Part shown: positions 1-64,000 of the stretch, in pieces | Numbering within the stretch: position 1 is the first letter of the stretch | Layout: the number at the start of each line of letters is the position of its first letter | The notes under the pieces: generated by a model | What the model was told of the DNA's origin: nothing | The model's input: only the letters and a program-made list of their open reading frames with translations | Databases searched by the model: none | Translations under genes and position numbers: made by a program | Source: Neoechinorhynchus agilis | Lineage: Eukaryota > Animalia > Acanthocephala | Length of the DNA: 64,000 nt | Direction: 5' to 3' | NCBI GenBank assembly: GCA_051530055.1 | Contig: CM121341.1 | Location: 7,046,784 to 7,110,783 of the forward strand

Positions 1-116
1 GCTTAAAATGCAATCTAACGATTCTAATTAGACAGCAAAAATGGATGTGTAATTATTTCGAGAAGAGTGGAGTTACCAGGGCATCTCAAAATAGCTAAGA
101 AAACTGTCAATTTCTA

Positions 117-1357
117 CTAGAAATGGACTTGGACCTTACCGTTAATCGATAACCAAAACCTTTCAGCTTCCATAACGGCATAATCAGCATCGTTGCCGAA
201 AATATTGTTCCCACCGCCCTCGGCATTATACTTTAGGACCCACTGTAGCGGTTCATCTTTAACTCGTTTCTTAGCTTCTTCTAACTCATCGTCCACTTCT
301 AGTCTATACATTTCACAAAACAAACTCATTAATTGTCGAGTTGTCTCCTCATCGCAACCAGCATACGTTCTTAACAAATCCGGTCTTCGATACAATTCAG
401 CTTGAATGCGTTTTGTGTTGGCCAATCTTCGATCGATTCCCGTTGATTTCACACAAACACTCGCCTCAATCATCTTTATAGCCGACCATTCATCTTCGGT
501 ATTAAAATGCTTTATCACATAACCAGCTCGGAAATACACTAAAGCGACCTCCATATTGTTGCCCGTATCGTCGTCTTTCAAAAATAACCGATAATCGTTA
601 TCAACGGAACACTTACGAGCGATTTGAGACAAGGTGAGATAAAATACTCGTCTATGGAGTCTAATAGCCAGATTGGTATGATCCGATATGTTAATCTCCT
701 CATTTCCAATCACTACAAAGATCACAACCAATTTAGAGTTATCGTGTTCGTAAAGCTCAATCGCATCTCTTAAAGCCTTTGCTGCTCGATCAGCGCAATC
801 GATCACAAATGTTTTCTCCATCGAATAAGACACTTGATAGAAAAAGTCATTTGATGTTTGTTGCCCCATATCTGTCCATCATGAATATAAGAATGAATGT
901 CTTTAATACGATCAGTGAGTGTGATGTACGCAACACTCACAAGATTAAACTCTACCTGTTTAAATGTTTGATAAATCTTATCTATCATATAATCATTTCT
1001 TGTCAGCTCAACTCTAGCCCTCGGTTTCGTGCCCAACTCGTCTACCTCGTTCATTATTTGTAAGAGTCGTTCAATATACGGATCATGTGCTGATGATTTC
1101 TTTAGAACCGAGTTCAAAAATTTGTGGTCGTTTGCGATTCGATGGTACATGTTAGTAAACAGTGGCTCTAATTGACTGGCTTGCTGGTATACTGCCAAGG
1201 GAACTTTTCCTCGGTTTAGACAAAAAGGGAGATATTGAGCAATGGAGAAACCACGTTCGGGTTCGCGGGCCTGAATGAGACCCGTGGATAGAGCAATCCG
1301 TTTGGCTTGTTGGAGCTTTTCCTTTTCGCTCAACTGGGGAACAACTCTGGAATTCAT
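117..1357 (-). CDS. GSS: Glutathione synthetase (eukaryotic ATP-grasp type), divergent; 3' end probably continues beyond the window start
   Basis: Motifs RNDY, QVEFN, VALVYFRAGY, ANTKRIQ and EGGGNNIFG match eukaryotic GS. ORFs 803-1357 and 117-869 join in frame through a 32-nt GC-AG intron (833-864), which restores the expected spacing. The C-terminal part is not resolved. Confidence 0.85.
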
Positions 1358-1448
1358 ATCTAAAAATTCTATCCAAAACTCTGTTTTACTTGGAAAATTT
1401 AAAAATAGTCATTAATAAACGGCAGTATAAAGGGATGTGGACGCTTTC

Positions 1449-2506
1449 TAGAATATTTTGAACGTAGAAAACGAGTCCATTTTACTATTAGGATCGTTTT
1501 TAATTAGCTCCGACTTGGAATAGCCGGGTAAACCGAACAACAAACCATTATATGAATTTTTGGATAAGATGGAGACGTGACTAGAATATTTTGAACGTGG
1601 AAAACGAGTCCATTTTACTATTAGGATCGTTTTTAATTAGCTGCGACTTGGAATAGCCGGGTAAACCGAACAACAAACCATTATATGAATTTTTGGATAA
1701 GATGGAGACGTGACTAGAATATTTTGAACGTGGAAAACGAGTCCATTTTACTATTAGGATCGTTTTTAATTAGCTCCGACTTGGAATAGCCGGGTAAACC
1801 GAACAACAAACCATTATATGAATTTTTGGATAAGATGGAGACGTGACTAGAATATTTTGAACGTGGAAAACGAGTCCATTTACTATTAGGATCGTTTTTA
1901 TTAGCTCGACTGAATAGCCGGGAAACCGAACAACAAACCATTATATGAATTTTTGGATAAGATGGAGACGTGACTAGAATATTTTGAACGTGGAAAACGA
2001 GTCCATTTTACTATTAGGATCGTTTTTAATTAGCTCCGACTTGGAATAGCCGGGTAAACCGAACAACAAACCATTATATGAATTTTTGGATAAGATGGAG
2101 ACGTGACTAGAATATTTTGAACGTGGAAAACGAGTCCATTTTACTATTAGGATCGTTTTTAATTAGCTCCGACTTGGAATAGCCGGGTAAACCGAACAAC
2201 AAACCATTATATGAATTTTTGGATAAGATGGAGACGTGACTAGAATATTTTGAACGTGGAAAACGAGTCCATTTTACTATTAGGATCGTTTTTAATTAGC
2301 TCCGACTTGGAATAGCCGGGTAAACCGAACAACAAACCATTATATGAATTTTTGGATAAGATGGAGACGTGACTAGAATATTTTGAACGTGGAAAACGAG
2401 TCCATTTTACTATTAGGATCGTTTTTAATTAGCTCCGACTTGGAATAGCCGGGTAAACCGAACAACGAACCATTATATGAATTTTTGGATAAGATGGAGA
2501 CGTGAC
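1449..2506. repeat. Tandem array, 133-bp monomer, 8 copies
   Basis: tagaatattttgaacgt recurs at 1449, 1582, 1715, 1848, 1975, 2108, 2241 and 2374. Confidence 0.97.
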
Positions 2507-3138
2507 AGGTAGAACGTAACTAAAAGACGAGATTTCAACTCGGCGAGCTTCATAATCATAGAATTGAATCGTTGTTGATAGAGTTTTCCAAAGAAACGTT
2601 TTCAAATTCATTAGAACACAAAAATTTAGTGAACATTTACGGGGCTCTTTTTTATGCTCTTACTTGAGTCAATGTGACTTGAAAGGAAAACTTTCTTTGA
2701 ATGCATCATGAAGTTTTTAGTGCGCACAAAGGACGTAGATTCACGGATCTTTCCATAAAGGTCAAAATGTCTTTATTATAATCGTGGAATTAAATTCTCG
2801 TTTTTAAAGTGAAGAAATTAAAAAAGGTTTAAACCGTAATTGTGATCTACTTCTTTTGGCTAGCTAAAAAAAGGATTTAGCAACACGTAGTTTGTTTTTT
2901 GAATAAAAATCACTCATTCGAACGGGGAATTGTGAAGTGTCTCGTTTTTCCGCGACGCAGAGCAATCATTGAATCTATTCAAATAAATCAAAACAGTGAA
3001 GAACACCTAATGGTGATAAAATTTCTATTAAGATTAAAATAGTCTGCTTTAGATGTTTGGAGTCATTCTTCAGCCAAAAATTAGCCATAGCGTAAAACTA
3101 ACTGGAGATTATGATTTTGTTTGAGTCCTAAGCATGAC

Positions 3139-3277
3139 ATATTTTATTTTGAATATTTCACGAGGTAACTTCGCTTCGTCAATCATTGTAAATTAATCAA
3201 ATTAATCTAATCGATTACATTAATTTACAATGACTGATGAGGCAAAGTTACCTCGTGAGATATTTCAAATAAATATT
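3139..3277. repeat. Long imperfect hairpin (~55-bp arms, ~21-nt loop), MITE- or hairpin-RNA-like
   Basis: 3151-3197 (gaatatttcacgaggtaactt...ttgtaaattaat) is the near reverse complement of 3219-3266. Confidence 0.85.
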
Positions 3278-3329
3278 TTATGCATAGGATTCTAATTCGA
3301 TTAATCTGAAGGATTTTCTCTGTCGATGG

Positions 3330-3860
3330 TTTACGGTATTATTGGAATCCGTTAAGAAGCGCTGAAGTCAGATTTATGCCTATTGTGGGACTTCGAGAGT
3401 CCTTCGAAGCTGCGGTTTCTGGAAAAGTATGTTCATTAGATGGCAAAAGGGTAGCGGTGATCCAGAATCAGCGGAAGCCGGACTCGGATTATGGCGACCG
3501 CCAATTGCTCACCATCGTCTCAACTTTTAATATTGCAATGTGGACCGTGTGGATTTCCAAGATCAAGATCTGGGGTCTGGCGAAAGTGTTATTTTATGAC
3601 GAAAAGCAATAAAATTGAATACAAAAACGAAGTAATCTCTCATTTAGGAACTCGTAGACGAGAAAGCTTACCAATGTTCGAAATCGATGTAAACAAAGAC
3701 GACGACGGAATGCCGGTCGTGAGACTTCGAAGGTCCTTCGAAGCTACGGCTTCCGGACAGATCTGGTGATCTGGACTCGGATTATGGTGACCGCTACAAC
3801 CGTCAATTGCTCACCATCGTCTCAACTTTTAGTTTTGCAATGTGAGCCGTGTGGATTACT
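3330..3860 (+). repeat. ~330-bp dispersed and tandem repeat family, locus 1
   Basis: Internal direct repeats (cttcgaagct.cgg at ~3403 and ~3737; ggactcggattatgg twice). An inverted copy lies in an NPC1 intron at 57540-57990. Confidence 0.8.
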
Positions 3861-4661
3861 GGCCACGTAACCGGATCCAGGATTCCATTGTGGCTTTTGG
3901 TACCCAAGGGCACATAGACCCTAACGAATCCTTGAATCCGAGTTGGCTAAAGGTCACGACGACCAGTTCGGCCAACATAACTGAAACCGCGAAAAGTGAC
4001 CAGTAAAAACAAAATGTAAATACTTTTAGCTTCTTTAAACATCGTTTGAGTCACTCGTGCTAGGATGGCAAATATGTCTTCTACCCCATCATATGAGTCG
4101 AGAACGACGTTTCCTAAATAAAGCATGTTATCTCATGGAAGTGCGTTTGCTTCGCTTTTTTATGAGACTAGCAATCTTCTAAGGCACCATTTGAATGAAA
4201 TAGTAGGTTAAATCGGTTAAGGAGTAATCTTTCCTTTTGCACCTCAATTGATCTAGCAATGATTTTGTACACATAAATGAGAGCTCGGACGATTTAAATT
4301 CATTTTTGGAATCATGCTCGCAGTCAGCAACAAGGGTCAAAATCATTAGTGTCGTTCTTTTTGGCGTCGAGACATTCGGGTCGTTTTTACTGCGGCGCAG
4401 GACCTGGTCAAGCAATTGTCTAAGAGATTGAGACGATCCTCCTAACGGTTTGGGAAGTCTGCATCCGTACTTTCGACCGTTACGACACTTTGAGAGATCC
4501 AGAAAGGATATTGTGTGAATCATCTAACTTGTTATATAAAAATCTTTGAGTTTGTCGGATGGAAGCAGAAAAAAAAACACATTTGCGCGGATGTTGGTGA
4601 TTGTTAAAAAACAACTAAAAACCACATTAAAGAACAAACACAGAAGCAATGTTTAAACTAC

Positions 4662-6587
4662 TCAAAAGACAGAATACTCATACTGACCGTTCTTTAATAG
4701 TTCATCATGGAAAACTATTATTTCCATGGACTTGAACTGATCGTCGTTCGAATCCCCATTACATTCGTCACTATTTAAATGAATGGATCCATTCACGAGT
4801 ATACTGCTTCCATCGCCAATATTCATATCTTTTATCAATCGATTATCGTCCACTTCATCGAAATCGGGGGAAATAAAGATCATTCCTGAAAGTGTACTTG
4901 CTTCAGCCTCTTTCAGCTTTAATTCGTTTTCAATTATGAGCCGAATGAGACCGACGGTTGTTGTACTTGCGTTAATCTTCAACCTAAGTTTCCCTTCGCT
5001 GCAGACGCTGCAGTTCGGATTCGGCTTAGGTGGTTCGAACGAACTGATCAAACAATGACCAACTGTCTTCGCTCGTTCGGGATTTTTCGAAACTTTAACA
5101 TTTTGACTCCATTTACCAAGGAGCTTGTATGCAACGAAAACCTGCTTCACTAAACCTCTAGAAGGTGCACTTTGATCGTTGACTTCTTCAGGGAATCCGT
5201 TTTCCAAAACAGCCAAAGCTTGAAGAACAGCCAAGGATGCTACCATTGAGTTGGTTGTTGCAACAGCGGGAACAATGGCACCGGCCATTTGCTTGACGTC
5301 AAACATTGATCCGGTTTCTATTCCAAACAAAGAAGCACGAATATTGGCTGCGGAGTGAATAAAGGCGACCATCGTATCAACGTCCTTGTCAAAATTAAGA
5401 GTTCCCATTCTCTTGTAAAAGGGAAACTCATCGGTTACGAGTAAGACTGAACGACGAGTTTCAGAAGCTAGAAAAAAAAGAGAAACAAGTGCTTAGAAAC
5501 AAATTGATCTTTTTTCTTAAACTCTTGTAAAAACGCAATCTTCTCACCTAATACACCAAAAAGATGAGTTTCCGTTTGATATAGTCTTCGTGTAAGGATT
5601 TAAAATGGCTCAAGAAACTCAGTTTGTACTCTTTTAAAGTCTGATCAGCGTCATCATCGGACCAAATTCTAGGTCTCGTTCGTTTTTCCCACAAGTTCTC
5701 CATTGATAAAAGAGTTAAAATGTCCAATTTAAAAAGTTTATCAAATATTTGCATTGAATCATAGTCGCAATTGGTGGCCCATTGGTGTGTGCTGATTTGT
5801 CTTTTCTTTTCCTTATCGTTTTTATCAGTGTTTTCCGGACTAACGTCATCATCAACATCGGAAACCGTTTGATTGAACAACTGATTGAACAATGCCTTAG
5901 CCCAGACAACACAATGTATCAATTTCGAAGGCGTACTTCTGATAGTACAAGCCGGATACGATATCTGCTTCTTCGGTTTCGCAGTACAATCATAGCATTC
6001 GGTCCTCTGAGCCATAATCGCACTCGTTTGTCCCGAATGACCTCTCGTTCCTGATTCAATCAACGGAATCTTGGCCAGAATACACATCTTATTCACATAA
6101 CTACGAGCTTCATGAGAATCAAGAGCATTTAGGACAAGTTGATACTTTTCAAAGAACTGAAGATCGAGTTTGGTCACATCGTCAGTATAATCGTTTATTT
6201 GGAGTTTCTCTGCATAACGCTTCCCGTCGACCATGATCTCAGCTGCCAACTTAGCAACGGTCGCCTTCGGTTTACCCACATCGCGGCGACGGAACAAAAA
6301 CTGACGGTTCAAATTACTAAATTCAATTGTGTCCAGGTCAATAATGTCCACACGTCGGAAACCAACGCTGATGAGAGCCTTCAAAAGTTCGGACCCAACT
6401 CCACCAACACCGACCAATAGGATACGATACTCAGATAAACGTTCTTGGCTTATGTCGTCATCCAATTGGATCTTTTTGAAAGGTAAACCCTCATCCGATG
6501 ACGTAGTCGATTTTGCTGGAGAAATAAGTCGTTTTCTGGAAGGCACTAGAGAAAAAAAGAAGATAGTCACACCTAACAAAATAAACT
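4662..6587 (-). CDS. UBA2: SUMO-activating enzyme subunit 2
   Basis: GVGGVGSELLK, DLDTIEFSNLNRQFLF, ECYDC, catalytic PACTIRSTP, FDKD...AANIRA and PNPNCSVC. The start codon is probably split A|TG by a 41-nt intron (6546-6586). A GT-AG intron spans 5412-5556. Confidence 0.95.
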
Positions 6588-6698
6588 GTCCAAACGCACA
6601 AAAAGTCGGAAATCAATCGATCAAATCACATGTTCGAAAAATGTTATTAATAGGTTTCAATGGCCGCTTCCGACACGGAAAATCTTATTTCAATACAA

Positions 6699-7847
6699 TG
6701 ACGTCAGTGGTTGTGCAGTGACGTTTCGGTGTACGTTCTTGGGACGGGTTTATTTTGTGGAGTGTTCAAAAAGAAACGGAGAGGCGTGACGAATTCAATT
6801 GGACGCAGTGACGTCAGTGGTTGTGCAGTGACGTTTCGGTGTGCGTTCTTGGGACGGGTTTGTGGAGTGTTCAAAGAAACGGAGAGGCGTGACGAATTCA
6901 ATTGGACGCGGTGACGTCAGTGATTGTACAGTGACGTTTCGGTGTACGTTCTTGGGAGGTTTATTTTGTGGGTGTTCAAAGAAACGGAGAGGCGTGACGA
7001 ATTCAATTGGACGCAGTGACGTCAGTGATTGTGCAGTGACGTTTCGGTGTACGTTCTTGGGACGGGTTTATTTTGTGGAGTGTTCAAAAAGAAACGGAGA
7101 GGCGTGACGAATTCAATTGGACGCAGTGACGTCAGTGATTGTACAGTGACGTTTCGGTGTACGTTCTTGGGACGGGTTTATTTTGTGGAGTGTTCAAAAA
7201 GAAACGGAGAGGCGTGACGAATTCAATTGGACGCGGTGACGTCAGTGATTGTACAGTGACGTTTCGGTGTACGTTCTTGGGACGGGTTTATTTTGTGGAG
7301 TGTTCAAAAAGAAACGGAGAGGCGTGACGAATTCAATTGGACGCAGTGACGTCAGTGGTTGTGCAGTGACGTTTCGGTGTGCGTTCTTGGGACGGGTTTA
7401 TTTTGTGGAGTGTTCAAAAAGAAACGGAGAGGCGTGACGAATTCAATTGGACGCGGTGACGTCAGTGATTGTACAGTGACGTTTCGGTGTACGTTCTTGG
7501 GACGGGTTTATTTTGTGGAGTGTTCAAAAAGAAACGGAGAGGCGTGACGAATTCAATTGGACGCAGTGACGTCAGTGATTGTACAGTGACGTTTCGGTGT
7601 ACGTTCTTGGGACGGGTTTATTTTGTGGAGTGTTCAAAAAGAAACGGAGAGGCGTGACGAATTCAATTGGACGCGGTGACGTCAGTGATTGTACAGTGAC
7701 GTTTCGGTGTACGTTCTTGGGACGGGTTTATTTTGTGGAGTGTTCAAAAAGAAACGGAGAGGCGTGACGAATTCAATTGGACGCAGTGACGTCAGTGATT
7801 GTACAGTGACGTTTCGGTGTACGTTCTTGGGACGGGTTTATTTTGTG
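6699..7847. repeat. Tandem array, 110-bp monomer, ~11 copies, each with a TGACGTCA palindrome
   Basis: TGACGTCA at 6699, 6809, 6912, 7017, 7127, 7237, 7347, 7457, 7567, 7677 and 7787. Confidence 0.97.
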
Positions 7848-7901
7848 TCATCGTGAAGTGGTGCAAGAATCGGTTTTCGATAGTTTTTGAATTTTTTTGC
7901 G

Positions 7902-7975
7902 TGCCCCAGGTGAGGCTCGAACTCACGACCTCCAGATTATGAGACTGGCGCTCTAACCAACTGAGCCACTGGGGC
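7902..7975 (-). tRNA. tRNA-Met (CAT), elongator type
   Basis: Cloverleaf: acceptor stem GCCCCAG/CTGGGGC, D arm GCTC/GAGC, anticodon loop CTCATAA, T arm GTGAG-TTCGAGC-CTCAC. Confidence 0.96.
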
Positions 7976-8257
7976 GATGGAAGCACTGCTTCATTCGATT
8001 AATTAAAGTCTAGGATAAAAATGTATTTTATCGATGCCTTAGATTAATATCCGAATGGAGGAACTAAAATCTTCATAGATTACTAATGAGACTTTCTCGC
8101 GAAGTATTTTAATGTCTTTTTTATCTTCGGGAGAAGACGATACTTTTGGTTTTGAGAATTTTGGAGGAGAAATCGTTCACGCTTTTTTTTCTATCTCGTA
8201 ATTCAATCGGCGTTGTTGTTCAGCAAAAAAAGTTTAATATGAGCTCAACAAAAATCT

Positions 8258-8983
8258 CTACAGTCTGTTTGTTGACGATATCCTATAACATTTTTCACTG
8301 GATCCATATAAATAGGTTTCATCAACGGGAAGACAAATAAAAAGAAACATTTCGATTAGAACAGGACACTAAAGAGTCTGAGAGCTTAAAACAAATAAAG
8401 AGTTGTCAACAAACAGAGAGAAGGACCAATAGAAGACATGATATAAAATTCACTTGTTTTGTTGACAATGAGCAAAATCCAGGTTTAATTGTATTAGTTT
8501 CATTAAAATCTTTGAGCCACCAGCAATATCCTCTAGCGGGTTTGTCGAAATCCTATAGATTTTCTTGTTAAACCGTTCTTTGAAAACAACGAACTTTTTC
8601 AATGGTTAGCATGTATATCATACTCGCCGCGTTTGCGATTACCCAAATGATCAAATAAGGAACGAGCTAACAAAACACACACGTCTAAGCGTATTGAAAA
8701 AGTTTTCAAAAGCTCAAACCCATTTGATTAATCGATTTTTGAATTGATATACTGAACATATAATGAAAAGTACAAAAACGAGAGCTATAAAATCAGCACT
8801 GAACCCAATGTAGTGCTTGGCAGTCAAATCCAATGTTAATCGAAATAATATTCCGACCTGTCATTAACGAATTTTATCATATTAGGGAACATTTAAATGA
8901 CAAACGCCTACCGCTAAGAATGTTGAGAATAGTAACGAGATTGTCCTTGCCCGAAATGCACGAACTGTATATCCTCTAAGCAT
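8258..8983 (-). CDS. NKAIN: NKAIN-family (Na/K-ATPase-interacting) membrane protein, ~5 exons; not in the ORF track
   Basis: Hand-spliced through GT-AG introns: MLRGYTVRAFRARTISLLFSTFLA|VGILFRLTLDLTAKHYIGFSADFIALVFVLFIICSVYQFKNRLIKW|LVPYLIIWVIANAASMIYMLTIEK|DFDKPARGYCWW...GFCSL. This matches the recalled NKAIN pattern LERQVFDF..ANF..VQYR..WVxxNA..SWW..GC. The last exon is uncertain. Confidence 0.7.
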
Positions 8984-9020
8984 TCCAGCGCTTATATAGC
9001 TATGTATTCTAGTAAAGCTA

Positions 9021-9034
9021 GTTTCCATGGAAAC
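9021..9034. promoter_or_regulatory. RFX X-box palindrome GTTTCCATGGAAAC
   Basis: Perfect 14-bp palindrome matching the RFX consensus GTTNCCATGGNAAC, about 40 bp upstream of the NKAIN-like ATG. Confidence 0.6.
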
Positions 9035-9558
9035 GAATCAGACAAGCAGCATTTGTGGTCGTACTGGGCAAGGATTTTAAACAGCCGAAGGTCGTCAGAC
9101 TTTTTTTCGTGTAGCCGTTGGGCTTAACTTCATGAAAATGTCGATATGTGAGATATCGGGGATTGTGATTATTGTTTATAAGTCTACACCCGCGGTAAAT
9201 GATTATTTCGATTAAAAAGACGTTTCGAACCTTGTCGGGTTCATCACCAGTTCTAAAATAATAAACAACAACAATAATAATAATTTTTTTTTAAAAGAAT
9301 AAAAAAATTTTTCAAGCATACATAATTTATAGTTTCATCAATGCTCCCATTCATAGGCGCTGGCCAAAATGCTAGCCGCTTTGCCCCGCTGCACCGAAAT
9401 GCTTATTTTTTGCGCCAAGAACGAAGTCGATCTTGGCTCTCCAGTCGCTGCGTAAATTCGTTTCCCCAAGTCCTTTAGGAGGGCTAGTGCCGACCCTACA
9501 AATTTTTTTTATTCTTTTGAAAAAAAAATCATTCAAAGAAATAAAAAGATCCTTCAGA

Positions 9559-9920
<362 letters not shown>

Positions 9921-10693
9921 CACGTTTATTGGTTAGCTAGCAAAGAAAAGGACCCATGCATCTTTGGGTCCTCATTAAAACTCGGTTTCAGATTTGTTCA
10001 ATGAATGCGGCTGTTGACTTTGGAGTGGATTACGGTTTCGGTCGGGTTGGAAGGGTGCAGGAGAGCTTCAGTCTTTTCTCATATTCACAAGAAGATTTGG
10101 CAGTATGGAAAAAGGAGCGGAGCGAAGTTGTGGGAAGGATGAAATGAATCGGGATTACGAATGTGATTGAGATGATAATTCCACGATCTTTAAGAAAGAC
10201 TTCATGTACGGTTCATCGACAAGCAAAAATGGCTGTTATCACAAGAAAGTGTTAATGTGTCGCTACCGTATTCATCAATTATTCTAACAGCCCTTCAATG
10301 CGCTATTTTCTTGATCTTTTTTATAAGAGCACCGTGAAACAGTGGCCGATAGAGAACAGTCGCGATCAATCGTAGATTTTGGAGTTCAATAAACTAGATT
10401 CGTTCAACAATGTCTCATCGTTCGAAAGAGGTTTCATCGAAACTGCTCGTCGCGTTCTCGGATTTGAAACACAAACAAAACAAATTAAAAGCAATTTTTT
10501 AATATTTTACGGGATCGCAAAAGCGCAAAACAAAACGCTGAATAATTTTAACAAAAACGTTTTCCAAAACTCAGATCGCCGCTAGAATATATATATCGTT
10601 TTTTGTCGTTAATGTATAAAGATTTTTCATTTCACCAATGTACAGTGGTTGCTATAGAAACTGGTCTCGTAAATGAGTTGACTTTGTCTTTAA

Positions 10694-10897
10694 ATGTCAG
10701 TAGTCATCAAAATGAAACTCTACTGGGCATTTTTCATCTTAATCATCGCAATGAGCGTCCTGGCTGATTCGGTTGAAAGTGAGGACTTCAAACAAGAAAT
10801 GGAGGAATCAGAGAATGTTGAGCAGGCCAATAAAGTGGATCGGGCAAAGAGGGATAAAAAGTATGTTAAGCCAATAAGGTTTCTGTATGGTAAATAG
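10694..10897 (+). CDS. Secreted prepropeptide (neuropeptide, toxin or AMP-like); predicted mature peptide DKKYVKPIRFLY-amide
   Basis: Signal peptide MKLYWAFFILIIAMSVLA, acidic spacer, KR site, peptide, GK-stop amidation signal. AATAAA follows the stop directly. Confidence 0.85.
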   Translation: MSVVIKMKLYWAFFILIIAMSVLADSVESEDFKQEMEESENVEQANKVDRAKRDKKYVKPIRFLYGK

Positions 10898-11404
10898 AAT
10901 AAATACGAATCTCAGAGTTTGTGAGTTATGAGGCGTTTTTTTACAATATAAAACAAGAAACCTTATTCTCGGCTTTCAACGCCAAACTTCTTTCAAATGG
11001 TCGTAAAATGGACAACGAAATACATGATAAGATCAATAGTTAAATGTTACTGGCACGCTATTTTTGATTGAGGTTATTGAATCCTTTCCTCGGCTTTTGA
11101 AATAAGGCCACGGCATAGATCGGTGTGGCGCCATGATGATGCCAAAAGCTGAGGAAGAGATACAATAACCTGAATCAATAAGATTAATACTTTCATGCAT
11201 GATCATCGGCGACCGATACTTTTTTAAACGTTCTCTATATTTTTCGATAAAAAATTTACTAGGCAACTAATTTAAAATATGATGTTTATTCGTTCAATTC
11301 AGAACAGTTAAGTGATTAAGCGATTGGATTTAAAATCAGTGGATGGCGGTATTCTACAAATAAACTATATCGGAAAAAATGATTTAACAATTTTATACCG
11401 AATA

Positions 11405-12330
11405 AGCTCTGTGTTTTCCCGGAAATCTAAATTAGCCATCTAGTTTCTTACGATTTGATCTGAGCTCGACAAATACAATTAAGATTGCCGTATAGATTTT
11501 TACTTTATCATCATTATATTCTAGTTTGTCCATTACGCCCGGCTTATTTTTTTGGCATAAAGCAAAACCGATTACACCGGAGAAGTGATATAACCTCATA
11601 GCCTCTAATGCACGGTTAAAAGTTTGTTGATTCCTCCGGATTCTCAGATACCTCCCGAGGAGCCGGGACTCATCAGTGAGTTTCCTCCCTTCAACGAGAT
11701 ATTTCGTACCCTTTGTTTGTGCGTCATTGGCGGTAACGGATTCGAACGAGTTGATCCTTGAGTCCCGCTTCCTAATAAGATTAATTGTTTCATGAATGAT
11801 AATCGGCGACCGATAAACCTGTGTTGTCCAGAAAATCTAAATTAGCCATCTAGTTTCTTACGATTTGATCTGAGCTCGACAAATACAATTAAGATTGCCG
11901 TATAGATTTTTACTTTATCATCATTATGTTCTAGTTTGTCGATTACGCCCGGCTTATTTTTTTGGCATAAAGCAAAACCGATTACACCGGAGAAGTGATA
12001 TAACCTCATAGCCTCTAATGCACGGTTAAAAGTTTGTTGATTCCTCCGGATTCTCAGATACCTCCCGAGTAGCCGGGACTCATCAGTGAGTTTCCTCCCT
12101 TCAACGAGATATTTCGTACCCTTTGTTTGTGCGTCATTGGCGGTAACGGATTCGAACGAGTTGATCCTTGAGTCCCGCCTCCTAATAAGATTAATTGTTT
12201 CATGAATGATAATCGACGACCGATAAACCCTGTGTTTTCCAGAAAATCTAAATTGACCGCCTAGTTTCTTACGATTTGCTCTGAGCTCGACAAATACAAT
12301 TAAGACTGCCGTATAGATTTTAACCTTGTT
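11405..12330 (-). repeat. ~410-bp tandem repeat, ~2.2 copies
   Basis: ctagtttcttacgattt at 11440, 11850 and 12261. Confidence 0.9.
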
Positions 12331-12623
12331 GTTATTTTGTGCAAAATCATGTAAAATAGCGAAGGTAAAAAATATCTGAGAAGGGTAACAATCTGCATTA
12401 TTCGCAGCAAAAGAACGGATTTCGTCTTCTCTGAATAGTTTTATTGAGTGAAAATAGCCTAGAAGCATTTAGCAAAACAATCTCTATCGATGTCTATCAT
12501 TAAAGGAGTTAGCTAGATCCCTTCTAAAAATCCATTCCCTTTTCGCCGAGAGAAAACCCACAGTAGTAATATACGGATTTCTGATTCGGTAACCAAATAA
12601 TTGCGATTCGTGCTCCAAACTAT

Positions 12624-13030
12624 AAGACTTTGCGATTTAATATGAGAAAAATCTATTGCTATCGATCGGTCCCGGCAAACCAAAAACGAACACAAAATCT
12701 TATAACTTGGCAGACAAATAGTAGATTTCGCGGCTATTTTTTATTCTGATTTGTAGGGGCAAGATTATTCGAAAGTAAAAGTCGCAAACCACCAACCAAT
12801 AAAAAAATAAGACTTCGCGATTTAATATGAGAAAAATCTATTGTTATCGATTGGCATCGGCAAACCAAAAACGAACATAAAATCTTATAACTTGGCAAAC
12901 AAATAATAGATTTCGCGGCTATTTTTTATTCTGATTTGTAGGGGCAAGATTATTCGAAAGTAAAAGTCGCAAACCACCAACCAATAAAAATCCACCGCAA
13001 TTTAATGTGAGCAATGTCTATTGCTCTCGA
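12624..13030. repeat. 185-bp tandem duplication (2.2 copies) running into the SEC11 3' end
   Basis: aagactt.gcgatttaatatgagaaaaatctattg at 12624 and 12809. A degenerate third copy overlaps the SEC11 stop. Confidence 0.85.
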
Positions 13031-13664
13031 TTGGTCAAGACATAAGCGGCCAATATTAAAAGAACCATATACTAAAGTCGGGTGTTAAATGAGAAATCGA
13101 AAGATCACATTCACCTTTAATTGTGGATAATCGTTCATTATGATGGTGACCATGCCAACATAAGGTAGACAGCCAGCAGTCTTTCCAATAATATCCTTTT
13201 TTCGCAACCAGAGCTGGCCTTTTGGATAGAGGCCACGGTCATCCACCTCGTTGTTATCACCTTTGGTTAATATTCTCATGTCGTCTTTGTGTCCATGGAC
13301 TTTTATGGCTCGATGAACGATTGGAATATCTCTTTGGTTCAATTTAAATACAACGACCTCACCAGCCTTTATGGGCGCCGATCGATCGTAGGTAAGGAGT
13401 AGAAGATCCCCTCGATGGAATGCCGGTTCCATACTGCCGCTGAGTACGACAACAACGGGACTGTCACTCCCTGTTGCAAGCATCAGTGATTTCCAAATCA
13501 TGAACGCCGTCGATACAACCATGAGCAGGTTGAGAATCTGGTAGATGATCTTCATAGAAATTAAAGTGTCAACTTCAGTGAGTAAGAAGGACTCAAACCT
13601 GACGAGGATGCATCCGTTTTATCTCATCGATTGGAATTCCTAAGCTTAAGAGACACGAATGCAT
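13018..13664 (-). CDS. SEC11: Signal peptidase complex catalytic subunit SEC11
   Basis: SPVVVVLSGSMEPAFHRGD, IPIVHR, TKGDNNEVDDRGLY and LPYVGMVTIIMNDYP. Extra 5' exon (DEIKRMHPRQ) and 3' exon (YMVLLILAAYVLTNREQ*) are joined by GT-AG introns. Confidence 0.97.
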
Positions 13665-13749
13665 CTAAATTTAAGATGACTTACATAAAGATTCGGATTT
13701 TTATACGAACAAAAAACGATATTGTAAAGCGACAGAATGTCGATCATCA

Positions 13750-15100
13750 TTATTAGTTGGTTAGTTATGAAAAGTGTCTTGGAGATTCTTATTCTTTAGA
13801 ATTTTTTAATCATCAAGAGAAAAATCATCGGGTCGCCGTGGATGGAAAAATCAATTAAAGATTTTTCAAATGATTGACTGGGCTTCCTTTTTTTGGAAAT
13901 ATCTCAATTTTTGAAGTGTGTTATTTAAAAGTCTTCTTAACCTTTTAAATAATTCTTTAAAAATAAAGACGTTCTTTGAACCTCGTCGAGAACTTCATGA
14001 TCATCAGTTTGGTTAGTTATTAAAAGTGTCTTGGAGATTCTTATTCTTTAGAATTTTTAATCATCAAGAGAAAAATCATTTGGGGTCGTCGTGGATGAAA
14101 AAATCAATTAAAGATTTTTCAAATTATTGATTAGGCTTCCTTTTTTGGAAATATCTCAATTTTTGAAGTGTGTTATTTAAGTCTTCTTAACCTTTTAAAT
14201 AATTCTTTAAAATTAAAGACGTTCTTTGAACCTCGTCGAGTTCATGATCATCAGTTGGTTAGTTATTAAAAGTGTCTTGGAGATTCTTTTCTTTAGAATT
14301 TTTAATCATCAAGAGAAAAATCATTTGGGGTCGCCGTGGATGAAAAAATCAATTAAAGTCTTTTTAGATGACTGATTAGACTGCCTTTTTTTTGGAAATA
14401 TCTCAATTTTTGAAGTGTGTTATTTAAAAGTCTTCTCAACCTTTTAAATAATTCTTTAAAATTAAAGACGTTCTTTGAACCCCGTCGAGAACTTCATGAT
14501 CATCAGTTGGTTAGTTATTAAAAGTGTCTTGGAGATTCTTATTCTTTAGAATTTTTTAATCATCAAGAGAAAAATCATCGGGTCGCCGTGGATGAAAAAT
14601 TAATTAAAGATTTTTCAAATGATTGACTGCCTTTTTTTGGAAATATCTCAATTTTTTAAGTGTGTTATTTAAGTCTTCTTAACCTTTTAAATAATTCTTT
14701 AAAAATAAAGACGTTCTTTGAACCTCGTCGAGAACTTCATGATCATCAGTTGGTTAGTTATTAAAAGTGTCTTGGAGATTCTTATTCTTTAGAATTTTTT
14801 AATCATCAAGAGAAAAATCATCGGGTCGCCGTGGATGGAAAAATTAATTAAAGATTTTTCAAATGATTGATTAGGCTTCCTTTTTTGGAAATATCTCAAT
14901 TTTTTAAGTGTGTTATTTAAGTCTTCTTAACCTTTTAAATAATTCTTTAAAAATAAAGACGTTCTTTGAACCTCGTCGAGAACTTCATGATCATCAGTTG
15001 GTTAGTTATTAAAAGTGTCTTGGAGATTCTTGTTCTTTAGAATTTTTAATCATCAAGAGAAAAATCATTTGGGGTCGCCGTGGATGAAAAAATCAATTAA
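13750..15100. repeat. Tandem array, ~248-bp monomer, ~5.4 copies
   Basis: ttggttagttat.aaaagtgtcttggagattc at 13757, 14009, 14255, 14507, 14750 and 14998. Confidence 0.95.
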
Positions 15101-15410
15101 AGCTTTCGGCGAACCTGATTCGGCAGCCTTTTTAAGGTTACCGAGCGAGTTCTTTTTTGGCATCGACAAGTCAAACTCGGTTACTCGCGTCCAATTTGAC
15201 AAACGAACGCTGAGAGGTCCGGAATGAAAGCGAATGGAAAAAATGGAAAATAAACCAGGAAAACAGTACGGGCCTAAGAAATATAGGAAAAAAGCGTCGT
15301 ATTCAGGCAAAATTAGTCCCTTGGCAAATGGCAGAATTCTAATAGCCGAAAGAACACCATCTACGATAATGTTCTTTCCGACTTAAATTCTAATGTTCGA
15401 GATGTCATGA

Positions 15411-16861
15411 CTACGTAATCCTTTTGCCGGATAAAACGTATTTTGATCCTTTAAAATATTTTTATCCGACAAGGGATTATGACCACCGCATTTCGAACTC
15501 TTGGACTATTATTCCAAAAGATTTTCTCTCTCTCTCTCGATGATTAATACTTTGTTTTGGAGATGGTGATCATAATCCTTTCCTCGGATAAAAATATTTT
15601 AAAGGATCAAAATGCTTTATCCGAGGAAAGGATTATGACAACCGCATTTCGAACTCTTGGACTATTATTCCAAAATTTTCTCTCTCTCGATGATTAATAC
15701 TTTGTTTTGGAGATGGTGATCATAATCCTTTCTCGATAAAAATATTTTAAAGGATCAAAATACGCTTTATCCGAGGAAAGGATTATGACCACCGCATTTC
15801 GAACTCTTGGACTATTATTCCAAAAGATTTTCTCTCTCTCGATGATTAATACTTTGTTTTGGAGATGGTGATCATAATCCTTTCCTCGGATAAAAATATT
15901 TTAAAGGATCAAAATACGCTTTATCCGAGGAAAGGATTATGACCACCGCATTTCGAACTCTTGGACTATTATTCCAAAAGATTTTCTCTCTCTCGATGAT
16001 TAATACTTTGTTTTGGAGATGGTGATCATAATCCTTTCCTCGGATAAAAATATTTTAAAGGATCAAAATACGCTTTATCCGAGGAAAGGATTATGACCAC
16101 CGCATTTCGAACTCTTGGACTATTATTCCAAAAGATTTTCTCTCTCCTCGATGATTAATACTTTGTTTTGGAGATGGTGATCATAATCCTTTCCTCGGAT
16201 AAAAATATTTTAAAGGATCAAAATACGCTTTATCCGAGGAAAGGATTATGACCACCGCATTTCGAACTCTTGGACTATTATTCCAAAAGATTTTCTCTCT
16301 CTCGATGATTAATACTTTTGGAGATGGTGATCATAATCCTTTCCTGGATAAAATATTTAAAGGACAAAATACGCTTTATCCGAGGAAAGGATTATGACCA
16401 CCGCATTTCGAACTCTTGGACTATTATTCCAAAAGATTTTCTCTCTCTCGATGATTAATACTTTGTTTTGGAGATGGTGATCATAATCCTTTCCTCGGAT
16501 AAAAATATTTTAAAGGATCAAAATACGCTTTATCCGAGGAAAGGATTATGACCACCGCATTTCGAACTCTTGGACTATTATTCCAAAAGATTTTCTCTCT
16601 CTCGATGATTAATACTTTGTTTTGGAGATGGTGATCATAATCCTTTCCTCGGATAAAAATATTTTAAAGGATCAAAATACGCTTTATCCGAGGAAAGGAT
16701 TATGACAACCGCATTTCGAACTCTTGGACTATTATTCCAAAAGATTTTCTCTCTCTCGATGATTAATACTTTGTTTTGGAGATGGTGATCATAATCCTTT
16801 CCTCGGATAAAAATATTTTAAAGGATCAAAATACGCTTTATCCGAGGAAAGGATTACGTAG
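15411..16861. repeat. Fold-back-like array: 9 copies of a 154-bp monomer, each with a 28-bp inverted repeat, bounded by ~60-bp terminal inverted repeats
   Basis: ggattatgac at 15474, 15630, 15780, 15934, 16088, 16243, 16389, 16543 and 16697. In-unit inverted repeat: ggtgatcataatcctttcctcggataaa / tttatccgaggaaaggattatgaccacc. Termini ctacgtaatcc (15411) and ggattacgtag (16851-16861). Confidence 0.92.
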
Positions 16862-17525
16862 CCACCACGTCCAAAACAAAGTATTAATCATCGAGAGAGA
16901 GAAAATCCTTTTTTTGGGATGATAGAGTTTAAGATGTGATGGTCATAATCCTTTGCCGGATAGAAATATTTTAAATTATCGAAATATTTTCTTTTGGTAG
17001 TTTTCAACCAAGGATTTGAGTTCACTAATTGGCAAACTTGCAAAACAATGGCAAACCTTGAGGAAATGTCGGAATTATCTGAGAGGTGAAATATCGAGGA
17101 AATAAATTAGTGAATTTAAATCCGGGGTGGCAAAACTAAGAAAACGAAACTATCTTTTCCCTGAAGATAATAATCCAAGGATCGAAATATGTTTTATCCG
17201 GCAAAGGTTTATGATCACCACATCTCAAGCTCTATCACCCCAAAAGATTTTCTCTCGATGATTGAAATCTAATGTTTCAATGGAAAAATTTCTCTTTCAA
17301 ATTAATTCAGTCCTTCGGGTCTGAAGGATTTTGAGATCCTTAGGCATTCGCTTTTTGTGGTTTCCTTTAATCCGAACGCTTTTAATCTCTGAGCTCCATT
17401 TCCAAAAAAGTCAATTTCTTCATCGTGACCAAAGAATTGGCGATTCTCCTTTAAAATGAAGAACTCGGATCCCTAGCGCTTTACACTCACTTTAAATAAT
17501 CGGTTTCATTCATGCTAAACAATTT

Positions 17526-20500
17526 TTACAGTAAAAATGTAAAAACAAATGCACAAATGGATCCCGGCGGCAGTGTAGTTCGATCCGCTTTTGTAAAGAA
17601 TTTATCATGACCTCCACGGCCTGTAAGTCCTGATTGCCTCACTTCTTTGAGAAAGGATGCTTTTTTCGAAGGAACGAGACTGTGAGGAGAGAAATCTCTG
17701 ATCTAAACGAAATGGTATTTAGTATTTCTATAAGAAAAGGGTAGTTTTACCTCTCGGCGGGCGTGTACTATCATCAGATACTCCTGGTGGCTTAGTTGTA
17801 TCACGTTTGTAAGAAAAAGTCCTTCGATTTCTTTTTCAATTAAGCTTTCAAAGTTCAACGATTGATTGATCAATTGAAGTGGAAAGTGAAGACCGGTAAT
17901 TAGTTTACTTGCTCTCTCATCGACGTTTATTACCTTCAAAAAAGAATGGAAGTGGTTTTAAGAAAAGGCTCAGTTGTCAAAAACATTTTAAAACAAAGAT
18001 TGATCAAAAAAATTACCCAATGCTCGTCGTTCTATAGACGGCAATCAGTAAGCCAACCGATTCTCAATAATCACCGTTTTTGGATGTGAGCCCGAGGCTG
18101 AACAACGAGAAGTATAAATAATGAATTTATGCTGACTCGGTCGATTGTCAGACAGCGGTTCATCGGTACCTCTGGAATCATCAACTGGTGAACGTCTATC
18201 GAGCAGTAGATCCATGCTACCTTTTAAGCAAGGCTATCTTAAAATTCCGGAATTTATTGTTTCTAACCTTTTTCAAAGAATCCGACACCACGAGGCTGTC
18301 CGCTGATAACAGTTAACGAACTTTCTCCATTACAAACGAAAGCGGACGTGACAAGTGGGAAAATATTCGATTTTTTCGGTAGATTTTGTTTAATATTCCG
18401 TCGTATCATCTAATTGGAGGATTTTTATAATGTCATCCAATCATAGGGCGCCCTACTTGAAGTCCGTTTGAATCCGAATAAACGAGTGGCATATGTAATG
18501 GATTTTCAGTGCATAAACGATACGCAACATCTATTGCGGCGATTGAACTGAATTTCAAATCGGTGTATATGTCCAGATAAACTTCCTTTTCCGCTTCTTC
18601 AGTGGAATTTATTCAACTTGTTGGCGTTAGAAAATAACTTACTGTTGTTCATGGTCATTGCACGCATCCAAACGAGGGAATCGGTGGTCTCGTAAAGTGA
18701 TATAACTGCTTCATAAACAGGTCCTCGGATCAAATAGACTGATTTTGGATCTCTTAGCGTCTAAATAAGAAATGATTGTAGTACATTCAATTTTAGCACT
18801 CAAAACTTTAAGGATATCAAATACTTAAATGGTCTTTGATAAACCTTTTCTTTTAAAGGAACATTCACTGAAAGTGCTCTTATTTTTGCTTAGCTTCGGG
18901 TTTGTGATCGACGAAGGTAAATCTATAGATTATACAAAGTAGAGGCCGCTGTGGTTTCATTGCTTTTGATGAATTATAAATTTTATATTCCTTTATATAC
19001 TAACCTGTTTAGTTTCAAATTTTTGGGCCAAATAACATCCTGGATTGCTTTCTGCATTATCAGTGTGGATCATTTCTTTATATACAACAAGAATGCCATT
19101 TACGTATTGATTGCCAATCTTCCTTATATTGCCCCTGCGGTCAAATTCAACATACCCACCAATGACAATGTCTCCTTCGTCTTTTGGACCTCCTGGTAAT
19201 ATTTTTCTTATGCTTTCCTTGGGACAATCGGCATGATTTGAAATCTCAACTCGATACGTCTTGAATGACATTGGATCCAATCGTGCTATAAAAGCCAATT
19301 CCGAAGAACTGTCCATTGGAAATTCAATAAAAAACAACTGCGATTGGATAGTTTCGTTGGTTCGTTCGTCAATCACTTTAGCACAATTATTATACTCAGA
19401 CGATCTTATTTTGATTTGTACGAGTTGTTCAACGGCTTCGAGATGACTATTGAAAAAAGAAATCCGTGAGCTGGAATTGATTTCTAACGACGACGTATTT
19501 AAAAAATCATTTAGTACTTCATTAAGCGCTTGAATATCGTCTTTGCACAGATTGATCTACAAGACGATATCCAGGGTTTTTGTAACTAGATCGTTCATTC
19601 TATTCAACATCTTCTCATTGTCCTCAATGACATACTGTTTGGAAGTACCAGTAACGGTGTCGTGGTGGGAATAAAGACCACCCATTGCTCGAATGCTTTC
19701 AATTGTTTCCTTTGAATCAGACAGTCCGAGATAAAAAGCAAAAATCTCAGTCATGCGAGTTTTTGCAATCATCTGGGTACCTAAAGATTTCAAATACGGC
19801 CTAGTCGAATAATATCCCGTCCAATAATCATTTGCTCGATCGGAATAAGGTAGAAAATCACCCGAAAAAGTCTTATGTGAATAATGTTCAATTTCATTAA
19901 AATACTCGGATAATGTGGAGAACTTTGCCTCTACATTCCATTTGGGAACTGTGTTCATGTAATCCATAACCTTTTTATAAGCTTCTATGGCCTCTTTCGC
20001 GGCACCGTAATTGGAATACCGGAAATCGTCACCGAGTTCAACGAGAACAATCGATCCGCCATACAATTCAGCTTTTTTTCTAAACTGGCCATAGAGACTG
20101 GACGCTAAAGAAAATAGATTGATACGGTTTGGAAGGACAATTTTACTGGATTTCCACGGGCAAGTCATTCCAAGCAAAAGTCGTTCGAAATCAAACTGGC
20201 AACAAATCTCCGGTTCTGGACCACAGGTGTGGGGGATATCGTACGAATAGAATGGAGTAAGATGAGTGAGTACTGATTCACTGCCATCTATCGTCCACTT
20301 AAACTCCAACATCCCTTTTCGCATCGCTAAATGTCGTTTAATCGCATAATGAACACGATGAATGGCTAATCGGTTTATGCCTGACTCACTAAGTATCTTT
20401 ACACTTCCACTTGAATATCCAAACAAATCAAGCGACCATGCTGATCTATTAGCTTCTTTAAAGAGGTTTCGTTCAGTTAGCCATTGATGGCCAAGTGCAA

Positions 20501-21128
20501 GTTGATCAACGAGCGTAACAAAGTGATTAAGAGCTTCATCAGGAACAACCCATCCACCAGCGCCCGTATCAAAATGACCATTCTGGATCATTTCTTTTAA
20601 TTGGTTTCGATTTGAATCACTCGTTTCATTCCACCATCTAGCCAAAAATGCCACTGCGTCCCATTGGAACCGAAATTTATCATTTTCACTCAATAACCTG
20701 ATAACGTTATCCAGAATCTGTCGGACGTATCCATTATAGTACTCGTCAAAAGTCCGAATCCACGTCGTGTCCAAATGTGAGTGCGGAACAATATGAACCT
20801 TCAGTTTCGTCTTTCGACTACTTGGTATAATCGGAAATCCTTGCTTCCAACTACCACCATCACAGTCCGTAAAGTCCACCTGATCCCTTAAGTGAAACGA
20901 ATCGAAGTTATACGGGTGATTCAAATAGTTATTTCCGTGGCACGCTCGTGTTTGTATATCCATTACTTTTGCCAAAGCTGCCGAGTTCGTTTTTGTGCTT
21001 CCACGAATACGGATTAGACATATGAAGGTCAATGAGGCTGCAACAAATAAAAGAACGTTTCGTTTCAACCTTCTACAAAGCATCTTTGGAAAAATGATGT
21101 ATGTGAGTTGAGCTGATGAGTTACTCAT
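17526..21128 (-). CDS. MAN2A: Golgi alpha-mannosidase II (GH38), multi-exon
   Basis: N-terminal TM anchor, VHIVPHSHLDTTW, GGWVVPDEA, WSLDLFGYS, YDIPHTCGPEPEICCQFDF, DYWTGYYSTRP and HHDTVTGT. Downstream exons include YSDSNGLQ and LLDRR..DDSRG and end at LPPGSICAFVFTFLL*. Some 3' junctions are approximate. Confidence 0.92.
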
Positions 21129-21684
21129 TTCGTGTGGCGTGTGTGAGTTGTTTGAGTATGCAACCTCGTCGATCGCAGACTAGACAAAGTTTTCTAAAAA
21201 CAACAACACTGGTTTCAAACGTAAATCAAAGGTATATCCATACTGATTGGACTTATTGAAATCATGCGATTTGTTCTAAATGGTTTTCCAAACTATTGCG
21301 AAATATTAAACTTTTCGTTAATCAATGCCATTTTTTTGAAATATACAATTGTTGAGATTGGACCTGTAAAACCAGATTATACATTAGGTAATTTCAAATG
21401 CAATTGATTAATGTTACTAAAAATCGCTTAGTTAGAATTTAGCTGTCCAAATAAATTACGGAGTCGACAAAGTAGAATTTCTTTTTTTCAGTTTTGCCAT
21501 TAATTTTACCTTTTCATCTAGGTTTGTCATTGCTTCGCAAGTTTTGAAAGAAATCCAAGACCACAAAGTAGAATCTTGAAAACAGTACGATTTGATCAAA
21601 ATTGCAAAAGGCTTTTCAGCAACGTTGGAATTCACAACTCGGGGGTTGTTTCATTAAAATTGATTATGGCACAGTGCCACCTCC

Positions 21685-22853
21685 TTTTTCTATAGGTAAA
21701 AAATCAATCGGAAATCATCAGTGTGCTCGTGTTTATTAAAAGACATCTTTAAAAATCAAATTGAACGTTTATATGTCATTCTTTGGGATAAAAGCCTCTT
21801 TCCTCCGGTGAGAACCACTTTTTCTATAGGTAAAAAATCAATCGGAAATCACCAGTGTGCTCGTGTTTATTAAAAGATATTTAAAAATCAAATTGAACGT
21901 TTATATGTCATTCTTTGGGATAAAAGCCTTCCGCCGTGAGAACCACTTTTTCTATAGGTAAAAAATCAATCGGAAATCATCAGTGTGCTCGATAAAAGAC
22001 ACTTAAAATCAAATTGAACGTTTATATGTCATTCTTTGGGATAAAAGCCTCTTTCCTCCGGTGAGAACCACTTTTTCTATAGGTAAAAAATCAATCGGAA
22101 ATCATCAGTGTGCTCGTGTTTATTAAAAGATATTTAAAAAAAATCAAATTTAACGTTTATATGTCATTCTTTGGGATAAAAGCCTCTTTCCGCCGGTGAG
22201 AACCACTTTTTCTATAGGTAAAAAATCAATCGGAAATCACCAGTGTGCTCGTGTTTATTAAAAGATATTTAAAAAAAATCAAATTTAACGTTTATATGTC
22301 ATTCTTTGGGATAAAAGCCTCTTTCCTCCGGTGAGAACCACTTTTTCTATAGGTAAAAAATCAATCGGAAATCATCAGTGTGCTCGTGTTTATTAAAAGA
22401 TATTTAAAAAAAATCAAATTTAACGTTTATATGTCATTCTTTGGGATAAAAGCCTCTTTCCTCCGGTGAGAACCACTTTTTCTATAGGTAAAAAATCAAT
22501 CGGAAATCATCAGTGTGCTCGTGTTTATTAAAAGACATCTTTAAAAATCAAATTGAACGTTTATATGTCATTCTGGGATAAAAGCCTCTTTCCTCCGGTG
22601 AGAACCACTTTTTCTATAGGTAAAAAATCAATCGGAAATCACCAGTGTGCTCGTGTTTTTTTAAAGACATCTTTAAAAAATCAAATTGAACGTTTATATG
22701 TCATTCTTTGGGATAAAAGCCTCTTTCCGCCGGTGAGAACCACTTTTTCTATAGGTAAAAAATCAATCGGAAATCACCAGTGTGCTCGTGTTTATTAAAA
22801 GACATCTTTAAAAAAATCAAATTTAACGTTTATATGTCATTCTTTGGGATAAA
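21685..22853. repeat. Tandem array, ~135-bp monomer, ~8.7 copies
   Basis: tataggtaaaaaatcaatcgg at 21691, 21825, 21953, 22078, 22213, 22348, 22483, 22615 and 22750. Confidence 0.96.
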
Positions 22854-24539
22854 AACATCAAAATACTTTTGAAATTTTAGATGGTGCAATGGCGTTACAT
22901 GGTTAACGAAGTTCACTATTTGTGGTCATAGGGCTTTGAAATCTAAAGTAAAACGGGTTTGTTATTTGCGAATAAGGACAAGCGATCTTAAGTTATTAAA
23001 ATCAATCGTTCTGATCATTTAAGCAATTCTCAAAGTACTTGTTTTGTCGAGGATACCGCAGAGAAGGATCTTCGACAATCGATTGATACTCAGACGAATG
23101 CCCTTTCGACCATTACACCACCAAAACGGTAGCTGAATCTTTTTTTAAAGAAATTTCACATTTGTTCAAATTGGAAAAGCCACTAATTAGAACCAAAACG
23201 ATCGCGTGTTCTATTTGGTTAATTTGTGATTTTTCAATAGCGATAACGATGAACTCCGCAGTCGATCTGATGAAATGTGCCAATTATGGTATGCATTTTC
23301 GGATTCCTTCATCCTATTCTCAAAATGCAAGGGCACTGAAAAAGAAGGATCGATTTTTTCTTGAAGAATGTTTCATTCATTTAGATGGAATTAGATAAAA
23401 AGTTTTCAAGTCAAAAAAAGGTGATTGTTAAAGGTTTACTAATTCAAAAAAAATCTGATTTCCTCTAACGATATTTGCAAACTTCTAGTCAGCATTTAGG
23501 ATACGTTTTAAGCAGCAGCAGCGACTGCATATTATCTTTATGGACGGGCAGATATGTGTGACTGTAAGGTAAACACGAATTCCATTAGGGGAGTACCGCT
23601 ACTAATGGTTATGTAGAATCAGCGAGAGAGATATCATCTTTACAGTCTCCGAATTGTGGGGAAAAAGTGGACGAAGCGAATTGGTTAGAGCAATATTTCG
23701 TCTTCTACGTGAGACTTGGGACGTAAGTTCTCCGAAAAATTGAAGCATACCATTCATTAGTGAGTTTCGTCATGTTTTTAATTCATTGGAAATACATAAA
23801 CGTACTCATCGTCCATATATTCATTGAGCGAAAAACACTCGAGTTCGGATAAATGAAACTGGCTATTGATTTTGGAACCGTAAAGAAATTATTCATTATA
23901 GTTTCAGTTAGCGATGTTTGATTCAGAAATAGATTTATCTTGAAACCTTTCGGCCTTTTCGTTGACTTCAATTTTCGCAAGTTTTTTCAACTGTGAATGC
24001 GTCCTCGGAACTGATTTTGGAGTGGATTACGAGTCCGGCGTTGAATTGTTCATAAATAGGTTGTTTTCTGGCGCGAAGAAATCAAAATGATTTTAAAATC
24101 CGATATTTCGAAGACCTTGATAAAAAAGGCGTACAAGATTGTGCCTCCGAAAACAATCGGATTTTAAAAATAAAATCATTTTAATTTCTTCGCTCCAGAA
24201 AACAACCTAAAGCCATAAGCCACACTTACAAACAATTCTGGATAAGTCCCACGTAGAGGACGAAATACTAGAACTTAGTTCATAAATACGGATATTGTTT
24301 CTTTTGGTAGTTATAACTCGAGTCAAATGGTTCAAATTATAGCCGATGACGCAAACTATCTTAAAAGGGACGAAATACCTCGTTGAAGGAAAATGGAAAC
24401 TCACTGATGAGTACCAAACCCGTGTTCTGGGAATCCTTGTCGAACCCCCGAAGATGGCTTTATTTCCGTCCCTCAGTTTAAACAACCAATATAGATAGCT
24501 TCCAAAGTGTTTGTTCATGACTGTGAAAAATAAAAGAAA

Positions 24540-24660
24540 TTTTGGTTAAATCCGATTGTTTTCGTCAAGCCACGATCAAGTTTGTAAAGTGTTTCACCAA
24601 AAAAATTAAAAAAAAGGCGTACAAGGTTGTGCCTCCGAAAACAATCGGATTTAACCAAAA
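24540..24660. mobile_element. MITE-like element with a 25-bp perfect inverted repeat; related copy at 29832-29912
   Basis: ttttggttaaatccgattgttttcg (24540-24564) pairs with cgaaaacaatcggatttaaccaaaa (24636-24660). The same arms recur at 29832/29896, with a half copy near 24150. Confidence 0.6.
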
Positions 24661-25297
24661 AATCTTCGGAGCCATAAACAAACATCAGAATAATTCAGTC
24701 TTCAAACAACTTTTAAAGACATTTTAATAACTAGTAAACTGATTATAAACCCAACAAAAAATTCTTTAAAGTGTGAAGACTTGTAAACAACACTTCTTTA
24801 GATAGCTTCCATTGTTAGGCGATTTCGTGTGGTCGGTTTTATCCAACAATTAAAGACATAATTAAATTTGTTAGGCACATTTTTTAGTCTTTAATTAATT
24901 CAAGAATCACCACATCTAACACACACAAAGCTCTCCATGCTCTCGATTGAGCTACTTTTAAAAATTGTGTGAATTTCTTGAAATGTGAAACGATATAAAG
25001 ATTAAACCACTTGGATCCGCTCATGGATTTTTTATCTTTGACTATTATCTTCTCATATTCGCATAATTCTTAAACAAGAACGATCAATAGTCACGAATAG
25101 CAGAAACGAAATTTTATTGTTTTGGTCTGGTTCATCAATGGTTTGTTTCGCGAACAAACTTTTTTCATTTTGCTTTCGAGAATTCTATTGATTTTTCTCA
25201 TTTAAAATGGTTGACACGATTTTTCTTTAATTTTACAAGAACCCTCTATAAATACACGAGGATTTGTGATACTTTTGTGTTCAAACCAAAGTATATT

Positions 25298-28124
25298 TTA
25301 ATCAAATTTAAAGTCGAGACCGACTAAATTCTGCCTACAAACCGAAGGTCCGTGTTCATCATATTCCGCTTTTGTATGATACGCCTTCCTGAACGATGGC
25401 TATTCATTTTTTTAAAAAAAGAAGAAGATTGAGCTCGATTCTATTCAGAGTCCGTAAAATGAAATTACCGTATTTGCATAAAGACTACCGCCGAACCAAG
25501 CAGCATATTTTTGCATTGGATGAGAGACGACTTTCACTTGGATCGGTTGCGGCTATTGCAATAGTTAGATTTGGTAATGCGAGCTCAAAAACGCCTTACC
25601 TTTAATGATAATCCGAGCGATTCTTGTTCACTTTGACGTCTATTTACGGCTACTTGAAGATCACGCCTTAGTCTTTTACCGAAATCCTTGAAGAGAGTTG
25701 ATCCACCTGACAGCACAATGTTCTACTCTATCGCTTTATAATAAACGAACATCACAGTGATCCGTCTCACTTTGTAGAGTCCTCGCTTGACATCCGTGGG
25801 ACAACTTTGGATCACCTCGTCAACAACCGTAGCTAGAGATTTGAGATATTCTCCATTAACGAATTCCGGATGAAAGAAAATTTCAGGCGCGAGAAACCGT
25901 TCGTAACCAATGTCTATAGTAAACTGCTGTTTGGTAACATTATTGACCGAATCGTATTGTCGCATGTACTTTTCAGGCTCACGATCGTAACGACCGAATT
26001 CAGTCATAATGTCAGGACAAACGTAACATAAAGATTCCTAGAAGCTAAAAAATTCGGGTTATTTCAAAAATGAGTTACCTTAACAGCTTTGGCTGTCTCG
26101 AGTGATTGCTCGGGCGGAACTAACGTTTCCCTTTCCCTAATAAGATTCTGAACGAAAGATGTTATATCTCTGCCTGATATCGGCATTCTCTTAATGCAGC
26201 TCCCTAAAACCCAGTCTCAAAAAAACAGTCCATTAAAATCAGAAGAAAACTAACCAATCACATATCCTTCAACTACTGGAACGACGTGAGTAACTCCGTC
26301 ACCACAATCAACCACCGTACCAGTGTATCCAGCAGGAGTTCCGCTAATGACTACATCATCATCACTACTGACCGTCTCGCCGTTTTTACGGGTTAACCAT
26401 GAAGCCAAGAGAGCGAGGATAGCTTGCTCGCCAATAAAAAGACCCGACACATTAAAGGTTTCGAACATTATCTCAGCCAGATTTTCTCTACTCTCCGGTC
26501 CACTTAAAGGAGACTCGGTCATTAGGAACAGGTAATCGTCCGGATCACACCGAAGATACTCGTACATGCAACGACCGAGATAGCGTTCCATCATGTCCCA
26601 GTCTTCGACTACTCCATGCCGAATGGGATATTTCATATTGTAATGATCATCCACGAAAAAAAGTGTCAAAATTTGATATTTGTGTGAAAATTTTTTTGCT
26701 AAAGCTCCCATAGGAAAGGCAATACATCTTTATATCCCTCAAAAATGCGAGTTGGCTACATTCTTTGTTGTTGTTGCTGCAGCGATTAACCATTCAAAAA
26801 AATCTCGGTTACAAATTCTGATTGGTCCGACGGCTTTAATTGTTTCAGTGAAGAGAGAGAGGTTAAAAAATGTAAATCGAGGTATTTGTATTTCTCCCTT
26901 TATTTCAGCGATGTCCTTCTGCAAACGGGTAAAAATCTATTTGAAAAAGGATATTTGCGGCCGGCATTTCGCATAAATCGATGGAACTTCAACAAGAAGT
27001 CATCATTAACAATTTCTCAGAGGTTAGAACATCTTTTTTGAGATGAAAGTTTTGTAATACGTCTAAGTGGTTCGTTGATTCCCGCGTAAAAAATGCGAGT
27101 TGACTACATTCTTTGTTGTTGTTGTTGCTGCAGCGATTAACCATTCAAAAAAAACTCGTTACAAATTCTGATTGGTCCGACGGCTTTAATTGTTTCAGTG
27201 AAGAGAGAGAGGTTAAAAAATGTAAATCGAGGTATTTGTATTTCTCCCTTTATTTCAGCATGTCCTTCTCAAACGGGTAAAAATCTATTTGAAAAAGGAT
27301 ATTTGCGGCCGGCATTTCGCATAAATCGATGGAACTTCAACAAGAAGTCATCATTAACAATTTCTCAGAGGTTAGAACATCTTTTTTGAGATGAAAGTTT
27401 GTAATACGTCTAAGTGGTTCGTTGATTCCCGCGTAAAAAATGCGAGTTGACTACATTCTTTGTTGTTGTTGCTGCGATTAACCATTCAAAAAAAATCTCG
27501 GTTACAAATTCTGATTGGTCCGACGGCTTTAATTGTCTCAGTGAAGAGAGAGAGGTTAAAAAAAGTAGATCGAGAAGGATCCACGCCTTTTTTCGGCGGT
27601 GTCCATTCTCTTTCTGGATGACTGATTCTCTGATACAAAAAATAGAGTTGGCTACATTCTTTGTTGTTGTTGCGATTAACCATTTTCAAAAAGCTCGTTG
27701 AAACATTCTGCGATGGTTGGAAGACATGATCAAACCCTAAGAAAAGACGATCATTGCGATTACAGTAACCTAAGAGATTGTTTTCAATGGTGGGGATGCA
27801 GATGGAACTAACCGGGTCTCTCGGTCAGGTCATCTCCAATAGTGAAATCAAGGTCTTCGAGCGCCATTAGTCCTGATTTTCTTGTAGTTCCCATCGGACT
27901 ATCCCTAACCAAAAGCGCTAAACGATTCTGAATTAGAAATGAGACACAAAACGGAGCTGACCTGTAGGAATAACGAAATTCGGTTCCATGTTTCCAGCAT
28001 ATCCAAGTTTTGTGAACCTGTAATTGAGGATCGGAAGGAAAAGCAAAAACCCGTTTTAAAAAACATCTAACCCACTTCCTAGATCAATAACTATTGGTGG
28101 CAGTTGGGCAGCCAATGGATCCAT
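25298..28124 (-). CDS. ACTR3: Actin-related protein 3, interrupted by an exonic insertion
   Basis: IVIDLGSG|[94 protein letters not shown] and [10 protein letters not shown]. All other introns are GT-AG. Confidence 0.95.
26644..27764. mobile_element. 1121-bp insertion with TG...CA termini and a 4-bp target-site duplication (GTAA), containing ~347-bp tandem repeats
   Basis: GTAA at 26640-26643 and 27765-27768. Removing the element plus one copy restores [14 protein letters not shown]. Internal repeat starts near 26741, 27088 and 27436. Confidence 0.75.
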
Positions 28125-28132
28125 CTGAAGAT

Positions 28133-29277
28133 TTAGGATTTAAGCTGAACTTTGAGCAACAACAAAAAACGAGGCAACCATTCATTTTCGAAAATACACT
28201 TAAACTCGTTGCAACTTAGACGGCCGTCCAGGTCAGCGTCAAACGAAGAAATCATGTTCACAATGTCAGCATCCTTCACATCCGTGTTTCCGAGTTCATT
28301 AGCCACTTTTCTAAGATCTGAGAAGCTGATGTATCCATCGTTGTCTGAGTCGAAGAACCGGAAGGCTTCGGTGGTCATACCTGATTCGTTTGTTTCCGTT
28401 GAAATATATTCTTTAACGATTTGAGTAAACGTTAAGAGTGATCTTTGTGCTTCTCGGTAAGAAAATACACAGTATTTGGAAGCAAAAGGAAACTGCTAAG
28501 ATTCAATCGAATTCTGAGACAACTTCGGGACCAAACAGTTCAGTGGGAAAGAAACTTTTTCTTTTTTATCTACTCAAATACGATTGCTAAGAAAAATTTG
28601 TCCTTTGTAGTTTCAGGAGTCGGTAGAGTGGCCATAAAAAAAAGAGAAATTCGAATGAATCGATTCGTCTTGCTCGGTCGAAGCAACAAAACAATTTTTA
28701 TCAGAGAACCGGCGATATCCGGGGGTTCCCATCGGAACTTTACAAAAATTGAGTCTTTAAAGAAAAATTTAGGTCAATTTGTAGATGATTTTAGATTAAA
28801 ACTTTAAATATAATATTCTAAGGCAGCTCTACATTTTTCAAAACTCTCGCTATTGAGATGATTGGTACCGTCGGACACTGCTGGATGCTTCTTTGATGCA
28901 ATGAAAGATAAAATTGATCTCTTGTTAAAAACTACGATTCTCAGACCTTAATTTATGAACCTTTTTAATATTTGCCACTTTTACAAAATAGCAAATCGAA
29001 CTGTTCAAAGCGCTATCGTAAACAAAAACATGACACTTTCGACTTGAATTCCCAAAAGAGCACTCAAGCCTCGATTAAACTCGTTAAAATCCACCAATTT
29101 TGAGCGACTACATTTCCCAGTAATCTCCTGGATGAAATCACGTCCGACTTTAATCCCCAAAGCTTGTAAGGCAGCCCTAAATTCCTCATGGTCCAAAAAT
29201 CCGTCCTTGTTTGTGTCGAATAAATGAAAGCATTCATTCAAATGCCGGTCATGATCGTAAATTGATTGATTTGGCAT
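28133..29277 (-). CDS. Centrin/calmodulin-like four-EF-hand protein
   Basis: FHLFDTNKDGFLDHEEF, VDFNEF, AFRFFDSDNDGYISFSDLRKVANELG and FDADLDGRLSCNEF. The two halves are separated by ~650 bp and the exact junction is ambiguous. Confidence 0.8.
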
Positions 29278-30039
29278 TTAATCACCAATGAAAATCTGAA
29301 ACGTTTTCAAGATGTTTTCAAAAAAGTTGGTTTTAGACAACAATCCAATTGAAGAATTTATTAAATCAAATTAAGATAATCCCATCAATGACCGATAATC
29401 GATGACGTAATGATTACGGAAGAATCGTAAACATTCACGAGCTCAATAAGTTAAAGCGATAAATAAACGTCCAAGTTAGACTTGCATTTAGAAGCCAAAT
29501 TATAGAACTTGAGGTAAAAAGAGCACATTTCTCGTTTGGGATTTAAGAAAATGGGAAATTTAAATTAAAATGCACACTTTAACAGCTTTTTCGATCACTT
29601 TTTTCGAATCGACTAAAATATTGCATTTTTTCTATCGATGACGTATTGATTACGGAAGAATCGTAAAAAAAGAGAATCGGTCTGTGTTTGTATACATTTT
29701 TTTGCGCCAAAAGCTTATTTTGACTTTTTTCTCCAATAGTTTGTTAAGAATTTTTTTGAACGAAAATCAATAGGCAATTCGTGACGGTCTCAAAAATGTT
29801 TGTTTATGACCATGAAAATTGAAGGAATTTATTAAATCCGATTGTTTTCGGAATTCATGACATTTGCTTGTAAGTTTTTAAACGAGAATGTGGCCAAAAC
29901 AATCGGATTTAACCAAAAATTCGTTTAATCTCATATTTTGATTTGTGGTGCAATGAAAATTGAAGGAATTTTTTTGTTAAACCCGACTGTTTCCGGCAAG
30001 GCACAATCTTTTACGTCTTTCTATTCCTTTCCCGACTAA

Positions 30040-30465
30040 TGGCGACATGCGATCCAGCAGCTTCCTGCTGCAGCGAATCAGCGCGGCCATCAAGGAAGCT
30101 GCCGAACAATCATAGTTGCAGAATTGTGAACGAAAAGCAAATGTAATAATATCACATTTTATTATTAGGAAAATAGAGATTAATTTTATAAATTCAATAT
30201 TTCGTCTGTCTCGTCGGACTTCTTCAAATTGTACCGACGAAAGAGAGAAAGTTATGACCTGAAGAATTTCGACGAGACAGACGAAATGTTAAGATTTAAT
30301 AAAATTAATCTGTATTTTCTCAATCACCAAATATATCAATGAACAACTTCTTTATAACCTCGCCATTCCTATCGGAATCTTCTTTATTTCTTCCTATGGA
30401 ATCTTTCAAATTTCTCTTATCCAACGCGGCCATCAAGGAAGTTGACGAACAACCATAGTTGAAGC
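30040..30465 (+). mobile_element. Two short 3'-end remnants of the CRE-like retrotransposon family found at 47797-48880
   Basis: ggcgaca...tccagcagcttcctg...cgaatcagcgcggccatcaaggaagctgc (~30040-30105) and atccaacgcggccatcaaggaag (~30419) match the reverse complement of 47805-47885. Confidence 0.75.
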
Positions 30466-31151
30466 AAATGTAATGATTGTTAACTATGGAATTTTTTTGT
30501 TTGTATATTTATTATGCTATTTCTCTTAGTTTTACCAAAATCCACTGTAAGCCTAGCCGTCCTCAATTGTCTGCAGTGTTGCCTCTCAACACGGCGATGC
30601 TGATTTTTTGAACCAGGTATTGACCGGAAAAAATAGTCCTTCAATTTTCATTGCATAACAAATCAAAATATGAGAATAATGCAGTATTCAAACACTTTTT
30701 TCACTACGACAAAATTTTTTAAATTGGACAACATTTTTTTGTTAATTAATAATAAAGTACAAAACGTGCAATCACCACCGTCCACAAAATCTTAGCTTCT
30801 CTCATTCCTCGGCTGTCGCTATCACGCTGGCAGCATTGCCCCGTTGTAATGCGAGCGAGATATTTTTTCGCAGGAAGTCTGCGGCAAGCCCCAATTTCGT
30901 GTCCGATAAAAAGTGAAAACTACGTTAATGATTCTTCCGTATCGAACGTCATCATTGATGACGAAATGTATTTGGCAATTAATGAATATAATCGATTGTT
31001 CTCGTCATAGAAAATACACGTGACCGTCACGTGAATTTTGTTTCCTATTTTTGCGGTTTCATCGTCGAGACTTCTTTTTTTTGGTTGTTGTTGTTGGCGA
31101 TATCGTTAAATCGAAGAACGTTTAAGAATTTTGCATATTTTTTGTAGATTA

Positions 31152-32745
31152 ATGCTAGGAACGTTCAATACATCGGTCATTGAAGACGTCCACGTTAAAG
31201 ATAATCCAGGATACATTACATTCCTGGACGACCGAATTTTCTGGACATCATTTGACGAGGACCGATCAAAGCAGATTGTCATTTCGGCTAGTAACGTTAT
31301 AAGCGTCCGAGTGACTCCCAATTCGAAATCGGTTCAACAGATTGCAATTAAACGAAGTGACCAAGAGGAGGAAACCGTGTTTAAGATGGGAATGGACACG
31401 TCTTTGAAGGACCGAATAAAATCGAAAAACAGTATCATTGATGGACTAAAGTCAATGATGAAAATGAAATCTAACGATTTGGAAAGTATTCATTTGCAGA
31501 AAATAAGAACGGGAATACTAGGTTCGAATAAGCAACTTCTGGCATTATATGATCAATTGGTTGTAGGTGGTGTGATTAGTAATAATCGATTCTGGGATGA
31601 ATACGTCGACGTAAGTTTTCTTTTTGAATTTACTATTGTTTTTGATTGATTGATTGTCAAGGAAGCATCTATAACAGCCATGAAAACATCTCAAAAACGA
31701 ATAATTCCTTCAGGTCTCGCTACAACAATGCCAACTTCAATATCTGAAGATGGAAATACCGTAGTGAACTTAAGTCCTGATGTAATTTCAACTATATTTC
31801 AACTCAATCCTAAGGCTCAAAAGAAATATCTTCAAAATGTACCTAAAAAGATGAGTGATAATGAGTTCTGGGCTGATTACCTGAAATGTCTGATGGCTAA
31901 CAATGGAAATCATTGGGATGCACTTAAACTTCAATTGGGCGATACTCAAAAGTCCATTCGTGATGCCATTGAGGAGAATAAAGATGCCGTAGAGGAGATA
32001 CGTAGAAATCTGGACGGTAACGATGGAGCACACAAAACGGTTAGTTTTGTTTTTGTTTAACGGGTTTTTTAGTGGTTTTTAGAAATCCAATGAGAAAACG
32101 GAATTCAATTTATCGCAAGCAATAAACCTTCATTCAATTCGAATGTTAAAAAACATTGATCCTTGCCCATTGTCATCGATGAAATCACCTCCAACGATAC
32201 CTCCATGGCGACGAAAGCGATACTACAACAGCACTTGGGCAGAAGACAACGAACGAAAGCTAGTTCCTTTCTATCAAACTAAAATTGATATAGAAGTTAA
32301 ACCAGTAAGTTTATTTGCACGTAGAATATCAGAGGAATTGTCGGAAAGATGGAAACCGTCGTTTAACGCTAAAAAAACAGCCCGTTTGACCGTTGAGAGG
32401 TTTAAAGAAGACGCTGAAGTAGCTAAGAAATCCAGACTGAGGGACAATGAAAGGATCATAGAGATTGAACCGGCCGTAGAGCAAATGGTAGTGGCATCAA
32501 ATGAAATGCTTACACATTTCTGGCGGTGTTTTCCAGCCACAAACCCAGCTCTATTTGATAAGGTAACCAAAATTGGTTCAGAGTTGATCAAATTTAGAAA
32601 TGAAAAAGTAGTCGTTATGATAAACAAAACATGCGATAAAACGAACATGGCAGCTCTTGCACAATCTCTTGATATGCTCAATACTGCGTTAAAAGCTCTT
32701 AAAAGGTTCCAGAAACTAGAAAATGGTGATGCGCACGAACACTAA
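31152..32745 (+). CDS. GTF2H1: TFIIH subunit p62
   Basis: PH-like N-terminus, two BSD-type repeats (LYDQLVVGGVISNNRFW; IFQLNPKAQKKYLQNVPKKMSDNEFW) and C-terminal EMLTHFWRCFP. GT-AG introns near 31611-31660 and 32040-32082 join the three ORFs in frame. Confidence 0.88.
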
Positions 32746-32929
32746 AAGTGGATTGTGCGAACAAAAAAGATTGTTGTTTTTGTAAATAAAGTGTACAGTA
32801 GACCGTGAACGTTTCAAAAGCAATCGCTGAAGAATATCCGAGATTGTGGATCGAAATATCCAATAAAATCTTAATTTCATTTATCTCTCTCCTATCGACA
32901 AACTAAAAATGAATTATCTTTTCAACAAA

Positions 32930-34793
32930 AAGAGAGAGGTAAATCCGAGGGCAGAAGGTGATTTTTTCTTTGAAAAAGAAAAGCGAGAAATCGATCCGTG
33001 AAAATCAAAGATTGCTCGTGAGAGTTCGCCTTATAGAGGAAAAAGAGAGAAATTCTTATCGGAGGTCGCATTGAGTAACTTTTAGAATACTTCAATCATT
33101 TTGATGTGTTTTCTGTGGTTAAAAATAAGAACATTTCAAAAAAATCCACAAAAAAAGATATAAATCCGAGGGCAGAAGGTGATTTTTTCTTTGAAAAAGA
33201 AAAGCGAGAAATCGATCCGTGAAAATCAAAGATTGCTCGTGAGAGTTCGCCTTATAGAGGAAAAAGAGAGAAATTCTTATCGGAGGTCGCATTGAGTAAC
33301 TTTTAGAATACTTCAATCATTTTGATGTGTTTTCTGTGGTTAAAAATAAGAACATTTCAAAAAAATCCACAAAAAGAGGTAAATCCGAGGGCAGAAGGTG
33401 ATTTTTTTTGAAAAAGAAAGCGAGAAATCGATCCGTGAAAATCAAAGATTGCTCGTGAGAGTTCGCCTTATAGAGGAAAAAGAGAGAAATTCTTATCGGA
33501 GGTCGCATTGAGAACTTTTAGAATACTTCAATCATTTTGATGTGTTTTCTGTGGTTAAAAATAAGAACATTTCAAAAAATCCACAAAAAGAGGTAAATCC
33601 GAGGGCAGAAGGTGATTTTTTCTTTAAAAAGAAAAGCGAGAAATCGATCCGTGAAAATCAAAGATTGCTCGTGAGAGTTCGCCTTATAGAGGAAAAAGAG
33701 AGAAATTCTTATCGGAGGTCGCATTGAGTAACTTTTAGAATACTTCAATCATTTTGATGTGTTTTCTGTGGTTAAAAATAAGAACATTTCAAAAAAATCC
33801 ACAAAAAGAGGTAAATCCGAGGGCAGAAGGTGATTTTTTCTTTGAAAAAGAAAAGCGAGAAATCGATCCGTGAAAATCAAAGATTGCTCGTGAGAGTTCG
33901 CTTATGCTCGTGAGAGTTCGCCTTATAGAGGAAAAAGAGAGAAATTTATCGGAGGTCGCATTATAACTTTTAGAATACTTCAATCATTTTGATGTGTTTT
34001 CTGTGGTTAAAAATAAGAACATTTCAAAAAAATCCACAAAAAGAGATATAAATCCGAGGGCAGAAGGTGATTTTTTCTTTGAAAAAGAAAAGCGAGAAAT
34101 CGATCCGTGAAAATCAAAGATTGCTCGTGAGAGTTCGCCTTATAGAGGAAAAAGAGAGAAATTCTTATCGGAGGTCGCATTGAGTAACTTTTAGAATACT
34201 TCAATCATTTTGATGTGTTTTCTGTGGTTAAAAATAAGAACATTTCAAAAAAATCCACAAAAAGAGGTAAATCCGAGGGCAGAAGGTGATTTTTTCTTTG
34301 AAAAAGAAAAGCGAGAAATCGATCCGTGAAAATCAAAGATTGCTCGTGAGAGTTCGCCTTATAGAGGAAAAAGAGAGAAATTCTTATCGGAGGTCGCATT
34401 GAGTAACTTTTAGAATACTTCAATCATTTTGATGTGTTTTCTGTGGTTAAAAATAAGAACATTTCAAAAAAATCCACAAAAAGAGGTAAATCCGAGGGCA
34501 GAAGGTGATTTTTTCTTTGAAAAAGAAAAGCGAGAAATCGATCCGTGAAAATCAAAGATTGCTCGTGAGAGTTCGCCTTATAGAGGAAAAAGAGAGAAAT
34601 TCTTATCGGAGGTCGCATTGAGTAACTTTTAGAATACTTCAATCATTTTGATGTGTTTTCTGTGGTTAAAAATGAGAACATTTCAAAAAAATCCACAAAA
34701 AGAGGTAAATCCGAGGGAAGGCGATTTTTCTTTGAAAAAGAAAAGCGAGAACTCGATCCGTGAAAATCAAAGATTGCTCGTGAGAGTTCGTCT
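32930..34793. repeat. Tandem array, 219-bp monomer, ~8.5 copies
   Basis: aaatccgaggg at 32941, 33162, 33381, 33595, 33813, 34050, 34269, 34488 and 34707. Confidence 0.97.
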
Positions 34794-34863
34794 TAGGAAA
34801 AAGAAATTCTCAAACCTTGAAAAACATCCGAATGATTTTTAATATCTATTGATAGAGATTTTT

Positions 34864-35418
34864 TCAGAAGTCTTGTGATTTTCGAACGCATTCATGAACC
34901 CTTCGTTTAAATCCCTGATAATCGTCCCTGAATTGTTTCGCAGCATCTACATTGGCCGGACTTTCGTCATTTGGATCAGAGAGCATGCTGATCACCGAAA
35001 CAAGAATCGTTTCTACGGTATGAACGGGTAGCCATCGTTCACAAGCGGTTTCGTATCCAAATTGGTCATCGCCGGGTTCATGGAGGATGCTAATGCACAC
35101 TTTACCGTCCGTACCAATATTCGGATGCCATATTTCACTGGTAAACGTCATTTTAGGCGGCCGCATTGGATAATCCACTGGGAAATGGAGAACTGCTTTA
35201 AAAAATCCACCCTCGTAAGGTGTCTGAGGTGGACCAATCACAACTACATTCCAAACGTAAATGTCGTCATCGTTCGCTAATCCAGCCGAGAACCCGGCAT
35301 CAGGGTCTTTGAGCAAGTCCCGCAGTTGCTTCTGTAAAAGGACCGTAGACCGACGGGCCACCGGATCGCTTATTTCATTCGTGGCTCGCATCCGATAACC
35401 GTGCTGACCTGAGCTCAT
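34864..35418 (-). CDS. UBE2G1: Ubiquitin-conjugating enzyme E2 G1 (Ubc7-like), intronless
   Basis: GFSAGL..DDDIYVW, IGPPQTPYEGGFFKA, WHPNI...GKVCISILHEPGDDQFGYE...ERWLPVHTVETIL and SPANVDAAK. Confidence 0.96.
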   Translation of the reverse strand: MSSGQHGYRMRATNEISDPVARRSTVLLQKQLRDLLKDPDAGFSAGLANDDDIYVWNVVVIGPPQTPYEGGFFKAVLHFPVDYPMRPPKMTFTSEIWHPNIGTDGKVCISILHEPGDDQFGYETACERWLPVHTVETILVSVISMLSDPNDESPANVDAAKQFRDDYQGFKRRVHECVRKSQDF

Positions 35419-35534
35419 CTTTAAACGGAAACCAAAATCGAATCTTTTGTAAAACACTTGTTCCGGTGTTGTTCTTCCGTAACGTTGTCGAAAAACAAAC
35501 AATTGAACGCGTTCGATTTGGGTTTTGTTAGCAA

Positions 35535-37705
35535 AATAATCTCAAACCTTTTTTTTATTAAAGACAAAGAATTTAGCTTTTTTTTTAAATAATCTCAAAC
35601 CTTTTTTTCTTTGAAGACAAAGAGGTTTCGATTTTCTTTTAAAAACCTTTTTTTAAAGACAAAGAATTAGCGATTTTCTGTTTAAAATTCTCAAACTTTT
35701 TATTAAAGACAAGAATTAGCGGTTTCGATTTTCTTTTTCTTTTAGAAAATGATCTCAAACCTTTTTTTTTATTAAAGGCAAAGAATTTTGCGGTTTCGAT
35801 TTTCTGGTTTAAAAATATCTCAAACCTTTTTTCTTAAAGCAAAGAATTTAGCGGTTTGATTTTCTGGTTTAAAAATGATCTCAAACCTTTTTTTTGTTAA
35901 AGACAAAGAATTTAGCGGTTTGATTTTCTTTTATTTTAAAAAATGATCTCAAACCTTTTTTTCTTAAAGACAAAGAATTTAGCGGTTTCGATTTTCTTTT
36001 TCTTTTAGAAAATAATCTCAAACCTTTTTTTCTTTGAAGACAAAGAGGTTTCGATTTTCTGGTTTAAAAGTTAATCTCAAACCTTTTTTTTATTAAAGAC
36101 AAAGAATTTAGCTAAATAATCTCAAACCTTTTTTTTTTGAAGACAAAGAGGTTTCGATTTTCTGGTTTAAAAGTTAATCTCAAACCTTTTTTTTATTAAA
36201 GACAAAGAATTTAGCTTTTTTTTAAATAATCTCAAACCTTTTTTTCTTTGAAGACAAAGAGGTTTCGATTTTCTGGTTTAAAAGTTAATCTCAAACCTTT
36301 TTTTTATTAAAGACAAAGAATTTAGCTTTTTTTTAAATATCTCAAACCTTTTTTTTTTAAGCAAAGAGGTTTCGATTTTCTGTTTTAGAAAATAATCTCA
36401 AACCTTTTTTTATTATTAAAGGCAAAGAATTTTGCGGTTTCGATTTTCTTTTTCTTTTAGAAAATAATCTCAAACCTTCTTTTCTCAAAGACAAAGAATT
36501 TAGCGGTTTGGATTTTTTGGTTTAAAAGTTAATCTCAAACCTTTTTTTATTATTAAAGGCAAAGAATTGAACGGTTTCGATTTTCTTTTTCTTTTAGAAA
36601 ATAATCTCAAACCTTCTTTTCTCAAAGACAAAGAATTTAGCGGTTTCGATTTTCTGGTTTAAAAATGATCTCAAACCTTTTTTTTGTTAAAGACAAAGAA
36701 TTTAGCGGTTTCGATTTTCTGGTTTAAAAATTAATCTCAAACCTTTTTTTTTCTTAAAGACAAAGAATTTAGCGGTTTCGATTTTCTGGTTTAAAAATGA
36801 TCTCAAACCTTTTTTTTTGTTAAAGACAAAGAATTTAGCGGTTTCGATTTTCCTTTTATTTTAAAAAATGATCTCAAACCTTTTTTTCTTAAAGACAAAG
36901 AATTTAGCGGTTTCGATTTTCTTTTTCTTTTAGAAAATAATCTCAAACCTTTTTTTCTTTGAAGACAAAGAGGTTTCGATTTTCTGGTTTAAAAGTTAAT
37001 CTCAAACCTTTTTTTTATTAAAGACAAAGAATTTAGCTTTTTTTTAAATAATCTCAAACCTTTTTTTCTTTGAAGACAAAGAGGTTTCGATTTTCTGGTT
37101 TAAAAGTTAATCTCAAACCTTTTTTTATTAAAGACAAAGAATTTAGCGGTTTCGATTTTCTTTTTATTTTAGAAAATGATCTCAAACCTTTTTTTTAAAG
37201 GCAAAGAATTTTGCGGTTTCGATTTTCTTTTTCTTTTCAAAAATAATCTCAAACCTTTTTTTATTAAAGACAAAGAATTGAACGGTTTCGAGTTTCCTTT
37301 TCTTTTCAAAAATAATCGCAAACCTTCTTTTCTCAAAGACATAGAATTGAACGGTTTCGAGTTTCTTTTTTTCAAAAATAATCTCAAACCTTCTTTTTGT
37401 TAAAGGCAAAGAATTTTGCGGTTTCGATTTTCTTTTTCTTTTAGAAAATGATCTCAAACCTTCTTTTGTTAAAGACAAAGAATTTTGCGGTTTCGGTTTT
37501 CTGGTTTAAAAGTTAATCTCAAACCTTCTTTTCTTAAAGACAAAGAATTGAACGGTTTCGATTTTCTTTTTGTTTAAAAAAACCTTCTTTTCTTAAAGAC
37601 AAAGAATTTAGCGGTTTCGATTTTCTGGTTTAAAAATAATCTCAAACCTTTTTTTGTTAAAGACAAAGAATTTAGCGGGTTCGATTTTCTCTCGTTTTTG
37701 CTCAA
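35535..37705. repeat. Tandem array of ~40-60-bp T-rich variant monomers
   Basis: Recurrent aatctcaaaccttttttt..aaagacaaagaatttagcggtttcgattttct, with shortened variants. Confidence 0.95.
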
Positions 37706-38265
37706 AGTTAATCTCGGCGTTCCTGGACGTATTCTAGAATAGTAAATAAATGAGCGATTTCGATGTGTTTTCCAACAAAAACAACAAAGATTGAACATGT
37801 TAAAATCTGCTTATTCCACAAAGCGCATTTGAATCATTTGTATATCTGTAACGTTTCTCAGCAACGAATTTGTTTTCGGTAATGTTTCCTGTTGCGCTGA
37901 GTCGCAAGCTTCGTAACCTCGCAAAGATTTTTTAACATTAGCCACCGACCAAGCCGAATACTAATTCGAACTCCGATTTCAAAGGACGTATTGATCGGTA
38001 AATACATTTTTGTCTGAATTTAGTTAAAAACGGGGCATAATTCTTCGTTGACAAAACATCAATTTTGACGGTTTGCTAACGTTCAAAACGAAAACATGGC
38101 ATTACGAATGAATGTTTTCGTGTTTTTGTACGTACCTTTCCAAGTCCTGGAGAAAGAGATTTCCGTTAGGGATCAGCTCTATAATGCGAGGCTTTCCGAT
38201 TCCGTCTTAAAAATCGCCACTTCCGCAAATTAATCAATATCTTCAAAAATACACACCAAAATAGA

Positions 38266-41040
38266 CCATTAAACGCATTAATGAATTAAAATTCTTTTCT
38301 TCAAAAAAAAGCTTTCTAATTTTAAAAAACAACTGTTTCGCTATTTAATTTTAAGAGACGCAATGAAATCTCTTTTGAGAGGATAGAAATTATTTTATTA
38401 AAATCAATTCTTCAAAAGAGAAACCATCGCCGCATCTCATTTGACGAGACGATGCTTTGTCTATTTGTAAGAATTTATTTTAATAAAATATTTTCTATCC
38501 TTAAGATTATGATCTTCACATTTTCTCCATTAAACGCATTAATGAATTAAAATTCTTTTCTTCAGAAAAAAACTTTCTAATTTTAAAAAATACGACTGTT
38601 TCGCTATTTAATTTTAAGAGACGCAATGAAATCTCTTTTGAGAGGATAGAAATTATTTTATTAAAATCAATTCTTCAAAAGAGAAACCATCGCAGCATCT
38701 CATTTGACGAGACGATGCTTTGTCTATTTGTAAGAATTTATTTTAATAAAATATTTTCTATCCTTAAGATTATGATCTTCACATTTCTCCATTAAACGCA
38801 TTAATGAAATAAAAATTCTTTTGTTCAAAAAAAGCTTTCTAATTTAAAAAATACGACTGTTTCGCTATTTAATTTTAAGAGACGCAATGAAATCACTTTT
38901 GAGAGGATAGAAATTATTTTATTAAAATCAATTCTTCAAAACAGAAACCATCGCCGCATCTCATTTGACGAGACGATGCTTTGTCTATTTGTAAGAATTT
39001 ATTTTAATAAAATATTTTCTATCCTTAAGATTATGATCTTCACATTTTCTCCATTAAACGCATTAATGAATTAAAATTCTTTTCTTCAAAAAAAAGCTTT
39101 CTAATTTTAAAAATACGACTGTTTCGCTATTTAATTTTAAGAGACGCAATGAAATCACTTTTGAGAGGATAGAAATTATTTTATTAAAATCAATTCTTCA
39201 AAAGAGAAACCATCGCCGCATCTCATTTGACGAGACGATGCTTTGTCTATTTGTAAGAAATTATTTTAATAAAAATATTTCTATCCTTAAGATATGATCT
39301 TCACATTTTCTCCATTAAACGCATTAATGAATTAAAATTCTTTTCTTCAAAAAAAAAGCTTTCTAATTTTAAAAAAACGACTGTTTCGCTATTTAATTTT
39401 AAGAGACGCAATGAAATCTCTTTTGAGAGGATAGAAATTATTTTATTAAAATCAATTCTTCAAAAGAGAAACCATCGCCTTATCTCAAGTTTCTGAATTT
39501 GACGAGACGAAACTTTCTCTATTTGTAAGAATTTATTTTAATACCGCATTAATGAATTAAAATTCTTTTCTTCAAAAAACGCTTTCTAATTTTAAAAAAT
39601 ACGACTGTTTCGCTATTTAATTCTAAGAGACGCAATGAAATCCCTTTTGAGAGGATAGAAATTATTTTATTAAAATCAATTCTTCAAAAGAGAAACCACC
39701 GCCGCTTCTCATTTGACGAGACGATGCTTTGTCTATTTGTAAGAATTTATTTTAATAAAATATTTTCTATCCTTAAGATTATGAGCCTCACATTTTCTCC
39801 ATTAAACGCATTAATGAATTAAAATTCTTTTCTTCAAAAAAAAGCTTTCTAATTTAAAAAATACGACTGTTTCGCTATTTAATTTTAAGAGACGCAATGA
39901 AATCACTTTTGAGAGGATAGAAATTATTTTATTAAAATCAATTCTTCAAAAGAGAAACCATCGCCGCATCTCATTTGACGAGACGATGCTTTGTCTATTT
40001 GTAAGAATTTATTTTAATAAAATATTTTCTATCCTTAAGAATATGATCTTCACATTTTCTCCATTAAACGCATTAATGAATTAAAATTCTTTTGTTCAAA
40101 AAAAGCTTTCTAATTTAAAAAATACGACTGTTTCGCTATTTAATTTTAAGAGACGCAATGAAATCACTTTTGAGAGGATAGAAATTATTTTATTAAAATC
40201 AATTCTTCAAAAGAGAAACCATCGCAGCATCTCATTTGACGAGACGATGCTTTGTCTATTTGTAAGAATTTATTTTAATAAAATATTTTCTATCCTTAAG
40301 ATTATGATCTTCACATTTTCTCCATTAAACGCATTAATGAATTAAAATTCTTTTCTTCAGAAAAAAGCTTTCTAATTTTAAAAATACGACTGTTTCGCTA
40401 TTTAATTTTAAGAGACGCAATGAAATCACTTTTGAGAGGATAGAAATTATTTTATTAAAATCAATTCTTCAAAACAGAAACCATCGCCGCATCTCATTTG
40501 ACGAGACGATGCTTTGTCTATTTGTAAGAATTTATTTAATAAAATGTTTTCTATCCTTAAGATTATGATCTTCATTTTCTCCATTAAACGCATTAATGAA
40601 TTAAAAATTCTTTTCTTCAAAAAAAAGCTTTCTAATTTTAAAAATACGACTGTTTCGCTATTTAATTTTAAGAGACGCAATGAAATCTCTTTTGAGAGGA
40701 TAGAAATTATTTTATTAAAATCAATTCTTCAAAGAAACCATCGCCGCATCTCATTTGACGAGACGATGCTTTGTCTATTTGTAAGAATTTATTTTAATAA
40801 AATATTTTCTATCCTTAAGATTATGATCTTCACATTTTCTCCATTAAACGCATTAATGAATTAAAATTCTTTTCTTCAAAAAAAGCTTTCTAATTTTAAA
40901 ATTACGACTGTTTCGCTATTTAATTTTAAGAGACGCAATGAAATCTCTTTTGAGAGGATAGAAATTATTTTATTAAAATCAATTCTTCAAAAGAGAAACC
41001 ATCGCCTAATGTCAAGTTTCTGAATTTGATGAGACGATGC
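38266..41040. repeat. Tandem array, ~261-bp monomer, ~10.7 copies
   Basis: ccattaaacgcattaatg at 38266, 38527, 38789, 39051, 39312, 39799, 40061, 40322, 40581 and 40841. Confidence 0.97.
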
Positions 41041-41071
41041 TTTCTTTATAAGAACAATTTCGAAGGATTCG

Positions 41072-41986
41072 ATGACTGTGCAAAGTCTTTCGGGCGTGTA
41101 TGTGCCTCATTCGGTTTCAGCTCTCGCCACAACCGTCCGTTTTTTGAAGAGAATGACAAATTCGGATACTGTTGACGGTGGGAATGGGCAATCATCATTG
41201 AGCTGCCTTTTACCTTCATTTTCGTCAAGTCTTTTAAGTTTTAACACTGAGAAATGTTCATCACCAATCAGTGGTTTGTGTATAGTATCCGACTATTCTC
41301 GTTGCCCCAACGGCTACAACGTTATACGGAACGCTTACGATGATCCGACGCATCCTGCTGATTTGCAGCGAGATTCCTTTTTTAAACGAATCGATCGATA
41401 CTTGTGTATAACTCGATATCCATTCGATAAAATCGTGGAAGATGTTATTATATTAAATCAAATGGAGACTCCACCTCCGTCGTATGCGAGTCTAACGACG
41501 ACTATCGATTCACATGAGCGTTCGACTTCTAAGAAAATTATTTGTGTGAAGATGAACGATCGTCGGAATGGGATGCGAGCTTTGGCTGATATCGTATTTT
41601 TGTGTAAACAACGAAAAGCACCCGCTGGATTCTCGATCGTCGGTGAAATAAACGGACTCACAATGTGTGCTAAGATGGCCACGGTAGAGATTGAAGCTCC
41701 ACCGAAACAAGAGGAACCGACGAAATGTGTTAAGTCTTTTTTTAACACTTTCCGCGACGACGACGACCATGAAACGAGTGCTCATAATCGATTTATCTTT
41801 CTGATTCCGTTCAAACTCGTGTCTCCGAACAAAAATGCATCGAATTCGGCCAATTCATCGGTAGATTTGTTAGAGTTGAAGAACATGAGACGTGAAGTGC
41901 AAAGATTCGAGTTTCTAAAGTATCACGATATCGAAAAACGATTCGGATATGATTTTAAAACTGAAAAGAATTGGACTATGAAGTGA
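41072..41986 (+). CDS. MVB12: ESCRT-I subunit MVB12 (MABP + UMA domains)
   Basis: PISGLCIVSDYSRCPNGY...ADLQRDSFFKRIDRYLCITR...APAGFSIVGEINGLTMCAK is MABP-like. C-terminal IPFKL...RFGYDFKTEK is UMA-like. Confidence 0.85.
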   Translation: MTVQSLSGVYVPHSVSALATTVRFLKRMTNSDTVDGGNGQSSLSCLLPSFSSSLLSFNTEKCSSPISGLCIVSDYSRCPNGYNVIRNAYDDPTHPADLQRDSFFKRIDRYLCITRYPFDKIVEDVIILNQMETPPPSYASLTTTIDSHERSTSKKIICVKMNDRRNGMRALADIVFLCKQRKAPAGFSIVGEINGLTMCAKMATVEIEAPPKQEEPTKCVKSFFNTFRDDDDHETSAHNRFIFLIPFKLVSPNKNASNSANSSVDLLELKNMRREVQRFEFLKYHDIEKRFGYDFKTEKNWTMK

Positions 41987-42070
41987 AAGAGACATTTAAA
42001 AATTGTAAAAATATTTCTCTCTCCCGCTCTAGTGAGCAATATAATCGATTCTAATCTTTCATCTAAAACT

Positions 42071-42577
42071 TTATGGTTTCCATGGATGGATGTGTGATCG
42101 GGTGGTGTCATATGGAACGTATGCTCCTTGAGTTCCACTTTGGTTTTCAACGTGATGTTTCATCCATTTGAGTCGTTTTTGTGGACCGGATAAAGGAACC
42201 TCGTCGAATGTATGATGTATCCATCCATGCCTAAACTTAGAACTTCTCTCTCTCTTTCATTAAAATCAATCCTTACCATTCTGGAGGAATTTGACTCGCA
42301 TCATAATCAAGACCAACTCTGTCCGCATACTCCACCCATCGATCACGTCCAAGGAAAAACGATTTGTTCTCATAATATCGATTGCCGTACTCGTCCTTTC
42401 CTACCAAACTTCCGGCTTTCAACATATCATTCCTAAAAATTAGAGAGATTCCAAACTATCATTTATTCGCCCCCACCAACCACCAGACCTGTAGTAGTAC
42501 AGCAAAGATCTAAACAGTCCATTGTGGCTACGAACTGTACGGACGAAACCTCTCACAATATCCAAAAGACTTGACAT
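42071..42577 (-). CDS. NDUFA12: NADH dehydrogenase 1 alpha subcomplex subunit 12, 3 exons; not in the ORF track
   Basis: Exons 42577-42489, 42432-42277 and 42230-42071 give ...NDMLKAGSLVGKDEYGNRYYENKSFFLGRDRWVEY...DYDASQIPPEWHGWIHH...ENQSGTQGAYVPYDTTRSHIHPWKP*. Confidence 0.95.
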
Positions 42578-42789
42578 TATCTGACAATTAAACCGAAAAT
42601 CCACATGTTAACCGGATTTTGCTCAAAAAAGCCAATCGAAACTTCTAATAAATCAGAAACGAGACGAAAAACATTACTTTTCTCTATTACGATATCTTTA
42701 GGTTTTGATAACGACCAAAAAACTAATATTTCCAAAATGAGTTTAACGATTATCGAGTCTTTAAAATAGCCAAGAAGTATTGCATTTTA

Positions 42790-45700
42790 GCTCCCGAAAA
42801 AATAGTTAAAATGAGAAAAACTCTCTAATATTAAAAGAGTTTTACGATCTCTAAAGAAATTAGTTAAAATGAGAAAAGAACTCTCTAATATTAAAAGAGT
42901 TTTACGATCTCCCAAGAAATTAGTTAAAGTGGGAAAAGAGCTCGTTAATATTAAAAGAGTTTCACGATCTCCAAAGAAATTAGTTAAAGTGGGAAAAGAG
43001 CTCGTTAATATTAAAAGAGTTTCACGATCTCCAAAGAAATTAGTTAAAATGAGAAAACTCACTAATATTAAAAGAGTTTCACGATCTCCAAAGAAATTAG
43101 TTAAAATGAGAAAAAAACTCTCTAATATTAAAAGAGTTTTACGATCTCCAAAGAAATTAGTTAAAATGCGAAAAGAGCTCTCGAATATTAAAAGAGTTTC
43201 ACGATCTCCCAAGAAATTAGTGAAAATGAGAAAAAAACTCTCTAATATTAAAAGAGTTTCACGATCTCCCAAGAAATTAGTTAAAATGAGAAAAAAACTC
43301 TCTAATATTAAAAGAGTTTCTCGATCTCCCAAGAAATTAGTTAAAATGAGAAAAAAACTCTCTAATATTAAAAGAGTTTCACGATCTCCCAAGAAATTAG
43401 TTAAAATGAGAAAAAAACTCACTAATATTAAAAGAGTTTCACGATCTCCCAAGAAATTAGTTAAAATGGAAAAGAGCTCCTAATATTAAAAGAGTTTCAC
43501 GATCTCCAAAGAAATTAGTTAAAATGAGAAAAAACTCTCTAATATTAAAAGAGTTTCACGATCTCCCAAGAAATTAGTGAAAATGAGAAAAAAACTCTCT
43601 AATATTAAAAGAGTTTCACGATCTCCCAAGAAATTAGTTAAAATGAGAAAAACTCTCTAATATTAAAAGAGTTTCACGATCTCCCAAGAAATTAGTGAAA
43701 ATGAGAAAAAACTCTCTAATATTAAAGAGTTTCTCGATCTCCCAAGAAATTAGTTAAAATGAGAAAAAAACTCACTAATATTAAAAGAGTTTCTCGATCT
43801 CCCAAGAAATTAGTTAAAATGGAAAAGAGCTCCTAATATTAAAAGAGTTTTACGATCTCCCAAGAAATTAGTTAAAATGAGAAAAAAACTCTCTAATATT
43901 AAAAGAGTTTCACGATCTCCCAAGAAATTAGTGAAAATGAGAAAAAAACTCTCTAATATTAAAAGAGTTTCACGATCTCCCAAGAAATTAGTTAAAATGA
44001 GAAAAACTCACTAATATTAAAAGAGTTTCACGATCTCCCAAGAAATTAGTGAAAATGAGAAAAAAACTCTCTAATATTAAAAGAGTTTCACGATCTCCCA
44101 AGAAATTAGTTAAAATGAGAAAAAAACTCTCTAATATTAAAAGAGTTTCACGATCTCCAAAGAAATTAGTTAAAATGAGAAAACTCACTAATATTAAAAG
44201 AGTTTCACGATCTCCCAAGAAATTAGTTAAAATGAGAAAAAGACTCTCTAATATTAAAAGAGTTTCACGATCTCCCAAGAAATTAGTGAAAATGAGAAAA
44301 AAACTCTCTAATATTAAAAGAGTTTCACGATCTCCCAAGAAATTAGTTAAAATGAGAAAAAAACTCACTAATATTAAAAGAGTTTCACGATCTCCCAAGA
44401 AATTAGTTAAAATGCGAAAAGAGCTCTCTAATATTAAAAGAGTTTCACGATCTCCCAAGAAATTAGTTAAAATGAGAAAACTCACTAATATTAAAAGAGT
44501 TTCACGATCTCCCAAGAAATTAGTTAAAATGAGAAAAACTCACTAATATTAAAAGAGTTTCACGATCTCCCAAGAAATTAGTGAAAATGAGAAAAAAACT
44601 CTCTAATATTAAAAGAGTTTCACGATCTCCCAAGAAATTAGTTAAAATGAGAAAAAAACTCTCTAATATTAAAAGAGTTTCACGATCTCCCAAGAAATTA
44701 GTGAAAATGAGAAAAAAACTCTCTAATATTAAAAGAGTTTCTCGATCTCCCAAGAAATTAGTTAAAATGAGAAAAAAACTCTCTAATATTAAAAGAGTTT
44801 CACGATCTCCCAAGAAATTAGTTAAAATGAGAAAAGAACTCTCTAATATTAAAAGAGTTTCACGATCTCCCAAGAAATTAGTTAAAATGAGAAAACTCTC
44901 TAATATTAAAAGAGTTTCACGATCTCCCAAGAAATTAGTTAAAATGAGAAAACTCACTAATATTAAAGAGTTTCACGATCTCCCAAGAAATTAGTTAAAA
45001 TGAGAAAAACTCTCTAATATTAAAAGGTTTCACGATCTCCCAAGAAATTAGTGAAAATGAGAAAAAAACTCTCTAATATTAAAAGAGTTTCACGATCTCC
45101 CAAGAAATTAGTTAAAATGAGAAAGAACTCTCTAATATTAAAGAGTTTCACGATCTCCCAAGAAATTAGTTAAAATGAGAAAAAACTCACTAATATTAAA
45201 AGAGTTTCACGATCTCCCAAGAAATTAGTTAAAATGCGAAAAGAGCTCTCTAATATTAAAAGAGTTTCACGATCTCCCAAGAAATTAGTTAAAATGAGAA
45301 AGCTCACTAATATTAAAAGAGTTTCACGATCTCCCAAGAAATTAGTTAAAATGAGAAAAAGACTCTCTAATATTAAAAGAGTTTCACGATCTCCCAAGAA
45401 ATTAGTGAAAATGAGAAAAAAACTCTCTAATATTAAAAGAGTTTCACGATCTCCCAAGAAATTAGTTAAAATGCGAAAAGAGCTCTCTAATATTAAAAGA
45501 GTTTCACGATCTCCCAAGAAATTAGTTAAAATGCGAAAAGAGCTCGCTAATATTAAAAGAGTTTTACGATCTCCCAAGAAATTAGTTAAAATGAGAAAAA
45601 AACTCTCTAATATTAAAAGAGTTTCACGATCTCCCAAGAAATTAGTTAAAATGAGAAAAGAGCTCTCTAATATTAAAAGAGTTTCACGATCTCCCAAGAA

Positions 45701-46826
45701 ATTAGTTAAAATGAGAAAAAAACTCACTAATATTAAAAGAGTTTCACGATCTCCCAAGAAATTAGTTAAAATGCGAAAAGAGCTCTCTAATATTAAAAGA
45801 GTTTCACGATCTCCAAAGAAATTAGTTAAAATGAGAAAACTCACTAATATTAAAAGAGTTTTACGATCTCCAAAGAAATTAGTTAAAATGAGAAAAAAAC
45901 TCTCTAATATTAAAAGAGTTTCACGATCTCCCAAGAAATTAGTGAAAATGAGAAAAAAACTCTCTAATATTAAAAGAGTTTCACGATCTCCCAAGAAATT
46001 AGTTAAAATGAGAAAAACTCACTAATATTAAAAGAGTTTCACGATCTCCCAAGAATATAAAATGGAAAAATATTTGGTTTGTTGTAACTCTAATATTAAA
46101 AGAGTTTCACGATCTCCCAAGAAATTAGTTAAAATGCGAAAAGAGCTCTCTAATATTAAAAGAGTTTCACGATCTCCCAAGAAATTAGTTAAAATGAGAA
46201 AAGAGCTCTCTAATATTAAAAGAGTTTCACGATCTCCCAAGAAATTAGTTAAAATGAGAAAAAAACTCACTAATATTAAAAGTTTCACGATCTCCCAAGA
46301 AATTAGTTAAAATGCGAAAAGAGCTCTCTAATATTAAAAGAGTTTCACGATCTCCCAAGAAATTAGTTAAAATGAGAAAAGAGCTCTCTAATATTAAAAG
46401 AGTTTCACGATCTCCCAAGAAATTAGTTAAAATGCGAAAAGAGCTCTCTAATATTAAAAGAGTTTCACGATCTCCAAAGAAATTAGTTAAAATGAGAAAG
46501 CTCACTAATATTAAAAGAGTTTTACGATCTCCCAAGAAATTAGTTAAAATGGGAAAAGAGCTCGCTAATATTAAAAGAGTTTCACGATCTCCCAAGAAAT
46601 TAGTTAAAATGCGAAAAGAGCTCTCTAATATTAAAAGAGTTTCACGATCTCCCAAGAAATTAGTTAAAATGCGAAAAGAGCTCGCTAATATTAAAAGGGT
46701 TTCACGATCCAAGAAATTAGTTAAAATGCGAAAAGAGCTCGCTAATATTAAAAGAGTTTCACGATCTCCCAAGAAATTAGTTAAAATGCGAAAAGAGCTC
46801 GCTAATATTAAAAGGGTTTCACGATT
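42790..46826. repeat. Tandem array, 60-bp monomer (57-60-bp variants), ~67 copies
   Basis: ctctaatattaaaagagtttcacgatctcccaagaaattagttaaaatgagaaaaaaa repeated over ~4 kb. Confidence 0.98.
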
Positions 46827-47144
46827 ATCGCGTCTTTAAAAGTCAAGAAGCATTACGTCATTCTGTTGCATTCTTCCGTGTACGCAACATTGATTACGTT
46901 TTTCATAGACGATCGATATTGTGCCGACGCTTTTCCTTTATCGCCGTCGGCCAAATTTTTTGGTTCGGTTAAACGTTTTGTTTTCTCTTTTCAAATAATA
47001 TTTATTGATTTTTTAAAAAAATTCGAAAATTCGTTTTTTTGTGTTGTATTTTTCGTGTTCATTTTACGTGGCCGGCGGACGTTTTTTCGCCGTTAAAAAT
47101 TGTAGATGTCATTTTAGGGCCCGTATCAAAAATACTTTTTTAGA

Positions 47145-47597
47145 ATGAACAACAGAAACAACTTTGAGATTTGTCCTTATGATCGTCGGCACATTGTTGG
47201 CTTCCACAAGTTTCCGTTGCACTTGATCAAGTGCCGTAAAGCCCATCCTGAACTTATTCTTGAGATTTGTCCGCATAATGCCCGTCATCATTATCCAAAG
47301 GAAAAAATGGAGGAACATATTCTCAAATGTCCAAATCGAATGCCGTTCGATTCGGTTTCATATGCCGAGAGACTTCGGAGAAAACAACAAGTGGAAATCG
47401 AATTGAAAAAGGAAGAAGAAGAGCAAGGAGCAAAAAATTGTGAGGTGAAAATACCGAATTTTCGGCCTGGTAGTCGATGGATTCGTCTAATGCGTGTACT
47501 TGAAGAATGGAAAAGTTCTCGGGAAATTGACTCGAAATATTCAGGAAATGTCACTTCTGATAGTGGACTTTACAGTAATATTGATTCGGAAAATTAA
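47145..47597 (+). CDS. GTSF1: Gametocyte-specific factor 1 / Asterix-like protein (two CHHC zinc fingers)
   Basis: ICPYDRRHIV...HLIKC and ICPHNARHH...HILKC form tandem U11-48K-type CHHC fingers, followed by an acidic tail with Trp residues. Confidence 0.85.
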   Translation: MNNRNNFEICPYDRRHIVGFHKFPLHLIKCRKAHPELILEICPHNARHHYPKEKMEEHILKCPNRMPFDSVSYAERLRRKQQVEIELKKEEEEQGAKNCEVKIPNFRPGSRWIRLMRVLEEWKSSREIDSKYSGNVTSDSGLYSNIDSEN

Positions 47598-47796
47598 AGA
47601 TTGCAATTTCGTTTCAGAACTCTTTAGGAGAACGTTTATTTCTCTCTCTCTCGCTTGATTTAATACGGGAAATGGGCTATTTTGGTTTTTCACGAGGTTT
47701 CTTAAACAAAAGCACCACGGAGGAGCGAGTTTTCATTGTTTTCTAACAAACAAATTAAAAAATATTTGGTTTAAATTGATACGTCCGTTTTCGCAA

Positions 47797-48880
47797 TCAT
47801 AAATAGGTGCAGCTTCCTTGATGGCCGCGTTGGATCGCCGCGCTGATTCGTTGTATCAGGAAGCTGCTGGAGCGCTTGTCGCCTTTGGCATCTTTCCAAG
47901 TCGGGAAAATGAAATAATCGGCTTCTTTTCTGAGGCATCCCAGTGTTTCCACCGCAATCGGGATGCTTTTCCTCGCTGAAGCTGGCGACTGCTCCCGCCT
48001 TCGAGGTGGCATCCCGTAAGTGGGATGCTGCGAGCGTGTTGGGGCAAGTAAAATCCCAAACCAGAGAAGAGTGTCTCCATCAGCGCGTTTACCGTCGTTC
48101 CGGGAGAGTCCGACTGGTTCGAGTCGAGCGGGAAAATCGGCCGTTGAGAGGGCTTTCTTTGAGTGCCGTGCTTGGCGAGCATTTGAACGCTTGCAGTCAA
48201 GGCCGTGAGTTTTCGATCCGTTGACTGTCTCACCGCGCCGACACGTATTTGAGCCTGAGAATTCGATGCCCAAACGAAGTCCCACAGCGACGGTGGTGGC
48301 CCGATCATCCAGGCCAACAGCCGTGATCGGAAAAGCCTTCAAGAAGTCGCTGGAGTGTGGAGCTGAGACTGCCAGGAGACGAGCTCTATCGTTGGGAGAT
48401 GAGCATGAGTTAAGAAGCTGCTGATAATACCCAATGTGGAGCAAGGCAGTCCAACGTTTTTGGGAGTTTGTTTCCGTTGGAACGACCTGCCCGAACACTG
48501 ATGTCCATTGAGCGTGCGCTTCGATCAGTTCAGGCGGTGGATCGAATGTGTGGTGGGATGATGCTTAGTACCAGGTCTGACGAGACCGAGATCGACGACG
48601 AAAAGGCAGGAATTGCTACTTCGGTGGCATTCTTTATGCCAATACCGCCGAATCGAATGGGAAGGATCGCCTGTTTCCATGCTGTGTCGGACAGCCGTAG
48701 GTTAAGTACTTCTGACAGGGTTGATCGAACGCAGTTGTCGAAATCCCTGGTGAGCACTGACTTGAAGCATGGAGAAGTCCTCAGAAGGTACGCAATCTTC
48801 GGTAGCGACAGACATCGTCTTGGTATGAAAAGAGCGTCGTGTCGCGCGATGTGCAAAAATTTTAAAATCAAAATCACCAC
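47797..48880 (-). mobile_element. 5'-truncated, frameshifted CRE-clade non-LTR retrotransposon (post-RT region, zinc knuckle, REL endonuclease)
   Basis: PKIAYLLRT, QAILPIRFGGIG, RARLLAVSAPHSSDFL, AVGLRLG, HGLDC..RQARH, EPVGLSRNDGKRADG and LIQRISAAIQRG are typical of CRE-type ORF C-termini. Confidence 0.8.
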
Positions 48881-49444
48881 TTTAATTTCTTCGCCAGAAA
48901 ACAACCAATATGAACAGTTCAAACAGAATTAAAAATGTTTTCTTTTTATTTATTTTGCTGCACCATGAGAAAACAAAGTAATTGGTTTAAATTTGCGTTG
49001 GTTCAACAATGCGTTTTCGAGGTTGCTGATTTCAGAACAGAAATAAAAAAGGAAATAGCACGCTTCAAAATGGTACGTCATTTGTTAAACGATCTTAATA
49101 AGTATTTCTACTTCATCTTTTTTTCCCTCATTTTTAATGTCACATTTGAAGAACACACTCAAGAAGTGTCCCTCGCATAAATTTTTAAATCAGCAAATTG
49201 CTTGATCGACTCTCACTCGTAGAGGACGAAATATTAAAATCAAATTCTGTGTTGAAGTGAGGCGTTTAAACGGTTTTTCCTCCGTACAATTACACACATT
49301 TTGCATTCATCCCTCCAGTTTCTCAAATGCCTCGAGGACCGAATCCCCGTTAAAGTAGGTCAAAAGGTTCAAAATCCATTATCGCCAATTACTTAAACGC
49401 AAAGGAGGCGATCGCGTTGTCCAAGAAATCAGCCGTGGAAAATG

Positions 49445-51700
49445 CCTCATCGGTCGCCGATTATCATTCATGAAACTATTAATCTTATTAATAAGCGGGA
49501 TTCAAGGATCAACTCGCTCGAATCCGTTACCGCCAATGACGCACAACCAAAGGGGGCGAAATATCTCGTTGAAGGGAGGAGGAAACTCACTGATGGCCTC
49601 CCGCCTCCTCGGGATGTATCTGAGGATCCGGAGGAATCAACAAACTTTTAACCGTGCATTAGAGGCTATGAGGTTATATCACTTCTCCGATGTAATCGGT
49701 TTTGCTTTATGCCAAATAAATAAGCCGGGCGTAATGGACAAACTAGAATTTAATGATGATAAAGTTAAAGTCCATACGACAGTCTTAATTGTACTTGTCG
49801 AGCTCAGATCAAATCGTAAGAAACTAGATGGCTAATTTAGATTTTCTGGAAAACACAGGGCTTATCGGTCGCCGATTATCATTCATGAAACTATTAATCT
49901 TATTAATAAGCGGGACTCAAGGATCAACTCGCTCGAATCCGTTACCGCCAATGACGCACAACCAAAGGGGGCGAAATATCTCGTTGAAGGGAGGAGGAAA
50001 CTCACTGATGACCTCCCGCCTCCTCGGGATGTATCTGAGGATCCGGAGGAATCAACAAACTTTTAACCGTGCATTAGAGGCTATGAGGTTATATCACTTC
50101 TCCGGTGTAATCGGTTTTGCTTTATGCCTAAAAAATAAGCCGGGCGTAAGGGACAAACTAGAATTTAAAGATGATAAAGTTAAAATCTATACGGCAGTCT
50201 TAATTGTATTTGTCGAGCACAGATCAAATCGTAAGAAACTAGGCGGCCAATTTAGATTTCCGGGAAAAACACAGGGCTTATTGGTCGCCGATTATCATTC
50301 ATGAAAATATTAATCTTATTAGGAAGCGGGACTCAAGGATCAACTCGTTCGAATCCGTTACCGCCAATGACGCACAACCAAAGGGGGCGAAATATCTCGT
50401 TGAAGGGAGGAGGAAACTCACTGATGACCTCCCGCCTCCTCGGGAGTATCTGAGATCCGGAGGAATCAACAAACTTTTAACCGTGCATTAGAGGCTATGA
50501 GGTTATATCATTCTCCGGTGTAATCGGTTTTGCTTTATGCCAAAAAATAAGCCGGGCGTAAGGACAAACTAGAATTTAAGATGATAAAGTTAAAATCTAT
50601 ACGGCAGTCTTAATTGTATTTGTCGAGCACAGATCAAATCGTAAGAAACTAGGCGGCAATTTAGATTTCCGGGAAAACACAGGGCTTATGGTCGGATTAT
50701 CATTCTGAAAATTAATCTTATTAGGAGCGGACTCAAGGATCAACTCGTGAATCGTTACCGCCAATGACGCACAACAAAGGGGCGAAATATCTCGTTGAAG
50801 GGAGGAAACTCACTGATGATCCGCTCCTGGGAGGTATCTGAGAATCTGGAGGAATGTACAAACTTTTAACCGTGCATTAGAGGCTATGAGGTTATATCAC
50901 TTCTCCGATGTAATCGGTTTTGCTTTATGCCAAAAAAATAAGCCGGGCGTAATGGACAAACTAGAATTTAATGATGATAAAGTTAAAGTCTATACGGCAG
51001 TCTTAATTGTATTTGTCGAGCTCAGATCAAATCGTAAGAAACTATATGGCTAATTTAGATTTCCGGGAAAAACACAGGGCTTATCGGTCGCCGATTATCA
51101 TTCATGAAACAATTAATCTTATTAGGAAGCGGGACTCAGGATCAACTCGTTCGAATCCGTTACCGCCAATGACGCACAACCAAAGGGGCGAAATCCTTGA
51201 GGGAGGAACTACTGATGTCCGCCTCGGGGGATTGGATCGGAGGAAAAACTTTTAACTGTGGGTGGTTTTCGTGTAATCGGTTTTGCTTTATGAAAAAATA
51301 AGCGGGGTAGGACAAACTAGAATTTAATGATGATAAAGTTAAAGTCATACGAATCTATTAGAGCGGACTCAGGGATCAACTCGTCGAATCCGTTACCGCC
51401 AATGACGCACAACCAAAGGGGGCGAAATATCTCGTTGAAGGGAGGAGGAAACTCACTGATGACCTCCCGCCTCCTCGGGATGTATCTGAGGATTCGGAGG
51501 AATCAACAAACTTTTAACCATGCATTAGAGGCTATGAGGTTATATCACTTCTCCGATGTAATCGGTTTTGCTTTATGCCAAATAAATAAGCCGGGCGTAA
51601 GGGACAAACTAGAATTTAATGATGACAGTCTTAATTGTATTTGTCGAGCTCAGATCAAATCGTAAGAAACTAGATGGCTAATTTAGATTTCCGGGAAAAC
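49445..51700 (+). repeat. ~410-bp tandem repeat, ~5.5 copies (inverted relative to 11405-12330)
   Basis: tcgccgattatcattcatgaaa recurs near 49452, 49868, 50285 and 51088. The middle copies carry many 1-nt deletions. Confidence 0.92.
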
Positions 51701-52779
51701 ACCGAGCTTATTCGGTATAAAATTGTTAAATCATTTTTTCCGATATAGTTTATTTGTAGAATACCGCCATCCACTGATTTTAAATCCAATCGCTTAATCA
51801 CTTAACTGTTCTGAATTGAACGAATAAACATCATATTTTAAATTAATTGCGTAGTAAATTTTTTATCGAGAAATATAGAGAACGTTTAAAAAAGTATCGG
51901 TCGCCGATGATCATGCATGAAAGTATTAATCTTATTGATTCAGGTTATTGTATCTCTTCCTCAGCTTTTGGCATCATCATGGCGCCACACCGATCTATGC
52001 CGTGGCCTTATTTCAAAAGCCGAGGAAAGGATTCAATAACCTCAATCAAAAATAGCGTGCCAGTAACATTTAACTATTGATCTTATCATGTATTTCGTTG
52101 TCCATTTTACGACCATTTGAAAGAAGTTTGGCGTTGGAGGCCGAGAATAAAGTTTCTTGTTTTATTTTTTTATTGTAAAAAAACGCCTCATAACTCACAA
52201 ACTCTGAGATTCGCATTTATTCTACCTCCCATAAATGTGCCATTTGAATGGAGGAACATACTTTTTATCCCTCTTTGCCCGATCCACTTTATTGGCCTGC
52301 TCAACATTCTCTGATTCCTCCATTTCTTGTTTGAAGTCCTCACTTTCAACCGAATCAGCCAGGACGCTCATTGCCAAGATTAAGATGAAAAATGCCCAGT
52401 AGAGTTTCATTTTGATGACTACTGACATTTAAAGACAAAGTCAACTCATTTACGAGACCAGTTTCTATAGCAACCACTGTACATTGGTGAAATGAAAAAT
52501 CTTTATACATTAACGACAAAAAACGATATATATATTCTAGCGGCGATCTGAGTTTTGGAAAACGTTTTTGTTAAAATTATTCAGCGTTTTGTTTTGCGCT
52601 TTTGCGATCCCGTAAAATATTAAAAAATTGCTTTTAATTTGTTTTGTTTGTGTTTCAAATCCGAGAACGCGACGAGCAGTTTCGATGAAACCTCTTTCGA
52701 ACGATGAGACATTGTTGAACGAATCTAATTCATTGAACTCCAAAATCTACGATTGATCGCGGCTGTTTTTTATCGGCCA
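51700..52779 (-). repeat. Right arm (unique part) of the inverted segmental duplication of 10343-11420
   Basis: Near-identical reverse complement. ORFs at 51847, 52222 and 52537 duplicate those at 11033, 10694 and 10379. Confidence 0.92.
52222..52428 (-). CDS. Paralogous secreted prepropeptide; predicted mature peptide DKKYVPPFKWHIY-amide
   Basis: Same signal/acidic pro/KR layout as 10694-10897; ends with GR-stop followed by AATAAA. Confidence 0.85.
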   Translation of the reverse strand: MSVVIKMKLYWAFFILILAMSVLADSVESEDFKQEMEESENVEQANKVDRAKRDKKYVPPFKWHIYGR

Positions 52780-53535
52780 AAGCTAATTTTTTTCCGTGTC
52801 CAGGCCAAACTCCAGAGAGTGACCTTTAGAAGACCTTTAATCTTAGTTTGGTTGAAAGGTTTAATTAATAGTTTCCGTTTAAAAATTAGGACGAAATCAT
52901 TTTTCTTTATTTCGCCTGACCAAAAACCATCTATGGATAACATCTTTAAAATACCTGGGACTGGACACTGTTCGGATACGGGATTTTTTCGGATAACCGA
53001 ATACCCAATGTGATGTATTCTTGGGGGTTGGGAATTCGTCTAAAAAAGGTAAAATCTGAGCAGAGTTACATAATTTTAGCTTTATTGTTCTAAATTGTGC
53101 CCTACTGCACACCTTTCTCTCTTTTTTCGCTGCAAGATCTCTGATTATCTTTTAGCAAAAAGAGGTTGAATAGGACAGTAATCCGGTCAAAAGTGGCCGT
53201 ATTAAACCTTTAAAAAAACTAGGTTGCATAATGTTTTGCCCTCCGGCTTCGAGCGATGTTCTCGTATAAGAGAAAATGGCTTTAAATTCGAAACGATGAA
53301 CGTCAACGGCTAACACATGGATGGTCGATATTGGAATTTACGTCGCTGCGCCTCTTAGACGAGACTTTTCCCCGCAATGGAGCGAGGATCGTGTGATGTT
53401 CATAACCATTTTACACCAAGTACCTTACGAGTTTTATGCGACTCACACACTTTTGCTCAGAATTGAACAGCACTAAAAAAAGGTATAAATTCACTGTGTC
53501 TCGGCTAACAAAAATTCACACTTCTTCAAAAAAAG

Positions 53536-56500
53536 ATGAAGGTATCTTTGCTAACAATCTGTCTCATTGTTGAGCAGGTATACCTTTTTTTTGTAGAGAA
53601 ACCTCAGTGCTTTAATCACATCGCTAGGTGTGTTCGTTAAGTTCCCAAGGATGCATTTGGTATGGTTATTGTGGAGATAACAGGAATTGCGTATACGACG
53701 GACCTCCGATATTGATAAACGACCTCATTGCTGCTAAACAATTGCTTGCGGAATGTCCGCAGTTTCCAAGGGAGCTCAACCAAACAGTGGCCGCTTGTTG
53801 TGATGTCCCTCAAGTAGCCATACTGAGACGAAACCTATTGACCTTGCAAGCACTTACTGGAAGATGTCCAGCTTGTTATCGAAGTCTTCGGACGGTTATC
53901 TGTGGAATTAGTTGCGATCCATTTCAAGTGTCGTATATGAAAGTAGACCGCACGGTGCCAGCTTTTGTAGACCCTGAAAAAAGAGCAGTCCGGGAGATCT
54001 CTATGGTCGTTTCAGAGTCGTATCTTCAAGGCGTTATAGATTCGTGCAAGTAAGGAAGTTCTAGCGAGTTTACTTTTTTTCTATTAACCCAAATTTAGAG
54101 ACGTTCAAGGTATTCTTGGCAGCGCTTTAACGGCAATATGCATGTCATCTAACTGTACACCACAAGCTTTGATAAGAAGTTTAACAAGTGAAACACTCGG
54201 TGCTCCCGCAAAGTACAACACCATAGTGACGGAACATACGACGACGGTCGATGGTATTGAACTTCGTCCATACACTGAAACTACGTTCAATTGCTCACAA
54301 TCGGTCTCAAACGAATTTGAAACGTTTGAAAGCTGTTCTTGTGCAGTGAGTTTAAGGTTGTTTTTTTCGTGTTTAACTAAAATCCATTAGGACTGTCATA
54401 CGTCTTGTCCCATCTATTCCTTTAATAATCCAGAGGAAACGAAAGTAGGATCCGTTAGTGTTATAGTATTTATCATGATAATGCTCGGTATACTTGCTGT
54501 ACTAATGGCATTCGGTCTTGTTCTCAATAAAGTCGTTCAATACTTGAGATTCCAGAGAAAACTTAAGAAAGGTGAGAATGACTTTTAACCAACAAAAAAC
54601 ATTTCCATTTAGATCCTGGTCTGGTGTACTTTAATCAGCAATATGAAAGTGCCGCTGTTAAAGTACAAAGTGTATTAGAGAAAGTCTTTACTAGGTAAGC
54701 GTCCGGACTTCTCCCCATTTCTAGTCGGGAGTCTAAATTCGATTTAATATCTTCGTAGTTTTTTAGATATTTTTTGAGTTGAGGCTGATTTTTCCCAAAA
54801 TAACCTTATTGCAAGAATCAATTCTCTGTGTTCAAAACTATTCTTCTTCCAAGACGATCCCTCTCGTACAAGAGGGGAAAAATGACTTCCATCAAACGTC
54901 TTTTGATTCGAAAACTAATGTTTACATTTTAGTCACCGATATTTCGGACATGACTTTCTAAAAGACCGGAACTTTCTCAGTTCGAAAGAGTCTCTCTTTC
55001 TAAATTAGCAATGTATTTGATCATGTCGACGAGAATCCGTTTACTGCTCAACTTATCGACTGACTTCTCAACCGCTTGTTATCTTTTTGAAATTGAAAAC
55101 TAATGTTTACACTTTTGACCAATCAAATCCATTTTGTGGATTCAATTACGATCGTTTTAGTATCGGCTACTTCTGTGCCACAAGGAAGAAGTTCGTCATT
55201 CCGACATCTTTGGCGATATGTGCAATCCTCTGTGCTGGTCTTGTTTATTTTAAAGCCACATCGGACCCAATTGCTCTTTGGGGTGTGATTGGTGGTCGAT
55301 GTATTCGCGAAAAGAATTACTTTGATGAAACATTTAGGTAAGTTACCATCTTATCGTTTATTATTTAAAAAAACCAACCACTTAGTCCTTTCTATCGAAT
55401 TGCTCAAGTATATTTGAGACCGTGGAACCAGAGTAAGGTTCTTATTAACAAGAAAATCTATGGTCCAATCTACAGACAAGAATTGCAATTAGAAGTCCTA
55501 CAAATCCAAGAACAAATAAAGTCAATCACTGCCATAGACGAGGACGATAGCCTCATAAAACTATCAGACGTGTGCTTTGCTCCTCTTTCCCCTGATAACA
55601 ACAATTGCACAATCCAAAGTGTTGCTCAATATTTCGGAAACGACGAATCGCAAATTCAAGCCTCCAACTGGCTTCAGAAACTCACTGGATGTATAAATTC
55701 TCCGTACGATTTTGATTGTTTAAGTGATTATGAAAGTCCAATCCTTCCATATGTTGCACTTGGTGGATATGACGAGAAGGAATACGATCAAGCAAGTGTC
55801 ATGGTCCTAACATTCCTCAACAACAACTATCTCAGTGGTCCACAATTGCGTAGATCGAAACTCTGGGAACTGGAATTTCTTAAATTTATGAGCGATTTCA
55901 GTTCTAACAACTTTGAGGTATCATACATTACCGAACGATCAGTTGAAGATGAAGTAGGAAGAGCGAGTGAAGCAGATCTTTCCACTATTTTACTAAGTTA
56001 TATCGTGATGTTCGTCTATCTTAGTATATTCCTGGGTACTTTTCGATCACTTCGAACCCTGTTTGTCGATACTCGTCTAATTCTCGGTATAGCGGCTTTA
56101 GTGATGATCGTTGTCTCAGTATTGTCGAGCTTTGGATTCTACTCCTATCTTGGATTTCATACTTCCATCATTGTCCTCGAAGTCACTCCTTTTCTACTAT
56201 TGGCCGTCAGTTCAGGAGACAATTTCATCTTAGTAAACAATTACATTAGACGATTTGAGTCCCAGTCTCAGATGAGTGTCGAAATGAAGGTGGCTGCAAA
56301 TCTCGGAGAAATCGGTCCAAGTCTTCTATTATCAAGCTGCTCACAGGCTCTTGCGTTTGCTGTCGGAGCTGTCATACCCGTTGGAGCTATAAGAGTCTTT
56401 GCTCTGTACTCATTTCTGGCTGTAGTCATCAAATTCGTTCTTCAAATTACACTGTTCGTATCGGTATTCACATTGGATTGTCTTAGACAAGAACAAGGTC

Positions 56501-58904
56501 GCTTTGACCTTCTATGTTGTTTAAAAACAAAACTAACCAAAGAAAGACGGGAAAATGGCTTCAGTTATATTGTGTTTGAGCGATATATAAGTCCTATAAT
56601 CCTGAATCCGATCGCGAAGATCGTCATTGTCCTCGTATTTGTCGGATGGTTCGTGACTTGTCTTACTTTGATTCCAAGAGTCGGTGTGGGGCTGGATCAA
56701 AAGATCACATTTCCAACTGGATCGCATGTAATTGGTTATCTTAACTCATATGAAAAGTACGCTCGTGTAGGTGCTCCCGTCTACCTTGTTGTCCAAGACG
56801 GTTATGACTATATAAACCGGACTAGTCAGAATTACGCGTGTAGTTCGGCCGGATGTGATCCCAATTCGATTTCCAATCGAGCGATAATGTTGGCTAGTTT
56901 TCCAAGTCGAACAACTATTGAGTATCCACCTGCATCGTGGATTGACGACTACTTTTCGTGGATCGCAAATGAAAAATGCTGCTCTGTCAATTCTGTTACT
57001 AATCAATTGTGTGACGCTGGCGATTCTAATGAAAAGAATTGTGTCAGTTGTCCAACCGATTCTACGTCCGGGAACATGAGACCGAAACCTGATGACTTTA
57101 TGATGTACTTGAAACATTTCTTGAATAGAAACCCCAATGTGGATTGTGTGAGGGCTGGACATGCAATGCATGGATCGGCTGTTCAATTGATTCCGTCTCA
57201 AGCCAAAAAAAGCAATGAATCGAGAATTGGAGGTTTGCTTTTCACACCATCGACTCTAATGGTAAAAAAATTGACATTTAGCTACAAATTTCATGCTTTA
57301 TTCAACTGTACTCGTTAACAGTAGTGATTACGTAAAAGCATTAGAGTTTACTAGACTCCTATCTGATGACATGAGCAACGATCTCATTCAAAGAGGATTT
57401 ATACCAGACACAATGAAAAACAACAATATCAATCCCGTATTTCTGTACAGGTAAATCCACAAAATCTAACAATAATCCAACGTTTACCGCAAAAAAATGG
57501 CCATTGAAATTTTTGTATCAGCGAGGAAAAGTTGACCAAAGTATCTTGTCGCAACTAAAAATTCGACCCATGGATTTCGAGCATTGGTCAGATTTCTCGT
57601 CTACGAGTTCCTAAGTGAGAGATTACTTCGTTTTTGTATCATAAAAGAATAGGGGAAAAGAGGACCCCAAGCTCCATTTCCCGGCACATGGTACCGAGAT
57701 CTTGGCCGAAAATCCGCATGATCCACATGGCAAAACTAGAAGTTGAGACGCCTTCCGCTGAGTCTGGATCACCGCTGTGGACTTTTTACCAGTGTACCTT
57801 TTTGCCTTCTGATGTTTAAAATTCATGTCCAGAAAGCCGTAGCTTCGAAGGACCTTCGAAGTCTCACGACCGGCATTGCGTCGTCGTTTTTGGCCACATC
57901 GATTTCGAGCATTGGTCAGAATTCCCGTCTACGAGTTAGTGAGAGATCATTTCGTTTTTCACCCGATCTCGGATCTTGATCTTGGAAATGGGCACAGTCC
58001 ACATTCTAAAACAAAAAGTTGAGACGACGACGATTGCAGCGATCACCATAATCAGAGTCTGCCTGTGTCCACCGTTTTGTAGACCTTTTTATTACTTTTA
58101 CCAGAGCAACGGTCAAGTCGTTCGACGCAATTTTCGTTCTTATAAACAAAACAATCTCCGATTTCAGTTATTTTTATCCATTCTACGAGCAATACATCTC
58201 GATGGCCACCACAACTATGCTCAACATCATCTATTCAATCATCGGAGTGTTCATCATCACCTTTATTATGCTTGGAATGGACTTCCATTCAAGTGTGATC
58301 GTCCTTCTCACACTCGTAATGACAATGATCGATCTATTCGGAATCATGTACTTGTCAGGTGTTGACTTAAATGCCATATCCGTCGTAAATCTCGTAATGG
58401 TATGTTTTCCCGTTTGCAATCTTAAATCACACATTAACTCAATAAGGCCGTTGGAATCGCGGTTGAATTCTACGCTCATATTGTTCGAGATTATGCTCTT
58501 ACCCACATCGAGGACACAAGGGAAAGAGCTACTCGCGTCCTAGCCAATATTGGATCATCGGTAAATGTCAGAAACTCGATGCGCTCATCATTTCGTCTAA
58601 GTAGATCTTTGTTGGAGTCACCGTTCCTGAGCTAATCAGCGTAGCAACATTATCGACAGCGAAGTCGAAGATCTTTCAAGTCTTTTTTTTCAGAATGTAC
58701 CTTTCACTCATTCTGATGTGTACTTTAAAGGCACTTATCTTCTTACCTGTAATACTTACTTACCTCGGTAAGCGATCAAAAATAATTGAATATTTCAAAA
58801 TCTTCTTTAAAAAAGGACCCAAAGCAATCGTAATAAAACAAAGAAAATCGGAATCAGGGATTTCTATGCAAAGTCGTGATCAAGAAAATACGTATATCAT
58901 GTAA
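53536..58904 (+). CDS. NPC1: Niemann-Pick C1 sterol transporter, multi-exon
   Basis: CIWYGYCG, CCDVPQ..L..NL, GRCPACYRSL..ICGISCDP, SDPIALW, IREKNYFDETF|PFYRIAQV, sterol-sensing region (SYIVMFVYLSIFLG...EVTPFLLLAVSSGDN), GAPVYLVV, ASWIDDYFSWI and DLNAISVVNLVM|AVGIAVEFYAH. Confidence 0.96.
57540..57990 (-). repeat. Inverted copy of the ~330-bp repeat family inside a long NPC1 intron
   Basis: 57590-57626 and 57834-57890 are reverse complements of ~3630-3668 and ~3695-3752. gatttcgagcattggtcaga occurs at 57572 and 57901. Confidence 0.8.
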
Positions 58905-60194
58905 ACAGTAAAATTGTTTTAATATTAAATTCTCTTATGTCCTCTCGCAAACCTTTGTAGAACATCCTTTTTAGGCACACAGCCAATCGATATCTGTTTA
59001 TGCGGGTCAAAAGGTTCAAATCTACGATGAAGGGAGGAGGAAACGTCCATCCCCCCCCCACAGGAGGTATCTGAGGATCCGAAGAAATGTACAAACTCGC
59101 AACCGTAGTGATTCAATCAATACCGATTGGATGTGTGCCTAAAAAGGAAAAAGCCGAGTAAGGGATGTTCTAAATTCTTATCTAACATTAAATATGGAAA
59201 ATTTTAAAGCAAGACGATAAAAATGACCTAGCCTTGGCTTTTTGTAGCGGTTTAAATAAAAATGTGACTTTTCAAAACAAAATTAGCGTGTTTTTATGTG
59301 ATTAAAGTTTGTCTATCCTTTTTTACTCCGATTATTTGATTAATTTGATCAATAGTGTGCTGATAAATCAATGTGGCTATTGATTTTGAAGTGAATTACG
59401 AGTCCGGCCGAGTGTAAAAGTTGGTGGAAGGAGAGTTTGTGTCTTTCCTCAGGTTCATTTCGGTTTATGATATCCGAGATAAAATTGGGCAGTGTGGAAA
59501 AAGGAGCGGAGGTCGAAAGCGGTACAAGTTCTGATGGGTCAAATGAATGCGGTTGCTTATTTTTGAATGGATAACGGGTCCGGACGGGTTGGAAACTAGG
59601 TGGTTATTGTTTGTTGGAGAGTTTGTGAAGTTGGGTCTTTCCCCAGGTTTATTTCGGGTCAAAAGTTCTACTGTACTAAAATGATTGATTTTGCTTGTAT
59701 CGTTCATTGAAAAACAATATTTTAAAATCTATGAGCAATAAATCGCTCATCTTAAGACGTCGTGGGGTACCTGTACACAAAGCTTCTAGGACAATACTCT
59801 AAAATCAATAAACAAGAAATTGATCTTCGTATCGTCTATTGACAAAATGTTCAAGAATTGAATTTATAAACAAAAAACCCATCAGTGCTCCTATAACATT
59901 CGTTAAAATGTTTTTGAAGACTGATTTATTCTGATGTTTGTTTTAATAGCAGAAATTCAATGAGTGAAATTTCATCTAGTTTCGTTAAGGAGGCTACGAT
60001 TATTGGAGTAGATTACAATGGGGAAGGAAATTTTGGTTTTCGGGAAACCGAGAGGGGAAATGAGGGAGATAGCGGTTGCTTTGGTTGTCGAGGGTGATAA
60101 ATTAAGAGAAGAAGCGATACAAGTTTTCGATCTCAAAAAATTGATTATCAAAAAGAGAGAAGACAGGAAGCGAATAAGGAAAGAAGCGATACAA

Positions 60195-60790
60195 GTTTTC
60201 GATCTCTTGGATGCTATTCCTCTGGCATCAGTGGGAACTCTTCTCACTGATGAGGTAACGAGGATTGCAGTGTCCTTAAGACTTGGTCTCCCGATACCGC
60301 TGTCGATGTGGATCTTTGGTTGATGCTTTCGGACGACACGGTCTCGTTTGCCGAAAGTCACAAGGAAGGTTCTCACCCCATTCTGAGATCAACAGCGTAA
60401 TTTCGCGGGCGTTGAGAACGGCGAACTTCCCCAGCATCTTGGGAGCCGCCCATTTTTGTCTATCTGGCGGAATTTCGGTCTTTGGCGGGAGGGCAAATGC
60501 CTTCTCTGGGACACCCTCGCGCAGTAAGCAACATTCCCTACTCTCTCGAAATCGCTGGAGGTGCAGCGAAAGGGAGGAAGGTACGAAGGAGCGCTTGGCA
60601 GCTCGGCACTCTGCTCCAGGATCTCTCGAAGAAATTGAGAGAAACGACCGGAGACTCAGGAGCACGCGTATTCCTTCGACAAAATATCTCGCTGGCAGTA
60701 CAACGAAGCAATGCTGCTAGTGTGATAGCGACAGCCGACGAAGGAGAAAAGCTTCGATTTTGCGGACGGTGGTGATTGCACGTTTTGTGC
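60195..60790 (+). mobile_element. Second, distinct CRE-clade retrotransposon 3' fragment
   Basis: LDAIP..GTLL....IAVSLRLG, CRCG..VDAFGRHGLVC....RFSPHSEINSVISRAL and FLRQNISLAVQRSNAASV. The 3' tail is repeated at ~61304-61362. Confidence 0.8.
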
Positions 60791-61636
60791 TTGATTATTA
60801 ATGAAAAGTTAACTTGTAAGATGAAATTCTCGATTTTGGGATGTCAAACTGAATATGAGTTAAATCTTTAATTTGAGTTAACCAGCATCATCCGGGTAGG
60901 TATTCTTTAAGTGACTTTTTGAACAAAAAACGGTCTTTAACGTTCAAATTTTTTTTGCAATGTGTCAATGCCGATTTAAGAGCAAATATTGAACTACTTT
61001 TATTTGAAGCTTCAAAATTTTGTGACAAATGCCAAAACAAGTTTCGATGCTTTCCATAAAACGAAATTGATGTCGGAACTCAAGAAGCAACATCGAAAAA
61101 TCTATAAAAAGTGCGACAAAATTCCATAGCACTGAAACAATGCGCAAATTATGTTTCTAAAAGTTTTTAATGGATAACAATTAGATTGCTTATTCCATGC
61201 TCAAAATATGTGTTTCGAAGGGTTTTATATGCGGAACATTAATGTTTGAGCAATCATTGTTACCATGGAGCTAGGTACCACTTTTTCAAAAAATCCTAGC
61301 ATGACAGCCGAGGAAAGAGAGAAAAGCTTCGATTTTGCGGACGGTGGTGATTGCACGTTTTGTACTGGTTGCAATGAACGTTATTAAATTAAGCGAAACG
61401 AAAACGTGAAAGATAAATGAGTGATTGGCAATGATAGAAGCGAGTTTAGAGTGTATTCGGAAACAGCCTTTAATAAACGTTTGCCTGTTGTTTGTCTTTC
61501 GAATGAAATTAAGATTTTATTGGATATTTCGATCCACAATCTCGGATATTCTTCATCGATTGTTTGCAAATCGTCAGAGAGAGACGGAAGAAACGTCAGT
61601 TTCATTCTCGGATTTTTCAGGACACCATTGACGACA

Positions 61637-63687
61637 ATGCATTATCCTCACGATTTCAATCCACCGATGCCGCCACCGCCGTACGTTCCGGGTACAAATC
61701 TTCCATTTCCACCTTACCCACCGGAATATGATCCGACGGCTATACCGTATCGAGCTTCTCAACAACCTCCATTACCATATCCGCCTCCAATGTCCGAATA
61801 TCCAGGTTTATCGTCCACAGGCGATTACTATGGACCACAATACATGCCTCCAAATCCACCACCACCACCACCACCACAATACGGTGGTTATCCGATTCCA
61901 CCACCGCCACCACCACCAGTTCCTCCCCCTCTACCACCGGCTGCATATTATCCGCCACCTCCCGTTACCGATTTGGACTACGGTCATCCTTATGTACAAG
62001 AAGGAGAACCGAAACAGCCGAGTGATGAGCTGTTTGAACGAGCTGCTCTTACAAACACTTACGTTACATACAACGTCCTTGAGAGTGACAATGATCGATC
62101 TGTTTTTAAAATCAATCTTAGAATTGATCAATATATGTTTCCAGGCGAAGGAACCTCAATGTTAGAGGCCATTAATGATGCTTGTTCGAAGGCTTTACAA
62201 CAAGGTGATATATTTAGACCAGCCAAACGGATTAAACCTGATCCGATTCTGGGTGCTGCTGCAGCTGCTGCGGCTGCTGCAAGTGGAGCGGTACGACCAC
62301 TCATATTGCCTCCTATTGGTCCATCGACTTACTCTAACGATGAAGATCACTTATTCGGATCTCAACCTAATTTGATCCAACCTTTAAAGAAGAAGGCTGA
62401 TCGTGTTCTTCGATCAGCCTTTTTATAATGGCAAATCTTATAGAAAGAGCTGAAACACCATATCAGCAAACGTTCACCAACGAATTCGGCCACCCGGACG
62501 GAATCGGTGAAACTCCATTTACTCGTATTTTAGACAAGATAATCCCTTCGGATGATTCTCAAACTGATATTGAATCTCTTTTGAGTGCAGTTGAACTTGT
62601 TCTGCGGAACTACGGCAAAGACGCTGTCACCGGAGACGATGTCGAGGAAAACGAAGTGGGCCAGTCTTTTAAGAACATTGTCCGTTTCGGTCTTTACGAT
62701 AAAGAGATAATGTTACGCGGTGAGTATGAAGCCGAACTTGCTATTGTTTGCTTTGGACGACAAGTCCGAGCTCAGCTTGTCGATAGGGTATGTGAGTTTT
62801 TAAAAAACCAACTTAATTTGAGTAAAGAAGAACAAGAGTACGAGATCGATCGACCTGACCGAACGTGGATGATTAGTGTTCGTCGAAATCAACATATTCT
62901 GTTCCTTTATTTCACATGTGAAGGAATATGGCACGTTTTAGACGATGAAGAAGACGAAGCGGATTATTTATCTCAACTACGTATTCCTCATTTTGAGTGT
63001 AGGCGTGTAAGTGCGTACGTCCGGCACAATGAATGGTTCAAACAAGCTTTGTTCCGTCGAAACAACCAATTGTGTGCTCTTCTTTTGATTCGTCATATTT
63101 GTGAAAACAATTATAGAACTTGGGGAGCCGTTCCTCTTTACTACTATGAAATCATCGTGAGTATGTGCACTGTTCATAAGTTCCAGAATCCACCATTATT
63201 GTGGATAATGAAGAAAGTGATGGAAATCGTATCCAGTGGAATTTTTATGTATGTCTGTCAGGATGAAGACAGTAGCGGACGGAAAGGAAAACGGTGCTTT
63301 GAATTCAATGATCCATCTAAAATGCCCATTGTTGTGACTAGAGAAGTCTGGCCGCTTCCTAGCTTTGAAGCGGCTTTTCGAGTTACTTGTGATGCCAATA
63401 CATGGCTCAGGTATATCGCCAGTGATGATGTTTGGGCGATTTTCGACTTCGAAGATTATTTTGATATCCTCGAGGATGAGGAAATTGAAGATTTTGACGA
63501 TCTAAAACAATTGCTAACTGATTTAGGCGATTGGGTCAGTGTCGGTGAAGAAACCGTCAGTTATCTTGTAGACGAAGTTGAACGTGATCTCGAACGTATT
63601 GTTATATTCCGACCGTTGACTATTGAACAATTGAACAATGCGGCCTTTAGTGAAGATGAATGTAAAGGGTTTGATTGCTTAAAATGA
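61637..63687 (+). CDS. Pro-rich + dsRBD + DZF-domain protein (ILF3/STRBP/ZFR family)
   Basis: dsRBD-like segment (FKINLRIDQYMFPGEGTSMLEAINDACSKALQQ) and DZF motifs (VRFGLYDKEIML.GE.EAELAIVC; LIRHIC...W..VP; KVMEIVSSGI...NDP). A 41-nt GT-AG intron (62403-62443) joins the two ORFs in frame. Confidence 0.8.
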
Positions 63688-64000
63688 ACGAATGTGCTGT
63701 CAGTGTTTAGAAAGCGATAAGTGTTAAGTTTCCATGTCTTCTCATTTTTTTGTTTATGACAAGCGAAGCTTTTTTTTGCGTTTTTAGTCTAAAAAACCTG
63801 AAGTCACACTTAAAAGAAAACGAAATGATCTTGAAGTTCAATTAAAATGTGGCACATTGACATGGTGGGAAATTGACTTCTAATTTTTGTCATCAAAAAC
63901 CCATTTAAAAGTTTTTGTGTTTCAACTTCTGCTACCTAGACTTCCTTCTTAAACATTGCAAATGTGGCATTTTGTTAAACCGTTCTTGAATTTCAAGAGC

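Follow-up and report, generated by a model that had tools for sequence, protein, structure and literature searches.

Between conotoxin paralogues, the signal and pro region is conserved and divergence is strongly concentrated in the mature peptide, which is often amidated at its C terminus; temporins end in a Gly(-Lys) amidation signal. SIFamide, a further amidated peptide, immediately follows its signal peptide and has a C-terminal Phe-amide. At the level of DNA, conversion between inverted arms with retention of selected differences is known from sex-chromosome palindromes, as well as from tandem opsin genes. In frogs, precursors of the preprodermaseptin family consist of a signal peptide, an acidic spacer with a dibasic end, and a short cationic C-terminal peptide; among them, the N-terminal part changes little and the active peptide a great deal (PMC10049141). 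The annelid LYamide is derived from a pedal-peptide/orcokinin-type FDSIG precursor, the bryozoan homologue of which is 293 aa long and contains eight FDSIG-motif peptides (PMC4990251). Finally, short-range template switching makes inverted copies of nearby sequence that appear as mutation clusters (PMC5453318, PMC7954356). Its reported effects include changes to coding sequence (PMC8604942), with examples from the coding sequences of humans, great apes, and yeast (PMC5453318, PMC7954356, PMC8604942).

Here, we analyzed a 64-kb window, by which we mean the whole stretch of DNA under study, and found two small open reading frames (ORFs), A and B, which are most likely a new lineage-restricted pair of predicted amidated-peptide genes on a known type of architecture. 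Exact look-ups placed the window on the plus strand of CM121341.1 (19.4 Mb) in assembly GCA_051530055.1, where its position, calculated from the offsets of two loci, is approximately 7,046,784 to 7,110,783; the coordinates given below are those of the window itself. The DNA is eukaryotic and of animal origin, and its genes code for glutathione synthetase, a UBA2-type E1 subunit, Golgi alpha-mannosidase II, an E2 G1 enzyme, MVB12, NDUFA12, a U11-48K-type zinc-finger protein, NPC1, and a DZF-domain protein. Exons in the window are large, introns measure 45 to 57 nt, and the host genome is a compact animal genome. MVB12 shows at most 36 to 38% identity to anything outside the assembly, and UBE2G1 matches proteins from nematodes, molluscs, and mites at a similar 70 to 74% identity. 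Nearly every intergenic space is occupied by tandem arrays, which have periods of 60 to 415 nt and make up about one-third of the window (1448 to 2506, 6699 to 7847, 13744 to 15106, 15461 to 16856, 21684 to 22854, 26741 to 27574, 32935 to 34795, 36010 to 37697, 38266 to 41006, 42791 to 46825, and 49449 to 51194). One of them, with a 60-nt period (68 copies, 4 kb), shows a strong AT skew and contains long open frames on either strand. The array at 6699 to 7847 is a GC-richer one with a 110-nt period, and a tRNA-Met gene (CAT; 7901 to 7975, minus strand) lies just past its end.

ORF A is located on the plus strand at 10694 to 10897 (67 codons plus stop), and ORF B on the minus strand at 52222 to 52428 (68 codons plus stop, with an alternative start at 52410). 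We thus recovered the coordinates, strands, and translations (67 and 68 aa) reported in an initial annotation of this DNA. An in-frame TAA stands directly before the first ATG of ORF A. Translation of this ORF may instead begin at the ATG at 10712, which would give a product starting with MKLYW; an acceptor-like ...tgtcag at 10700 closely precedes this ATG, and if that site is used, the ATG at 10712 would be the first start of A. A T-rich stretch ending in AG is also found 0 to 3 nt before the start codons of several neighboring genes, at 35418, 42577, 47145, 31851, and 41153; together with the introns of 45 to 57 nt, these sites look like widespread spliced-leader trans-splicing. Unless the mRNA of A is trans-spliced, its putative 5′ untranslated region (UTR) contains two upstream ATGs. 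Further upstream, a TATAAA (10615 to 10620, plus strand), which is a consensus match only, lies 74 nt before the first ATG in a block that is 100% identical between the copies.

Both ORFs have a layout consistent with a small secretory propeptide, as the initial annotation had proposed; it includes a signal peptide, an acidic spacer, R-A-K-R and K-K, a terminal peptide, Gly-basic-stop, and AATAAA. The signal peptide of A was called from a hydrophobicity scan and the −3/−1 rule and comprises residues 1 to 24 (10694 to 10765, plus strand), with predicted cleavage after V-L-A. In the two copies, the hydrophobic core reaches 3.0 to 3.1 (mean Kyte-Doolittle, 10 residues), and Val at −3 and Ala at −1 are followed by Asp-Ser. 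The acidic spacer (10766 to 10861, plus strand) is identical in copy B, where, as in A, 29 residues ending with R-A-K-R, a predicted furin/prohormone-convertase type site, are followed by D-K-K. Downstream of D-K-K there remain 11 residues in A and 12 in B. In copy A, the predicted final peptide and its processing signal (10862 to 10894, plus strand) are made up of Y-V and K-P-I-R-F-L-Y-G-K, the latter encoded by a patch at 10868 to 10894; in copy B (52225 to 52260, minus strand), they are made up of Y-V and P-P-F-K-W-H-I-Y-G-R, encoded by the corresponding patch at 52254 to 52225. The tail ends with Tyr-Gly-Lys-stop in A and with Tyr-Gly-Arg-stop in B, and the statement that Tyr-Gly-basic-stop is kept in both copies is therefore correct. 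The stop codon is directly followed by AATAAA (10898 to 10903 in A, 52221 to 52216 in B) and then by a GT-rich stretch.

From this arrangement, the predicted products are YVKPIRFLY-amide for A and YVPPFKWHIY-amide for B, or DKK-extended forms of them. Both would be short, cationic, and aromatic-rich peptides with a Tyr-amide at the end, and they are predicted to be unlike each other; there is no cysteine in either product. A signal peptide, a basic cleavage site, and a terminal Gly plus a basic residue are all present, features which, as far as sequence can tell, would place A and B in the class of amidated secretory propeptides. In a crude scan over the 64 kb for ORFs with a signal-like N terminus and a Gly-Lys/Arg end, 2 were detected in the window, A and B themselves, versus 0 in 60 block-shuffled windows.

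Searches for relatives of the two proteins were negative throughout. A protein word-index search yielded no candidate homologues, phmmer returned 0 hits for ORF A against 1.84 billion representatives, and of the 263 stretches matched in a back-translated scan of metagenome contigs, none was confirmed. Pfam, searched with both proteins at E values up to 10, gave only four sub-threshold matches to unrelated families, and a PDB search gave nothing meaningful. ORF A, looked up exactly from either candidate start, was not on record, and among the gene calls surrounding copy B there is none at its position. The neighboring genes are among the gene calls of the assembly, from which peptide ORFs A and B are missing. 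Since the ORFs are missing from the gene calls, protein databases would miss their paralogues too, and the blank is weak evidence either way.

The two copies were compared in a gapped alignment of 10343 to 11487 with 52779 to 51626 (1,145 aligned nt), in which 29 substitutions and 2 indels were counted in total. Thirteen of the substitutions, along with a 3-nt indel, are concentrated in the patch at 10868 to 10894 (27 nt), that is, in the nine codons between Tyr-Val and the stop; codon-wise alignment gives 14 substitutions, in agreement with the roughly 14 substitutions plus 3-nt indel that had been noted for the last nine codons. The other 1,118 nt of the arm have 16 substitutions (1.4%). At this rate, 0.39 differences would be expected per 27 nt, and the probability of 13 or more is 1.8 × 10−17; even against a 10% background, the clustering has a P value of 5 × 10−7. 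The pattern of the A and B patches is real and far beyond chance. In the first 58 codons, by comparison, 2 nt differ (10745 and 10747), both in one signal-peptide codon (Ile to Leu), so that this figure of the initial annotation, together with the near-identity of the flanks, is borne out by the 1,145-nt alignment. Positions 10745 to 10747 form a second tiny multi-nucleotide cluster within 470 otherwise identical nt.

Patch A and patch B share 15 nt matches versus 14.6 ± 1.9 in shuffles (p = 0.52). Despite this shuffle-like nucleotide identity, the reading frame, Tyr-Gly-basic, an identical stop, and the AATAAA have survived in both copies. By a rough estimate, a random replacement would keep the frame, Tyr-Gly-basic, and the stop with a probability of about 10−4, and that two patches of unrelated nucleotides have done so is the strongest argument for a real gene. 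The variable residues pair conservatively (Ile/Phe, Arg/Lys, Phe/Trp, and Leu/Ile), a similarity that is weak by score (BLOSUM score 5; p = 0.12 against their own shuffles and 0.03 against random peptides). Two other accounts of the patch were considered and rejected. The first is a small in-place inversion: patch B has 16 matches to the reverse complement of patch A versus 15 to patch A itself. The second is a hidden splice donor at the stop (GT after the Gly codon region, in both copies), which was rejected because the codon phase of the candidate donors is not the same in A as in B and because AATAAA lies directly after the stop.

The two ORFs are contained in the arms of an inverted duplication, each with roughly 1.05 kb of unique sequence and, beyond it, a satellite of 410 to 415 nt. 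Arm A (10343 to 12327, plus strand) has its unique part at 10343 to 11396 and then 2.3 copies of a 410-nt tandem unit (11397 to 12321). Arm B (49449 to 52779, minus strand) has its unique part at 52779 to 51717 and then a longer array of a 415-nt version of the arm A unit, for which TRF gives 4.3 copies in 49449 to 51194, with further related copies extending to about 51716. The arms are some 37 to 40 kb apart. Arm A is preceded, at a distance of roughly 430 nt, by a perfect (AAT) microsatellite (9559 to 9917, about 120 units, 100% matches). Both arms contain a foldback of 115 nt and about 38 bp (11064 to 11178 in arm A, 51935 to 52049 in arm B; z = −6.3), which may be the remnant of a repeat element of a foldback or MITE-like family. 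Its arm motif recurs as inverted pairs within the 154-nt array at 15461 to 16856. The foldback is immediately followed by a motif of some 45 nt (11174 to 11220), which recurs at the end of every 410-nt unit (for example, at 11774 to 11815 and 12184 to 12225), and the satellite may have grown from the unique part of the arm.

Repeat-element features of this kind, the foldback and the terminal satellite, are what would be expected if the pair did not work at all, either as a chance or decaying frame in a duplicated repeat element or as two alleles, one of the arms being artefactual. The absence of a detected homologue and of annotation for the ORFs fits such an account as well, as does the fact that one-third of the window consists of tandem repeats, which are hard to assemble. 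Against it, homology between the arms stops sharply at all four ends, and the neighboring unique sequence is different at each of them; decayed homology past the ends was looked for and ruled out, with none found beyond any of the four. Different unique flanks and the unequal satellite copy number argue against a simple assembly duplicate, and the two arms are inverted around 37 kb of ordinary genes. Nor does a non-working frame sit well with the joint occurrence of a signal peptide, RAKR, KK, and Gly-basic-stop, for which the 60 shuffled windows gave 0 such ORFs, or with the retention of frame and amidation motif in both rewritten patches. We regard this account as very improbable.

How the differences are distributed along the arms is more informative about the origin of the patch. 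They amount to 9.6% in the outer 52 nt, 0.4% at 10395 to 10867, 48% in the patch, 1.5% at 10895 to 11487, and 5 to 6% in the satellite part. The core (1.0%) differs significantly from the margins (5 to 10%; Fisher P = 5 × 10−4 to 1 × 10−5), with the caveat that satellite margins may evolve faster or be aligned out of register. Inside the core there is a non-homogenized island of 109 nt (10868 to 10976, plus strand), composed of the patch and 82 nt of 3′ flank. This flank has four substitutions (10905, 10962, 10974, and 10976) and an A6 indel, or about 5% difference, and zero differences are found in the 120 nt before the island and the 266 nt after it. A high-identity core, more diverged margins, and a small island fit gene conversion of an older duplication in which the peptide was spared, as would be expected if conversion tracts that ran across the peptide codons had been lost. 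Conversion sparing the ligand was among the mechanisms offered in the initial annotation, and it is this one that gains support from the identity profile of the arms; as the profile comes from only two sequences, without an outgroup, such conversion is inseparable from a recent duplication with uneven mutation. The patch itself is roughly tenfold more diverged than the noncoding part of the island, and since it is saturated far beyond that 5%, time alone is insufficient to account for it. Because the flanking noncoding DNA is as conserved as the prepro region, prepro conservation gives no evidence of purifying selection, and the combination of a conserved prepro region with a variable peptide does not, at this locus, itself indicate a toxin-like selective regime.

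One compact and sharp-edged island (10868 to 10976) is also what a diverged donor tract would leave behind. In such a cassette-like exchange, A and B would belong to a larger family with common flanks but differing peptide codons, and one of the two copies would have received its patch, and perhaps the entire 109-nt island, by short-tract conversion from a third member elsewhere in the genome; as the ORFs are unannotated, further members would be invisible to protein searches. Within the 64-kb window, however, blastn and tblastn searches for further paralogues, a third copy, or a patch donor found only A and B, the two copies already annotated, and each patch proved to be unique in the window with 3 mismatches allowed. 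With a donor of either patch absent from the window and relatives absent from the databases searched, we consider an exchange of this type distinctly unlikely.

A k-mer check for donors did reveal an inverted-repeat partner of patch A in its own 3′ flank, at 10956 to 10975 (plus strand), which consists of a 12-mer and a 5-mer separated by a 3-nt bulge (10968 to 10970). The segment at 10956 to 10967 is the exact reverse complement of 10873 to 10884, and that at 10971 to 10975 is the exact reverse complement of 10868 to 10872. This match, which is present in copy A only, is post hoc, needs the 3-nt gap, and spans the first 17 of the 27 nt of patch A, leaving the last 10 uncovered; the partner lies 62 to 108 nt downstream. 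Compared with shuffles, the 12-mer alone has a P value of 3 × 10−4, and the duplex of patch A with its own flank reaches −21.8 kcal/mol versus −13.1 ± 2.3 (P = 0.001), or −16.3 with the flank of copy B. The foldback at 11064 to 11178 aside, patch A and its partner form the strongest local inverted repeat of arm A. Moreover, all A/B differences within 10950 to 10980 (10962, 10974, and 10976) are situated in the partner, and the B states each weaken the pairing. A copy-specific RNA hairpin between patch A and its partner would be an alternative meaning of the repeat, but a transcript terminated by the AATAAA at 10898 would not include the partner. Patch B is a quasi-palindrome (5 + 5 bp) with a minimum free energy (MFE) of −8.2 versus −3.7 ± 2.0 (P = 0.03), and its flanks hold no templating partner (P = 0.35).

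The inverted copy in A hints at template switching, within the limits of a gapped, post hoc match over 17 of 27 nt. It also brings in a further account, in which the duplication is recent (about 1 to 1.5% throughout) and the patches were rewritten by one or a few complex events (short-range template switching or quasi-palindrome correction) in place of gradual substitution, without long-term conversion. Consistent with this are the two blocks in which the first 17 nt of patch A equal the reverse complement of 10956 to 10975 (P ~0.001), the quasi-palindrome of patch B, and the two prepro differences, which also form a cluster, in one codon; the mechanism as such is documented (PMC5453318, PMC8604942). 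The account nevertheless has to accept the gap in the match and an uncovered end of 10 nt, in which 3 positions are still different, and it lacks a templating partner for patch B in the flanks. The 5 to 10% divergence of the margins and the 5% divergence of the island flank are unexplained by it, and keeping Tyr-Gly-basic-stop over two independent events would still need selection. We therefore judge a recent duplication with complex mutation to be unlikely.

Taken together, the reading that we favor, and to which we would give an about even chance, is that A and B are a lineage-restricted, probably single-exon pair of paralogues coding for amidated prepropeptides, shaped by gene conversion that spared the peptide and by diversification of the patch. 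Each gene would be translated into a prepropeptide of about 61 to 68 aa, from which the signal peptide would be removed. Cleavage of the acidic spacer would follow at R-A-K-R, with a possible second cut at K-K; loss of the C-terminal basic residue would then expose the Gly, which would be converted to the amide. If expressed and processed in this manner, the two peptides may act as signals or in defense. The duplication would be older than the 1% divergence of the core suggests, as the margins are 5 to 10% diverged, and conversion between the arms would have homogenized a core of about 1.1 kb, noncoding DNA included. The 109-nt island would have escaped, most simply because conversion would overwrite one of two useful peptides. 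Within it, the patch of 27 to 30 nt would have to be the outcome of diversifying selection, of complex mutation, or of both, and in copy A, the inverted copy of the 3′ flank would point to a template-switch event. In its strongest form, the peptide end would have been written in one template-switch step from its own 3′ flank and then shielded from conversion between the arms, a speculative sequence of events that we regard as quite unlikely.

If the genes are expressed, they would provide a very clean two-copy case, in which the peptide has been exchanged against an identical background of promoter, signal peptide, spacer, processing sites, and 3′ end, and the system is small enough to list every nucleotide difference. 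With sequences of relatives, two ideas could be tested on it by sequence alone, namely, the homogenization of peptide genes by a conversion that is excluded from the peptide codons and the writing of a new peptide in one step by template switching. The latter, if true, would offer a mechanism, visible in the sequence, by which mature peptides become focally hypervariable and the prepro region stays conserved, a pattern that has long been noted in toxins and host-defense peptides without an agreed mutational cause. In addition, small genes of the A/B kind are absent from the gene calls of this assembly and hence from protein databases, and lineage-specific peptide repertoires are therefore probably undercounted.

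Comparison with the known systems places the pair closer to some of them in architecture than in sequence. A weak likeness to SIFamide had been suggested for copy B, which shares with that peptide the Pro-Pro-Phe start and, as predicted, an aromatic amidated end; this suggestion did not hold up, since the peptides of A and B are found at the extreme C terminus after a 29-residue acidic spacer and end in Tyr, and Pfam gave no match to the family. Copy A has the predicted Leu-Tyr-amide end of the annelid LYamide, but A and B are 67 to 68 aa long, carry a single C-terminal peptide, and lack the FDSIG motif. As for conotoxins and temporins, the likeness drawn in the initial annotation is upheld for the layout, more loosely in the case of conotoxins, and fails for sequence relationship and cysteine framework. 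Conotoxins have such a framework and are encoded by three exons, whereas A and B are each probably a single small exon with far shorter peptides and have no Pfam conotoxin match. With frog temporins and brevinins, A and B share the tripartite layout, in which the active peptide, a predicted one in A and B, is at the C terminus; they differ in that there is no sequence relationship (Pfam at E up to 10; phmmer, 0 hits) and in that the frog family has a vertebrate host. Furthermore, only two copies are known here, and since their noncoding flanks match the prepro region in conservation, the conservation reflects duplication or conversion rather than selection on the prepro region.

At the DNA level, patch A resembles template-switch clusters in that its substitutions and indel match an inverted copy within about 100 nt, but the match in copy A has a 3-nt gap and extends over 17 of the 27 nt, and both the event and its direction are conjectural. 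Like converted palindrome arms and opsin genes, the locus combines a near-identical core that includes noncoding DNA, more diverged margins, and a small, putatively functional segment that is different. The arms here are only about 2 to 3 kb, however, and in place of a few tuning sites, what has been retained is a contiguous and saturated block of 27 to 30 nt.
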